A DNA stretch of 41,710 nucleotides from a virus. Within the stretch, counting starts at the first letter, position 1, and every line of letters begins with the position of its first letter. A program made the translations under genes and the position numbers. Where the stretch lies: the IMG/VR virus record IMGVR_UViG_3300033170_000005; one strand, written 5' to 3'. This document shows positions 1 to 41,710 of the stretch, piece by piece. A model generated the notes under the pieces. It was not told the origin of the DNA. It made no database searches and was given only the letters and a program-made list of their open reading frames with translations.

Positions 1-127
1 ATCACGCCGTTTGGCGAACTTTCCGAGGGCGAGCGGTGGGCCTTGGCGCTGCGAATCGCGGCCGAGCAGGTCGGCGAGCACGGGCTGATCGTTGTGCCGC
101 AAGAGGCGTGGGAAGGGCTCGACGCGG
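1..127. repeat. Terminal direct repeat, copy 1 (identical to 41584..41710); marks circular closure of the contig
   Basis: Nt 1..127 (atcacgccgtttggcg...ctcgacgcgg) match the last 127 nt of the window base for base. Confidence 0.97.
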
Positions 128-231
128 ACAATCGGACGGCGATCGACACGCTGGCCCGGGAGTTGCGGGTCGTGGTGTTGACGGCGGAGGCGTACCGGCC
201 GGGCGCGACGCCCGAGAAAGTGACGGTGTGA
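1..231 (+). CDS. 3' part of the junction-spanning ORF that starts at 41446; small protein with only the signature/Walker-B lobe of a Rad50/SbcC/RecF-type ATPase
   Basis: Frame 1 is open from position 1 to the TGA at 229..231 and continues the frame-1 ORF at the window end. The translation is ITPFGELSEGERWALALRIAAEQVGEHGLIVVPQEAWEGLDADN. It has an LSxGE signature-like motif and, about 20 aa later, hhhh-QE-xxx-LD in the Walker B/D-loop position. Confidence 0.5.
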   Translation: MTPFGELSEGERWALALRIAAEQVGEHGLIVVPQEAWEGLDADNRTAIDTLARELRVVVLTAEAYRPGATPEKVTV

Positions 232-251
232 CATGAAAAAAGACCACGGCG

Positions 252-452
252 GTGATGACGGATGGGACGTACTCAAGGGGGCTATTGCTCGACTCGAAGA
301 CCTGGTTGGAAGGGAGGGCAGCCGCCATGACTGACCCAATCCCCTGCCCATGGTGCAAGCGGTTGTTCGACGATTCGCCCGATGAGGGCGGTGATTTCTC
401 TGACCGCAACCCGGCGGTCAGGCTGGAGCGTGAGGAGAGGCGGAAGCAATAG
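252..452 (+). CDS. Small hypothetical protein (likely start ATG 327, 41 aa, one CPWC pair)
   Basis: ORF track. A GGGAGGG Shine-Dalgarno sequence lies about 8 nt upstream of ATG 327. High GC3. Confidence 0.35.
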   Translation: MMTDGTYSRGLLLDSKTWLEGRAAAMTDPIPCPWCKRLFDDSPDEGGDFSDRNPAVRLEREERRKQ

Positions 453-458
453 GAAATC

Positions 459-671
459 ATGGAAGCACGGATGCAAGAACTCACCACCATCATCCGCACG
501 GCGGACGCGGGCAGCAGCGACATGCTCGACGCGGTGGAGGAACTCTACGACCTCGACCCGGCGGCCGTGGATGACGTTCTGGCGTGGCGTGAGATGGAGT
601 TGACGAAGCGGCCGAGGCAATTGACGGTGATCGACTGGCAGGGGCCGAGGGGCACGGAATTAGATGATTGA
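459..671 (+). CDS. Hypothetical acidic protein (70 aa)
   Basis: ORF track. It is packed tightly between its neighbours, and its stop overlaps the next ORF. Confidence 0.4.
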   Translation: MEARMQELTTIIRTADAGSSDMLDAVEELYDLDPAAVDDVLAWREMELTKRPRQLTVIDWQGPRGTELDD

Positions 672-688
672 CAGCACGGAGGCACATG

Positions 689-1438
689 ATGCCAACGGAA
701 AACCAGTTATTCAATACACTATCGACCGTGTTCCAGCCTGGCCCATGGCTGTTGTTGCCGCAAGTCCGCAACACGACCGGCTACAAGCGGCGAATCCGCA
801 CGGCCGACGCTTTGGCTGTATCAATTTGGCCATCGCGCGGAATCTATTTCACTGGTGTCGAAATTAAGGTGTCGCGGTCGGACTGGCTGCGCGAACTCAA
901 GGACGTCGCGAAGTCGTCCAACATCCAGGGCTATTGTCGCCACTGGTACATTGCGACACCGCCGGAAATAGTCGTCCGCACGGAGCTTCCTCCGACATGG
1001 GGCTTGATCGAATGCCGGGAAAAGACGGCGAAAATAGTCGTTCAAGCACCGCCTCTTGAGCCAGTTGCGCCGGGCGTGGACTTCGTGGCGGCGGTTTTAC
1101 GGGCCGCAACCAAGGCGATGGTGCCGCGCAATTCGACCACTGAATGGAAGCATCGCGTTGCCACCGCGCGAGACGCCGGCTACGAAGCCGGAAAGCGAGA
1201 CGCGACCGAGTCTGCTTCTCGCCGCCTTACGGACCTAACGGAAGCCATCACGCTGTTCGAGGAAAGTTCTGGCGTTAAGATCGGCAGCCGATGGGACGCT
1301 GGTGATATTGGCATCGCCGTGAAGGCCGCGCTCGCGATGCCGCAATGTAACCCGGTTCCTGACCTAACTCGCACGCGAGACCGATTGCAATCATCCTTAG
1401 CGACGATCGAACGAGTGTTGACGGAAATCACGAATTGA
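689..1438 (+). CDS. PD-(D/E)XK nuclease-fold protein, MmcB-like (DUF1052-like)
   Basis: The motif ...ADALAV...GVEIKVSRSDWLRELKD...YCRHWYIATP matches the D...E-x-K core and following block that I recall for MmcB family proteins. GGAGG at 678..682 favours ATG 689 (or 686) over the TTG at 668. Confidence 0.6.
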   Translation: MPTENQLFNTLSTVFQPGPWLLLPQVRNTTGYKRRIRTADALAVSIWPSRGIYFTGVEIKVSRSDWLRELKDVAKSSNIQGYCRHWYIATPPEIVVRTELPPTWGLIECREKTAKIVVQAPPLEPVAPGVDFVAAVLRAATKAMVPRNSTTEWKHRVATARDAGYEAGKRDATESASRRLTDLTEAITLFEESSGVKIGSRWDAGDIGIAVKAALAMPQCNPVPDLTRTRDRLQSSLATIERVLTEITN

Positions 1439-1455
1439 CAGCATGGAGGCCGAAC

Positions 1456-2283
1456 ATGGCTGGTGACTACATCCTCATTGACCACGAGATTTTCGAGAAA
1501 CCCGAGGTGATGGGAATCCATGAACAGACGGGCGTGGAGATCGACCTGATTGTGGCCCGGCTGATTCGGCTCTGGAGACTAGCCGATCGACAGACCATCG
1601 ACGGCTTCATTCCGTTCGCGGGTCCGCGTGCCCTGGCTCAGCAATGTGGTGGCGACGAGGCCCTCTGGCTTGCTGTTGTCAAGGTCGGTTGGCTTGTGCT
1701 GGACGAACGCGGCGCGACGATACCCCACTTCTCGGAGCGGTTCGGGGAGTCCGCCAGAAAGAGGATGAAGGCAGCGATTAAGAAGGCGAACCAACGGAAA
1801 GACAAGGGACGCAGCCGGGGACACGAACGGGGACAGCAAGGGGACAAGATGGGGACAGGACAAGGGACGGGACCGGGACACGACGAGGGACCGGAAGGGG
1901 TACTGTCCCCGCCTATCAAACATCATGTATCAGTATCAAGTGTTGACCATAAAGAGATTGTTTCCTTGCTTGAAGGCAAGAATAACGCTAATGGTTGCGC
2001 TACCAAGGGCGACGGCCGGGCCACCGCAGCCCGCCTATTCCGGGGGCATCTCCAGTACGCCGAGACAGACCGGCCGTTTCTGCTCGGCGTGGCCCGGCTG
2101 CTCAACGAGGGGCTGATCTCCGAGGACGCGGTGATCGACGCGATCGAGGCCGTCAAGCGGTCGACCAAGCCGATCGCGAACCCGGTCGGGTATTTTCGCA
2201 AGGTGCTCCGCGAGAACGTGGCGGCCGACTGTGGCGATCTCGACGAACTGTTGGCTCAAACCAAGCGTGAGGTCGTGGCATGA
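1456..2283 (+). CDS. Hypothetical protein, possibly a replication organiser (DnaD/YdaU-like), with a Gly/Gln/Lys-rich linker
   Basis: ORF 1435..2283. GGAGG at 1445..1449 is 6 nt upstream of ATG 1456. The position next to nuclease and RusA genes fits a replication role. The C-terminal ...NPVGYFRKVLRENV resembles replication-organiser C-termini. The function is weakly supported. Confidence 0.55.
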   Translation: MAGDYILIDHEIFEKPEVMGIHEQTGVEIDLIVARLIRLWRLADRQTIDGFIPFAGPRALAQQCGGDEALWLAVVKVGWLVLDERGATIPHFSERFGESARKRMKAAIKKANQRKDKGRSRGHERGQQGDKMGTGQGTGPGHDEGPEGVLSPPIKHHVSVSSVDHKEIVSLLEGKNNANGCATKGDGRATAARLFRGHLQYAETDRPFLLGVARLLNEGLISEDAVIDAIEAVKRSTKPIANPVGYFRKVLRENVAADCGDLDELLAQTKREVVA

Positions 2284-2423
2284 TACGCGAAGGCCCACCC
2301 CGCCGATTCGTGCCGGTGTTCCACCGTGGCAAACTCGGCCACATCGGTGGCCCGACGACATGGATCGAGACGGACGACGAGCGAGTGAATCAAATTGAAA
2401 TCGACGTGAGGGAAGGATTAACC

Positions 2424-3110
2424 ATGGGTAACTCCGTAACCGAACAACTCCGACGCATGGGCTGGAGCGAGGAGATGATCGCTCGCGCGAGGATAAACGG
2501 CAAGCCGGTGGCCGCGACGTGCCGGCCAGGTGCCGCGCTGCGTAGCATCACGTTCAGCGTACTCGGAGAACCCGTGGCCCGGCCACGCGAGCGAGCGCGG
2601 ATCGTCGGCAAGCCGGGCGGCAAGCAGTTCATTCAGCACTACACGCCGGCCAAGCATCCCGTGAACGCCTACAAGGCCGCGATCCAAGCCGCCTATCGGG
2701 AGGCTTCCCAGTGCGGCGCGCTGGACATCGGCGACGACGACGCCGTGACGCTGGAGGTGTGGTGCATCTTCCACCGCCCGGCGTGCATCACACGCAAAAC
2801 CCTGCCAAACCCAGCGCGGCGACATCGCGCCAAACCGGACGCCGACAACGTGGCGAAGTCGGTGATGGATGCGCTCAATGAGTTGGCGTGGCCCGACGAC
2901 GCGGTTGTGTCTGACCAGCGCCTCCACAAGCGCGTCGCCGCCGGCGGGCAACTCCCCCAAACCATCATCCGAATCACCGTGGAGTCGATCCATGACGTTG
3001 ACGACAAGCTACCTGCTGCGATGCAACAGGTGCAATCAAACCCGGGTAACCGTCGGTTCGTGCGAAAACTGCGGAAGCCCGGAATACTCCCTAATCGAAA
3101 GGAATCCTGA
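2424..3110 (+). CDS. rusA: RusA-family Holliday junction resolvase with a C-terminal extension
   Basis: KPDADNVAKSVMDALNELAWPDDAVVSDQRLHK matches the RusA catalytic block (compare E. coli RusA DLDNLQKAAFDAL...DDAQV). ATG 2424 has a GAGGGAAGGA ribosome-binding site. An upstream ATG at 2280 is possible. Confidence 0.8.
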   Translation: MGNSVTEQLRRMGWSEEMIARARINGKPVAATCRPGAALRSITFSVLGEPVARPRERARIVGKPGGKQFIQHYTPAKHPVNAYKAAIQAAYREASQCGALDIGDDDAVTLEVWCIFHRPACITRKTLPNPARRHRAKPDADNVAKSVMDALNELAWPDDAVVSDQRLHKRVAAGGQLPQTIIRITVESIHDVDDKLPAAMQQVQSNPGNRRFVRKLRKPGILPNRKES

Positions 3111-3312
3111 CATGAGCGACGAGCGAGAAATGGACAACGAGAACATGGCGACGATGGAGCCGGAGCAAGAGTCGCCGTGCCAAGAGTGCGAGGCGCCGGA
3201 GACCGACACGGCCGATGTCTTCCCCGCACGTGCGGGGATGAACCGAGATCATGAAGCTGAGCGAGAAGGTTCGCGAAGTCTTCCCCGCACGTGCGGGGAT
3301 GAACCGTGGTAG
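2992..3312 (+). CDS. Small zinc-ribbon (CNRC...CENC) / acidic ORF whose 3' end runs into the CRISPR mini-array
   Basis: Frame-1 ORF (track 2869..3312) with ATG 2992 and an internal ATG at 3111. GC3 is high up to the first repeat. The last ~95 nt are array sequence, so the true C-terminus is uncertain. Confidence 0.3.
   Translation: MTLTTSYLLRCNRCNQTRVTVGSCENCGSPEYSLIERNPDMSDEREMDNENMATMEPEQESPCQECEAPETDTADVFPARAGMNRDHEAEREGSRSLPRTCGDEPW
3217..3306 (+). CRISPR. Cas-less CRISPR mini-array: two identical 29-nt type I-E-like repeats flanking one 32-nt spacer
   Basis: GTCTTCCCCGCACGTGCGGGGATGAACCG occurs at 3217..3245 and 3278..3306. The spacer AGATCATGAAGCTGAGCGAGAAGGTTCGCGAA is at 3246..3277. 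Each repeat contains the perfect palindrome CCCCGCAC/GTGCGGGG and ends in ATGAACCG, versus ATAAACCG in the E. coli I-E repeat. The 29/32 geometry is canonical for I-E. Confidence 0.9.
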
Positions 3313-3406
3313 CGAGGTGTCCACGACACTGATTCTCAAGGCCGGCGAGTTTGAGTATCTCGACGCCGACGAGATCGACGCCTCGTTCACGGTGATACCG
3401 GACTGA
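3251..3406 (+). CDS. Possible 51-aa ORF that starts inside the spacer and reads through repeat 2
   Basis: My own translation: ATG 3251 ... TGA 3404..3406 gives MKLSEKVREVFPARAGMNRGSEVSTTLILKAGEFEYLDADEIDASFTVIPD. It is too short for the ORF track and may be fortuitous. Confidence 0.2.
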   Translation: MKLSEKVREVFPARAGMNRGSEVSTTLILKAGEFEYLDADEIDASFTVIPD

Positions 3407-3604
3407 CCACGACGCGGGCATGGCCGCCCGAACCATCGCACCGGCTGGCCACACGGGCCGGGGCTTTAACCGAATGAGGTGAAAAATGAAAGACCTATTG
3501 AAACAAGCCCACCAACACCTGATCGACGCGGACTGACACCCTCGAACCCGAAAACCAAGCGGAGCTTTTCACGGAATGACAACCAGAAATTCACGGAGTG
3601 AACC

Positions 3605-4003
3605 ATGGCCAGAACGGAATCCTGCCGATCGTATCTTCTCCCCAACGAGTACCAGCTGCTATCCGAGCCGAATCGCCAGCGCGTAACCGACGTGCTGTGT
3701 TTTTTCAAGCAGGGCGTCCCGCTGGCCGAACTTGCGGCCATGACGTGTTGCGATCCCGACGAGGCGCGGCGGATCATCGCCGACCATGTCGCGGCCGAAG
3801 CCGCCGGACGAGGCGTGCTGCTGATGGGTGCCGCCTGGCTGCCCACGACAGCCGAAATTGCGGGAGAGGCCAAGCGACTCACAAACGCACACCTCGCAGA
3901 GGCCGCCGGCAAAAGCGTCGGCCCGCGCGAGGTTCGACCGCGCGGCAATGTCCGCGTCTCCCTCGGCCACCGTCGCGCCGGAAAATTACCGAATAGCCCA
4001 TGA
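3605..4003 (+). CDS. Hypothetical protein, possible HTH regulator
   Basis: GGAG lies 7 nt upstream of ATG 3605. GC3 is high in this frame. The segment GVPLAELAAMTCCDPDEARRIIADH looks like a helix-turn-helix. TTCAC-type motifs flank the gene on both sides. Confidence 0.5.
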   Translation: MARTESCRSYLLPNEYQLLSEPNRQRVTDVLCFFKQGVPLAELAAMTCCDPDEARRIIADHVAAEAAGRGVLLMGAAWLPTTAEIAGEAKRLTNAHLAEAAGKSVGPREVRPRGNVRVSLGHRRAGKLPNSP

Positions 4004-4096
4004 TGGGGATATTCCTTCACGGTTTGGTGTGCAATCCTACGCGCTGTTGAGGTCGCACACCCGTTTCACCATTTCACTGTTTCACGCGAGAAAATT

Positions 4097-4564
4097 ATGA
4101 GTACCGAGACTCCCCTGCCCGCGAACTCTCGATCCGGAATCCTGACGAATCTCTCGGCGGCCCTGAAAATCATCCGCGCGCTGGGCCCGGCCGGCAAGGA
4201 GATCCTGGACTGCGTCCCGTTGCCCGACTGGCGCGACCGCGACGCCGTGCAACGATGGGCGATTCAGGTGATCGAGGTCGCCCAGGCCCTGGCCAAGCTC
4301 ACGCCGACGACGATCGACGACGCGGCCGCGCTGGCCGTCCGTCGCGTGCTCGAGGATTCGACCATTTGGGACGCCGTCTACCGTGAAGCGATCGGCGACG
4401 AGGCCATGGAGTCGGCCGCCGCGGCCGTGCCCGTTGGGTGGCGTGATCGCGTGGCGACGTGCTACGGCGACGACGCGGCCGACGATGCGAAAATCGACCC
4501 GCTGACCATCATCGCCATCGTCGAGGCCGTGATCGCCCTGATTAACTGGTGGCGCAATCGGTGA
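4097..4564 (+). CDS. Hypothetical protein with a C-terminal hydrophobic helix (holin-like candidate)
   Basis: ORF track. The C-terminus IDPLTIIAIVEAVIALINWWRNR looks like a membrane anchor. It is the first gene of the lysis-like block. Confidence 0.5.
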   Translation: MSTETPLPANSRSGILTNLSAALKIIRALGPAGKEILDCVPLPDWRDRDAVQRWAIQVIEVAQALAKLTPTTIDDAAALAVRRVLEDSTIWDAVYREAIGDEAMESAAAAVPVGWRDRVATCYGDDAADDAKIDPLTIIAIVEAVIALINWWRNR

Positions 4565-4674
4565 CGTGACGGATTCACCGCGGAGACATCAATCGTAAAT
4601 CGTATTCTTCGCGTCCTTTGCGATCTTCGCGGTGAGAGGTGAGACTCGTTTACCTTTTTTCCCTCGGAGGCCCC

Positions 4675-5418
4675 ATGAAACGCTCGATCCTCTCTCTGTT
4701 GTTGGTCGTCGGCATCGCGACGGCCGCGTGGGCCGCCGGGCCGGCCGTATCGATCGACGGGCCGGCCGACTCGTTGCCCGGCGATCTGGTCATTCTGCGA
4801 GCCGTCGCGCCGGAGGGCGCGGCGGTCGTCTGGCTGATTCGGCCGGCCGAGGCCGCGCCGCGATTTATTGTGCTCGAAAACGGTCGCGTGGCCATTTTCG
4901 CGAGCCGCACGGCCGGCCGGTATGAGTTCATCCTGGCCGCGGCCATCGACAATGTGCCCGTGTTGGCCGCTCACACGCTCGACAACATCGAGCCGGAGCC
5001 GCCGCCCCCTCCACCGCCCCCGCCTCCACCGCCGGAGCCTAATCCCTACGACGTGCCGACGGCCGAGCTACAGGCCGCCGTGGCCCCGGTGACGGCCGCG
5101 CTGGCTGAATCGCGCGAATCGGAGGGCGCAGTCGCAAATTTTCGTCGAGTCGCCGGCGTGTTTTCCCGGGCCTCGTCGATCGTCGTCGCCGGTGGCGCCG
5201 ATGATGTCGCCGGCATCCGCCGATCGATCGTCGAACAGGGTAAGGCTGAATTCGGCGATACAATTCTAGGCCACTACCCGGCCGCGTCGCCGGCGATCGA
5301 GGCCGTGCTCAAATCGCGGATCGGCCTGGAGAATCTGCAACTCTCGCCCGAACGCCGGGCCACCGCCGCCGCCACACTCTCGGCGATTGCGTGGGCCGCA
5401 TGGGAGGCCAGCCGATGA
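4675..5418 (+). CDS. Secreted protein with a signal peptide and a 12-proline linker
   Basis: GGAGG at 4666..4670 precedes ATG 4675. The N-terminus is MKRSILSLLLVVGIATAAWAAGP, and the linker is EPEPPPPPPPPPPPPEPNP. The stop overlaps the next start (ATGA). Confidence 0.65.
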   Translation: MKRSILSLLLVVGIATAAWAAGPAVSIDGPADSLPGDLVILRAVAPEGAAVVWLIRPAEAAPRFIVLENGRVAIFASRTAGRYEFILAAAIDNVPVLAAHTLDNIEPEPPPPPPPPPPPPEPNPYDVPTAELQAAVAPVTAALAESRESEGAVANFRRVAGVFSRASSIVVAGGADDVAGIRRSIVEQGKAEFGDTILGHYPAASPAIEAVLKSRIGLENLQLSPERRATAAATLSAIAWAAWEASR

Positions 5419-6371
5419 GTTACCGAACACCGAGACAGTTGCTCGACGCCTATCGTGCCGGCCTGCCCGGCGCGCCGCACGATGATGATGAAATCGAACG
5501 CTGTTTTGCTAGTGGCGCGACGACGCTGTTCAACGAACTGCCGTCGGCCGAAGCGCTGCGCGAAACGGGCGAAGGGAAACGGGCGCTACTCTGGAAAGCT
5601 CGAGAGAAATTCGACCCCGGCGCGTTCGGCCAAGAGTCGCAAACGACGGGCGACTGTACGAGCCACGGTTGCCGGAATGCTCGCGACGTATCCCGATCCG
5701 TCGAAATCGTGATCGGCGGCGAGCCGGAAGAATACCACGTTCGCGGCGCGACGGAACCAACCTACGGCGCGCGGGGCCACTCCGGCCAAGGCATGTCGCC
5801 GGCGTTGGCCGCGCGGTTTGTGAACCAGGTCGGCTCGCTGGGCCGGCTGAACTACCCCGGCGTGGTCGATCTGTCGATCTACCGCGCGAGCATCGGCATC
5901 GGTTGGGGCCGCTCCGGCGTGCCAGCCGCCGTCCAAAAACTCTGTAACGAGCACAAAGTCGGCCGCTTCGCCTCGCCGCGCACGGCCGCCGAATCGCGGG
6001 CGTTGCTGGCCGCCGGCTACGCGGCGCATTCCGGCCAAAATATCGGCTTTTCCACCAAGAGCGACTCGCGGGGAATCGCCGTCGTGTCTGGTCGATGGAA
6101 CCACGATATGGCGACCGTCGGTTATGACGACACCCGCGAAATCTATCCGGTCTGCGTTTGGATGATCGCCAATTCGTGGAGCAAATGGAACGAGCAGCCG
6201 CGCGTCTGGCCGGAAGACATTTACGGCCCCTGGCCGCATGGAATGTTCTTGGTGCCGGAGGATGTGTACGAGCGTTATTTCATCGGCTCGGGCGACATCT
6301 ACCACTACTCGGACATCGACGGATTCCCCGCGCGGACGATTCCCGATTTCGGAACCGCCGAGTGGCTCTAA
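5415..6371 (+). CDS. Papain-like (clan CA, C1-like) cysteine peptidase; endolysin/lysis-enzyme candidate
   Basis: The catalytic blocks appear in the papain order: QTTGDCTSHG (Gln...Cys), NHDMATVGYDD (His) and ANSWSKWN (Asn-Ser-Trp). Confidence 0.65.
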   Translation: MSYRTPRQLLDAYRAGLPGAPHDDDEIERCFASGATTLFNELPSAEALRETGEGKRALLWKAREKFDPGAFGQESQTTGDCTSHGCRNARDVSRSVEIVIGGEPEEYHVRGATEPTYGARGHSGQGMSPALAARFVNQVGSLGRLNYPGVVDLSIYRASIGIGWGRSGVPAAVQKLCNEHKVGRFASPRTAAESRALLAAGYAAHSGQNIGFSTKSDSRGIAVVSGRWNHDMATVGYDDTREIYPVCVWMIANSWSKWNEQPRVWPEDIYGPWPHGMFLVPEDVYERYFIGSGDIYHYSDIDGFPARTIPDFGTAEWL

Positions 6372-6412
6372 TTGTAACCGGCCGCAACGGCCACCAATCC
6401 AAGGAGAACCCC

Positions 6413-6688
6413 ATGAAGTCTCTCGCCATTCTCGCTCTGCTATTCCTCGCAACGCTGGCCTGCTCGCCCGCAAACGCGCAATGTCCGGCGTGCCCCGAGG
6501 CTGTCGTCTGGTCCGACACGCAAGTCGTCGAAACGGTGACGGTCACTGAAACGAAAGTCGTCGCCCCGGTGCGTGGCATACTCGCCGCAAAACCGGCTCG
6601 ACGTGCCGTTTCTGCTTCCGGTCGTCTGGTTCGCGGCGTCGGTCGCGTGGCACTCGCGCCGTTGCGTCTGCTGCGTTGCCGTCGATGA
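6413..6688 (+). CDS. Small secreted/lipoprotein-like protein (o-spanin-like candidate)
   Basis: AAGGAG at 6401..6406 precedes ATG 6413. The N-terminus is MKSLAILALLFLATLACSPANAQC (signal peptide with Cys). The C-terminus is Arg-rich. Confidence 0.5.
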   Translation: MKSLAILALLFLATLACSPANAQCPACPEAVVWSDTQVVETVTVTETKVVAPVRGILAAKPARRAVSASGRLVRGVGRVALAPLRLLRCRR

Positions 6689-6800
6689 TTTTACTGCGTC
6701 CCGCGCGGCGGCTACCCTCTCGGTCGCCGCGCGGGTTGTGTTGTTTTTGGCACTGGCGGTAACAACGGGCCGTGATGGATGCGGCCGAAGGGACGGACCC

Positions 6801-7115
6801 ATGAAGTTTTCTCTATTGATCGGCTACCTCGGGCTCGTCGTCGGGCAGACGATCACGCCGGTGATGCCGGAACTCGGGACGCTCGCGCAGTTCGGCGCGC
6901 TGGGCGTTTTGTTCTGGGTGGTGAAGTGCCAGCGGGGCGAAATCAAAGAGCAACGCGATTCGCTCGACGCGATTCGCAAGGAACATTCCTCCGTGGTCGG
7001 GCTGCTGTGTGAACGGTGGGACGGCTGGGAAAAGCAGCGGCACAAGGACAGCGAGAAACTCGACACGACGCTACAGAACATGATTCGCCACTGCTCTGAG
7101 CATAACACGCGATAA
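6801..7115 (+). CDS. N-terminal transmembrane plus coiled-coil protein (i-spanin/holin-like candidate)
   Basis: ATG 6801. MKFSLLIGYLGLVVGQ...FGALGVLFWVV is followed by the charged helical segment KEQRDSLDAIRKEH... Confidence 0.5.
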   Translation: MKFSLLIGYLGLVVGQTITPVMPELGTLAQFGALGVLFWVVKCQRGEIKEQRDSLDAIRKEHSSVVGLLCERWDGWEKQRHKDSEKLDTTLQNMIRHCSEHNTR

Positions 7116-7153
7116 CCCCCGACGCGGGAAACGATAACACAGGAGGGCCGATC

Positions 7154-7435
7154 ATGGCCGCGACTTACCTCGACATTTACAATCGCCGCATGTCCACGCA
7201 CGAGCCGTTTCTAGCTCGCATCGAAGTCGCCGTGGCGAAATTCGCGATCTACTGTCGCAATGCCAGCATCAATGCCGAGTGGTGGCCCGAGGCGATTGCC
7301 GATCCGGCCGCCAAGGCGCGAGCCATGGCGTGGGAAGTCTGTTTCGATCCGGCCATTGCGGACGCCGAGTCAACTGCCGGGCTAGCCGATAGCGTGATCC
7401 AAGCCGCTGTCGAATCCGTGGCACTGAGGTATTGA
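7154..7435 (+). CDS. Hypothetical protein (93 aa)
   Basis: AGGAGG ribosome-binding site upstream of ATG 7154. ORF track. Confidence 0.55.
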   Translation: MAATYLDIYNRRMSTHEPFLARIEVAVAKFAIYCRNASINAEWWPEAIADPAAKARAMAWEVCFDPAIADAESTAGLADSVIQAAVESVALRY

Positions 7436-7439
7436 GCCC

Positions 7440-7883
7440 ATGACGACATACAATCATCTCTGGTCGCCGATGGGGAGCGTCGTCACGCTAATGACGACGG
7501 GCCTCGATGCCCTGGCAAACACGGCGGCGGCACTGTCGGACGAAATTGATAACGCCACCGCCAAGGCGAAATACCTGAACCTCGAATTGTACGTCTACAC
7601 GCAAGAAGGCGCGCGAACGGCGGGCGGGTACGTACAGATCAACATTTTGCCGAGTGTCGATGGGACGAATTACAACGACGCAACGGCCCCGATTCCGCAG
7701 ATGCTCTGCGTCATGCCGTTCGACGCGGCCGTGACGGCTCGTTACGCCGTGCGGGTGAATCTGCCGATTCCGCCGTGCAAGTTCAAATTGCAGGTTGTTA
7801 ACCGCACGGGCCAAGCGTTCGGTGCCGACAACAGCACGCTCAAGTACACGCTCCACAGCGAGCAAACCACGGAAGCCGCTTAG
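7440..7883 (+). CDS. Hypothetical virion-associated protein (147 aa)
   Basis: ORF track. It is packed tightly ahead of the LamG and fibre genes. Confidence 0.5.
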   Translation: MTTYNHLWSPMGSVVTLMTTGLDALANTAAALSDEIDNATAKAKYLNLELYVYTQEGARTAGGYVQINILPSVDGTNYNDATAPIPQMLCVMPFDAAVTARYAVRVNLPIPPCKFKLQVVNRTGQAFGADNSTLKYTLHSEQTTEAA

Positions 7884-8705
7884 ATGCTCGAACGTCCCGA
7901 ACAATTCACGATCAACCGCAACAGCAGCCTGTCGCAGGGTCTGGTATTTGCTGGGCTTGGTGGTTTCGGCGCGGCGGGTTCGTTGATTTATCCGGACGCG
8001 AGCGGATTCAACAATCACGGCACGCTCACGAACATGGACCCGCCGACCGATTGGATGTGGGTGCCGGAGTTGGGGCGGTGGGGCTTGGACCTCGACAATT
8101 CGAATGATTACGTGCTACTCCCTGGATCATCCATTGTCGGTCCTGGAAATCTGACGTTTGCGGCGTGGATGAAATCCACACAGACCGGAAATGACGAGTG
8201 GATTATCAGTGAGGGAGGTAGCACCGCGTTTGTTGGTCTATGTCTGGGAGTGGGACTCGTGCGCGGCAGTGTTAGAAATGACGCAAGTTCGACGGTAAAT
8301 AACCAACAGGTGACGGCATACCTCAACGACGGCAATTGGCACCACCTAGCGATGACAATCAATAATGGGTACTTGGAATGTTTTGGCGACGGACAATCAA
8401 CAGGCGCGGCCGTTGCAATTCCATCGCTGCCAATCACATTGGTTAATGCAGCCGTCGGCTGTCTCTATCGCTCAACGCCGTCTAATTATTTTGGCGGCTC
8501 GCTGGCGGATATTCTTAAATTCAACCGCGCCCTCGCCCCCGCCGAAATCCAACAACTGGCCGACCCGTCGAACGTCCTGCTCTCGGGACTGATCCAACCG
8601 CCACGACGCCGACTGTTCGCGGTGTCTGGCGGCGTCACGCCTCCCGCGTTCAAGGCGGCCTGGGCTATTCGTCGTCATCAAACCATCGGCTCGGGAGTGA
8701 TCTGA
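7884..8705 (+). CDS. LamG/concanavalin-A-like lectin domain protein (receptor-binding candidate)
   Basis: LTFAAWMKS...NDGNWHHLAMTINNGYLECFGDGQ...FGGSLADILKFNRALAPAEIQQL matches the Laminin_G_3 pattern. Confidence 0.7.
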   Translation: MLERPEQFTINRNSSLSQGLVFAGLGGFGAAGSLIYPDASGFNNHGTLTNMDPPTDWMWVPELGRWGLDLDNSNDYVLLPGSSIVGPGNLTFAAWMKSTQTGNDEWIISEGGSTAFVGLCLGVGLVRGSVRNDASSTVNNQQVTAYLNDGNWHHLAMTINNGYLECFGDGQSTGAAVAIPSLPITLVNAAVGCLYRSTPSNYFGGSLADILKFNRALAPAEIQQLADPSNVLLSGLIQPPRRRLFAVSGGVTPPAFKAAWAIRRHQTIGSGVI

Positions 8706-8706
8706 T

Positions 8707-9924
8707 ATGTACCCACGAAACGCAGCCACTCCGCCGAGAATCGCCGTTGGCCCGGTCGTGCTCATCGCCACCGGCGCGGTCCAAACGTCCGACGTGCTGA
8801 TTAAGGTCACGCCCGAAGGCGGCGCGGCGGCGGCTGGCGAAGGAACCACGTCCTATGTCGAGGGCATCGTTCATTACGTGCCGACGCAGGCCGAGACGAA
8901 CTACACGGCGTTTACGGTCACGGCCTACAAGGCGGACTGCATACCGATTGCCGTGACAGTGGTAACAACGGCATCGGCGACGGCGGGTATCGTGATTTGT
9001 CCCGATACGCAGAAGGTTGACGTTCACACGATCAAGACGCAGACCGTAACCGCAGCCGCCGGAGTGACGGTGCCCGCGTCGATCGGAACGAGCACCTATG
9101 CCGGAGCCGACACGGCCGGAACCACGACGCTTCTGTCTCGGATTGTTGGCACGTTGGCGGCTGGCACACACACAGCACAGTCGGGCGACGCCTACGCAAT
9201 CGCCAACAGCGGCACCCACGGAAACGCGGCACTCAAGACGCTGATCGACGCGGTGGACACGGTGGTGGATGCGATTCTACTCGACACTGGCACGGATGGA
9301 GTTGTGGTGGCGTCAGGGAGCAAGACGGGCTATTCGCTTGCAGCCGACCAGGAAGTCAACGTCACGAAATGGGGAGGCACGGCTGTAGCGTCGGCCAACG
9401 TGCTGAGCGACGGGGCGATTACGGCGGCCAAGATTGCAGCGAGTGCGTTGGACGGTAAGGGCAACTGGAATGTCGGAAAGACGGGGTACTCACTGACTGC
9501 CGAGCAAGTCACAGCCCTGGTTGCCGCAATCGAAGCCGAGATAGCCGACGACGCCACGGGCGAGGCGGTCAAGCAGGCCATCATCGACAAGCTCATTGAA
9601 AACCTGCCGGACCTCGACGACTTGACGCTTTCGGCCATTGGAACGGCCGCACGCGATGCTATTCTTAATCGCGCGCTATCGGGCAACCACGACACGGCGG
9701 GCACCGTCGGCAAGGTGTTGCAGGACATTCTAGAAGACACGGGAACGACGCTACCCGGCACGCTCAGCACGATCACCGGGTACGTTGATTGCCTCCCCGC
9801 GTCGTGGGTTGTTCCTTCGACGTTCGACCCGGCGACCGATGAAGTAGACGTTGGCAAGGTGAGCGGCGAAGATGTGGAACTCGGTTCTATCGGTGTGGTG
9901 GGACTGCGGAGGGTGAGCGAATGA
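8707..9924 (+). CDS. Ala/Thr/Gly-rich fibre-like structural protein
   Basis: ORF track. The composition is fibre-like and there is an internal repeat (KTGYSLAADQ... / KTGYSLTAEQ...). The stop overlaps the next start. Confidence 0.6.
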   Translation: MYPRNAATPPRIAVGPVVLIATGAVQTSDVLIKVTPEGGAAAAGEGTTSYVEGIVHYVPTQAETNYTAFTVTAYKADCIPIAVTVVTTASATAGIVICPDTQKVDVHTIKTQTVTAAAGVTVPASIGTSTYAGADTAGTTTLLSRIVGTLAAGTHTAQSGDAYAIANSGTHGNAALKTLIDAVDTVVDAILLDTGTDGVVVASGSKTGYSLAADQEVNVTKWGGTAVASANVLSDGAITAAKIAASALDGKGNWNVGKTGYSLTAEQVTALVAAIEAEIADDATGEAVKQAIIDKLIENLPDLDDLTLSAIGTAARDAILNRALSGNHDTAGTVGKVLQDILEDTGTTLPGTLSTITGYVDCLPASWVVPSTFDPATDEVDVGKVSGEDVELGSIGVVGLRRVSE

Positions 9925-11417
9925 GCGGTAGCATCTACGTCCCACCCGTGATCGGAATGAGCGACCTGGTTGTTGCGGCGGTCGATGCATCGGCCTACGC
10001 TCGCGCTCGCGCTCAGTTGCGGTGCGACGGCACGAACGATCAGGCACAAATCAACGAGGCTCTCGAAGCAGGCGGACACGTGCGACTGACGGCCGGGACA
10101 TTCACCGGAGGCTCTCCCGTGCTCGTGCCCAGTGGGTGTTGGTTGTCGGGTGCGGGCGTGGCTACCATCCTCACGCTCGCGAACGATGTCGATGATTCGA
10201 TCATCGAGAACGCGAGTCACGCCGAGGGTAACGCGAACATCACGATTAGCGACCTCTGCCTCGAAGGGAATTCGGCGAACAATAACGTCGAGTTCTCATC
10301 GGGCATCCACCTACAGAAGGTGGACGGCTTCCAGCTTCGCAACGTCACGGCGCACGACACTTACGGGTATGCGATTCGCCTTGGCGTCTGCGAGAACGGC
10401 AACGTCAAAGACTGCCTTTTGCAAAACAGCGGATACGGCGGCGGCTTGGTAATCGCGACGGCTGATACCGTGCTGCTGTCGGGGCTCATCATCATCGACA
10501 ACACGACGGGGGCGGGGTACGGCATCTACGCGGACAGTACGACCGATCTGCACTTGATTGGTTGTCGCGTGCTCGGCAACAAAGACGAGGCTCTCGCGTT
10601 CACGACTTCGGCGATCCGACCACAGATTATCGGCGGACGATATGGCGATTCGAGCACGGGCGGCGGGTGCCATGCGGGAGCAGGCACGGTTGACATGCTG
10701 GCGATGGGCGCGTCGTTTAGCGGCTGTGCTTTGTACGGGATGAAGCTTGAATGCGACATCCCCGAAGCCGTTCATCCAGGTACGACCAAACTCATTGGCT
10801 GCGATTTCAATGACAACGGCGACGAAGGTTTACAACTCTACAATGATGATGTGATTGTTAAAGGTTGCGGATTCCAAGGCAACGGAGAGCGCGGCATCCG
10901 CACGTACTACCGCACGCCCACGCGGCTGCAAATCGTCAACAATTTCTTCCGAAACAACTCGCAATCGGGCAGTTTCCCGCACCTCGAAATGGACAACACG
11001 ACCAATTCGAGGATTATCGGCAATACATTCTTGGATGACCAATCCACCAAGACCGTGACTTACGCGATCAAGGAAAACGCGACGTGTAGCGGCAACGTGA
11101 TTGAGCGGAACTACCTCGGTGACATGAAAACGGCCAAGCTGTCGGTTCAGGCTGCTACGGTAGTTCGGAAGAACATCAACTACGTGACAAGCAACAGCGG
11201 CACGGCCACGGTGGACAACGGCGCGACCTATGTTGATGTAACGCACGGACTCGAAATTACGCCGTCGGCCGCGAGAATCCATCTGACCGCGACGAATAAC
11301 CTCGGCGATGCGAGCCACTACTGGGTGAGCGACATCGGCGCGACGACGTTCAGGATTAACGTGGACGCCGACCCTGGCGCGACGACCGCGACTTTCGCGT
11401 GGGAGATAACCGACTGA
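9921..11417 (+). CDS. Right-handed parallel beta-helix (pectate-lyase fold) tailspike / polysaccharide depolymerase
   Basis: NANITISDLCLEGNSANNN and repeated G/N-rich coils (IIDNTTGAGYGIY, LGNKDEAL, FNDNGDEGL, FQGNGERGI, FRNNSQSG) are typical of beta-helix repeats. Confidence 0.7.
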   Translation: MSGSIYVPPVIGMSDLVVAAVDASAYARARAQLRCDGTNDQAQINEALEAGGHVRLTAGTFTGGSPVLVPSGCWLSGAGVATILTLANDVDDSIIENASHAEGNANITISDLCLEGNSANNNVEFSSGIHLQKVDGFQLRNVTAHDTYGYAIRLGVCENGNVKDCLLQNSGYGGGLVIATADTVLLSGLIIIDNTTGAGYGIYADSTTDLHLIGCRVLGNKDEALAFTTSAIRPQIIGGRYGDSSTGGGCHAGAGTVDMLAMGASFSGCALYGMKLECDIPEAVHPGTTKLIGCDFNDNGDEGLQLYNDDVIVKGCGFQGNGERGIRTYYRTPTRLQIVNNFFRNNSQSGSFPHLEMDNTTNSRIIGNTFLDDQSTKTVTYAIKENATCSGNVIERNYLGDMKTAKLSVQAATVVRKNINYVTSNSGTATVDNGATYVDVTHGLEITPSAARIHLTATNNLGDASHYWVSDIGATTFRINVDADPGATTATFAWEITD

Positions 11418-12568
11418 TGTACACGAAAGCTGCTGAACACACCGTCCGTATCCCGCTGGTCGATTCGCTCGGCGTTGCTCTTGGAACCGCGCCGACAATC
11501 ACGATCTCGAAAGACGGTGCGGCGTTCGCGGCCGTAGAGAATACGCCCGAGGCCAACGGCTCAACGTGGAATCTGGTTATCACGGAGACCGAAGCCGACT
11601 GCGACGGGTACGTGTTGTACATCACGCATGACGACTTGCCGATGCCCGTGTTCTATGCGGATGAAGCGGGCACGGCCCACGGTGTCAACATCGTGGAAGT
11701 CGGCAACCAGCCAGTGGAATTGATCGAAGACAGTTTCCTCGATGCGGCCGGAGCAAGGGAAGCTCTCGGTATGACTAACGCAGATTTGGACACGCAACTC
11801 AGCGGGCTAGGGACCGCGATTGACGGGATTGAAGTCGGACTCGACGCGGAGGCGGTGCGCAGCGCACTCGGTATGACGAACGCCAATTTGGATGACCAGT
11901 TGGCGGGACTCGATTCGGCGATTGGCGAGATTGAGGCTGGTAGTGGTGGCGATGCGACGGCAGAGAATCAAGAGGCGATTTTGGCGGCTGTCAATGCGTT
12001 GGACGTTGGCACGGGCACCGGTGCGAACGCGGTGACGATTACGATCGACGACGGCACCGATCCACTCGAATCGGTGAAGGTGCGCGTCACGAAGGGCGCG
12101 GAATCGTACCTCGGAACCACGAATGCCTCGGGTGTTGCGACGTTTGCCCTCGACAACGGCACCTGGACGGTTCGTGCGACGTTGCCGCTGTACACGATGG
12201 ACGCCGAGACGTTGGTGGTTGACGGCGATGAGGATGAGACTTACAGCATGTCGGCGGTGTCGATCACGCCGAGCGAGCCGGGGAGCGTGACAGGGTATTG
12301 GATCGCGCGGTGCGCGGACGGCCAGCCGATCGAGGGCGTGGAAATCGGCGTGCGAGTCAAGTCGAGCATGTCGGCCGGCACGGCACACCAAGCGGCAACG
12401 AGAACGGTCGTGAGCGATGAGGCCGGAGTGGCATCGGTGGCCAATCTACTGCCCAGCGTGCGGTACGAAGCGAGGGCGGGACAGGGGCCATGGATCGAGT
12501 TCATCGTGCCAGCCGGATCGGCGTCGCCTTATCAATTGCCGGACATTTGGGGAATTTGGGCGGTGTAG
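11417..12568 (+). CDS. Tail-fibre-like protein with a 34-aa tandem repeat and Ig/CarboxypepD_reg-like C-terminal domains
   Basis: ATG 11417 overlaps the upstream TGA. Repeats AREALGMTNADLDTQLSGLGTAIDGIEVG and VRSALGMTNANLDDQLAGLDSAIGEIEAG. Also VKVRVTKGAESYLGTTNASGVATFALDNGTWTV. Confidence 0.6.
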   Translation: MYTKAAEHTVRIPLVDSLGVALGTAPTITISKDGAAFAAVENTPEANGSTWNLVITETEADCDGYVLYITHDDLPMPVFYADEAGTAHGVNIVEVGNQPVELIEDSFLDAAGAREALGMTNADLDTQLSGLGTAIDGIEVGLDAEAVRSALGMTNANLDDQLAGLDSAIGEIEAGSGGDATAENQEAILAAVNALDVGTGTGANAVTITIDDGTDPLESVKVRVTKGAESYLGTTNASGVATFALDNGTWTVRATLPLYTMDAETLVVDGDEDETYSMSAVSITPSEPGSVTGYWIARCADGQPIEGVEIGVRVKSSMSAGTAHQAATRTVVSDEAGVASVANLLPSVRYEARAGQGPWIEFIVPAGSASPYQLPDIWGIWAV

Positions 12569-12660
12569 CGTGCGAAATTCCATAGGTTCTTTCCCGGCTT
12601 CCCCTTCCCGGAGGGCCAAGGGAACAGCGTAAAATACTAACTCCCTTTACTTATGTTACC

Positions 12661-13242
12661 ATGTCTACCACGCCCATCAAAAATCGAATCAAAGAACTCC
12701 GCAACGTCCGAGCCGGCGACCTATTCGCCAACCCGGACAACTGGCGAACGCACCCCACGGCCCAGGTCGCGGCCATGCAGGGCGTGCTCGCCGAGATCGG
12801 TTATGCCGACGCCCTCCTGGCCCGCGAGCTTCCTGACGGCACCCTGGAGCTTGTGGATGGCCACCTACGCCAGTCGCTGGACCCGGAGCAAGTCGTTCCG
12901 GTGTTGGTGCTTGACCTGGACCAGGACGAAGCCCGGAAGCTGCTGGCCACCCTCGATCCGCTGGCGGCAATGGCGGAAACCAACAGGGAAGCGTTAGAGA
13001 ATTTACTCGAATCGATCACGGTTGAGAGTGAAGCCGTCGATGCGATGCTGCAAGGCATGTTAGGCGACACGGAATCCGACGGCGAGACGAAACTTAATCA
13101 ACTCGACGTCAAGCCACCTCCCGCCATGACATGGGCCTTGATCGGCACCCCGACGGTTCATTTCGGCGAGATAGCGGAAACCATCGAGGCTATCGGCGAA
13201 ATCGACGGCGTGATTCTGGAGACGACGGCAAACGATGGTTAA
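12661..13242 (+). CDS. ParB N-terminal (ParB/Srx nuclease-like) domain protein
   Basis: LELVDGHLRQ occupies the position of the (D)GHHR motif, with the surrounding ParB-N pattern. It overlaps the next gene by 8 nt. Confidence 0.65.
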   Translation: MSTTPIKNRIKELRNVRAGDLFANPDNWRTHPTAQVAAMQGVLAEIGYADALLARELPDGTLELVDGHLRQSLDPEQVVPVLVLDLDQDEARKLLATLDPLAAMAETNREALENLLESITVESEAVDAMLQGMLGDTESDGETKLNQLDVKPPPAMTWALIGTPTVHFGEIAETIEAIGEIDGVILETTANDG

Positions 13243-13873
13243 GACCGACAACCACAACCCGAAAGCGAAGCTCGATCTTCGGCGGTACTTCCTTCGGAAG
13301 TATCACGCCGATGGACCGATTCACGTTTTGGATTGTTGCCAAGGCTCCGGGCTGCTGTGGAACCAACTCCGAAAAGAGTTCGAGGTCGCGACCTATTGGG
13401 GTGTGGACGTGAAGCCGAAGAAGGGCAGGCTGAAGATCGACTCGACTCGGATACTCGCTCAATCCGGATGGCCCCAAAACGTCGTGGACGTGGACACCTA
13501 CGGCAGCCCGTGGAAGCACTGGGAGGCGATGCTGCCGAATATCAGCCAGCCGACGACGGTTTTTCTTACGGTCGGGCAGGTATCAATCGGTGGGTCGCCC
13601 CTGCTAAAGGTGGCAAAAGAGGCACTTGGGTTAAAAGAAATCGACGTTCCAAACGCGATCGGCATGAAGCTTAACGCTCTCGCCACGGATTACTTATTGG
13701 CGGAAGTCTACCAATCGGATATACTATTAGCGGAAGCTGTGGAGGCTCGCTCTGATGGGTCGGCTCGCTACCTCGGCGTCCACGTGGTCCCCAACAAAGC
13801 GGCCGGACGCGAGGCGGCAACCTCGGCCCGGCCTAAACACAAGCAGCCTGTTAAGGAGGTCGCTCATGTCTGA
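13235..13873 (+). CDS. SAM-dependent methyltransferase-like protein (possibly TcmP-like partner protein)
   Basis: VLDCCQGSG resembles motif I and DVDTYGSPW resembles motif IV (DPPY-like). It is translationally coupled to both neighbours. Confidence 0.55.
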   Translation: MVKTDNHNPKAKLDLRRYFLRKYHADGPIHVLDCCQGSGLLWNQLRKEFEVATYWGVDVKPKKGRLKIDSTRILAQSGWPQNVVDVDTYGSPWKHWEAMLPNISQPTTVFLTVGQVSIGGSPLLKVAKEALGLKEIDVPNAIGMKLNALATDYLLAEVYQSDILLAEAVEARSDGSARYLGVHVVPNKAAGREAATSARPKHKQPVKEVAHV

Positions 13874-14657
13874 AGTGAAGTCTACACGAATCACGGGCAC
13901 GAAGGAATGGGCTGTCCACTCGGTCAACTGCATTTCGGGATGCTCGCACGCCTGTCGGTATTGCTACGCTCGGCAAATGGCCCTTCGATTCAGCCGCATC
14001 GAGTCGGCCGACGACTGGACGGAGATGCGAGTCAAGTATTCCGAAGTTCGCAAGCGCCGGCGTAAACTCGATGGGCGGGTCATGTTCCCGACCACCCACG
14101 ACATCACGCCCGAGACCCTCGACCCATGCCGCGAAGTTCTCCGAAATCTCTTGGCTGCTGGCAATGATGTGCTTATCGTCAGCAAGCCGCATCTGTCGGT
14201 GATCGAGGCCCTTTGCCGCGACCTGATGCTCTGGCGAGAACAAGTCACATTTCGGTTTACGATTGGTGCTCGCGACGAAAGTATACTCGCCTATTGGGAG
14301 CCCGGAGCGCCGTGCTACGAAGAGCGACTCGCCAGTCTTCGACTCGCCCACAAGCAGGGCTACGCCACGAGCGTAAGCTGCGAACCCCTGCTCGACGCAA
14401 CCGATGCGGTCGGCCTGTTCAATGAACTGTCTCCGCACGTCACGGATTCAATTTGGATCGGGAAGATGAACCGTATCAGCGAGCGAGCCTCAGACGCAAG
14501 CCCGCAAGAGATTGAGCGCATCCGGCGCGGGCAATCACGGGAGTCGATATTCGGTATATACACCGCATTGAAAGATCGGCCACTGATTCGCTGGAAGGAA
14601 AGCTACAAGGAAGTAATTGGACTGAACCTCGCCACGAAAGCCGGAGAAGACGCCTAA
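13866..14657 (+). CDS. Radical SAM-type protein (CxxxCxxC; Gp37/Gp68/DUF5131- or SplB-like)
   Basis: AAGGAGG lies upstream of ATG 13866. NCISGCSHACRYCYARQMA carries the canonical C-x3-C-x2-C triad near the N-terminus. Confidence 0.7.
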   Translation: MSEVKSTRITGTKEWAVHSVNCISGCSHACRYCYARQMALRFSRIESADDWTEMRVKYSEVRKRRRKLDGRVMFPTTHDITPETLDPCREVLRNLLAAGNDVLIVSKPHLSVIEALCRDLMLWREQVTFRFTIGARDESILAYWEPGAPCYEERLASLRLAHKQGYATSVSCEPLLDATDAVGLFNELSPHVTDSIWIGKMNRISERASDASPQEIERIRRGQSRESIFGIYTALKDRPLIRWKESYKEVIGLNLATKAGEDA

Positions 14658-14723
14658 CCACGACCACAACTTAACCGCGACGCCCTGAGAGACCGGCCAG
14701 TCCCTTTTGGCATCAGTCGTAAC

Positions 14724-14767
14724 AAGCCCATGCGGGGGCCGCATCCCTTGCGTGGGCTTTTTGTTTT
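14724..14767 (+). terminator. Rho-independent terminator closing the ParB/MTase/rSAM operon
   Basis: aagccca(14724..14730) ... tgggctt(14753..14759) has further wobble-extended pairing and is followed by TTTTTGTTTT. Confidence 0.7.
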
Positions 14768-16934
14768 GGACGACCTGCAAAAACTTCGCGACCTGAAAAA
14801 GAAAATCAGGCTCGCCGAGAAACTCGCCAAGGGGAACGTGGACCCGGCCCGCGCCCATAGCGACCTCATGGCTCGCAAGTCGCGCGAGCAGTACGCGGCC
14901 CTCTCTGATATCGGCGAATTGCCTGCAATCGTCAACCCTGAGCGGCGCGCCAGATGCGAGGCGAGTCTATTCGAGTTTCTCACGACGTACTTTCCGCAGA
15001 CGACCGGGCTCGCTCCATTTTCCGACGACCACCGCCGCGTCATCGAGTCCATTCAATCAATCGTGCTACGCGGAGGCAGGCTCGCCAACGTGGTCTATCG
15101 TGAGTTCGCCAAGACGGTCATTGCCGAGAATACGATACTGTGGGCGATTCTCAACGGGCATAAGCAGTTCGCCGTCATGGCCGGTATCTCGAAAGACGCC
15201 ATCGCGCATAGCATGGCAAGCATCAAGGCCGAATTGTCGGACAATGAATTGCTCGCCGAAGACTACCCCGAGGCGTGCTATCCGATAGCCTCGCTCGACG
15301 GAAAGCCACAGCGTGCTGCGAGTCAGACTGTTTGCGGAGCCCACACCAACATAGTCTGGCAGGCGGAACTGATAGTATTGCCAACCGTTGACGTGAAGTG
15401 GGCGAAGTGCTGTGGCGCGGCCATTCAAGTCAAGCCGTTCACGAAGCCTCGCGGCGTCGGCTACAAGAATAAGAAAACCGGAAAAAAGGTCCGGCCCGAT
15501 TTCGTTCTGATCGACGACCCGCAAGACGAAGACAGCGCGGTCAGCCCTCTACAAGTCGAAAAGAATCTGCGCATTCTGAAGCGTAGTTGGCTTCATTCCG
15601 CCGGTCATAAAAAAGCGTTTTCCGTGATCGTCAACGGAACCGTCATGGCCCGCCAAGACATGATGGAAAAGCTGCTCGACGATTCCGCATGGGAGGGCCA
15701 CCGTATAGCGTTCGTAAAGTCGTGGTCGAAAGCCCATGATACGTTCTGGCTGAAAGACTACGCGGCGGTTCGTCGTGGCTATGACAAGGAGATACACGGA
15801 GATAGGGAGCGGGCACATAGGCAGGCCACCGCGATGTATCTCGAACGACGCGGCGAGGCCGACGAAGGGTGTGAGATATCCTGGGAGTATCGCTACACGG
15901 AACCGGCTGAAGTCTCTGCGATTCAGCACATCTACAACGTGCTGATAGACGATGGGCTCGACGTGGTATCGACCGAATACCAGAACGAGCCGCTAAATGC
16001 CGAAACAAAATTCAAGCTGACCGCCGTGTGGATAGCCTCTAAAACGAACAACCTGGCACGCGGTATCGTGCCGAAGGAAGCGGAGTTCATTTCATGCCAC
16101 ATCGACGTTCACTTGAGGGTTTTGTATTATACCGTCTGCTCGTGGTCAAAACTATTCGACGGTTCGGTGATCGACTACGGGACTTATCCAAGGCAGCCCG
16201 TGTCGTACTTCGCGGAGAGCAATTCACCGATCGCCATGGCCGACATGCTGCCCGGATCGGATGAAGACGCTTGGATTGTTGCAGGACTGCGGAGCCTTAC
16301 CGATCAGCTATTCGCCGCACAGTATCGCCGCGAAGATGGAGCCGATCTTCGCATGGGCATGATTCTCATTGACGCTCGCTGGGGCGAAAAAAACGCCCTG
16401 GTCAAGCAGTTCGTGCGGCGACATCCCGAGTCCGGCGTCCGGCTTATGTCGGCGCAGGGCTACGGCATCGGACCTGCCCAAAAAACATTCGACGAGTACG
16501 AGCCAGAGCCTGGCACGCGAACGGGACTCGGCTGGCGAATCGGCAAGCCAATCAGCGGCGACCGATGGGTCACCGTGGACGTGAACTGGTGGAAGTCATG
16601 CGTTGCGGCACGGCTCGCCTTGCCAGTTGGCACGCCCGGCGGCATCGAGCTATTCGGCGTCGATCCTCGCGAGCACTCGCTGTTCGCCGACCACTGCGTA
16701 TCGGAAGCTCCCGTCGAGACGACCGCCAAGGGCCGGACTCGCGACGTGTGGGAGTGGCTCATGCCGCACAGCGATAACCACTACTGGGATAACCTGGTCG
16801 GATGTGCGGTCGGCGCGTCGATGCTCGGCGCGCAGTTCCCGGAGATTGCGAGCAAGGGATATCGACCGAAGGGGCGAAGCTCGACACGGCTGACCGCCGC
16901 TCAACTCGCGGCGCTGGCGGGGAGGAGGGTCTGA
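14730..16934 (+). CDS. terL: Terminase large subunit, lambda GpA family
   Basis: The product is 734 aa. ...FVLIDDPQDED looks like Walker B. The C-terminal nuclease region HSDNHYWDNLVGCAVGA resembles GpA-type terminases, and it sits ahead of gpW-like and lambda-type portal genes. ATG 14730 lies inside the terminator stem, so the real start may be downstream (for example ATG 14868). Confidence 0.8.
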   Translation: MRGPHPLRGLFVLDDLQKLRDLKKKIRLAEKLAKGNVDPARAHSDLMARKSREQYAALSDIGELPAIVNPERRARCEASLFEFLTTYFPQTTGLAPFSDDHRRVIESIQSIVLRGGRLANVVYREFAKTVIAENTILWAILNGHKQFAVMAGISKDAIAHSMASIKAELSDNELLAEDYPEACYPIASLDGKPQRAASQTVCGAHTNIVWQAELIVLPTVDVKWAKCCGAAIQVKPFTKPRGVGYKNKKTGKKVRPDFVLIDDPQDEDSAVSPLQVEKNLRILKRSWLHSAGHKKAFSVIVNGTVMARQDMMEKLLDDSAWEGHRIAFVKSWSKAHDTFWLKDYAAVRRGYDKEIHGDRERAHRQATAMYLERRGEADEGCEISWEYRYTEPAEVSAIQHIYNVLIDDGLDVVSTEYQNEPLNAETKFKLTAVWIASKTNNLARGIVPKEAEFISCHIDVHLRVLYYTVCSWSKLFDGSVIDYGTYPRQPVSYFAESNSPIAMADMLPGSDEDAWIVAGLRSLTDQLFAAQYRREDGADLRMGMILIDARWGEKNALVKQFVRRHPESGVRLMSAQGYGIGPAQKTFDEYEPEPGTRTGLGWRIGKPISGDRWVTVDVNWWKSCVAARLALPVGTPGGIELFGVDPREHSLFADHCVSEAPVETTAKGRTRDVWEWLMPHSDNHYWDNLVGCAVGASMLGAQFPEIASKGYRPKGRSSTRLTAAQLAALAGRRV

Positions 16935-17131
16935 TGCTACCAGAGAATCGACCACACCCAGCACAACTCCAAGCCGACGCAAGCTCGCACGACGGCAAGC
17001 TCGGCATCGAGTGCCGGCGGTGCGGCTGCCGTGATTCTTACGTGCGCGATTCAGATCGACACGACGGCTTCATTATCCGTTATCGAGTCTGTCGGCACTG
17101 CGGAACCGTGCGAAGGACGAAAGAGCTGTAA
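16934..17131 (+). CDS. Small four-Cys zinc-ribbon protein (65 aa)
   Basis: ATG 16934 overlaps the TerL stop (TGATG). The motif is CRRCGC...CRHCG. Confidence 0.5.
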   Translation: MLPENRPHPAQLQADASSHDGKLGIECRRCGCRDSYVRDSDRHDGFIIRYRVCRHCGTVRRTKEL

Positions 17132-17277
17132 TCAGTTTCCTATATGTGGGAACATTTTGCGAAACGCGATGGATTATTCAAGACCAACGAGGATACCTAT
17201 GGCATAATCCGACCATAACCAGATCACCGGGCGGCGTCGTCGATTGATCCCCGACGGCGAATCCCAGCGCAAACACG

Positions 17278-17318
17278 AGGCCATGCAGCGGCTGCATCGT
17301 TGCATGGCCTTTTTGTTT
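17278..17318 (+). terminator. Rho-independent terminator in the TerL-gpW intergenic island
   Basis: A perfect 10-bp stem, aggccatgca(17278..17287)/tgcatggcct(17301..17310), is followed by TTTTGTTTG. Confidence 0.7.
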
Positions 17319-17347
17319 GCGCCCGCCCGACTTTTGAAAGCAAAACC

Positions 17348-17548
17348 ATGGCCGACGAAACCATTCAAGACGCGATTGAAGAGACCGCCAAGGGCGTCCA
17401 GTCCGTTTCTGTTGATGGGCAGTCCGTTACGTCCATGGACATCGACAAGCTGATTCGCGCCGACGAGTACCTCGCGAAGAAAGCGGCTGCGTCGAAGAAT
17501 CACCTTGGCCTGTCGTTTCGGCAACTGAAGCCCGGAGGTTGTGGGTGA
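17348..17548 (+). CDS. gpW-like head-tail joining protein
   Basis: 66 aa. VDGQSVTSMDIDKLIRADEYLAKK...RQLKPGGCG parallels lambda gpW ([24 protein letters not shown]...RGPAGFYV). Its position between GpA-type TerL and the portal matches lambda. Confidence 0.6.
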   Translation: MADETIQDAIEETAKGVQSVSVDGQSVTSMDIDKLIRADEYLAKKAAASKNHLGLSFRQLKPGGCG

Positions 17549-19086
17549 GCATCCTTTCCCGAGTAACGTCGATCTTCCGTTCCGTCGCGACAGCGAGGCC
17601 CGTGCCTGAAGTGCGACAGGCGAAGACGGTGCGTGGACGCTATGACGCGGCCGGCGACGGAAGCGAGACGATCAACATTTGGGCCAGCGCCGACGCACTC
17701 AATGCAGACGCATCGAACTCGCTTGCCGTACGAACGAAGTTGCGGAACCGCGACCGCTACGAACGATCGAACAATGGCCATAAGGCTGGCATGCACCGGA
17801 CTCATGCGAATTACGTCATCGGCAAGGGGCCGACGCTGATGATGAAAACTGGTTCGCCTGGATTCAATGCCATGGTTGAATCCGAGTGGAATCGATGGGC
17901 GAAGGCTGCAAAGTTTGCTCGCAAGTTGCGACAACTGAACCGGGCCAAGACGGGAGACGGCGAAGCCCTCGCGGTCATCATTACCGACCTGGGGATTCGG
18001 CATCCGGTCAAGATCAATCTTCGGCCCGTCGAGTGCGACCGCCTAACGTCTCCGCAGTTTCGCACGGACGATGAGCGATACGTGGACGGAATCACGTTCG
18101 ACGAAAACGGGAACCCGCTTTATTACGACATTCTGGACCGTCACCCTGGAGCTACGGTCACATCCGGCGCGCTCGAAAAGTTCACGCGATACTCGGCCAC
18201 ATTCGTCTGCCACTGGTTTTTCGACGAACGACCCGAACAGCATCGCGGCGTTCCCGAAACGGCGGCAACGTTGAATTTGTTTCCGACCGCGCGGCGATTT
18301 CGGGAAGCTACCGTCGCCGCCGCCGAGACGGCCGCCGACTATTCGGCCGTGCTCGAAATGGGAATAGCCAGTGATGGCAATGACGAAGTCGCGCCGTTTA
18401 CCAGTCTGCCCATCGAAAAGCGGACGATGCTCGTTTCGCCGGCCGGCGCGTCGATCAAGCAACTGCAAGCCGAACATCCGGCGACCACCTACGAAATGTT
18501 CAATCGGTCCATCCTCTGCGAAGAGGCACGACCGCTGAACATGCCCTACAACATCGCGGCATGCGATTCGAGCGGATACAGCTACAGTGGCGGCCAACTC
18601 GACCACCAGACTTATTACGTCGCACTCGGGATTGAGCAACAAGAGTGTGAGGCCGACGTGGTAGAGCCGACCTTCGAGGCATGGTTCCGCGAGGCTCGCG
18701 AGAAGTTCGGTTGGAATTCGGAATTGGACTCCGTTCCGAAGCACGCTTGGGGCTGGCCAGGGAAACCGCACAACGATCCTGTCAAAACAGCCACCGCTCG
18801 CAAGATCGCTCTATCCACGGGAACCATGACGCTCGGGCGAATCTATGCGGAAGACGGTGCTGACTATGAAGACGCCCTCGACGAAATGGCCGTCGAGTAC
18901 GGCGTATCCGTGGATGAAATGAAACGCCGCATTCTCGACGCAAATCTCGCGGGCGGCGTGGATGTGTCGGACAGCACGCGACCGGATCGCGCGGAACAAA
19001 GCGACGTGGACGAAACCGAACGCGCCGAAGCGGCATTCGCCCAGCGCGTCATTAACGGCAATGGACATGCGAGGTTCACGATATGA
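17545..19086 (+). CDS. Portal protein, lambda (gpB) family
   Basis: About 513 aa, between the gpW-like and protease genes. GGAGG at 17534..17538 is 6 nt upstream of GTG 17545, which overlaps the gpW-like stop. The track start is TTG 17539. Confidence 0.8.
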   Translation: MSILSRVTSIFRSVATARPVPEVRQAKTVRGRYDAAGDGSETINIWASADALNADASNSLAVRTKLRNRDRYERSNNGHKAGMHRTHANYVIGKGPTLMMKTGSPGFNAMVESEWNRWAKAAKFARKLRQLNRAKTGDGEALAVIITDLGIRHPVKINLRPVECDRLTSPQFRTDDERYVDGITFDENGNPLYYDILDRHPGATVTSGALEKFTRYSATFVCHWFFDERPEQHRGVPETAATLNLFPTARRFREATVAAAETAADYSAVLEMGIASDGNDEVAPFTSLPIEKRTMLVSPAGASIKQLQAEHPATTYEMFNRSILCEEARPLNMPYNIAACDSSGYSYSGGQLDHQTYYVALGIEQQECEADVVEPTFEAWFREAREKFGWNSELDSVPKHAWGWPGKPHNDPVKTATARKIALSTGTMTLGRIYAEDGADYEDALDEMAVEYGVSVDEMKRRILDANLAGGVDVSDSTRPDRAEQSDVDETERAEAAFAQRVINGNGHARFTI

Positions 19087-21212
19087 GCAAGCAATCCCAG
19101 CGGCGAGAAAAGGCCAAGCTAATCAACGCAGCCCGCAAGTGCCACCCGTTCCGCATGGACGTTACGGGCATCGAGTGGGTCAAGGCCGCCGAGGGCGAAG
19201 AGGCGTCCAAGCCGAAGCGATTCACCATGACGGCCTATACGGGCGGCGCGATGGTGGTCGGCTACTACGGCGCGCCGGTTGTTATCGACCTTGCCGGGCT
19301 GTCGGCTGCTGCTCCGCTGCCGATCCTCATGGATCACGACACGTCAAAGATCGTCGGTCATGCGGATGATGTGACTGTCGGCGCGCAATCACTGACCCTC
19401 TCGGGCATCGTCTCCGGTGCCAGCATGGAATCAAGTCAAGTCGTCGAAAGCGCCGGCATGGGCTTCCCTTGGAAAGCGTCGGTCGGCGCGCGGCCAGACA
19501 AGATGGAATTTTTCGACGAAACCACGACCACCAAGGTCAATGGCAAGACGTTCAAGGGGCCTGTTTACGTCGCTCGCAAGGCGACGCTTGGAGAAGTGTC
19601 ATTCGTGGCAATGGCTGCCGACGGCAAGACCAGCGCCAAAGTAGCGGCACGCGCCGCATATCCACAAGGAGAAGGAAAGATGGATTTTGACCAATGGGTT
19701 GAGGCCCTCGGATTCGATGCGGCCGAATTGACCGATCAGCAGACGGCGGCGCTGAAAGCCAAGTTTGATACCGAATCCGCCAAGACCGTCAAGGCGAGCG
19801 GCATCGTCGAGCCGGCCGCCGCGAAGCCCTCGTTTGATCTCTCTGGTTGCGTGCTTGCCTACGAAAAGCACGTCGCCAACGTGCAAGCCGAAGCCGCGAA
19901 GTACGCCGGGAAAATCGACGGCGCGACGCTCGCCAGCATCCAAGCCAAGGCGGGAGAGAAGGCTGCCACGCTCAAGGCCGCGGCCCTCAATGAGGAATGG
20001 GCACCGACAAGGCTGGAGGTCGAGTTGGTCAAGGCTCAGGCCGAGGCCAACGTCGAATTGATTCGAGCCGAACGCCCGAAGGCACCGGCGATTCACGGTT
20101 CGACGCGAGACAACGCGCCCGACGTGATTCAATGTGCCCTCGCCAAGAGTGCCGGACTTCCTGACATTGAGAAGCACTACAAGCCTGAAGTGCTCGAAGC
20201 ATCGGAGCGATTTCGCGGGATCGGCTTGCAGGAAGTGCTCTTGCAGGCGGCCATGGCGAACGGATACGACGGCGGCCGCATGTCGATCACCGACGGCAAT
20301 TTACGCGACGTGCTCAAGGCCGCGTTCTCCGTGCATTCCGTCACGACCATGATCACGAACTTGGGTCACAAGTTCTTGCTCTCTGGATTCGAGACGGCCC
20401 CGCAAATGTGGCGAGAAGTCGCCTCCACGCGAACCGTGTCGGACTTCAAGCAGATCACCGCCTTCCGTCTGACTACCGACCTCGAATACAAGGAGGTCGG
20501 AGCCGGCGGTGAGATTCAACACGGCACGGCAGGACAGGAGTCGTACACGCTGCAAGCGCGGACTTACGCCCGCATGATGCAGCTCACCCGCAAAGACATC
20601 ATCAATGACGACCTGGGTGCGTTTGACGACTTGCGTCGTCGTCTTGGCTTGGGTGCCGCCCTGGCAATGGAGAAATTGTTCTGGACCGTCTGGCTTGCCG
20701 CTGCTGATGGTGCCGCGTTCTGGACGGCCACTCGTGGCAACCTCGTTACGAGCTCGGCGTTCGGCGATACCGGAATCGCGACAGCCGTCAAGGCGTTTCG
20801 TTCGATGGCAGCGCCCGACGGCGGATTGCTGAACCTCAATCCGGTGAAAGTGCTCGTGCCGCCGTCGCTCGAAGCCACGGCGCTAAAGTACTTCAACAGT
20901 ACCGAGATTCGCGACACGACGTCGAGCACGAAGTACCCGACCTCGAACATTTACCAGAACCGCTTCCGTCCGGTCGTGGTTCCGCAGTTGGAGAATTCCA
21001 ATTACACGGGCTACTCGGCCACCAACTGGTGGATGTGCGCCGACCCGGCCATTCTGGCTTCCGCCGTGGTGTGCTTCCTGAATGGCGTGCAAACGCCGGT
21101 TGTCGAATCGGCCGACGCCGACTTCTCGACGCTCGGCATCCAACTTCGCGGATACCACGACTTCGGCGTGGACATGAGCGAATACCGCGCGACGGTCGAG
21201 GCGCAAGCCTAA
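19083..21212 (+). CDS. Fusion of prohead serine protease (HK97/S78-like), coiled-coil scaffold/delta region and HK97-fold major capsid protein
   Basis: The N-terminus has PILMDHDTSKIVGHADDV (S78-like His block). Residues ~195..340 are Ala/Lys/Glu-rich and helical. The C-terminal ~365 aa are capsid-like (...QESYTLQARTYARMMQLTRKDIINDD...). ATG 19083 overlaps the portal stop. Confidence 0.75.
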   Translation: MSKQSQRREKAKLINAARKCHPFRMDVTGIEWVKAAEGEEASKPKRFTMTAYTGGAMVVGYYGAPVVIDLAGLSAAAPLPILMDHDTSKIVGHADDVTVGAQSLTLSGIVSGASMESSQVVESAGMGFPWKASVGARPDKMEFFDETTTTKVNGKTFKGPVYVARKATLGEVSFVAMAADGKTSAKVAARAAYPQGEGKMDFDQWVEALGFDAAELTDQQTAALKAKFDTESAKTVKASGIVEPAAAKPSFDLSGCVLAYEKHVANVQAEAAKYAGKIDGATLASIQAKAGEKAATLKAAALNEEWAPTRLEVELVKAQAEANVELIRAERPKAPAIHGSTRDNAPDVIQCALAKSAGLPDIEKHYKPEVLEASERFRGIGLQEVLLQAAMANGYDGGRMSITDGNLRDVLKAAFSVHSVTTMITNLGHKFLLSGFETAPQMWREVASTRTVSDFKQITAFRLTTDLEYKEVGAGGEIQHGTAGQESYTLQARTYARMMQLTRKDIINDDLGAFDDLRRRLGLGAALAMEKLFWTVWLAAADGAAFWTATRGNLVTSSAFGDTGIATAVKAFRSMAAPDGGLLNLNPVKVLVPPSLEATALKYFNSTEIRDTTSSTKYPTSNIYQNRFRPVVVPQLENSNYTGYSATNWWMCADPAILASAVVCFLNGVQTPVVESADADFSTLGIQLRGYHDFGVDMSEYRATVEAQA

Positions 21213-21281
21213 CCATTACGGTCGTTTCTGGGTTGCGGGACCAGATCACTATTACCCACTTCCTCAGAAGGAATATGAATC

Positions 21282-22352
21282 ATGGCGCAAGTGCCCAGCA
21301 AACGCATCACCTCGCGTGGTGATGCCATCGACTACACGCCGTCCGCCGATGTGGTGGCTGGCGATGTGGTGAACTTCGGCGGAACGCCGCTGGTCGCCAC
21401 CCAAGCAATCGCGAACGGCGTTCTCGGCTCGCTCGCGACCGAAGGTGTCTTCGACGTGCCGAAGACCACCGACACGTTTACGGTCGGCGAATCGGTCTAC
21501 TGGAACCCGGCCGGAACGCCGGTCGCCGATGACACGGCTGTCGGTGCGGCCGACAATGCCACGGGCGACCTGATGGGGTTCGCCGTGGCGAACGCGACCA
21601 ACAACGCGAGTTACGTTCGCGTGAAGCTGACCGCCGCTGAACGGACCGCGACTCTCGCGGGTAGCGTCGGCGCGAATGACATCACGGGAACCGACGCGAC
21701 GCTCAACATCACTGGTATCGCCGGTAGTGATGGTGCCGGTGGTGCGGTTGCCGTCGCTGGTGGCGCGGGCGACGCCAACGAGGCAGGCGGTGCCGTCAGT
21801 GTAACCGGCGGTGCCGGCGGAACTGGCACAAGCAACGGTGCCGCTGCCAGTCTGATCGGTGGTGCGGCGGGAGCGGTCGGTGGAACGGGCGGTGCCGTCA
21901 CGGTCCGGTCGGGTGCCGGCGACGCTACCAACGGCACGGCCGGTGCTCTTGTCATCGACTCGGGCGCGGGCGCGACGAAAGGAGCGATCACCATCGCGAC
22001 CAACGCCGCGAGCCTCACGCTCGGCAAGATGCCTCGCATTCCGGTCGCCGCCGTCAACGCGGCCGGTGCCAATCAGGCAACCGCTGGAGCGCTGTCTGAG
22101 GGCGTCAATATCGTTGCGTTGGCCGACAACTCGGCAGGCGTTCGCCTACCGTCGTGCGTCGATGGTGCTCAGGTCATCATCATTTCGCAGACGACCGACA
22201 AGACGCTGAAGGTCTACCCGCCAACTGGCAAACAGGTCAACGGCGCGGGCGCGAACAATGCCGTCACACTTGCGGCGAATGGCACGGCGTACCTCGTTTC
22301 CGAGGGCGCCAACGCCTACTACGGCGGACTCATTGCGGGAATCATGTCGTAA
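21282..22352 (+). CDS. Head decoration-like protein (DUF2190-like N-terminus) with a Gly/Ala-rich repetitive extension
   Basis: N-terminus: GDAIDYTPSADVVAGDVVNFGGTPLVATQAIANGVLGSLATEGVFDVPK...VYWN. The middle has repeated GGAGG/TGGA tracts. It lies directly after the capsid gene. Confidence 0.6.
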   Translation: MAQVPSKRITSRGDAIDYTPSADVVAGDVVNFGGTPLVATQAIANGVLGSLATEGVFDVPKTTDTFTVGESVYWNPAGTPVADDTAVGAADNATGDLMGFAVANATNNASYVRVKLTAAERTATLAGSVGANDITGTDATLNITGIAGSDGAGGAVAVAGGAGDANEAGGAVSVTGGAGGTGTSNGAAASLIGGAAGAVGGTGGAVTVRSGAGDATNGTAGALVIDSGAGATKGAITIATNAASLTLGKMPRIPVAAVNAAGANQATAGALSEGVNIVALADNSAGVRLPSCVDGAQVIIISQTTDKTLKVYPPTGKQVNGAGANNAVTLAANGTAYLVSEGANAYYGGLIAGIMS

Positions 22353-22366
22353 TCGAACCTAGGTTA

Positions 22367-22418
22367 GCCTGCCGTGGCGCGACGACCCGCAACGTCGCTG
22401 CCACGGTGGGCGTTTTTT
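22367..22418 (+). terminator. Strong rho-independent terminator after the head genes
   Basis: gcctgccgtggcgcgacg(22367..22384) pairs with cgtcgctgccacggtgggc(..22411), with one bulge and two G-U pairs, and is followed by TTTTTT(22413..22418). Confidence 0.75.
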
Positions 22419-22431
22419 GCGGGACCAACCA

Positions 22432-24018
22432 ATGAGCAATGAAGCAAAACGCCATAACGTCTATCTCGCGATTCCCGGCAAACAATTTTGCTGGGGAACC
22501 ACGATCGGCGTTATCAATTCGACGCGGAAACACGCGGCCCATCCGTACAACGGCGGCATGGGATTTTCTGGAGTCATCGACTTCAACCTCTGTTTGACCG
22601 ACGCTCTCAATCTCTACGAAGAGGGCAAGGTTACGCACTTCGCCATGTTGCACGGCGACATCTCACCCGACTCGAACCAGCATTGGCTCGACATTCTTCT
22701 CGACATCATGGACGAAAAAGGCGCGGCCGTCGTGTCGGCCGTTTCGCCCATCAAGGACTTCCGTGGCGTCACGTCCACCGGCATTGGCGACCCGAACGAC
22801 CCGTGGGGCGCGTTCCGCCGATTCACGATGAAGGAAGTGTTGACGCAACTTCCCGAGACATTCGACGCAGCCGACTCGGGCTATCCCGACAAAGTGCTCT
22901 TGCACAACACGGGCTGCTGGGTGGCCGACCTATCCCATCCGTTTTTTCACGAAACGAACCAGGATGGAAGCCTGCGTCATTTCTTCGAGTTTCCGGAGAG
23001 GATTGTCCGCAACAAGGAAGGCAAGTGGGAACATCAACAGGAATCGGAAGACTGGCATTTCTCGCGGCAACTCTGGGAAGCCGGCGTTTACAATACGTGG
23101 ATCACGCGCAAAGTGCGATTCATGCACAAGGGCGGAATCGAATTCCCGAACTACGAAGACTTCGGGCAATTCAAAAACGGCGACGAAAACACGGCGGCCA
23201 AGTGGCGAACCGAACTCGAAGCCAAGCCGCTCGCGTTGACGCAAATGCTGCAATTCGAGTTGGGCACGGAGTGTAACCTTGCCGACCAGCACGACAGGTG
23301 CCCGAATCGCAGCCCGTTGCGATACGCGGGACTCGATACGTCGCACGAACTGGACGACCACACGATCATAGGGCTTGCCGTCCAAGCGTATCGTGACCTT
23401 GGCTTTACCGGATTCGTCGGATGGATTTACTACAACGAGCCGCTTCTGCAAGCCGACCGCATGTTCTCGCTAATGGAGCGGATCAAGGCCGAGGCACCGC
23501 AAGCCCGGTTCATTCTCTGGACGAACGGCACGCTTATGCCCGAGGAATGCGAACGGTTCGCCCAATTCGAGCAAATCATCGTAAGTGGATACAACGAGCA
23601 AAGCTATCGAGGCCGTGAACGACTTTTGGCGAAGAAAATCAATCTTCGCTACATGGACAAGCCGGAACTCGACGGCCGACTCCACCAAATCACGCCGGCG
23701 GATGCGTCGGCCCCGTGTTTTCGTCCGTTCGTCGAGTTCATCATCGACAACTACGGCAACACGCATCTGTGCTGCTATGACTGGCAAGGCAAAAGCACGT
23801 TCGGCAACGTGTTTCATGAGCCGTTTCCAATCATCGCTCAGCGATGGCGCGACATGCTTCCCAGCATCGCGGGACACAAGATGAGCGGCGAGGCCCCGGC
23901 GTGTTGCGTTGCGTGCGGACATCGATGGGACAAGTACCAGTGTCACGACGAGCGAATTGTTGATAGTGCCCGACGGTTCCGTGCCTCGCTTGAACCGAAA
24001 GCCGAGGTCGCAACATGA
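22432..24018 (+). CDS. Two-domain protein: glycosyltransferase-like N-terminal half fused to a radical-SAM-like/SPASM Cys-rich C-terminal half
   Basis: The C-terminus has C-x12-G-x4-C (CFRPFVEFIIDNYGNTHLC) followed by CCVAC...C, as in SPASM/twitch domains. The expected CxxxCxxC position reads CNLADQHDRC, which is non-canonical. The N-terminal call (...THFAMLHGDI...ESEDWHFSRQLWEAGV) is from memory. ATG 22432 is preferred because TTG 22417 lies in the terminator T-run. Confidence 0.55.
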   Translation: MSNEAKRHNVYLAIPGKQFCWGTTIGVINSTRKHAAHPYNGGMGFSGVIDFNLCLTDALNLYEEGKVTHFAMLHGDISPDSNQHWLDILLDIMDEKGAAVVSAVSPIKDFRGVTSTGIGDPNDPWGAFRRFTMKEVLTQLPETFDAADSGYPDKVLLHNTGCWVADLSHPFFHETNQDGSLRHFFEFPERIVRNKEGKWEHQQESEDWHFSRQLWEAGVYNTWITRKVRFMHKGGIEFPNYEDFGQFKNGDENTAAKWRTELEAKPLALTQMLQFELGTECNLADQHDRCPNRSPLRYAGLDTSHELDDHTIIGLAVQAYRDLGFTGFVGWIYYNEPLLQADRMFSLMERIKAEAPQARFILWTNGTLMPEECERFAQFEQIIVSGYNEQSYRGRERLLAKKINLRYMDKPELDGRLHQITPADASAPCFRPFVEFIIDNYGNTHLCCYDWQGKSTFGNVFHEPFPIIAQRWRDMLPSIAGHKMSGEAPACCVACGHRWDKYQCHDERIVDSARRFRASLEPKAEVAT

Positions 24019-24395
24019 CAACCATGATGGACCGCGCAATCACGATGCTCAATCGTCGCCTGCCTAGTGCGGCTGGCGGGTCAATCGTCTACTCGCGGAA
24101 CGCCGAAACGGTCACGCTCAGCGCCGCCTACGGTCGCACGGAGTTCTCCGTCGAGACCGTGGACGGCGTTCGCGTCGAATACTCCGACCGTGACTTCATC
24201 GTCGCTGCTTCGACGCTTTTGCTATCTGGCGTTGCGGTTATACCGCAGCGAGGTGACCGGGTGGCGGTGCTCGACGGGGACGGAACCCCGGTCGAGCATT
24301 TCGAGGTGCTCGCACCGGCATCAATGCCGCCTTATCGTTTTTCCGATTCCGGCCGGCAAGTCCTTCGCATCCACACGAAGAGGCTGCCACAATGA
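24015..24395 (+). CDS. Head-tail adaptor/head-closure-like protein
   Basis: 126 aa. Its position between head and tail genes and its overlapping junctions fit this role. The family call rests on context only. Confidence 0.45.
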   Translation: MTTMMDRAITMLNRRLPSAAGGSIVYSRNAETVTLSAAYGRTEFSVETVDGVRVEYSDRDFIVAASTLLLSGVAVIPQRGDRVAVLDGDGTPVEHFEVLAPASMPPYRFSDSGRQVLRIHTKRLPQ

Positions 24396-24838
24396 CACAC
24401 CCGCTCACAACTCTGGCCATTGCCGTCCGGGATGCGCTCAACGCGGCCACCTTTTCGATTGGCTTCACGGCGATTCGCGCCTACGTTCCGCGATTCGACA
24501 CGGAAAGCAATACCGATGTGCAAGTGCAGGTCGTTCCGGCGTCCGACGCGGAAGGCGAATCGTCCGCCGGGTTCGATTCACGCGAGATGGTCATCCATGT
24601 TGGCGTGTTCAAGCGGCTCTCGGGGCCTGTGTCGGAAGAGACGGACGAAATCGACGCGATGCTCGACTTGTGCGAGGAGATTCGAGCGGAACTGAACCGC
24701 GTGCGACTCGGTGAAAACGATGGGGCCGTGTGCTCCGAGATATCACACGAACCAATCTACTCGGTTGAGGATATCGACGAACGGCGAGTCTTTCTGACGG
24801 TCCTGGCGTTCACCTTCCTTGTTGATGTGGAGGTGTAG
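24392..24838 (+). CDS. Head-tail connector/tail-completion-like protein
   Basis: 148 aa, overlapping the upstream stop. The call is based on context. Confidence 0.45.
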   Translation: MTHPLTTLAIAVRDALNAATFSIGFTAIRAYVPRFDTESNTDVQVQVVPASDAEGESSAGFDSREMVIHVGVFKRLSGPVSEETDEIDAMLDLCEEIRAELNRVRLGENDGAVCSEISHEPIYSVEDIDERRVFLTVLAFTFLVDVEV

Positions 24839-24840
24839 CC

Positions 24841-25353
24841 ATGGGCATGATGAAATCGCTGAACGTCTCGAAGATCCTCGGCGGCGGGAAAGCCGGCCCG
24901 GGCAAGACGCTTGCCGTGACGAAGTGGTTTTTTGATTCGCCGAAGGTCGCGTCGATGATGGACGCCGCCTCGGTGAAGGTGCTGTCGAAGTTCGGCGCGT
25001 ACGTTCGCCGCACCATGCGAAGTAGCATTCGCCGCGCGAAAGGGTCGTCTAAGCCCGGCAATCCTCCGAAGTCACACGGAGCGGACTTGCTCAAGAAGTT
25101 CATCTTCTTTGCGTTCGACCCGCAAACAAGAAGCGTTGTCATCGGCCCGGAAAGGCTCAATGCCAAGGTGGGCGACACCCCGCGAGTTCTTGAGTTCGGT
25201 GGGCGAAACGAAATCGCCACCTATCGCAAGCGAAAGATAGTCGCAAGGCGAATCGTGAATATCAAAGCCCGTCCTTACGCCAATCCGGCATTGAAAAAGG
25301 ACGAGCCAAAACTACCCGCGATGTGGCGTGATGCCGCACGTGTCAAAGTGTAA
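24841..25353 (+). CDS. HK97 gp10-like / virion morphogenesis (tail completion) protein
   Basis: 170 aa. The ...SKPGNPPKSHGADLLKKFIFFAFD... block resembles gp10/gpG-like neck proteins. Context supports this. Confidence 0.45.
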   Translation: MGMMKSLNVSKILGGGKAGPGKTLAVTKWFFDSPKVASMMDAASVKVLSKFGAYVRRTMRSSIRRAKGSSKPGNPPKSHGADLLKKFIFFAFDPQTRSVVIGPERLNAKVGDTPRVLEFGGRNEIATYRKRKIVARRIVNIKARPYANPALKKDEPKLPAMWRDAARVKV

Positions 25354-25371
25354 CAGAAAGGAACCCACACG

Positions 25372-25788
25372 ATGAAGATGGGATTCGAGGGACTCGCTTA
25401 CTACGGCGTGGCCGGAAACACGGCCGCGGTACTCATCACGAACCGAGTCGATATCACGCTCGATGTCGATCCGCAAATGGGCGACACGACCGTTGCTGGC
25501 GCGGGGGCCGCGCCGCCCGTCGAGTCGGAAGGTGTCGCAACGATCAAGTTCTCGGCGACGTTGACCATGAAGAACAGCCCGACCGACACGACGCTCGCGG
25601 CACTTGTTGCCGCCGCCTGCGCCGGTACGCCGATTGCCTTGCGGCTCAAGGATCATTCGAGCGGCAAGGGCTACGACGGCGACGTCAATGTCAAAATGTC
25701 GAGCGGTCGGCCGCTGAAAGGCGAGCAAACCTTCGACTTCACCTTCAGCCCGAATCGGTCGCTCCGCGTTCCGCTGCTGAACGCCTGA
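25372..25788 (+). CDS. Major tail (tube) protein candidate, siphovirus type
   Basis: 138 aa. It lies upstream of the chaperone pair and the tape measure. No sheath gene was seen. Confidence 0.5.
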   Translation: MKMGFEGLAYYGVAGNTAAVLITNRVDITLDVDPQMGDTTVAGAGAAPPVESEGVATIKFSATLTMKNSPTDTTLAALVAAACAGTPIALRLKDHSSGKGYDGDVNVKMSSGRPLKGEQTFDFTFSPNRSLRVPLLNA

Positions 25789-25830
25789 TCGACAACACAA
25801 CAATCAATCAATCTCACAAGGAGAAGTGAC

Positions 25831-26430
25831 ATGCCAAATGGAAGCTATGCGGTGGTTGTCCAAGCCGCCGGCGAGGCTATCAACCGAACGTCGCCCGTCA
25901 CGGCGGACGCGGCGTTTGCTTACGGCCTGACCTTGCCCGCTGGAACGGCCGGGAGTGATTTTGTCCGAACGGACAACGATACGGCCGCTTGCACACTGAC
26001 CAACGGACACTCAATCACTAACGGGAAAGTGGACGTGTTCTGGGACGGAGGCATCCGATACAACGTCGATGGAGTTGTTGCCGTTGACGAGGTGACGCTT
26101 GACGGCGGAAGCGGCGACGCGTTCCCCGCAAACGACACCGATGTTGTTGTCTGCGCTCCCGTCGAAATGGATATTGAAATCCACGGCGACGACTTGGTGT
26201 TGATTGGCATGGAAGCCACGCAACGCGCCCACGCTCTATTCGTCGATGACGGCGACGTCGAAGTCGCCGCAATCGAACTGGAAGCGGTCACGCCGCAATC
26301 GTTCCACCAGTCGGGCGGCGCGACCAGCCCACTCGCCGGCAACACGTCGGAAAAGGTGCTCGTCAGTTGCGGTAATTCCGTGGGCGGCGGAACCGTGAAA
26401 ATCCTCGGAATGCAGAACGTCACGGAGTAA
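25831..26430 (+). CDS. Hypothetical tail-associated protein (199 aa)
   Basis: AAGGAG ribosome-binding site upstream of ATG 25831. ORF track. Confidence 0.5.
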   Translation: MPNGSYAVVVQAAGEAINRTSPVTADAAFAYGLTLPAGTAGSDFVRTDNDTAACTLTNGHSITNGKVDVFWDGGIRYNVDGVVAVDEVTLDGGSGDAFPANDTDVVVCAPVEMDIEIHGDDLVLIGMEATQRAHALFVDDGDVEVAAIELEAVTPQSFHQSGGATSPLAGNTSEKVLVSCGNSVGGGTVKILGMQNVTE

Positions 26431-26432
26431 TC

Positions 26433-26963
26433 ATGAGTTCGTTTCGCGATACCACCGGGCGGGCGTGGTCGTTCGACGTGAACGTCACGACGATCAAGCG
26501 CGTTCGGTCTATGCTCGGCGTCAACCTGCTCGACCTTGCATCGCCCGAGAAAAGCAAGGATGTGTCCGAGCAATTCGAGGATCCAATCTTCGTCGTGGAC
26601 GTGCTGTACTGTCTCTGCAAGGATCAGGCCGACGCGCAGGCTGTGAGTGATGAGGCATTCGGCGAAGCTCTCGACATTGACGCGATTGAATCAGCGTCCG
26701 ACGCACTACTGGAGGGCGTCATTGATTTTTTCCAGAAGTCGATCCGACCAGCGTACCGAAAGGTGCTCGACGCGACACGGAGGGTACGGCTGAAACAGCA
26801 GAAGCGCCTGGCGGAACTGATGAGCGATCCGACGTTCGAGGCGACGATCGACAAGGAAGTGGAGCGGATTCTCGGCAATGGTCGGAGCGAGTCATCGAGC
26901 GATGCCACGAACTCGCTGGAATCGCCGGAGTCGAACCCGGACTCCACACCCTCCGAACCCTGA
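26433..26963 (+). CDS. Tail assembly chaperone (gpG-like)
   Basis: Acidic 176-aa ORF immediately upstream of the tape measure. A -1-frame ORF continues beyond its stop. Confidence 0.6.
   Translation: MSSFRDTTGRAWSFDVNVTTIKRVRSMLGVNLLDLASPEKSKDVSEQFEDPIFVVDVLYCLCKDQADAQAVSDEAFGEALDIDAIESASDALLEGVIDFFQKSIRPAYRKVLDATRRVRLKQQKRLAELMSDPTFEATIDKEVERILGNGRSESSSDATNSLESPESNPDSTPSEP
26726..26732 (+). promoter_or_regulatory. Candidate -1 programmed frameshift slippery heptamer T TTT TTC
   Basis: In the zero frame the sequence reads gaT TTT TTC (X XXY YYZ pattern). The -1 frame is open from 26651 to 27160. No other heptamer of this form was seen in that interval. Confidence 0.35.
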
Positions 26964-27160
26964 CGCAGATGGCGGCCGGCGCGTGGGCCAAGATGCTTTG
27001 GCAGTCGATGCTGTTTCGGCAGACGATGGCGATGGATGACGGCGAATCTCCGATCGACCCGGACCCGTTTAGTTTGCTCGGCGGATTCGACCAGAAAGAA
27101 CAAGTCGCGCCATACAACCCGGCGATATGGAGCGGCATGGCGAAACACGGAGTAACCTGA
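26726..27160 (+). CDS. -1 frame extension giving a gpGT-like chaperone fusion (the ATG-initiated version is 26969..27160)
   Basis: Frame 2 is -1 relative to 26433..26963. It has no stop between 26651 and 27158 and ends 1 nt before the tape-measure ATG. Confidence 0.4.
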   Translation, partial: FFPEVDPTSVPKGARRDTEGTAETAEAPGGTDERSDVRGDDRQGSGADSRQWSERVIERCHELAGIAGVEPGLHTLRTLTQMAAGAWAKMLWQSMLFRQTMAMDDGESPIDPDPFSLLGGFDQKEQVAPYNPAIWSGMAKHGVT

Positions 27161-27161
27161 A

Positions 27162-28838
27162 ATGTCCAAAGCCCAAGGAGTCAGAGCCGGCCGCGCGTTC
27201 GTCGAAGTCTACGCCGACTCGAATCGTCTCGCCCGCGACTTCGCCAAGATCGGCCAACAGTTTCGTGCGTTCGGAGCGAGTGTGTCGGCCGTCGGAATAA
27301 AGATGATGGGCGTGGGCGCCGCAATCACCGCGCCCCTGGTCGGCGCGATTCGGCATTTCGCCAAGGCGGGTGACGCACTCGACAAGATGGCGGCACGCAC
27401 TGGCATCTCGACCAACGCCCTCTCCGAACTCGGCTTCGCCGCCGAACAAAGCGGATCGAGTATCGAAGCTGTTGAAAAGGCCATTCGATACATGCAGTAC
27501 ACGCTAGGCAGTTCCGGCAAGGGAACGGAAGCCGAGTTCATGGCTGTCATGGATGAATTGGCAACGATTCCAGACGCCACCGAACGAGCACAACGAGCAA
27601 TGCAGGTGTTTGGCTCGAGAAGCGGAACGGCGTTATTGCCCATGGTCGGGCAGATACGCAGCTTGCGAGAAGAGGCAGTCAAGCTCGGGTTGTCAGTTGG
27701 ACCCGAGCAGGCGAAGCGGGCGGCCGAAATGCAAGACGCATGGAACCGCCTAAAGCGTTCGACGATGGCCGTGTTTTTCAACATCGGTTCTGCCCTGGCT
27801 GGGTCGGGTCTTCTCGACAGCATCACGAATATCGTCGGGACCGTAAGTCGATGGGTGCGTGAGAACGGCCAGTTGATTCAGACAATCGCCAAACTGAGCG
27901 CCGGGCTCGTCGTGGGCGGCGCTGCTCTTGTCGTCATCGGCAAGGTGCTCGGCGTCATGGGTATTGCGATAGGCGGCATTGCGGCGGCCCTCGGGTCCAC
28001 GACGATCATGCTCGCCGGAGCGGCGGCCGGACTCGCCTACCTCGCTCGCAACACCGCGCCAATCAAAGCCGTCGGCAACGCGATATGGGATTACCTCGGG
28101 GATGTTCGCGCCGGATTCGGAACGCTCGTTGACGATGCGTCGAAAGCATGGCAAGGAATAAGCGACGCACTTACGGCGGGCAAGCTGGACCTTGCTTTCG
28201 AGGTCGTGACGAAAAGCATTGAGTTGCTATGGGCTCGCATGGTCGATTCACTACTCAATATCATAGAGCCATTCTACGCGGCATGGCAGGATTCCTGGAC
28301 GGTGATGCTGACATTTATGAAGACGACATGGGCGTCATGGGAGAAGATGCTGTACAGTAGTCCTCTCTACCAGCAAATCGTCGGCGGCGTGTCGGAAGCG
28401 TTGGGCGGACCCTCGGCGGCCGACGTTGGGTTGACCATGACGGGAATGGCGTCCACGAAAGACCAGGATATAGCGGACCTAAACGCGGGAGTCGCCGACC
28501 AAATTAACGCCAACGCCAAGGCGAGGCAAGCCGATATGGAGCGACGCGCGGCGGAAGTCGAGGCGGCCGAACGTGAACGCGACAAGGCACTCGTTCAAGC
28601 TCGGCAAGCAGCCGACTATGCGAGGCAAGAGCGAGAAGGCAGGACAAGGCCAGCTTTCGGCGGCGTTCCTAAATTCGGCGAAGGCGTCAAGTCTCGCATC
28701 GTCGGTACGTTCTCCGGTTCGGCCGCGAGCGGCCTCGGCGCCGGTGGCCCGATCGTCACGGAACTCAAGCGGCTGGTCATCACGGGCCGCGAGACGAACC
28801 GCAAACTTGACGAGCTTGCTCTGGAGGTGTCGCCGTGA
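27162..28838 (+). CDS. Tail tape measure protein
   Basis: 558 aa. The sequence has hydrophobic/Gly-Ala segments and AGDALDKMAARTGISTNALSELGFAAEQSGSSIEAVEKAIRYMQ (TP901-type TMP core pattern). It follows the chaperone pair. Confidence 0.85.
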   Translation: MSKAQGVRAGRAFVEVYADSNRLARDFAKIGQQFRAFGASVSAVGIKMMGVGAAITAPLVGAIRHFAKAGDALDKMAARTGISTNALSELGFAAEQSGSSIEAVEKAIRYMQYTLGSSGKGTEAEFMAVMDELATIPDATERAQRAMQVFGSRSGTALLPMVGQIRSLREEAVKLGLSVGPEQAKRAAEMQDAWNRLKRSTMAVFFNIGSALAGSGLLDSITNIVGTVSRWVRENGQLIQTIAKLSAGLVVGGAALVVIGKVLGVMGIAIGGIAAALGSTTIMLAGAAAGLAYLARNTAPIKAVGNAIWDYLGDVRAGFGTLVDDASKAWQGISDALTAGKLDLAFEVVTKSIELLWARMVDSLLNIIEPFYAAWQDSWTVMLTFMKTTWASWEKMLYSSPLYQQIVGGVSEALGGPSAADVGLTMTGMASTKDQDIADLNAGVADQINANAKARQADMERRAAEVEAAERERDKALVQARQAADYARQEREGRTRPAFGGVPKFGEGVKSRIVGTFSGSAASGLGAGGPIVTELKRLVITGRETNRKLDELALEVSP

Positions 28839-29638
28839 GTATTCAATGGGGACCACGACCGAACAGCGAACAACTCAGCCGCAAGTCGGCGACACTCGGT
28901 TATGTGCTATCAGGCGTGTCCGACGGCGCGACGGCCCGGGCATTGGCACTTGGCTATTCGGCGACGTTGCACTTGTCGCTGTTTCGCACCGACGTAGAAC
29001 TGCGAAAAATCACGCCAGACACATACCACGTTGACGTGCGCTACGGGACGCCCGACAAAAAGGAACCGTCGGCCGGGGAGTTTGCGTGGACGTTCGACAC
29101 GACGGGTGAGACGAAGCACGTTACGCAGGGCATTGGCAACGCCACGAGCTACGTCCCGGGCGGCAAGACGGCCGTGAACCACAAACGAGCTATCGGCGTG
29201 CAAGACGACGGGAGCGTCGCGGGCGTTGACGTTCCCGATCGTGCGTTCAAGTGGCAAGAGAAGCACCAGCTATTGCTCGCTTCCTACGGCTGGGCCTATT
29301 CACAATACCTCGGCGCGAACACCGGCAAAATCAACAGCGGTACCTTTCGCGGCTTCGGGGCCGGGACAGTTCGATTCGACGGCGCGCAAGGCGGTCAATC
29401 GTCTCGCGACCCAGACCTATTGGAACTGACCTACAACTTCGTATACTCGCCCGATGAATCGTCGCTCGCTGTCGGCGATATCACCGTCACGTCCAAGCCG
29501 GGCTGGCACTACCTATGGGTTCGCTACCAGTCCGAGGAAGACGCCGACGCGAAGAAGACCACGGAGCTTCCCTCGCAAGTGGACGTGGTTCCGGTTCTCT
29601 ATTCCTTTGACTTCGCCACCCTTGGAATTGGATCGTGA
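28835..29638 (+). CDS. Distal tail protein-like structural protein
   Basis: GGAGG is 7 nt upstream of GTG 28835, which overlaps the TMP stop. It is the first gene after the TMP. Confidence 0.45.
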   Translation: MSIQWGPRPNSEQLSRKSATLGYVLSGVSDGATARALALGYSATLHLSLFRTDVELRKITPDTYHVDVRYGTPDKKEPSAGEFAWTFDTTGETKHVTQGIGNATSYVPGGKTAVNHKRAIGVQDDGSVAGVDVPDRAFKWQEKHQLLLASYGWAYSQYLGANTGKINSGTFRGFGAGTVRFDGAQGGQSSRDPDLLELTYNFVYSPDESSLAVGDITVTSKPGWHYLWVRYQSEEDADAKKTTELPSQVDVVPVLYSFDFATLGIGS

Positions 29639-29641
29639 ACC

Positions 29642-30397
29642 ATGGCGCGCTATCAGAAATTGCGGGCGGGCGATCCGGTAACGAGAATCTCGGCGTCGGC
29701 CTACAACGAAATGATCGATATGCTCCAGTGGTGGCGTTCGGCGTTTCGCACGGGCGGCGGTCCGGTCGGCGGAACGGATTACGACCAAGGCGTCTTTCTC
29801 GCGAAGAATGAAACTGGCGGCAACTTGGCGGCCTACAGCGTTGTCGGCATCGGAGGGCCGCTGATTACGCCGACTGATAATCTCACTGAGTTCAAGAACC
29901 GGACTCCGCTTTCGGTCGTCACTCCAGATATCGATGCTCACGCGTCGGCGTTCGGCGTCGCGCTCGATATTTGCGGCACTGGAGCGTTCGTTCGCGTCTG
30001 CGTTTCCGGCTTGGTCCCCGTGTTGCTCGACGTGACGAATGAGGACGACACGTCGGCTGGAATCGACGACGGAGAAACGACGCATCTTGTCACTGGCGGA
30101 GAGGGCGTGCCGATCGTCTGGAAGGACGCGGCGGAGAAGGAAGATGGGAATGGGCATCGGTGGGGGCTGGTTTTGTTGGGCGGAAAGGTGATACTGCCTC
30201 CCGGCACAACCACCAACGACATTCTACGCTGGGAGGCCGACGAATCGGGCTCATCGTCGAGCGGCGAGGGCGGCCGGTGGGTAATCCATGAGGCACCGTC
30301 CGACGAGGGCGAGTGGGTGCTTGCCGTGGTCGAGGGCGTCATGCAGTGGCGAGAAGTCAAGCCGTTCACTTGCGGCGATGAATCGTCGGGGAGTTAG
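29642..30397 (+). CDS. Hypothetical tail/baseplate protein (251 aa)
   Basis: ORF track, in the tail module. It has Ser-rich patches near the C-terminus (ESGSSSSGEGG, ESSGS). Confidence 0.5.
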   Translation: MARYQKLRAGDPVTRISASAYNEMIDMLQWWRSAFRTGGGPVGGTDYDQGVFLAKNETGGNLAAYSVVGIGGPLITPTDNLTEFKNRTPLSVVTPDIDAHASAFGVALDICGTGAFVRVCVSGLVPVLLDVTNEDDTSAGIDDGETTHLVTGGEGVPIVWKDAAEKEDGNGHRWGLVLLGGKVILPPGTTTNDILRWEADESGSSSSGEGGRWVIHEAPSDEGEWVLAVVEGVMQWREVKPFTCGDESSGS

Positions 30398-30399
30398 TC

Positions 30400-30975
30400 A
30401 TGGCGTTCTATCGCAACCCCGACGGTAGCTTTCCAAGCGAACACGGCTACCCGGTTTTTGTTACGGAAGAACAGTATCGGGCGTGCTGCTGTGGGTCGAG
30501 TTCGTCGAGCGGGTCGTCGAGTTCGTCGGGCGGCTCGTCGAGTTCTTCGGAATCGTCAAGCAGTTCATCAGTTAATTATCTACTCGGGTGCGATGCGTGC
30601 GACGACGGCAAGCAGCCCTTGTCTGTCACGGCCGTGTTTCCGTCACTCGGAACCTTCGTCCTGGATGCATCGTATATTGGCGGTCAGCTCTTTCCGTGCT
30701 CATTCTGGACACTTGTCGGTTGGACCACACACATTCCACCGCGAAAGCTGTGGGGTACTTTTGACTTCTACCATTACGGGGGCGGAATAACGGAAGCCGT
30801 GCTTCGGATTGTTGAGACTGCCGGAACGGCACAATTCCCAAGTGATGGATTTTCCACGCTGATTGCAAGCTGGTCTGAATCATACGGTAGTCTCATCGAC
30901 TGTCTCAACTATGATGACGAACTTGCGCGAGTCAGTGGACCCTATATGGGCACGGCCCGTGTTTATGCGAATTGA
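30400..30975 (+). CDS. Hypothetical protein with a CCC motif and a 26-residue Ser/Gly tract
   Basis: ORF track. GSSSSSGSSSSSGGSSSSSESSSSSS is encoded at 30493..30570. Confidence 0.55.
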   Translation: MAFYRNPDGSFPSEHGYPVFVTEEQYRACCCGSSSSSGSSSSSGGSSSSSESSSSSSVNYLLGCDACDDGKQPLSVTAVFPSLGTFVLDASYIGGQLFPCSFWTLVGWTTHIPPRKLWGTFDFYHYGGGITEAVLRIVETAGTAQFPSDGFSTLIASWSESYGSLIDCLNYDDELARVSGPYMGTARVYAN

Positions 30976-32662
30976 CCGATGCCAGTTTGATCTTGTCTCA
31001 CAATCGCCAAGCGTCTGGCGGTGTGCCGTATGTGACTTTGAGTGGCGAGCCAAACACAACACCGAGTGCCCTCCGGTTAGGACATGCAGTCTGCATAGAG
31101 CATTTCCAACCCTGACCACGCAACTGACCAACTACCGAGACGCAATCAAACGCTACTGGAAAGCTGGCCGCCCGAAGCGAACCGACGCCGAAACCCATCT
31201 GCGCGTTCTGCTGTGCGCCGGGTGCCGACTGAATCGGGATGGACGCTGCACGGTGTGTGGTTGTCCGGTGAATGAAAAGAAACTCGCAATCAGGAACAAG
31301 GCCCGCATGGCTACCGAAGTCTGTCCAATCTGTCGATGGGAGAACTTTCCCGGCTCGCTATTCGAGCGGGTCTATTGCGTCAACCTCGACCGCCGCGAGG
31401 ATCGCTGGGAACGGTTCACGGCCGGAGTCCCCGCCGAGTGGCCGTGGCCCACGCCCGAACGATTCCCAGCCGTCGATGGGCAACGCTGCCCGCCGCCGCC
31501 CTGGTGGACCCAAGGACCGGGCGCATGGGGCTGCTATCGATCCCACCTGGCCATCATGGAACGGTGCCTGAACGAGGGCGTGGGATCGGTGTTGATCCTG
31601 GAAGACGACGCGGCGTTCATCGATGACTTCACCGCCAAGGCTACGCTCGCGCTGGCTGAAGTGCCGGATGATTGGGGGATGCTGTACCTTGGCGGGCAGC
31701 ATTTTAAGACGACGCCACCGACGCCGATCAGCGAGTACATTTTGAAGCCGGCTAACGTCCAGCGAACCCACGCCTACGCCCTTCGCGGGCAAACGCTCCG
31801 CGACGTGTACCAGTTCCTGAGCGACACGCAATCGGAAACCTGGAAGCCGCGACACCACGTCGATCACCGGCTGGGTGTGTTCCTCGAAACGCACGACGCG
31901 CCCGCCTACGCCGTGGCCCATTGGCTCGTTGGGCAGGGTGCTGGGCGAAGCGACGTCGGCGCGGGTAGCACGTCGGCCCGGTGGTGGCGCAACTCGGCCA
32001 CCACCGGCAAGCGAGCGATTCCGCAAGCCATCAAGCCGGTAGTTGCGGTGGTCGGCCCGTTCCGGTCTGGAACCTCATGCGTGGCTGGTGTTCTCCATAC
32101 CCTGGGCGTGTCGATGGGCGAGCGGTTCCGCCGTCCGATGAAGGGCAACCCGAAGGGCACGTTCGAGGCCGTGGCACTCGGCGAGTTGTGCCGCTCGTTC
32201 TTCACCGAGCCGGGTTGCCTGGAACGACAACCCCACGAGAAACGAGTCGCCGGGTTGCGGCGGTGGGCGGCGAGCAGGTCAGCGGGCAACTCGCCCACGA
32301 TCGGTGCGAAGCATCCACTGTTGTGCCTGATGATGACCGAAATGTGCGAAGCATGGCCCGGCGTCCGGTTTGTCTTCTGCGACCGACCGCCCAGCGAATC
32401 CAACGCGAGCATGGCGAAGTGGGGCGGCAAGTGGAAAGCCGCGAAACGCACGGCGGAAACGATGATCGAGGCCCGCGACGACAACGCGGCCGACATCACG
32501 AACCCGATCCTCCGCGTGGATTACCACGCCCTGTTGGCTGATCCGGCCGGGACCGTGGAACGGCTCATCGCCTTCCTTGGGTTGGATGTGCCGGCCGAAA
32601 CGCGACAAGCCGCGATCGACTTCATCGACCCCCAGTTGTGCCACCATGACCACCACGCCTAG
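30965..32662 (+). CDS. Three-part protein: Cys-rich zinc-ribbon N-terminus, GT25-family glycosyltransferase domain and C-terminal sulfotransferase domain
   Basis: VYCVNLDRREDRWERF...AVDG...GCYRSHLAIM...VLILEDDAAFIDDF matches the GT25 pattern. VVAVVGPFRSGTSCVAGVL matches the sulfotransferase PAPS 5'-phosphosulfate loop. ATG 30965 overlaps the upstream stop. The track start 30863 would overlap that gene by 113 nt. Confidence 0.65.
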   Translation: MRIDRCQFDLVSQSPSVWRCAVCDFEWRAKHNTECPPVRTCSLHRAFPTLTTQLTNYRDAIKRYWKAGRPKRTDAETHLRVLLCAGCRLNRDGRCTVCGCPVNEKKLAIRNKARMATEVCPICRWENFPGSLFERVYCVNLDRREDRWERFTAGVPAEWPWPTPERFPAVDGQRCPPPPWWTQGPGAWGCYRSHLAIMERCLNEGVGSVLILEDDAAFIDDFTAKATLALAEVPDDWGMLYLGGQHFKTTPPTPISEYILKPANVQRTHAYALRGQTLRDVYQFLSDTQSETWKPRHHVDHRLGVFLETHDAPAYAVAHWLVGQGAGRSDVGAGSTSARWWRNSATTGKRAIPQAIKPVVAVVGPFRSGTSCVAGVLHTLGVSMGERFRRPMKGNPKGTFEAVALGELCRSFFTEPGCLERQPHEKRVAGLRRWAASRSAGNSPTIGAKHPLLCLMMTEMCEAWPGVRFVFCDRPPSESNASMAKWGGKWKAAKRTAETMIEARDDNAADITNPILRVDYHALLADPAGTVERLIAFLGLDVPAETRQAAIDFIDPQLCHHDHHA

Positions 32663-33437
32663 AGTCTTTTCGTACTGGGAAGGCCCCATGCCACCATGGA
32701 TCGGGCTGTGCCTCGACACGATGCGTCGGAACATTCCGGGCGTCGAGATTCTCACCCGCCGCCAGTGGCGCGAGATGTACGACTTCCGCGACGTGCCGGG
32801 CGACAAGCTGGCGAAGCAACTGCCGAATTTGCGGAGCGATTTTATTCGGGCGTGGCTGTTGAAAACCTACGGCGGAATCTGGGTTGACGCCGACTGCATC
32901 GTATTCCGCGACTTGCGGCCGATCGACCAGCATCTCGACAAGGCCGACTTCGTGGCCTATCGAATCGGCCCGCCAACCCGCTCGCAATGTTCGGCCCTGA
33001 TTGCCTCGCGCCCGGGCGGCCGGCTTATCAAGGCGTACTACGGGGCCATGGTGGCGAGGCTGAATAATCACTGCTGTCGGTTGCCGCGATTGGCCCTGGG
33101 GCCGAACCTACTGGCCCGGACGATTCGACGGACGCGAGCCAACGTGCATCAACTGCCGACCGACATGGTGCATCCGCTGCACTGGCGACACCGGCGACGG
33201 AACCTGATGGCCGCCGGGACCGTGACCGTGCCCGAGGATGCCTACTGTTTCATGGCGACCCACCGGGCACTCGGGCCAGCCTCGACGTGGCCGGCTGCGA
33301 TGATTCGTGCGAGCGATACAGTGTTTGGGGAGATGATCCGGCGGGCCGAGCCCTCACCCGTGGAACCACCACGCACCGACGCGACCGACCGCGTAGACTG
33401 GAACCGCAACAACTCCAACCACGATTCCAATGAGTGA
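32646..33437 (+). CDS. GT32 / Caps_synth-like glycosyltransferase (DXD type)
   Basis: VFSYWEGPMPPWIGLCLDTM...LRSDFIRAWLLKTYGGIWVDADCI matches the capsular-polysaccharide-synthesis / OCH1-like sugar transferase pattern. Confidence 0.65.
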   Translation: MTTTPRVFSYWEGPMPPWIGLCLDTMRRNIPGVEILTRRQWREMYDFRDVPGDKLAKQLPNLRSDFIRAWLLKTYGGIWVDADCIVFRDLRPIDQHLDKADFVAYRIGPPTRSQCSALIASRPGGRLIKAYYGAMVARLNNHCCRLPRLALGPNLLARTIRRTRANVHQLPTDMVHPLHWRHRRRNLMAAGTVTVPEDAYCFMATHRALGPASTWPAAMIRASDTVFGEMIRRAEPSPVEPPRTDATDRVDWNRNNSNHDSNE

Positions 33438-33578
33438 TTGATTCACGCCGAGTTCGCCGGGCAGGCCGAACCCGACAAAGAAAAACCCGGCGCCAACGAG
33501 GATGCCGAGCACGCCGATTAGCTGGAGGAACTTCCAGAGTTTCCCGGTAGATTCGATCGTCTGAACTTGTCGGCTCAT
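33354..33578 (-). CDS. Small integral membrane protein (2-3 TM), the only convincing minus-strand gene
   Basis: GGGAGGG lies 5 nt upstream of the ATG on the minus strand. The sequence is ...FLQLIGVLGILVGAGFFFVGFGLPG...LIGIVVGVVAVPVYAVG... It overlaps the 3' end of 32646..33437 convergently by 84 nt. Confidence 0.65.
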   Translation of the reverse strand: MSRQVQTIESTGKLWKFLQLIGVLGILVGAGFFFVGFGLPGELGVNQSLIGIVVGVVAVPVYAVGRVGAWWFHG

Positions 33579-33717
33579 ATCGCCCTCCCGTTAACGCCCC
33601 GCACTCTCACCCTACCCACCGCTCCCGGCGGCTGTCAACCGCCGATCGGCCAATCCTGGGCCATTCTGAGCGATTCTGGCGGATACCCCCCGGTGGAAAT
33701 TATTTTGGGAATTTTTG

Positions 33718-33742
33718 GGAATATCTCTTGCGTGGATATTCC
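33718..33742. promoter_or_regulatory. Perfect 8-bp inverted repeat GGAATATC-N9-GATATTCC overlapping the -35 box (operator candidate)
   Basis: Read directly from the sequence. A tandem TTTTGGGAA x2 lies immediately upstream (33703..33721). Confidence 0.45.
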
Positions 33743-33755
33743 GATAGTGTATAAT
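33728..33755 (+). promoter_or_regulatory. Sigma70-like early promoter: TTGCGT-16 nt-TATAAT
   Basis: The -35 box is at 33728..33733 and a consensus -10 box is at 33750..33755. This lies in an AT-richer intergenic region about 50 nt upstream of the first early gene. Confidence 0.6.
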
Positions 33756-33803
33756 AAGAAACAGTGAGGGGCAAGCAACCACGAGCTAACAGGAGACTCG
33801 ACC

Positions 33804-34772
33804 ATGACCATCAAAATCGAGACCGACAAGCGACGACGATACCTGACCGGCGATACCTATCCATTCCGCGATCAAATCCGCGCGGCCGGCTGCAGGTGGG
33901 ATCCTGACCGCAAAGCATGGTGGACCGCCAAGGCCGACGTCGCCGAGCGAATCGTCCGCGAGTGCGAGGGCCTGGCCGCCGGCGAGCACACGCTGTGCCC
34001 GCCGAAAAAATACAACACCATCGTCCGCCAGAATGGCGGCGTCTGGGACGAGACCCGACGCGCCTGGGTGTTCGCCACCGCCGAGGCCAAAGCCGCGGCC
34101 GAGCGCGAAATCGCCTCGCGGACGTCGCGTGCGACGCGCGAGCGCGAGGAAGTCGCCAAAGCCGAGGCGGCACGCAAGCTGGCCTCCACGAAATCAGCCG
34201 AACAACTCCTGGCCGACGCCGGCCGCGAGCGTCGCGACGGCGACCGCCGGACCTATATCCTCCCGCTCGGTCACGGCCGGCGAGTGCAGGTCGCCCGCGC
34301 GATGCCCGAGGTGGGCGAGATTGTCCCGCGGAAGGACGGCCCGTGGATGATCGTCGAGGTCGGCCAGATGACGCTGGTGACCGACGACATGATCGAGGAC
34401 ATGGACGCATGGTCCACGTATCGCGATGGATCGGGCTGGTACGTCGACTACGCGGCGATCCCGGTCCGGCCGACCACTCAGGAGGCAGCTCGCCAAGCAG
34501 CGGCCGAGGCCAAGGCGACCGCCGAGTCGCGACTCCGCGAGATCACCCACATCGTCCAGCAGAGCAGCAATGCCGTCGAGGACATCGCCGATCCGGCCAG
34601 CCTCACCCCAGTCCGGTACACCGGCCGCGCCGGCGGCAGCGAGTCGCTGTCGGCCGACGAACACCGGATCGTGTACAGCACGAGCAGCTATGACGACGGC
34701 CCGCGCCACTGGGAGCTGCGTGACGCCGCCCTGGCCGCCGAGGCCCTGCGACTCCGAGAGACGGTGGCCTGA
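33804..34772 (+). CDS. Hypothetical early protein with two N-terminal GxxWDxxxKAWW-type (DUF5710-like) repeats
   Basis: AGGAG ribosome-binding site. The repeats are IRAAGCRWDPDRKAWWTAK and VRQNGGVWDETRRAWVFAT. Confidence 0.6.
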   Translation: MTIKIETDKRRRYLTGDTYPFRDQIRAAGCRWDPDRKAWWTAKADVAERIVRECEGLAAGEHTLCPPKKYNTIVRQNGGVWDETRRAWVFATAEAKAAAEREIASRTSRATREREEVAKAEAARKLASTKSAEQLLADAGRERRDGDRRTYILPLGHGRRVQVARAMPEVGEIVPRKDGPWMIVEVGQMTLVTDDMIEDMDAWSTYRDGSGWYVDYAAIPVRPTTQEAARQAAAEAKATAESRLREITHIVQQSSNAVEDIADPASLTPVRYTGRAGGSESLSADEHRIVYSTSSYDDGPRHWELRDAALAAEALRLRETVA

Positions 34773-35062
34773 TGCTCTACCACTATACCGACATCGAGTC
34801 CGCCGGCGACATCATTCGCGACGGCGTGATCCGCGCCACGCGAATCGTCCTGTACCGTGATATGATGCCCGATCCGTCGCGCTCACGCGAAATCGGACCG
34901 CTCGTCTGGCTCACGATCAATCCGATCCTCGACGGCACCGTGCTGGCCAAGATGCGCGCGGTCGGATGGACGGACATCATGGAGAGGCTGGCGTGGCTCG
35001 CGGTCGAGCGATGTACCGGCGTCGATCGGGGCGTTACCGAATGGACCGATATCACACATTGA
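34772..35062 (+). CDS. Hypothetical early protein (96 aa) starting MLYHYTD
   Basis: ORF track. ATG 34772 overlaps the upstream stop. Confidence 0.5.
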   Translation: MLYHYTDIESAGDIIRDGVIRATRIVLYRDMMPDPSRSREIGPLVWLTINPILDGTVLAKMRAVGWTDIMERLAWLAVERCTGVDRGVTEWTDITH

Positions 35063-35116
35063 GCGGGACGACCCGCGACCGTACCCGGCGGGACCGGGAT
35101 AGACTGGGAGAGAATC

Positions 35117-35536
35117 ATGGCGAAAAAACAACACGGCTACACACTCGACGAGAACGAGACATACGACCTCGACGACTGGACGCACATTGGCTGGACCGAG
35201 GGCGACGGCACTGGCCACGAGGGCTACGACCACCTGGAGTATTTCGCTGGTGGTCAGGCTGGCGGCCGCTATCTCGGGCCGGACAAGCACGGGATTGAGC
35301 CGGTATTTGCACGCAATGGGCACTACTACGATGCCGAGGATCAGCAGATGCACTACATCACCTATACCGAGTGCGTCACCGAGAACGGATGGGTCGCCGG
35401 TCCTGAGTATCGAGTGGCTTACCGATTCCTCGACGGATCGTGGCTCTGTGGCGTGCGACACAAGGACAGGGGCGACCTGATGACGAGGCGGACCAAATCT
35501 ACGACCTCCCCCAAGTGGGCACGCAAGCACGCATAA
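35117..35536 (+). CDS. Hypothetical early protein (139 aa)
   Basis: GGGAGAG ribosome-binding site. ORF track. Confidence 0.5.
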   Translation: MAKKQHGYTLDENETYDLDDWTHIGWTEGDGTGHEGYDHLEYFAGGQAGGRYLGPDKHGIEPVFARNGHYYDAEDQQMHYITYTECVTENGWVAGPEYRVAYRFLDGSWLCGVRHKDRGDLMTRRTKSTTSPKWARKHA

Positions 35537-35623
35537 CCAACCGCCCGTGATCCCGAGGGCGAAATCGGGATCGTTGCGAGGGCACGTAGCCCTCGACGAT
35601 TACCTCTGACTGGGAGACGAGAC

Positions 35624-35869
35624 ATGAAACGCTACAGAATCTACGACGCGGTCCATGGCCGCACCGAGGAACATGGCTACGTCGAGGCAGAATCGGCTGC
35701 CGATGCACTGCGTGAGGGACTCGGCCAATTCGATGGCGGCCTACACTCGCCGATAGAAACCAACAAGGCCGACGATTCAGCGTGGCAGGAGTATCCCGAC
35801 CACTCCGACCGTAGCGATCAGTCGGAACATCTGTACTGCGCCGACGCCGTGCTCTGTGACGACAACTAA
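35624..35869 (+). CDS. Hypothetical acidic early protein (81 aa)
   Basis: GGGAGA ribosome-binding site. ORF track. Confidence 0.45.
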   Translation: MKRYRIYDAVHGRTEEHGYVEAESAADALREGLGQFDGGLHSPIETNKADDSAWQEYPDHSDRSDQSEHLYCADAVLCDDN

Positions 35870-35945
35870 CCGATTCTCTCCAGTCGCCCCCGCCTCGCCG
35901 TGGCTCGTCGTCGCGGCGGGGTTGGGGGTTTTCACGGATGGCAAA

Positions 35946-36137
35946 ATGAACTTCGCCCAAAAACTCAAACGCGCCCGCCTCGCCGCCGGCCTCACCCAGG
36001 TCGAACTCGCCGAAGCGATTGGCTCACAACAGAATCGAATCAGCCGCTGGGAATCGGGCGGCGGAATCGACGTGAGTTGGCTCCCGAAACTCGCCCGCGC
36101 TCTCGGCTGCGACGTGGCCGACCTCGTGCCGGACTAA
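35946..36137 (+). CDS. XRE/Cro-type helix-turn-helix transcriptional regulator (63 aa)
   Basis: MNFAQKLKRARLAAGLTQVELAEAIGSQQNRISRWESG is a classic HTH_3 pattern. Confidence 0.8.
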   Translation: MNFAQKLKRARLAAGLTQVELAEAIGSQQNRISRWESGGGIDVSWLPKLARALGCDVADLVPD

Positions 36138-36151
36138 TCGGTCTGGCCACT

Positions 36152-36174
36152 AGCCCGCGAAAGCGGGCTTTTTT
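36152..36174 (+). terminator. Rho-independent terminator after the XRE gene
   Basis: agcccgc-gaaa-gcgggct is followed by TTTTTT. Confidence 0.8.
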
Positions 36175-36243
36175 GTTGCGCCGGTCGTGTCTGACGCAAA
36201 ACCGTAATCACTGTAAGCTATTTTGCCAAAGGGAAAAACTGCT

Positions 36244-36272
36244 ATTGACGACCAATCGGCGAATCGCTAATC
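36244..36272 (+). promoter_or_regulatory. Sigma70-like promoter: TTGACG-17 nt-TAATCT
   Basis: The -35 box is at 36244..36249 and the -10 box at 36267..36272. It lies inside a 434-nt non-coding region (36138..36571). Confidence 0.55.
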
Positions 36273-36350
36273 TGGCTCCCATCGGTGTCACGACCATTCG
36301 GCACGCAAACGGAAAGGCGCGTGATGGTGCCCTGCTCTCTAGCAATCCAC

Positions 36351-36419
36351 CCCGGCGGCTCGCATCTCGCGCAGGACTGCGCAGGCAGGAGTGACACCCT
36401 CGCGAGCCGTCGGGTTTTT
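36351..36419 (+). terminator. Terminator-like hairpin A (13-bp stem, nested small hairpin, T5)
   Basis: cccggcggctcgc(36351..36363) pairs with gcgagccgtcggg(36402..36414), including one G-U pair, and is followed by TTTTT. Confidence 0.55.
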
Positions 36420-36432
36420 CTGACAGTCCCCC

Positions 36433-36491
36433 ACGGTCCGGCCCCGAGCTGCTTCCCTGCCCCGCGCGGTTTCGGGGTCGGCCGTGTTTTT
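36433..36491 (+). terminator. Terminator-like hairpin B (10+4 bp stem, T5)
   Basis: acgg-t-ccggccccga(36433..36447) pairs with tcggggtcggccgt(36472..36485) and is followed by gTTTTT. Confidence 0.55.
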
Positions 36492-36494
36492 CTC

Positions 36495-36553
36495 GCCCCC
36501 GCGTCGCGTTTGCCAATTTTCGCATGGATGCGGCGCGGCGTGGGGGCTTTTTT
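36495..36553 (+). terminator. Terminator-like hairpin C (14-bp stem, T6), 18 nt upstream of the ParB-paralog start
   Basis: gcccccgcgtcgcg(36495..36508) pairs with cgcggcgtgggggc(36534..36547), including two G-U pairs, and is followed by TTTTTT. Confidence 0.6.
36521..36540 (+). repeat. 20-nt exact repeat cgcatggatgcggcgcggcg, copy 1 (copy 2 at 37148..37167); boundary of the ParB-paralog duplication
   Basis: Identical 20-mers lie 32 nt and 28 nt upstream of the two paralog start codons, and similar sequence follows each copy. Confidence 0.8.
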
Positions 36554-36571
36554 ATTCAAACGGAGAAACCC

Positions 36572-37207
36572 ATGATGGAACTGACTATTGACCCGGAGTT
36601 CGAGGGACTATGTCCCGCGTTGACGCCAGAAGAATTCAACCTGCTCGAACAGAGTATTATCGACGAAGGGTGCCGTGACCCGATTGTCGTCTGGGCGAAC
36701 CACGCCGACACGATTCTCGACGGCCACAACCGCTACCAGATTTGCACGCGGTGGGACAAGCCGTTCAAGACGAAGGCTCTCAAACTGGCCACCCGCGACG
36801 ATTCCGTCAACTGGATCATCGCCAACCAGCTCGGCCGGCGGAATCTGACGGAGTCGCAGAAGTCATACCTTCGCGGGAAGCGATATCAGGCGGAGAAGAA
36901 GGCCCATGGTGATCGTGGCCCTGAAAAGACTGCCCAAAATGGGCAATCTTTTTCTGGAACCGCCGAACGTCTCGGCGAAGAGTACAGCGTAAGCAAGAAC
37001 ACCATCCGCCGCGATGCGGAGTTCGCCGACGCCGTCGACAAGATCGAAAAAACGTCAGGGCCGGAGGCGAAAGCGGCGGTCCTTTCCGGCAAGGCCCGCA
37101 AGCAAGAGGTTATCGCAGCGGCGGCTCTACCTCTCATCAAGCAGCGCCGCATGGATGCGGCGCGGCGCGAGGGTTTTCCTGAAAGGATGCACATATGCAA
37201 GAACTGA
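36572..37207 (+). CDS. ParB N-terminal domain protein, paralog 1 (DGHNR motif)
   Basis: GGAG is 6 nt upstream of ATG 36572. The sequence MMELTIDPEFEGL...IVVWANHADTILDGHNRYQICTRWDKPFKTKALK aligns colinearly with the next gene. Confidence 0.7.
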   Translation: MMELTIDPEFEGLCPALTPEEFNLLEQSIIDEGCRDPIVVWANHADTILDGHNRYQICTRWDKPFKTKALKLATRDDSVNWIIANQLGRRNLTESQKSYLRGKRYQAEKKAHGDRGPEKTAQNGQSFSGTAERLGEEYSVSKNTIRRDAEFADAVDKIEKTSGPEAKAAVLSGKARKQEVIAAAALPLIKQRRMDAARREGFPERMHICKN

Positions 37208-37965
37208 CGATCGACAAGGAATTCGAGGGTCTACTGCCACCACTTACGGCAGAGCAATTCAATCTACTGGAAACCGGGATAACCGCCCAAGGATGCTTAC
37301 AGCCAATCATCGTATGGGCGAACCACGAAGACACAATTCTTGACGGCCACAACCGCTACCGAATTTGCACCCGATTCGACATCCCATTCAAGACCAAGGC
37401 CCTCAAGTTCGAGAGCCGCGAGGACGTGATAGCCTGGATCAAGCAGCACGCTCGTGGGCAACGCAACATGACGGAAGAGCAGCTGTCCGATCTTCGCGGG
37501 GCTGAGTATGAGCGGGAGAAAAAACCGCCTGGCCACCCTCAACTTCCCCACGGTGGGGAAGTAAGTGATGGACCGACACGAAAGAAACTGGCAAAAAAAC
37601 ACGGTGTTGGGGCAAGCACGATAGACCGCGATGCCAAGTTTCACAAGGCCCTCAACACCATCGCCGAAACATGCGGGGCACCCGCCAAGGAGAAGATACT
37701 AATGGGCGAAAGCGGACTGACGAAATCCCAAGTCGTCAAGGCGGCGACGTTGCCAGCGAAGAAAATGCAAGCCGCAATCAAAAACGGCAAGTTACCAAGC
37801 GGGTCGGAAGGCCGCCCTATCGTTCGCAATCCCGTTGTTGAAGCCATGCAGTTTGCTCGCATGGCGATTGAAGACCTGAAGCGAATTACGCCGGAAGACC
37901 CGGAACGAGAAAAGGCGTTTTGTCACGTTGAAAAGTGGATTAACTCACAAAGGAGTATGTCATGA
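37195..37965 (+). CDS. ParB N-terminal domain protein, paralog 2 (DGHNR motif)
   Basis: MQELTIDKEFEGL...IIVWANHEDTILDGHNRYRICTRFDIPFKTKALK. The C-terminal halves diverge from paralog 1. Confidence 0.7.
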   Translation: MQELTIDKEFEGLLPPLTAEQFNLLETGITAQGCLQPIIVWANHEDTILDGHNRYRICTRFDIPFKTKALKFESREDVIAWIKQHARGQRNMTEEQLSDLRGAEYEREKKPPGHPQLPHGGEVSDGPTRKKLAKKHGVGASTIDRDAKFHKALNTIAETCGAPAKEKILMGESGLTKSQVVKAATLPAKKMQAAIKNGKLPSGSEGRPIVRNPVVEAMQFARMAIEDLKRITPEDPEREKAFCHVEKWINSQRSMS

Positions 37966-38744
37966 GTTCGGCTATTCACGCTACGAAGAAGTACGGCCTG
38001 TTTGACCTGTCTGACTTCAATCGGGACATATCCCAAAAGAGAGTCAAGCAGCTTATTGCGTCATTCGAGAAGCACGGATGGATTGAAGCTTACCCGATCC
38101 ACTGTGTTCGCGGTGCGGATGGACGGCTCAAGATCAAGGCGGGTCATCACCGCTTTGTCGCGGCGAAGGCCCTTGGAATCGCAGTCTTGTACATTGTGTG
38201 CGACGACGAAGCCACATTGCCGGAACTGGAAAAGTCAAACCCTTCATGGAGCTTCAAGGATTACCTCATGGCGTACGCGAGGGTCGGGTCGGCGGACCAC
38301 CAAGCCGTACTCGACTACAGCGAAAAGACTGGCATCGGCATCGGGCAGGCCGCGTCCTTGCTCGCCGGGGAGTGTGCGTCGTCATCCAACCAATCGAAAA
38401 GGGTCAAAAACGGCTCCTATAAACTCGGACCGCAAGACCACGCAAACCGGGTTGCGTACCTCGTCATGTCCACGAAAGAAATTGGCATTCCGTTCGCAAC
38501 GCACCCGCTTTTCGTGTCCGCAATATCATGCGTATCCAAGATTCCCGAGTTCAATTCGCAGACATTTTTGCAGCGGCTAGCCACGATGCCGAGTCTCGCT
38601 ACAAAGCAGGCAACGCGCGACAACTATCTCGACATGATCGAGATGATCTACAACCGGAAGACTCAGAAGCGGACCGCATTGGCGTTTCTCGCGAGAGAGG
38701 CGGCTAGGGAGCGAGCCAACAGCCTCATGGTCGCGAAGAAATGA
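37962..38744 (+). CDS. Third ParB/Srx-like domain protein (GHHR motif), distinct family
   Basis: RLKIKAGHHRFVAAKALG. AAAGGAG ribosome-binding site. GC is visibly lower than the genome average. Confidence 0.65.
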   Translation: MSSAIHATKKYGLFDLSDFNRDISQKRVKQLIASFEKHGWIEAYPIHCVRGADGRLKIKAGHHRFVAAKALGIAVLYIVCDDEATLPELEKSNPSWSFKDYLMAYARVGSADHQAVLDYSEKTGIGIGQAASLLAGECASSSNQSKRVKNGSYKLGPQDHANRVAYLVMSTKEIGIPFATHPLFVSAISCVSKIPEFNSQTFLQRLATMPSLATKQATRDNYLDMIEMIYNRKTQKRTALAFLAREAARERANSLMVAKK

Positions 38745-38758
38745 CCCACGGAATCCCC

Positions 38759-38884
38759 ATGTCCGACCTCTACCAATCTGAAAAACACCGACTCGAATGG
38801 GAGGAACCCATGAAAGACAACACCCTCACCCTCTACGAACTAGAAGAACGTCTCGACCTGGCCGAGCACGCCGATGATGTTTGA
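38759..38884 (+). CDS. Possible small ORF (41 aa)
   Basis: My own translation is MSDLYQSEKHRLEWEEPMKDNTLTLYELEERLDLAEHADDV. It fills the gap between neighbouring genes and is below the track length cutoff. Confidence 0.3.
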   Translation: MSDLYQSEKHRLEWEEPMKDNTLTLYELEERLDLAEHADDV

Positions 38885-39209
38885 GCGACCCATTCCCCAT
38901 GCCGGCTTCCCCGGCGAGGCCCCAGATGACCTGGACTTTAGCCACACTCCGCCGCGTGTCGTGAGGCCGTTCGAGTTACGGCACTATTTTCAATCCGATG
39001 ATCCAATGCTCGAAGTGGCCGACGCGCTCAAGTCCTGCATCGAAGCCGAATTCAAGGGCGAATTACGGCTCGATGGCTGCCTACAGGATTTAGTCACCGC
39101 CGCGATTAAGGCGTGGATTAAGGTCAATGATATCGAGGGCGACCTGGAGAAGCATGGACAGCGACTCACGGAACTGGTCGGCCGAAACATGAAAGGCCCG
39201 ACCCAATGA
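38874..39209 (+). CDS. Hypothetical protein (111 aa)
   Basis: ORF track, tightly packed. Confidence 0.5.
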   Translation: MMFERPIPHAGFPGEAPDDLDFSHTPPRVVRPFELRHYFQSDDPMLEVADALKSCIEAEFKGELRLDGCLQDLVTAAIKAWIKVNDIEGDLEKHGQRLTELVGRNMKGPTQ

Positions 39210-39409
39210 GCGTGGCAATCCCATCCGTGCCCGACCGCGACAATCGCGAGCCGTCGAACCGCGAGCCGCGAGACTGGTCGGCCGATTGGCACTACCTGAT
39301 CGACCGCTTCGGCAAACTGCTCGGCGAAATGAAAACGCGAGGATGGACAGTGAACGAGGTTTTCGAGGAACTCGAACCCTATTTCGGGAGGACGAAATCA
39401 TGCGAGTGA
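39206..39409 (+). CDS. Hypothetical protein (67 aa)
   Basis: ORF track. It overlaps the upstream stop. Confidence 0.45.
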   Translation: MSVAIPSVPDRDNREPSNREPRDWSADWHYLIDRFGKLLGEMKTRGWTVNEVFEELEPYFGRTKSCE

Positions 39410-39498
39410 TCCTGTATGCGGCGGCGGCCGTTCTGGCAGTGTGGGCCATTTTCGTCGAGGGCGGCATTTTCGACCTGGTCGAGGCGGTGCTGCGATGA
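39400..39498 (+). CDS. Possible 32-aa single-pass membrane peptide
   Basis: MRVILYAAAAVLAVWAIFVEGGIFDLVEAVLR. It overlaps both neighbours in the translational-coupling manner. Confidence 0.35.
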   Translation: MRVILYAAAAVLAVWAIFVEGGIFDLVEAVLR

Positions 39499-40406
39499 GC
39501 ATAGCAGAACAGACCGGACCACTGGCACTGACGCCGGAATGGTATGAAGCACGCAAGCACTGCATTGGCGCGAGCGAGGCGGCGGCGGCGTGCGGCCTAT
39601 CGCCCTACGCAACGCCGCTTGACATCTACCTCCGCAAACGCGGCGAGATTGCCGAGGTCGAGGACAACGACGCCATGCGTCTCGGCAGGCTCTTGGAGCC
39701 TGTCGTGCTGTCTGAGTACGCCCGACGGATCGACGTTGCCGTAATTCCGAACGCACGGCTGTTCATTTCGCCGACGCATCAATTCATTGGAGCCACGCCC
39801 GATGGATTCCGCGACGATGACGGCCGGCCGATCGACGCCAAAACTACGACGCACTGGACAGCGAAGTCGTGGGGGGAACCCGGCACCGATGACATCCCGG
39901 CCGATTACGTCTGCCAAGCCCAGCAGCAGATGTTCGTGGTCGGCGCGGCGGTCCAGGACGTGGCCGTGCTGATCGACGGGCGAACGCTTCGCATCTACAC
40001 GGTACACCGCAACGACCGTCTCATCGACGGGATGCTCGCCAAGGAGTCGGAGTTGTGGGAGCGGATCGTCGCCGGCGAACCACCGGAGCCGGACTGGTCG
40101 CACAGCAGGACGCCGGACCTCGTGCGACAGATGTACGGCGTGACCGAGGGTGCCACGATTCCGCTATCGGATGAAACGGCCAAGGCGTGGGCCGAATACG
40201 AGCGACTTGGAGCCGCGATTCGCGACATGGAGAAAGAGCGAGCGGCACTACAAGCCCGCGTGCTCCATGCCATGGGCGACAAGGCCATCGGCTATCTACC
40301 GGACGGCGAGCGGGAACTTGCCCGCACGATCGTCGCAGGTTCAACATTTACAGTCAACCGCAAGGAGTCGATTCGACTCACAGCACGAAAGGTCAAAACG
40401 AAATGA
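39495..40406 (+). CDS. YqaJ-like viral recombinase exonuclease (lambda Exo fold)
   Basis: WYEARKHCIGASEAAAACGLSPYATPLDIYLRK...LEPVVLSEY...GATPDG...IDAKTT...QAQQQMFV follows the YqaJ/PD-(D/E)XK pattern. It is paired with RecT. Confidence 0.8.
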   Translation: MSIAEQTGPLALTPEWYEARKHCIGASEAAAACGLSPYATPLDIYLRKRGEIAEVEDNDAMRLGRLLEPVVLSEYARRIDVAVIPNARLFISPTHQFIGATPDGFRDDDGRPIDAKTTTHWTAKSWGEPGTDDIPADYVCQAQQQMFVVGAAVQDVAVLIDGRTLRIYTVHRNDRLIDGMLAKESELWERIVAGEPPEPDWSHSRTPDLVRQMYGVTEGATIPLSDETAKAWAEYERLGAAIRDMEKERAALQARVLHAMGDKAIGYLPDGERELARTIVAGSTFTVNRKESIRLTARKVKTK

Positions 40407-41419
40407 GCACGGCACTTACGAAACAAGGATATGATAGGTTGAGCGGCTTTTTGACGAAACCAGGCGTAAAAGCCGGGTTAGCGGCGGCCCTCCCGAAGCA
40501 CATGAACCCAGATAGAATCGTCCGCGTTGCCTTGACGGCGGCCGTAAAGACGCCCGCTCTATATGAGTGCGTACCGGAGAGCGTGTACGAGGCACTCCTG
40601 AACGCCTCGCAATTGGGATTAGAGCCAAATGGACGCGACGCCTACCTAGTGCCGTTCAAGGACAATCGCGCCGGCGTGATGAAGTGTCAACTGATGCCAG
40701 GGTACAAGGGTCTCGTGCAACTTGCGTATCGATCTGGTCAGATTGACTCATTCACCGCGAAGGCTGTTTACCAGAAGGATCACTTCGTTTTTCGTTATGG
40801 TCTTCACGAAGACCTCGACCATGTGCCCTGCACGGAAGACGATCCCGGCCCGCTGGTCTACGCCTGGGCGATGGTTCGATTCCGTGCTGGTGGCTATAAG
40901 TTCGTGGTGTTGAATCGCCGCGATATTGCGCGTCGCAGGGCCTGCTCGAAAACCGCAAACCGATCCGACTCTCCGTGGTCTACCCACCCCGAGGCGATGT
41001 GGGCGAAGTCGGCGGTCCATGAACTCGCTAAATGGATTCCACAGACTCCTGAATTCCAGTCATTTACCGACGCGGTCCAAATGAGCGATGACGCGGAATT
41101 TGGAACGCCAGACAGCATCACCATCGACGCGCCATCACAAGTAACCGCAAGCGATCGTCTCGCGGCTGAACTCGGCGGCGAGCCGCAATCCGAACCGATC
41201 GACAATCCCTGGCTACCCGAGGAAGTCGAGGCGTACATCGAAACGGCCAAGGCGGAACTTCCCGGCATGACCTCGCTCATCGACGTGGACCGGCTTTGGG
41301 CCACGAGCAAGAACGGTGCATTGCTCCCGCCGGCGGAACGTGCCCTGGTCTTGGACCTGATCGACAAGCGGAAGGCCGCGATTCGCAACGCACGCGGAGA
41401 ACGGAGTAACGGAGCGTAA
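40403..41419 (+). CDS. recT: RecT-family single-strand annealing protein
   Basis: ALLNASQLGLEPNGRDAYLVPFKD...QLMPGYKGLVQLAYRSGQI...FVFRYG...YAWA matches the RecT pattern. ATG 40403 overlaps the exonuclease stop (ATGA). Confidence 0.85.
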   Translation: MSTALTKQGYDRLSGFLTKPGVKAGLAAALPKHMNPDRIVRVALTAAVKTPALYECVPESVYEALLNASQLGLEPNGRDAYLVPFKDNRAGVMKCQLMPGYKGLVQLAYRSGQIDSFTAKAVYQKDHFVFRYGLHEDLDHVPCTEDDPGPLVYAWAMVRFRAGGYKFVVLNRRDIARRRACSKTANRSDSPWSTHPEAMWAKSAVHELAKWIPQTPEFQSFTDAVQMSDDAEFGTPDSITIDAPSQVTASDRLAAELGGEPQSEPIDNPWLPEEVEAYIETAKAELPGMTSLIDVDRLWATSKNGALLPPAERALVLDLIDKRKAAIRNARGERSNGA

Positions 41420-41445
41420 ACGGTCGATGCCGGGAACTGGAGACC

Positions 41446-41710
41446 ATGGCGTTGCAGTCAGCCCATCGCGGCGAAAGTCTACGCAAGGACGCCGAGACGG
41501 TTGATACGGCCCTTGCCTCGCTGGTCGCCTGCCCAGACCTCTCAGTGGTCGACGGACGGCTCGTGACGGAAACCGTCCGCGGGATCACGCCGTTTGGCGA
41601 ACTTTCCGAGGGCGAGCGGTGGGCCTTGGCGCTGCGAATCGCGGCCGAGCAGGTCGGCGAGCACGGGCTGATCGTTGTGCCGCAAGAGGCGTGGGAAGGG
41701 CTCGACGCGG
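41446..41710 (+). CDS. 5' part of the junction-spanning ORF (continues at 128..231 after circularisation; about 122 aa in total)
   Basis: ATG 41446 is in frame 1, and there is no stop before the window end. The same frame continues through the repeat to TGA 229..231. Confidence 0.5.
   Translation, partial: MALQSAHRGESLRKDAETVDTALASLVACPDLSVVDGRLVTETVRGITPFGELSEGERWALALRIAAEQVGEHGLIVVPQEAWEGLDA
41584..41710. repeat. Terminal direct repeat, copy 2 (identical to 1..127)
   Basis: Direct comparison of both ends. The unit genome length is therefore 41,583 bp. Confidence 0.97.

Follow-up and report, generated by a model that had tools for sequence, protein, structure and literature searches.

The RusA-orf132 locus of a tailed digester phage

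We analysed a stretch of 41,710 nt of viral DNA (IMG/VR record IMGVR_UViG_3300033170_000005), referred to below as the window, which represents a tailed phage from an anaerobic digester. The genome measures about 41.6-41.7 kb in several assemblies, and a 127-nt terminal overlap indicates that it is complete, as had been stated in the original prediction. Pfam searches identified structural genes (lambda-type portal, gpA-type terminase with a nuclease domain, capsid, cement and head-tail joining proteins), and the genes for RecT, YqaJ and RusA provide a full short-homology recombination set. Searches of the 54 ORFs against Pfam and PADLOC gave no match to a Cas family, which agrees with the predicted absence of cas genes. 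The first 8 kb of the genome showed no DNA similarity to GenBank phages. The terminase is only ~25% identical to the terminases of Ralstonia and Pseudomonas phages and therefore gives no clue to the host.

The locus of interest lies between a gene for a RusA-like resolvase (2280-3110, + strand; Pfam RusA, 1.9e-17; PHROG 140) and orf132 (3605-4003, + strand), which serve as the upstream and downstream syntenic anchors, respectively. The gene order RusA - gene X - orf132 is also found in the related phage L037, whose RusA is 77% identical to that of the window and whose positions 4505-4928 share 81% DNA identity with orf132. The sampled relatives are mosaics and only ~80% identical to the carrier phage. 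In these relatives, gene X fills the slot from RusA to orf132 and encodes a protein of 275-284 amino acids that contains a coiled coil together with a domain resembling the alpha-CTD of RNA polymerase. A tblastn search detected gene X in the carrier as three collinear remnants only; apart from the CRISPR spacer described below, the window retains just the first 35 and the last 32 codons of the gene. The N-terminal remnant (3112-3216, + strand, 35 codons; coding GC1/2/3 = 0.63/0.40/0.86) begins right next to the RusA stop and can be aligned with P0013 and P0016 at their N-termini (MSDE...ATMEPE...PC.EC). The C-terminal remnant (3308-3406, + strand, 32 codons and a stop; coding GC1/2/3 = 0.59/0.41/0.76) contains TLILKAGEFEY, which lines up with AGEFEY, the C-terminal sequence that is invariant in the relatives. 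In the protein database, homologues of both gene remnants were limited to the window's own two ORFs, and no solitary-repeat, alternative-spacer or intact-allele variant of this exact lineage was found.

Between the two remnants, a direct search of the whole window confirmed the predicted pair of perfect repeats. The 29-nt sequence GTCTTCCCCGCACGTGCGGGGATGAACCG is present in exactly two identical copies on the + strand, at 3217-3245 and 3278-3306, with starts 61 nt apart. They enclose a 32-nt spacer, AGATCATGAAGCTGAGCGAGAAGGTTCGCGAA (3246-3277, + strand), so that the element is a single-spacer array of 29 + 32 + 29 nt with a 61-nt period. Direct reading also recovered the 16-nt palindrome CCCCGCAC/GTGCGGGG that had been described in each repeat; this stem is followed by an 8-nt 3' tail, ATGAACCG, the would-be 5' handle of a crRNA. 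The array region folds strongly in fold predictions, and the repeat hairpin is present in the sequence. No third repeat copy was found in the window at up to 3 mismatches, the next best match in the window reaching 18/29, and no decayed repeats were seen at +/-61 or +/-122 nt; none of 100 dinucleotide shuffles gave any repeat match. Searched in full at gathering thresholds, the window had no Rfam match, and with E values up to 10 the region 3150-3380 gave only sub-threshold miRNA-type hairpins and no CRISPR-DR family, a result that we regard as uninformative with respect to the array.

Two ORFs cross the array. ORF A (3112-3312, + strand; 66 amino acids, P0001) runs from the N-terminal remnant across repeat 1, the spacer and repeat 2; it reads repeat 1 as VFPARAGMNR and repeat 2 out of phase. 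ORF B (3251-3406, + strand; 51 amino acids, P0002) starts at an ATG inside the spacer and continues through repeat 2 into the C-terminal remnant in frame, reading repeat 2 in the same phase in which ORF A reads repeat 1. Removal of 61 nt (one spacer and one repeat) fuses ORF A and ORF B into a 77-amino acid ORF. ORF A is probably a by-product of the insertion. The array, originally placed between genes, in fact interrupts a gene X remnant, and the comparison with related phages, in which gene X is intact at the same locus, indicates that it replaces the core of this gene.

The array has the polarity of the surrounding genes, as predicted, and is co-oriented with the early replication and recombination genes. 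The 70 nt upstream of it are coding sequence with 70% G+C, so that the reported lack of an AT-rich leader was upheld, and no sigma-70-like promoter was found in positions 1-4200. A cas-linked array of the same repeat family (L019, see below) does have an AT-rich leader, whereas no AT-rich, promoter-containing leader precedes the first repeat of the phage array. Six assemblies, the products of three pipelines (ENA ERZ27252295, ERZ27252300 and ERZ27252301; Logan SRR10872647 and SRR10872584; JGI 3300033169), agree at every base of the repeat-spacer-repeat and of both flanks, and the array is therefore not an assembly chimera. The element has the same form in all six assemblies and is fixed. Contig breaks at the array in some assemblies were considered as a sign of population heterogeneity and set aside, as they are indistinguishable from low coverage.

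Repeat family and host range

The core 22-mer of the repeat occurs in 26 genome loci with 61-nt periodic arrays, and repeat variants differing by one base were found in L014, from Gluconobacter thailandicus NBRC 100600, and in L015, L019, L024 and L026. In L019, a Chromatiales MAG (CAYJMN010000052), the array repeat GTATTCCCCGCACGTGCGGGGATGAACCG is one base away from the phage repeat, and the array is found immediately downstream of Cse1, Cse2, Cas7, Cas5, Cas6e (PF08798), Cas1 and Cas2, in the same orientation as these genes. This arrangement indicates that the repeat family is truly type I-E, as had been assigned, and that the + strand is the transcribed orientation. Chromosomal I-E loci such as L019 and that of E. 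coli K-12 share with the phage array the 29-nt repeat, 32-nt spacers and a GC-rich hairpin followed by an 8-nt handle (AUGAACCG in the phage, AUAAACCG in E. coli), but the phage array has no cas operon, no AT-rich leader and one spacer only. From the established position of Cas6e cleavage in I-E repeats, the predicted crRNA would comprise 61 nt (3238-3298, + strand), with the 8-nt 5' handle, the 32-nt spacer and a 21-nt 3' hairpin.

A similar element is present in the cultured tailed Saccharomonospora phage PIS 136 (JX006077.1, ~15.7-15.9 kb), which has an unannotated mini-array of 29-nt I-E-family repeats (...CCCCGCACACGCGGGGATGAACCG) with a 61-nt period and, as in the present phage, no adjacent cas genes. 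It differs in having three repeats and two spacers, an intergenic position and a more AT-rich upstream stretch, and its repeat differs from that of the window at several positions. The first spacer of PIS 136 had no other match among GenBank phages. The element in the window itself is a true repeat-spacer-repeat of the type I-E family, carried by a complete phage genome that lacks cas genes.

The repeat had also been expected to link the phage directly to its host. The exact 29-mer was absent from GTDB representative genomes, from IMG/VR and from JGI metagenome contigs, the last being an incomplete collection whose scan missed the array-carrying JGI contig L035. Variants 1-2 nt away were found in Nitrospirota, Chromatiales, Acidobacteriota, FCPU426, Paracoccus and Gluconobacter. 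The proposed repeat search thus succeeded in finding one-base variants beside an I-E cas operon and failed to find the repeat itself, and the direct host link did not hold, since near-identical repeats in several phyla make a CRISPR repeat alone a weak host clue. A link through the related arrays did not emerge either, as none of the 302 spacers from the 26 arrays matched the phage or its relatives. In IMG/VR, neither RusA nor gene X had relatives, and the core repeat was absent. Because the exact repeat was seen in no cas-linked array, compatibility with the Cas6e and Cascade of the host is an assumption in what follows.

Source of the spacer

The spacer is identical at 28 of 32 positions to L037:3831-3862 and to L041:827-858, with mismatches at positions 6, 10, 17 and 20; the seed (positions 1-5, 7 and 8) is intact in both. 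The best match obtained with 200 shuffled spacers was 21/32. The spacer lies on the same strand as gene X and in frame with it, encoding (E)IMKLSEKVRE where the relatives have EILTLSEKVRE. This segment corresponds to residues ~70-81 of the 275-amino acid gene X protein, and the earlier suggestion that the spacer resembles the start of a gene does not stand. By its alignment with the relatives, the spacer is assigned to an internal piece of the missing gene X core of this phage lineage.

No perfect protospacer was detected in viral or metagenome contigs with exact, every-sixth-base-free or wobble-degenerate patterns. The known relatives have 4-10 mismatches to the spacer, and the 3 nt upstream of the matching segment are CGG or CGC. 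Characterised I-E systems use an AAG-type PAM. Given these mismatches and flanks, the known relatives are unlikely targets and none is predicted to be cut efficiently. The spacer search that had been proposed, with a check for the PAM, therefore gave a 28/32 match in related phages but neither a perfect match nor an AAG-type flank. Within the window no self-target was found, the best other match to the spacer being 19/32. With the core of gene X deleted, the only copy of the spacer in the carrier is the one in the array, where it is flanked by the repeat's own CCG.

Possible roles of the array

Our best explanation, in which we place about even confidence, is that the element is a virus-borne, cas-less type I-E mini-CRISPR array serving conflict between related phages. 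Transcripts reading through from the RusA operon would cover the array, and host Cas6e would cut each repeat after the hairpin to release a single crRNA, which would be loaded by host Cascade. Cascade/Cas3 would then destroy co-infecting or resident relatives with an intact gene X, a matching protospacer and a permissive PAM, while the carrier itself would be spared, having no target left. Support for a weapon against relatives comes from the repeat geometry, the I-E family, the spacer match, the synteny, the deleted target and the identity of the element in six assemblies. Of the roles named in the original prediction, hijacking of host Cascade against a competing phage gains real support from the homology of the spacer to a related-phage gene. 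Against a weapon count the lack of a perfect protospacer, of an AAG-type PAM and of an own promoter or leader, as well as the fact that the relatives are only ~80% identical, unlike the near-identical competitors in the archaeal examples.

Viral cas-less mini-arrays with one or two spacers are known to target closely related viruses, with the orthologous locus of the carrier mutated or deleted and the targets near the arrays (PMC6858448; PMC11656645). SPV1 and SPV2, two portogloboviruses of Saccharolobus (Medvedeva et al. 2019, PMC6858448), resemble the present phage in having 1-2 spacers and no viral cas genes and in the deletion or mutation of the carrier's orthologous locus. Their spacers are aimed at related viruses and their targets are close to the arrays, as is predicted for the present phage. 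They are archaeal, their type I-A-associated repeats are intergenic and preceded by host-like leaders with promoters, and their spacers turn over, with matches of 100% between viruses that co-occur. The present phage, in contrast, is tailed, has a bacterial host and an I-E repeat without a leader, and carries within the remnant of the target gene a single invariant spacer whose best known match is 28/32. Cas-less mini-arrays of phages and prophages (Faure et al. 2019), in so far as they are covered in PMC11656645 and PMC7099407, also have 1-2 spacers, and the dependence on host Cas proteins predicted here is shared with them. According to these accounts, their spacers match sequences of related phages, and these sequences are similar to the homologous one of the carrier, whereas in the present carrier no homologous sequence is left beyond the spacer itself; their repeats are reported to be the same as the host's, whereas the exact repeat found here was not recovered from the collections. 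Their leaders are described there as unlike those of the host, so that spacers are thought to arrive by recombination, and for phage mini-arrays in general non-host leaders and a probable gain of spacers by recombination have been noted (PMC7099407).

Given the missing leader, the array of the window is probably static, and its source was probably recombination with a host array immunised against the phage lineage rather than Cas1-Cas2 adaptation on the phage. Off-target Cas1-Cas2 integration ('neo-CRISPR') was considered as a separate origin. Such integration would leave copies of gene X sequence on both sides of a foreign spacer; it was ruled out, since in the window the duplicated unit is the canonical repeat and the part between the copies is gene X.

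The array might instead be an inert scar, which we consider unlikely. An ancestor with an intact gene X, attacked by way of a host I-E spacer, would have recombined with the host array by way of the homology of spacer and protospacer, perhaps with the aid of the RecT and YqaJ that it encodes. The repeats would have replaced the PAM-side and downstream flanks, the gene core would have been lost and the element would persist as neutral. Such an in-situ origin predicts the collinearity of the spacer with the remnants, for which we roughly estimate a chance of 1 in 60 under random acquisition. The spacer shares its strand with the remnants and its frame with the C-terminal one, and by its placement in the relatives it lies only ~10 codons from the end of the N-terminal remnant. 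Its divergence from L037 (87.5% identity) is similar to that of the flanking genes (80-81%), which fits a source in the phage's own lineage, and the lack of a leader or promoter is also as expected of a scar. Under the I-E self/non-self rule, the repeat CCG at the PAM side avoids targeting, so that its replacement of the PAM side would be an escape in itself. Recombination between phages and arrays through spacers has reportedly been observed, and whole CRISPR-cas loci are said to be transduced in staphylococci. In that spacer-protospacer recombination (Varble et al. 2019), as here, the sequence common to array and phage gene is the spacer. A point mutation or plain deletion would however be a far simpler escape, and illegitimate recombination does not predict two junctions at exact repeat boundaries with at most 3 nt unassigned. 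The perfect and identical repeats and the fixation of the element in six assemblies point to a recent origin or to constraint. A scar would moreover still yield a transcript that is processable in any I-E host, and it concerns the origin of the element more than its function.

We doubt more strongly that the array acts as an RNA anti-CRISPR or decoy, in which abundant two-repeat transcripts titrate Cas6e/Cascade, or fill Cascade with a harmless guide, so that host crRNAs against the phage are diluted and the identity of the spacer is irrelevant. The perfect repeats and the position of the array in an early operon of a replicating genome would suit such a role, and it has been proposed that highly transcribed viral mini-arrays competitively exclude the spacers of the host (PMC7099407). 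Phage Racr RNAs that mimic repeats are inhibitors of several CRISPR types, with two I-E candidates among them (PMC10651486). The present element would share with them the phage-encoded mimicry of a host repeat, for which there are I-E examples (Camara-Wilpert et al. 2023, PMC10651486). Racrs are however solitary repeats without a functional spacer; they usually follow closely on a promoter of their own and often stand beside acr genes, whereas the phage element consists of two full repeats around a canonical and meaningful 32-nt spacer and has no promoter. No Acr or Aca families were recognised near the array, and a decoy leaves the non-random source of the spacer, a gene at the same locus, unexplained.

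A further alternative, to which we give a small chance, treats the array as a CRISPR-guided homing allele. In mixed infections, its crRNA would send host Cascade/Cas3 to the intact gene X allele, and the cut genome would be repaired from the array-bearing genome through the flanks with RecT, YqaJ and RusA, so that the array is copied into the competitor. By homology the target is the allele without the element, at the exact position of the element, and homologous arms are present on both sides (RusA and the N-terminal remnant; the C-terminal remnant and orf132) in a phage that encodes the full recombination set noted above. Judged by homology, the insertion would resemble homing endonuclease genes in sitting on, and abolishing, the site that it targets, but those elements encode their own nuclease and the phage array is predicted to use that of the host. 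No allele other than the one with the array was seen in the digester population, but this fixation is equally explained by simple exclusion or drift. Homing is entirely inferential, as no intact allele with a perfect protospacer was found, and Cas3 degrades long tracts, so that the target may be destroyed rather than converted.

A non-CRISPR origin, either as a chance or protein-coding 61-nt duplication or as a mis-assembly of host CRISPR reads onto a phage contig, could appeal to the position of both repeats inside ORFs that read each as VFPARAGMNR and to the absence of a CRISPR family in Rfam, but is effectively refuted by the unduplicated 32 nt between the repeats, the 1-nt distance of the 29-mer from repeats of cas-linked I-E arrays, the same junctions in six assemblies from three pipelines, the phage gene remnants on both flanks and the homologous gene of related phages, whose lack of any repeat-like sequence rules out a protein-coding duplication.

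Cas-less viral mini-arrays are already known but few have been dissected, and the present case bears on where their spacers come from. What is new, as read from the sequence, is that the array lies inside the remnant of its putative target gene with a spacer collinear with that gene, which makes it an extreme and unusually clear case among viral mini-arrays. A collinear spacer in a target-gene remnant points to homology-guided capture, or to allele-specific exclusion or homing. The construct of 90 nt is fully specified and suits tests with a type I-E system. It also adds a bacterial tailed-phage example of type I-E from an engineered ecosystem, the anaerobic digester. If homing were true, the array would represent a natural gene drive among phages that is nuclease-free and borrows the immune system of the host, and it would explain why the targets of mini-arrays in other viruses lie next to the arrays.

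Structure of the array and its carrier phage

The array consists of two perfect plus-strand copies of a 29-nt CRISPR repeat (GTCTTCCCCGCACGTGCGGGGATGAACCG), located at 3217-3245 and 3278-3306 and thus 61 nt apart, with a 32-nt plus-strand spacer (AGATCATGAAGCTGAGCGAGAAGGTTCGCGAA) between them. No third or decayed repeat copy is present in the window (next best match 18/29), nor is a second copy of the spacer (best other match 19/32), and dinucleotide shuffles gave zero repeat matches, even at three mismatches. Other assemblies were located through exact-protein look-up of the adjacent RusA and orf132 genes. The array and its flanks are base-for-base identical in six assemblies (ENA ERZ27252295, ERZ27252300 and ERZ27252301, Logan SRR10872647 and SRR10872584, and JGI 3300033169), and therefore the array is real rather than chimeric. 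PMC10159854 lists two of the JGI samples under anaerobic digester, Wageningen. An assembly artefact is effectively refuted by this exact agreement, and so is the alternative raised with the original prediction, a 61-nt coding duplication conserved as protein in homologous phages, as the relatives contain no repeat-like sequence. Some contigs of the same phage stop at or beside the array: L028 ends at window position 3306, exactly on the final base of repeat 2, L034 and L035 start at 3330 and 3210, and L029 and L031 end nearby at 3158 and 3193. Either population variants at the locus or simply low coverage could explain these stops.

At ~41.6 kb, the window represents a complete tailed-phage genome. 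An identical 127-nt direct repeat at both ends (1-127 and 41584-41710) fits an assembly that is circular or circularly permuted, and with this overlap the true genome is therefore ~41,583 bp. Structural genes encode a lambda-type portal, a gpA-type terminase, and capsid, cement and head-tail joining proteins, and the early module comprises YqaJ, RecT, a replication initiator and RusA. None of the 54 ORFs matched a Cas family in Pfam or PADLOC, in agreement with the predicted lack of cas genes, and no close relative of the phage was found among GenBank phages or in IMG/VR. Elsewhere in the genome, two adjacent, diverged tandem paralogues (36524-37207 and 37195-37965) share a 243-nt repeat of 71% identity, and an ORF at 4639-5418 with a run of 12 prolines encodes a predicted secreted or membrane protein.

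The repeat family and the host

The exact 29-mer had no match in GTDB species representatives, IMG/VR or JGI metagenome contigs. The DNA scan of the JGI contigs missed a contig of the same phage (L035; JGI 3300033169, Ga0334887_1088573) that carries the repeat and was fetched through protein look-up, and negative DNA scans of this collection therefore do not prove absence. A 22-nt core of the repeat occurs in 26 genome loci. The majority are long arrays of 61-nt period, whose repeats differ from the phage repeat solely in the first three bases. One-base variants were found in a Chromatiales MAG, a Gammaproteobacteria MAG and Gluconobacter thailandicus. The array on the Chromatiales contig follows immediately after, and in the same orientation as, matches to Cse1, Cse2, Cas7 (CT1975), Cas5, PF08798 (the Cas6e family), Cas1 and I-E type Cas2, and an AT-rich leader separates this operon from the array. 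This layout fixes the subtype of the phage repeat as I-E and its predicted transcribed strand as the plus strand of the window. The identification as an I-E-like mini-array on a cas-less phage was correct, and the proposed repeat search succeeded for one-base variants, one of them beside a full I-E operon, and failed for the exact 29-mer.

The family is distributed over Nitrospirota, Acidobacteriota, FCPU426, Alpha- and Gammaproteobacteria. Because it spans several phyla, the repeat by itself does not identify the host, and the direct host link proposed originally does not hold, the exact 29-mer having no match in the three collections scanned. None of 302 spacers from related arrays matched the phage. 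Ca. Accumulibacter aalborgensis and a Deltaproteobacteria MAG each hold one solitary copy of the repeat family, and a pair spaced just 41 nt apart occurs in one MAG (L020:7247-7275; L025, minus strand, from 1348; L002, minus strand, 2388 and 2429). These isolated bacterial copies may be solitary repeat units or mini-arrays.

The array within a remnant of gene X

Both flanks of the array show the GC1/GC2/GC3 pattern of the phage's genes and are not intergenic. The upstream flank (3112-3216, plus strand) is a 35-codon ORF segment starting one base past the RusA stop (GC1/GC2/GC3 of 0.63/0.40/0.86), and the downstream flank (3308-3406, plus strand) has 32 codons (0.59/0.41/0.76). Each flank reads its neighbouring repeat in the same phase, as VFPARAGMNR. 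Computed removal of one spacer and one repeat (61 nt, 3246-3306) from 3112-3406 yields a continuous 77-aa ORF whose one remaining repeat encodes VFPARAGMNR. This points to an in-frame ancestor with a single repeat; the protein database contained no variant of this kind.

The closest relative found was L037, an 8.8-kb phage contig whose RusA protein is 77% identical and whose RusA and orf132 regions show 80-81% DNA identity to the window. Gene order is shared, but L037 has a 275-aa gene (gene X; L037:3620-4447) between RusA and orf132. A further three homologues, 238-284 aa long, were identified. In alignment, the 35 N-terminal codons of the window match the N-terminus of the homologues (MSDE...ATMEPE...PC.EC) and the last 32 codons match their invariant C-terminal ...TLIL.AGEFEY. 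Gene X (L037:3620-4447 and homologues P0013-P0165), which in these phages comes right behind RusA, is a member of a large, uncharacterised family (at E <= 1e-3, 978 representative clusters match). Family proteins have a coiled coil and, after it, a helix-hairpin-helix domain resembling the RNA polymerase alpha subunit C-terminal domain. The window has no second copy of the gene. After the remnant, a non-coding stretch rich in GGCC/CCGG symmetry (3412-3477) is ~80% conserved with L037:4451-4516 and could act as a regulatory site upstream of orf132 (3605-4003).

In the reading frame used by the downstream ORF, the spacer encodes (E)IMKLSEKVRE, which aligns to EILTLSEKVRE at residues about 70-81 of the homologues and not, as had been supposed, to the start of a gene. 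It is identical to L037 and a second related contig, L041, at 28 of 32 nt, including positions 1-5, 7 and 8, with mismatches at 6, 10, 17 and 20; the best of 200 shuffled spacers matched at 21/32. In sum, the array has taken the place of ~190 gene X codons, and the spacer is a piece of the lost part. That the array sits inside the remnant of its own target gene had escaped the original prediction. The spacer search recovered homologous sites in relatives and no perfect target in any collection searched; the relatives' sites have 4-10 mismatches and are flanked by CGG or CGC instead of an AAG-type motif.

Origin and proposed function

The spacer corresponds to the coding strand of gene X, and its reading frame continues across repeat 2 and on through the C-terminal remnant. 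Gene X sequence adjoins both repeats, leaving no more than 3 nt unassigned, and in relatives a distance of only about one repeat length separates the spacer site from the upstream point where the N-terminal remnant ends. By rough estimate, a random pick within the deleted segment would be placed like this perhaps once in 60. Its divergence from L037 is similar to that of the remaining phage sequence, which suggests that the spacer derives from this lineage's own intact gene X allele. Four routes were considered: spacer-protospacer recombination with the array of an immunised host (Varble 2019 type), repeat-repeat recombination between a solitary repeat and a host array, Cas1-Cas2 insertion into a solitary repeat, and off-target 'neo-CRISPR' formation. 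The array structure excludes neo-CRISPR formation, and none of the first three accounts for all features. The array is leaderless and invariant across all samples, which argues against ongoing Cas1-Cas2 adaptation on the phage and favours a recombinational route, as proposed for spacer gain in phage mini-arrays (PMC7099407).

As predicted, no AT-rich leader precedes the array, and no promoter-like site was found in window 1-4200; the array would be transcribed together with the RusA operon. From established I-E biology, cleavage by host Cas6e behind each hairpin would free a 61-nt crRNA (3238-3298), with which host Cascade would be directed at DNA bearing the gene X segment. The carrier would be spared by its own crRNA because it has the spacer sequence only once, next to the repeat's CCG, and has lost the core of its gene X. 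Action of such a virus-borne mini-array against related phages through host Cascade is the likeliest function, with about an even chance of being correct, and among the roles proposed originally it is the best supported, the spacer being homologous to gene X of relatives. Against this reading stand the missing perfect target in the collections searched and, in the known relatives, the 4-10 mismatches and the CGG or CGC flanks. The array could instead be an inert scar of CRISPR escape, which we consider unlikely; this reading mainly concerns origin, and RNA processing would still be possible. It is more doubtful that the array acts as a Racr-like decoy, which would leave the spacer unexplained and whose described examples differ in architecture. 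A homing-type element that converts intact gene X alleles would fit the target-site replacement and the adjoining recombination genes, and is the least probable of these readings.

Action against related phages follows the same logic as the mini-arrays of archaeal viruses and phages, which lack cas genes, carry one or two spacers, target related viruses, lie near their targets and have their own orthologous site mutated or deleted (PMC6858448; PMC11656645; PMC7099407). The element is thus a cas-less viral mini-CRISPR array of a known kind, and its placement is unusual and informative. A comparable unannotated, cas-less, intergenic array was found in Saccharomonospora phage PIS 136 (L042:1497-1647; JX006077.1, ~15,740-15,890), with three I-E-like repeats (ATCCGCCCCGCACACGCGGGGATGAACCG) and two spacers at a 61-nt period; its first spacer had no other match among GenBank phages. 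I-E-like mini-arrays are thus already present in cultured tailed phages.

Follow-up and report, generated by a model that had tools for sequence, protein, structure and literature searches.

In the serine-rich repeat glycoproteins of Gram-positive bacteria (Fap1, GspB, Srr), cytoplasmic glycosyltransferases encoded at the same locus build an O-glycan on Ser residues before export or assembly. These loci combine a long Ser-rich tract in an exposed fibrillar protein with several adjoining glycosyltransferases, and the cassette described here has in common with them only this logic of a putative Ser-rich substrate beside glycosyltransferases. GtrABC-type seroconversion relies on membrane proteins whose genes lie next to the integrase or attachment site and are active in the prophage, and there too sugar-transfer genes are carried by a phage. 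Phage-encoded glycosylation of virion proteins has been reported in mycobacteriophages (Freeman et al. 2023, Cell Host Microbe, as summarised in PMC12619734), and the glycosylation of DNA by phage glycosyltransferases is dealt with there as well. According to that summary, O-glycosylation of the Che8, Corndog and Myrna type resembles the present case in that the glycosyltransferases are encoded beside structural genes and the phage's own virion proteins are thought or shown to be decorated in the cytoplasm.

Here we analyse a cassette at the end of the tail operon of a phage whose host is probably a planctomycete (phylum Planctomycetota). On balance, we favour with somewhat better than even confidence the reading that its products would O-glycosylate and sulfate the poly-Ser linkers of tail-fibre proteins while these are still in the cytoplasm.

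Organization of the cassette

The window, that is the whole 41.7-kb stretch of DNA that was analysed, holds a complete, terminally repeated phage genome of 41.6 kb. Beyond the tape measure protein (27162-28838, with PHROG tape-measure matches) and the conserved tail protein g267, the cassette runs in the order g251, ORF1, ORF2 and ORF3. Its genes and domains, together with g267, are listed below, where GT25-ST stands for the GT25-sulfotransferase fusion.

28835..29638, + strand: g267, conserved tail protein directly 3′ of the tape-measure gene, with homologues in 32 GT25-ST loci
29642..30397, + strand: g251, tail or fibre-anchor protein of 251 aa, with a conserved N-domain (aa 1-190), a Ser patch and a C-terminal module ending CGDESSGS
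30400..30975, + strand: ORF1, putative tail-fibre or receptor-binding protein of 191 aa, with a 28-aa conserved N-terminal adaptor, CCCG, a poly-Ser tract and an orphan C-terminal domain
30484..30570, + strand: CCC motif and 26-residue Ser/Gly tract as read from the sequence, candidate acceptor for O-glycosylation/sulfation
30965..31354, + strand: N-terminal Cys-rich domain of ORF2, with 12 Cys in aa 1-130, paired CxxC-type motifs and weak matches to DUF6171 and phrog_13558
31361..31999, + strand: GT25 domain of ORF2, GT-A fold, Pfam PF01755 at 1.8e-7, EDD motif at 31601-31609 (aa 213-215)
32027..32644, + strand: sulfotransferase domain of ORF2, Pfam PF13469 (Sulfotransfer_3) at 1.1e-9, with PAPS motifs
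32646..33437, + strand: ORF3, GT32/Caps_synth-like DXD glycosyltransferase of 263 aa from the ATG at 32646, PF05704 at 3.2e-9 and PF04488 at 7.2e-7

Each gene of the cassette overlaps or abuts its neighbour. A 2-nt gap separates g251 from ORF1, ORF1 and ORF2 overlap by 11 nt, and ORF2 and ORF3 by 17 nt, which agrees with the earlier note on this DNA in placing three ORFs directly after the tail genes. No strong promoter-like or terminator-like site was found on the + strand between the tail genes and the cassette, and ORF2 and ORF3 are predicted to be translationally coupled to the tail genes.

Poly-Ser tracts of g251 and ORF1

The Ser/Gly tract that the earlier note had reported in ORF1 is present: codons 30493-30570 read GSSSSSGSSSSSGGSSSSSESSSSSS, that is 21 Ser, 4 Gly and 1 Glu, starting directly after 'CCC' and written in mixed Ser codons (TCG/AGT/AGC/TCT/TCA). 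It is the sole stretch in the window reaching 12 Ser in 20 aa, and among the real genes of the window only g251 and ORF1, and neither the capsid nor the tube genes, have four or more consecutive Ser. With its 26 aa the tract is short next to those of relatives, which have a median of 63 aa and a maximum of 432 aa. The Ser-rich patches noted in the preceding tail protein are likewise there, only modest in extent (SGSSSSGEGG at 30245-30274 and the C-terminal GDESSGS of g251).

Both proteins have a modular make-up. The g251 N-domain belongs to a family of 3001 representative proteins, in which it is always N-terminal and the C-termini are variable, and in relatives long poly-Ser proteins begin with homologues of it. 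The C-terminal 80 aa of g251 are 75% identical to those of a protein from locus L296 whose N-domain differs. Its AF2 model (pLDDT 81) gave weak fold matches to phage decoration and head-fibre base proteins. ORF1 matched no Pfam or PHROG family, and one single match was obtained among 5.8 billion proteins, with aa 1-45 in common and an unrelated C-terminal domain. The ORF1 N-terminal adaptor and the g251 C-terminal module are kept while the flanking domains are swapped, and a Ser tract at such a module boundary fits a fibre linker. We treat g251 and ORF1 as putative virion components, the membership of ORF1 in the particle being presumed.

Domains of ORF2 and ORF3

According to the earlier note, ORF2 joins a Cys-rich N-terminus, a GT25-type glycosyltransferase and a sulfotransferase in 565 aa, and ORF3 is a GT32/Caps_synth-like DXD transferase. 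Every one of these domain calls was upheld in searches with PF01755, sulfotransferase, PF05704 and PF04488 profiles, and the domain identities are also backed by a structure model and a fold search. ORF2 (30965-32662) has its 565 aa when read from the ATG at 30965, and an alternative TTG at 30863 would give 599 aa.

The Cys-rich domain is probably zinc-binding and has a low pLDDT in the structure model. It is an independent module: in three loci (L137, L138 and L144), all without a glycosyltransferase and without a Ser tract, its counterpart is a stand-alone gene of about 125-130 aa, and in L296 the domain is 52% identical.

Glyco_transf_25 (PF01755) scored 31.7 bits on ORF2 against a cut-off of 24, the match being confined to profile positions 66-120. 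The model of this domain (AF2, aa 133-345) exceeds a pLDDT of 90, E213, D214 and D215 are invariant in 29 homologues, and the best Foldseek matches were human COLGALT1 (E 1e-10) and mimivirus R655. When the GT25 family profile was compared with the PDB, COLGALT1 was recovered at 5e-12 in an alignment of 128 positions that sets EDD against its FEDD. Bacterial GT25 galactosyltransferases also match, more weakly.

In the sulfotransferase domain, Sulfotransfer_3 scored 39.3 bits against a cut-off of 27 and covered profile positions 1-214 of 216. The 5′-phosphosulfate loop GPFRSGTS lies at 32054-32077 (aa 364-371) and the 3′-phosphate motif, R474...S482, at 32384-32410. G364, G369, S371, E401, R474 and S482 are invariant in the 29 homologues, and E401 is a plausible candidate for the catalytic base. 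The loop Arg, which ORF2 keeps, is replaced in a subgroup of homologues (GLHSSGSS). Foldseek matched the domain to Stf1 of M. tuberculosis, Stf9 of M. avium and the human and tick tyrosylprotein sulfotransferases, and the profile search recovered Stf1 at 4e-6 and TPST1 at 5e-4. The nearest solved relatives of the two ORF2 enzyme domains thus include enzymes that modify proteins, COLGALT1 (collagen Hyl-O-galactose) and TPST1/2.

ORF3 scored 37 bits with Caps_synth (cut-off 24.5) and 30.3 bits with Gly_transf_sug (cut-off 23), and its DXD motif is VDADC (aa 80-84, 32883-32897). It is 52% identical to aa 469-700 of a protein (P0010) in which it is fused with GT25-ST in a single chain, and ORF3 homologues are found directly 3′ of GT25-ST in 20 loci.

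The GT25-sulfotransferase fusion forms a large family of more than 717 proteins, and it is carried by at least 277 IMG/VR viral contigs and by Planctomycetota MAGs. The fusion is therefore not rare. It does appear to be undescribed so far, since literature searches returned no account of one, and in this respect the earlier note, which knew of no such fusion, may be right. Other genes for glycan tailoring usually follow GT25-ST: Methyltransf_24 (11 times), GT2 (7), DXD glycosyltransferases (7), Caps_synth (6), GT8, GT11 and Stf0.

Association between Ser tracts and glycosyltransferases

The layout of the cassette beside tail genes recurs in the relatives inspected and in many loci, where it was recognised from homologues of the window's tail genes. 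Of the contexts inspected, the first two, a prophage in a Thermogutta MAG (L001) and a JGI contig (L002), are both arranged as in the window. When a tract was defined as at least 12 Ser in 20 aa, on the same strand and no more than 4 kb upstream, L001 was retained and L002 was not, because the SSDPP repeats of the latter are less Ser-dense. A full GT25-ST homologue preceded by at least 3 kb of sequence was available at 83 loci. In 61 of them (73%) a poly-Ser ORF lies upstream of GT25-ST, compared with a background of 0.026 tracts per 4 kb (about 3%; 6 tracts in the other 929 kb), and the tracts cluster at -3 to 0 kb. After dereplication the association is found in 22/40 clusters at 70% identity and 13/21 at 50%; the loci are phylogenetically related and the synteny thus partly reflects shared descent. 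About 6% of the GT25-ST loci have no Ser-rich neighbour even under a relaxed cut-off. The arrangement 'CxC/CC then poly-Ser' is seen in 44 of the 51 unique tracts upstream of GT25-ST homologues.

The tail protein g267, with homologues in at least 580 IMG/VR stretches, served as a glycosyltransferase-independent anchor, and a control set of phages was chosen by it alone. There, a glycosyltransferase lies directly after the tract gene in 7/10 Ser-tract loci vs 0/17 tract-free loci (Fisher p = 1.4e-4; by lineage 4/7 vs 0/14), the tract-free loci having been scored with 25 of 44 Pfam families and BLAST against a glycosyltransferase panel, so that a divergent glycosyltransferase could be missed in them. 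The enzymes adjoining the tracts vary (GT25-ST, Mannosyl_trans3, GT4+GT2 and GT32-like). A close relative of L152 and L189, L169, has neither tract nor glycosyltransferase, and three Ser-tract lineages of the control set have no above-threshold glycosyltransferase, with sub-threshold MptE/Maf-like matches only.

These data bear directly on whether the tracts and enzymes have any functional link. The tracts could be unmodified flexible linkers or recombination joints, and the glycosyltransferases cargo at the variable end of the tail module with some other substrate. In favour of this, domain swapping does take place exactly at the tracts, the post-tail region is a variable cargo site where tract-free relatives hold restriction-modification, BREX and methylase genes, some Ser-tract loci are without a clear glycosyltransferase, and all loci come from related phages. 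Against it stand the contrast in the control set and the repetition of the association by at least four glycosyltransferase families. Poly-Ser is also no general property of the tail-protein family (4 of its 149 top representatives, about 3%), and the pairing of tract and enzyme is seen outside phages too, with Ser-rich RHS proteins. We consider the absence of a functional link unlikely.

Proposed function and competing readings

The recurrence of the poly-Ser/enzyme pairing in related phages suggests that these phages coat their own tail fibres with sulfated sugars. Self-decoration on the Ser tracts was one of two readings in the earlier note; the comparative data above (the frequency of tracts upstream of GT25-ST and the covariation in the control set) favour it, and it is from them that we infer it. 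Under this proposal the late-operon genes g251, ORF1, ORF2 and ORF3 would be co-produced with the tail genes, and the soluble GT25 of ORF2 would transfer a hexose from a UDP-sugar, in the cytoplasm, to Ser hydroxyls of the Cys-flanked ORF1 tract, with the short g251 tract as a possible second target. ORF3 would attach a further sugar and the ORF2 sulfotransferase would move sulfate from PAPS to the glycan. The expected stalk would be mucin-like, polyanionic, extended and resistant to proteases, and would join the 28-aa virion-docking N-terminus of ORF1 to its fast-evolving and presumably receptor-binding C-terminal domain. The sequences themselves show the domains with their motifs intact, the tight packing of the genes and the recurring, covarying neighbourhood of poly-Ser genes and glycosyltransferases; the identity of acceptor and sugar donor, the site of sulfation and any advantage to the phage are what we infer.

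The other reading of the earlier note was that the enzymes remodel the host surface, altering LPS, capsule, EPS or a surface protein during infection or lysogeny and thereby blocking superinfection or changing serotype, with the Ser-tract neighbours unrelated. GT25, Caps_synth and GT32 are, by their Pfam names, classically polysaccharide or LOS enzymes, the weaker matches to bacterial GT25 galactosyltransferases point the same way, and many of the relatives are prophages within MAG chromosomes. A minority of homologues lie in chromosomal surroundings; some, which counts against self-decoration, have non-phage neighbours such as RHS or cadherin/FG-GAP giant proteins, kinases and sigma factors. 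The phage also has a beta-helix and lectin receptor cluster, separate from the cassette, at 7884-12568. Yet ORF2 and ORF3 have no transmembrane segment (maximum KD(19) <1.5), profile searches of the window gave no Gtr-like flippase family, and the cassette overlaps tail genes instead of lying beside an integrase or attachment site, no integrase having been found among the scanned ORFs of the complete, terminally repeated genome. Remodelling of the host would moreover leave unexplained both the strand- and position-specific link with poly-Ser and the tracking of Ser tracts by varied glycosyltransferase families. This second reading therefore draws less support than self-decoration, and we regard it as improbable.

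Sulfate could also be placed directly on Tyr or Ser hydroxyls of tail proteins and not on sugar, with GT25 glycosylating independently. Tyrosylprotein sulfotransferase structures match ORF2 almost as well as Stf1 and Stf9, the GPFRSGTS loop resembles the PRSGTT loop of TPST, and the tracts of several relatives are rich in Tyr-Ser repeats, e.g. SSYSSSGSSYSSS and PSYSWPSYS. The window's own tract, however, contains no Tyr, and fold likeness within the sulfotransferase superfamily is no guide to the acceptor. In hundreds of proteins the domain is obligately fused to a glycosyltransferase, which suggests that the two act in succession on a single product, and we find direct protein sulfation quite unlikely.

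Returning to the modification of tail fibres, a bolder version, to which we give little credence, is that the sulfated mucin-like glycan would itself be the adsorption ligand, seized by the host's polysaccharide-binding apparatus, and that CxC/CC-poly-Ser would be a new O-glycosylation sequon read by GT25-sulfotransferase. Such a glycan would imitate sulfated polysaccharides, of algal or host type, which planctomycetes capture and import, and, if true, this would reverse the usual roles, where the glycan belongs to the host and the protein that binds it to the phage.

Finally, hypermodification of phage DNA bases against restriction is extremely improbable: although DNA is a frequent substrate of phage glycosyltransferases, no family of base hydroxymethylases or related DNA-modifying enzymes came up when the larger ORFs of the window were scanned with Pfam, GT25, GT32 and sulfotransferases are not known to modify DNA, and neither the position in the tail operon nor the Ser-tract association would be explained.

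Comparison with known systems

The proposed self-modification of tail fibres can be set against the systems introduced above and against the nearest enzymes. COLGALT1/GLT25D1 and mimivirus R655 are the best structural and profile matches of the ORF2 GT25, with the EDD motif kept, and COLGALT1 glycosylates a protein hydroxyl within a repetitive sequence. Sequence identity is nevertheless about 22%, the acceptor of COLGALT1 is collagen hydroxylysine, and unlike ORF2 COLGALT1 has a second, non-catalytic GT domain and no sulfotransferase fusion. TPST1/2 and Stf1/Stf9 share with the ORF2 sulfotransferase the PAPS-binding fold, the 5′-PSB loop and the 3′-PB Arg/Ser motif, whereas identity is 12-18% and the ORF2 domain is fused to a glycosyltransferase.

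With regard to phage systems, ORF2 and ORF3 differ from GtrABC cassettes in being soluble, in lying in a tail operon and in tracking poly-Ser genes, and no Gtr-type family was found in profile searches of the window ORFs. In the mycobacteriophages, according to PMC12619734, capsid and tail-tube subunits carry the glycans at their C-termini, while the candidates here are internal, Cys-flanked poly-Ser tracts in tail-end or fibre proteins. The present cassette, as predicted from its sequence, further differs in its GT25-sulfotransferase fusion and GT32, in the predicted sulfation and in its probable Planctomycetota host. Profile searches of the window gave no domains of a GtfA/GtfB pair or of an accessory SecA2/Y2 system. 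Compared with Fap1, GspB and Srr, the cassette has near-pure Ser and not SxSx dipeptides, stands in a phage tail context and includes a sulfotransferase.

A serine-rich putative tail gene followed by glycosyltransferase and sulfotransferase genes

The tail genes of this phage are followed by three further genes, in which the features that an earlier note had read from the sequence (a poly-Ser ORF1, a GT25-sulfotransferase ORF2 and a DXD transferase ORF3) are all present:

28835-29638: g267, tail gene
29642-30397: g251, tail gene preceding ORF1
30400-30975 (+): ORF1, poly-Ser putative tail-fibre protein
30965-32662: ORF2, Cys-rich N-domain, GT25 and sulfotransferase
32646-33437 (+): ORF3, GT32/Caps_synth-like DXD glycosyltransferase

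ORF1 (191 aa) consists of MAFYRNPDGSFPSEHGYPVFVTEEQYRACCCG, then GSSSSSGSSSSSGGSSSSSESSSSSS (30493-30570), then a 134-aa C-terminal part. Its tract, with 21 Ser in 26 residues and five different Ser codons, is the only stretch of the window reaching 12 Ser in 20 residues, and among the real window genes Ser runs of four or more are found only in ORF1 and g251. ORF2 starts with the ATG at 30965 (565 aa) and ORF3 with the ATG at 32646 (263 aa). Profile searches, which the note had suggested as a check, bore out its domains, Glyco_transf_25 and Sulfotransfer_3 in ORF2 and Caps_synth and Gly_transf_sug in ORF3 all scoring above the Pfam curated cut-offs; no transmembrane segment was found in ORF2 or ORF3. 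Cassette and tail genes form one packed translational unit, with a gap of 2 nt between g251 and ORF1 and overlaps of 11 nt (ORF1/ORF2) and 17 nt (ORF2/ORF3).

We propose, with slightly better than even confidence, that this cassette modifies the phage's own tail-end proteins: their poly-Ser linkers would be O-glycosylated in the cytoplasm, ORF3 would extend the glycan and the sulfotransferase domain of ORF2 would sulfate it, giving a polyanionic, mucin-like stalk.

Linkage of serine tracts and glycosyltransferases

In the first two contexts inspected, a prophage in a Thermogutta MAG (L001) and a JGI contig (L002), the GT25-sulfotransferase gene lies directly after the tail module and is followed by another glycosyltransferase, and upstream proteins carry Ser-rich tracts of about 50 to 250 residues. 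Under a strict criterion (12 or more Ser in 20 residues, in an open frame on the same strand and at most 4 kb upstream) L001 counted as positive and L002 did not, its SSDPP-type repeats being less Ser-dense. The criterion was applied to the 83 loci that encode a full-length homologue and extend at least 3 kb upstream of it, and 61 of them (73%) have such a poly-Ser frame. Tracts were densest, at 0.52 per kb, in the stretch from -2 to -1 kb relative to the enzyme gene, against a background of only 6 tracts in the other 929 kb of the 83 loci (0.026 per 4 kb), and there were almost no tracts on the opposite strand. A relaxed cut-off of 10 Ser in 20 gave 82% of loci versus a background of 0.11 per 4 kb, and the association was kept after clustering of the enzymes (22 of 40 clusters at 70% identity, 13 of 21 at 50%).

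The tracts upstream of the fusion gene measure 30 to 432 residues. At least one Cys occurs in the 10 residues before the first SSS in 44 of the 51 unique tracts, and at least two in 36, the overall Cys content being 2.5%; examples of such lead-ins are GCRCCDGSSSS, ECECGSSSS and CDCGSSS, and CCCGSSSSS in the window. Tracts 0-4 kb upstream (L003-L118) almost always have CxC, CC or CxCC ahead of them and often a C..C.W.W-type Cys/Trp motif after them. One large tract group has the lead-in HFHEDT..GCRCCDG, the HxH of which resembles the metal sites of other phage fibres.

Since synteny alone could reflect common descent, we also gathered phages by the tail protein g267, independently of any glycosyltransferase. 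Of its relatives in IMG/VR, at least 580 in number, we looked at 78 new loci and compared the 27 with at least 5 kb downstream, 10 with a Ser tract and 17 without. A glycosyltransferase immediately follows the tract gene in seven of the ten. The families differ: the GT25-sulfotransferase in L201, Mannosyl_trans3 in L152 and L189, a GT32-like DXD enzyme in L171, L182 and L186, and in L158 a GT4, a GT2 and a GT7C/radical-SAM fusion. By 25 of 44 Pfam families and BLAST against a glycosyltransferase panel, on which the negative calls rest, a glycosyltransferase was detected in none of the 17 loci that lack a tract (7/10 versus 0/17, Fisher p = 1.4e-4); they carry restriction-modification, BREX, integrase or methylase genes after the tail genes instead. 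Counted by lineage (80% g267 clusters), four have both tract and glycosyltransferase, three the tract only, 14 neither, and none a glycosyltransferase without a tract. One lineage has both states, L152 and L189 carrying tract and glycosyltransferase and L169 neither. In the three tract-only lineages a gene just upstream of the tract gene gives a weak, sub-threshold MptE-like match (E 1e-3 to 1e-2), a domain typical of Maf flagellin glycosyltransferases:

L165, 12184-13158: MptE-like, sub-threshold
L170, 6796-7776: MptE-like, sub-threshold
L208, 9643-10809: MptE-like, sub-threshold

These matches suggest that a further glycosyltransferase type in the same role may exist. The co-occurrence of glycosyltransferase genes with Ser tracts is position-specific, strand-specific and independent of the enzyme family, and on genome comparison the signal linking the two is strong. 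That the enzymes are coincidental cargo beside unmodified poly-Ser linkers would fit the three tract-only lineages, and next to the four lineages with both and the empty class of glycosyltransferase without tract we consider it unlikely.

Putative substrates in the tail module

If the linkers are modified, g251 and ORF1 would be the acceptors. A word-indexed search with g251 returned only five proteins, so that an exhaustive HMMER search was needed to see its family: 3001 representative proteins in which the domain is always N-terminal and the C-termini vary. A Ser tract is present in 4 of the 149 top representatives, and poly-Ser is thus not a general trait of this type of tail protein. In relatives, the long poly-Ser proteins begin with a homologue of the N-terminal 190 residues of g251; in the window g251 carries only the short patch SGSSSSGEGG and the long tract is in the next gene, ORF1.

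L296, a 1.65-kb Logan contig from a close relative, retains the C-terminal 80 residues of g251 (75% identity), the N-terminal 28 of ORF1 (89%) with CCCG and a Ser run, and the ORF2 N-domain (52%). Its g251 N-domain and ORF1 C-domain are unrelated to those of the window. What is conserved and what is swapped suggests the pattern of a fibre, with a docking interface probably formed by the g251 C-terminus and the ORF1 N-terminus, a linker and an exchangeable distal domain. We considered this contig as a case of ORF1 without a transferase and rejected it, since the ORF2 N-domain follows ORF1 before the contig ends. ORF1 is effectively an orphan with one partial match, its distal domain having no relative among 5.8 billion proteins. 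For the g251 model (pLDDT 81) the fold search brought up capsid decoration proteins and the base of the phi29 head fibre, at no better than E 5e-3 and with TM about 0.2-0.35, too weak for the protein to be named; its gene position points to a structural role.

The GT25-sulfotransferase family

The fusion had been thought rare; it is not, and we reject the idea that it is a unique invention of this phage. The protein search gave more than 717 homologues, most of 430-460 aa and without the N-terminal Cys-rich part, from sources including Thermogutta, Pirellulales, Rubripirellula, Rubinisphaera and Phycisphaerae. A relative is encoded on at least 277 IMG/VR viral contigs and at 54 loci in GTDB species genomes, where nearly all full-length ones are in Planctomycetota and GT25-only matches occur in Schlesneria and Verrucomicrobiota. 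The locus of Schlesneria sp. T3-172 (L112), from a complete genome, has just the N-domain and the GT25 part. By its distribution the fusion appears to be a large family centred on planctomycete phages and prophages. Our literature searches found no description of a GT25-sulfotransferase family, and nothing relevant on planctomycete phage sulfotransferases, serine-rich glycosylated tail fibres or polyserine O-glycosylation.

One homologue (P0010) has an ORF3-like domain fused at its C-terminus (52% identity to ORF3, E 3e-69), which ties ORF2 and ORF3 to a single pathway. Downstream of the fusion gene, at 44 dereplicated loci, glycan-tailoring genes are enriched (11 Methyltransf_24, 7 GT2, 7 DXD glycosyltransferase, 6 Caps_synth and 2 GT8 genes, and GT11, one Stf0 sulfotransferase and one GDP-mannose dehydratase), pointing to a variable, multi-step glycan. 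Where no same-strand tract lies upstream, portal, terminase and minor tail genes mark some of the loci as phage nonetheless, and others appear to be chromosomal, with RHS/YD-repeat giants or cadherin/FG-GAP proteins, kinases and sigma factors as neighbours. The giants of L005 (2288-9661, -) and L087 (3122-9499, -), of 2126-2458 aa and on the strand opposite to the fusion gene, have Ser-rich stretches (GGSSSYSGGSSSY...), so that the enzyme may also serve non-phage repetitive proteins. The family is thus not restricted to virions, and the chromosomal contexts fit an enzyme that modifies exposed repetitive proteins more generally.

Metagenome annotation routinely counts the glycosyltransferase and sulfotransferase genes of viral contigs as auxiliary metabolic genes for host carbohydrate or sulfur metabolism. 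A remodelling of host glycans by ORF2 and ORF3 would fit the capsule-synthesis type of ORF3. Set beside the packing of both genes with the tail genes, it seems to us as improbable as coincidental cargo; virion construction is the more likely service of such genes here, and calls for caution in annotating them in metagenomes.

Motifs and nearest relatives of the enzymes

Invariant among 29 aligned homologues are the acidic motif of GT25 (E213-D214-D215), residues G364, G369 and S371 of the 5'-phosphosulfate loop GPFRSGTS, the 3'-phosphate motif R474...S482, and E401. In the AlphaFold model of ORF2 both catalytic domains are predicted with confidence, mostly at pLDDT above 90, and the Cys-rich N-terminal 130 residues poorly. 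Foldseek against the PDB matched the GT25 domain to the human collagen hydroxylysine galactosyltransferase COLGALT1 (E 1e-10) and mimivirus R655, and the sulfotransferase domain to M. tuberculosis Stf1, M. avium Stf9 and human and tick tyrosylprotein sulfotransferases. Profile matches to PDB sequences were COLGALT1 5e-12, R655 2.5e-8, Stf1 4e-6 and TPST1 5e-4, bacterial GT25 galactosyltransferases reaching only 3e-3. The nearest characterised relatives of both domains thus act on proteins, although fold similarity does not fix the acceptor of ORF2. Direct sulfation of protein by the sulfotransferase domain, a variant of the glycan-sulfation model, would agree with the tyrosylprotein sulfotransferase matches; considering the GT25 domain in the same polypeptide, we rate it slightly below the two preceding alternatives. 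DNA modification by the transferases seems hardly credible.

The N-domain of ORF2 has 12 Cys in paired motifs (30965-31354). In L137, L138 and L144, which have neither Ser tract nor glycosyltransferase, a gene of its own (about 125-130 aa) encodes it at the end of the tail module, and in L158 it lies immediately upstream of the GT4 gene, which it overlaps; it is thus an independent module, fused here.

L137, 11850-12242: stand-alone Cys-rich N-domain
L144, 9203-9571: stand-alone Cys-rich N-domain
L158, 5930-6160: stand-alone Cys-rich N-domain

Genome and other genes

The window ends (1-127 and 41584-41710) form an exact 127-nt direct repeat, and the phage genome, of about 41.58 kb, is therefore complete, having been assembled as a circle or being terminally redundant. 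Among its genes are:

7884-8705: Laminin_G_3 lectin-like protein
between this and the next: 405-aa protein without assigned function
9921-11417: right-handed beta-helix protein
11399-12568: protein with prealbumin/SpaA-like domain
14730-16934: large terminase
17539-19086: lambda-type portal
19083-21212: protease-capsid fusion
21282-22352: cement/decoration protein
27162-28838: tape measure protein

The first four (7884-12568), upstream of the packaging genes, probably form a separate cluster for receptor binding or depolymerisation. The genome also encodes a RusA/YqaJ/RecT recombination set and a Cro/CI-type HTH protein, and no integrase was found among the window ORFs scanned. Between the head-decoration and tail genes lies a 533-aa ORF (22417-24018) with a C-terminal SPASM iron-sulfur domain (8.5e-5) and a weak Fer4_12 match, an unusual gene for a structural module; kinship with the GT7C-radical-SAM fusion beside the Ser-tract gene of L158 was rejected, there being no similarity. 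A second ORF (13755-14657) is weakly radical-SAM/DUF5131-like. Two paralogous early genes without a family match, 36524-37207 and 37195-37965, result from a diverged tandem duplication at 36521-37424, the copies of which share 71% identity over 243 nt and lie 623-627 nt apart. A 74-aa ORF with two hydrophobic segments (33354-33578, -) runs towards ORF3 and overlaps its 3' end, and is followed by 220 non-coding nt and a + strand gene at 33804.

At 3217-3306 there is a one-spacer CRISPR mini-array, with two 29-nt type I-E-like repeats (GTCTTCCCCGCACGTGCGGGGATGAACCG) around a 32-nt spacer. The repeat core occurs in 81 metagenome stretches, mostly long arrays of 61-nt period (L215-L294); the full repeat has no exact match in metagenomes, the spacer has no exact target in IMG/VR, and no spacer of the arrays sharing the core matches the window. 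Among 50,697 GenBank phages blastn found nothing that matches 27000-34000, and hence no annotated relative, tRNA and Rfam scans of the window found nothing, and a promoter/terminator scan did no better than on shuffled sequence.

Implications and comparison with known systems

What the sequences show are the domains with their motifs, the packing of the operon and the co-occurrence with Ser tracts; from these we infer the acceptor, the donor, the target of sulfation, incorporation into the virion and a benefit to the phage. A Cys-flanked poly-Ser tract in a tail-end protein with glycosyltransferase genes after it is a predictive genomic signature, which makes the idea directly testable. As a candidate bacterial-type system for O-glycosylation and sulfation, the cassette would have a simple repetitive acceptor, which is useful for glyco-engineering. 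If true, such modification would be widespread, on hundreds of viral contigs, in phages of the Planctomycetota, which to our knowledge are almost unstudied. Phages that glycosylate their own virions would then have a second example, different in mechanism, and the first with predicted sulfation.

The known case is the glycosylation of virions by mycobacteriophages (Freeman et al. 2023, cited via PMC12619734), and the proposed cassette would work in a like manner. It would likewise resemble the serine-rich-repeat glycoprotein loci of Gram-positive bacteria. It belongs to neither system, differing from both in acceptor sites, in enzyme families and in its predicted sulfation.
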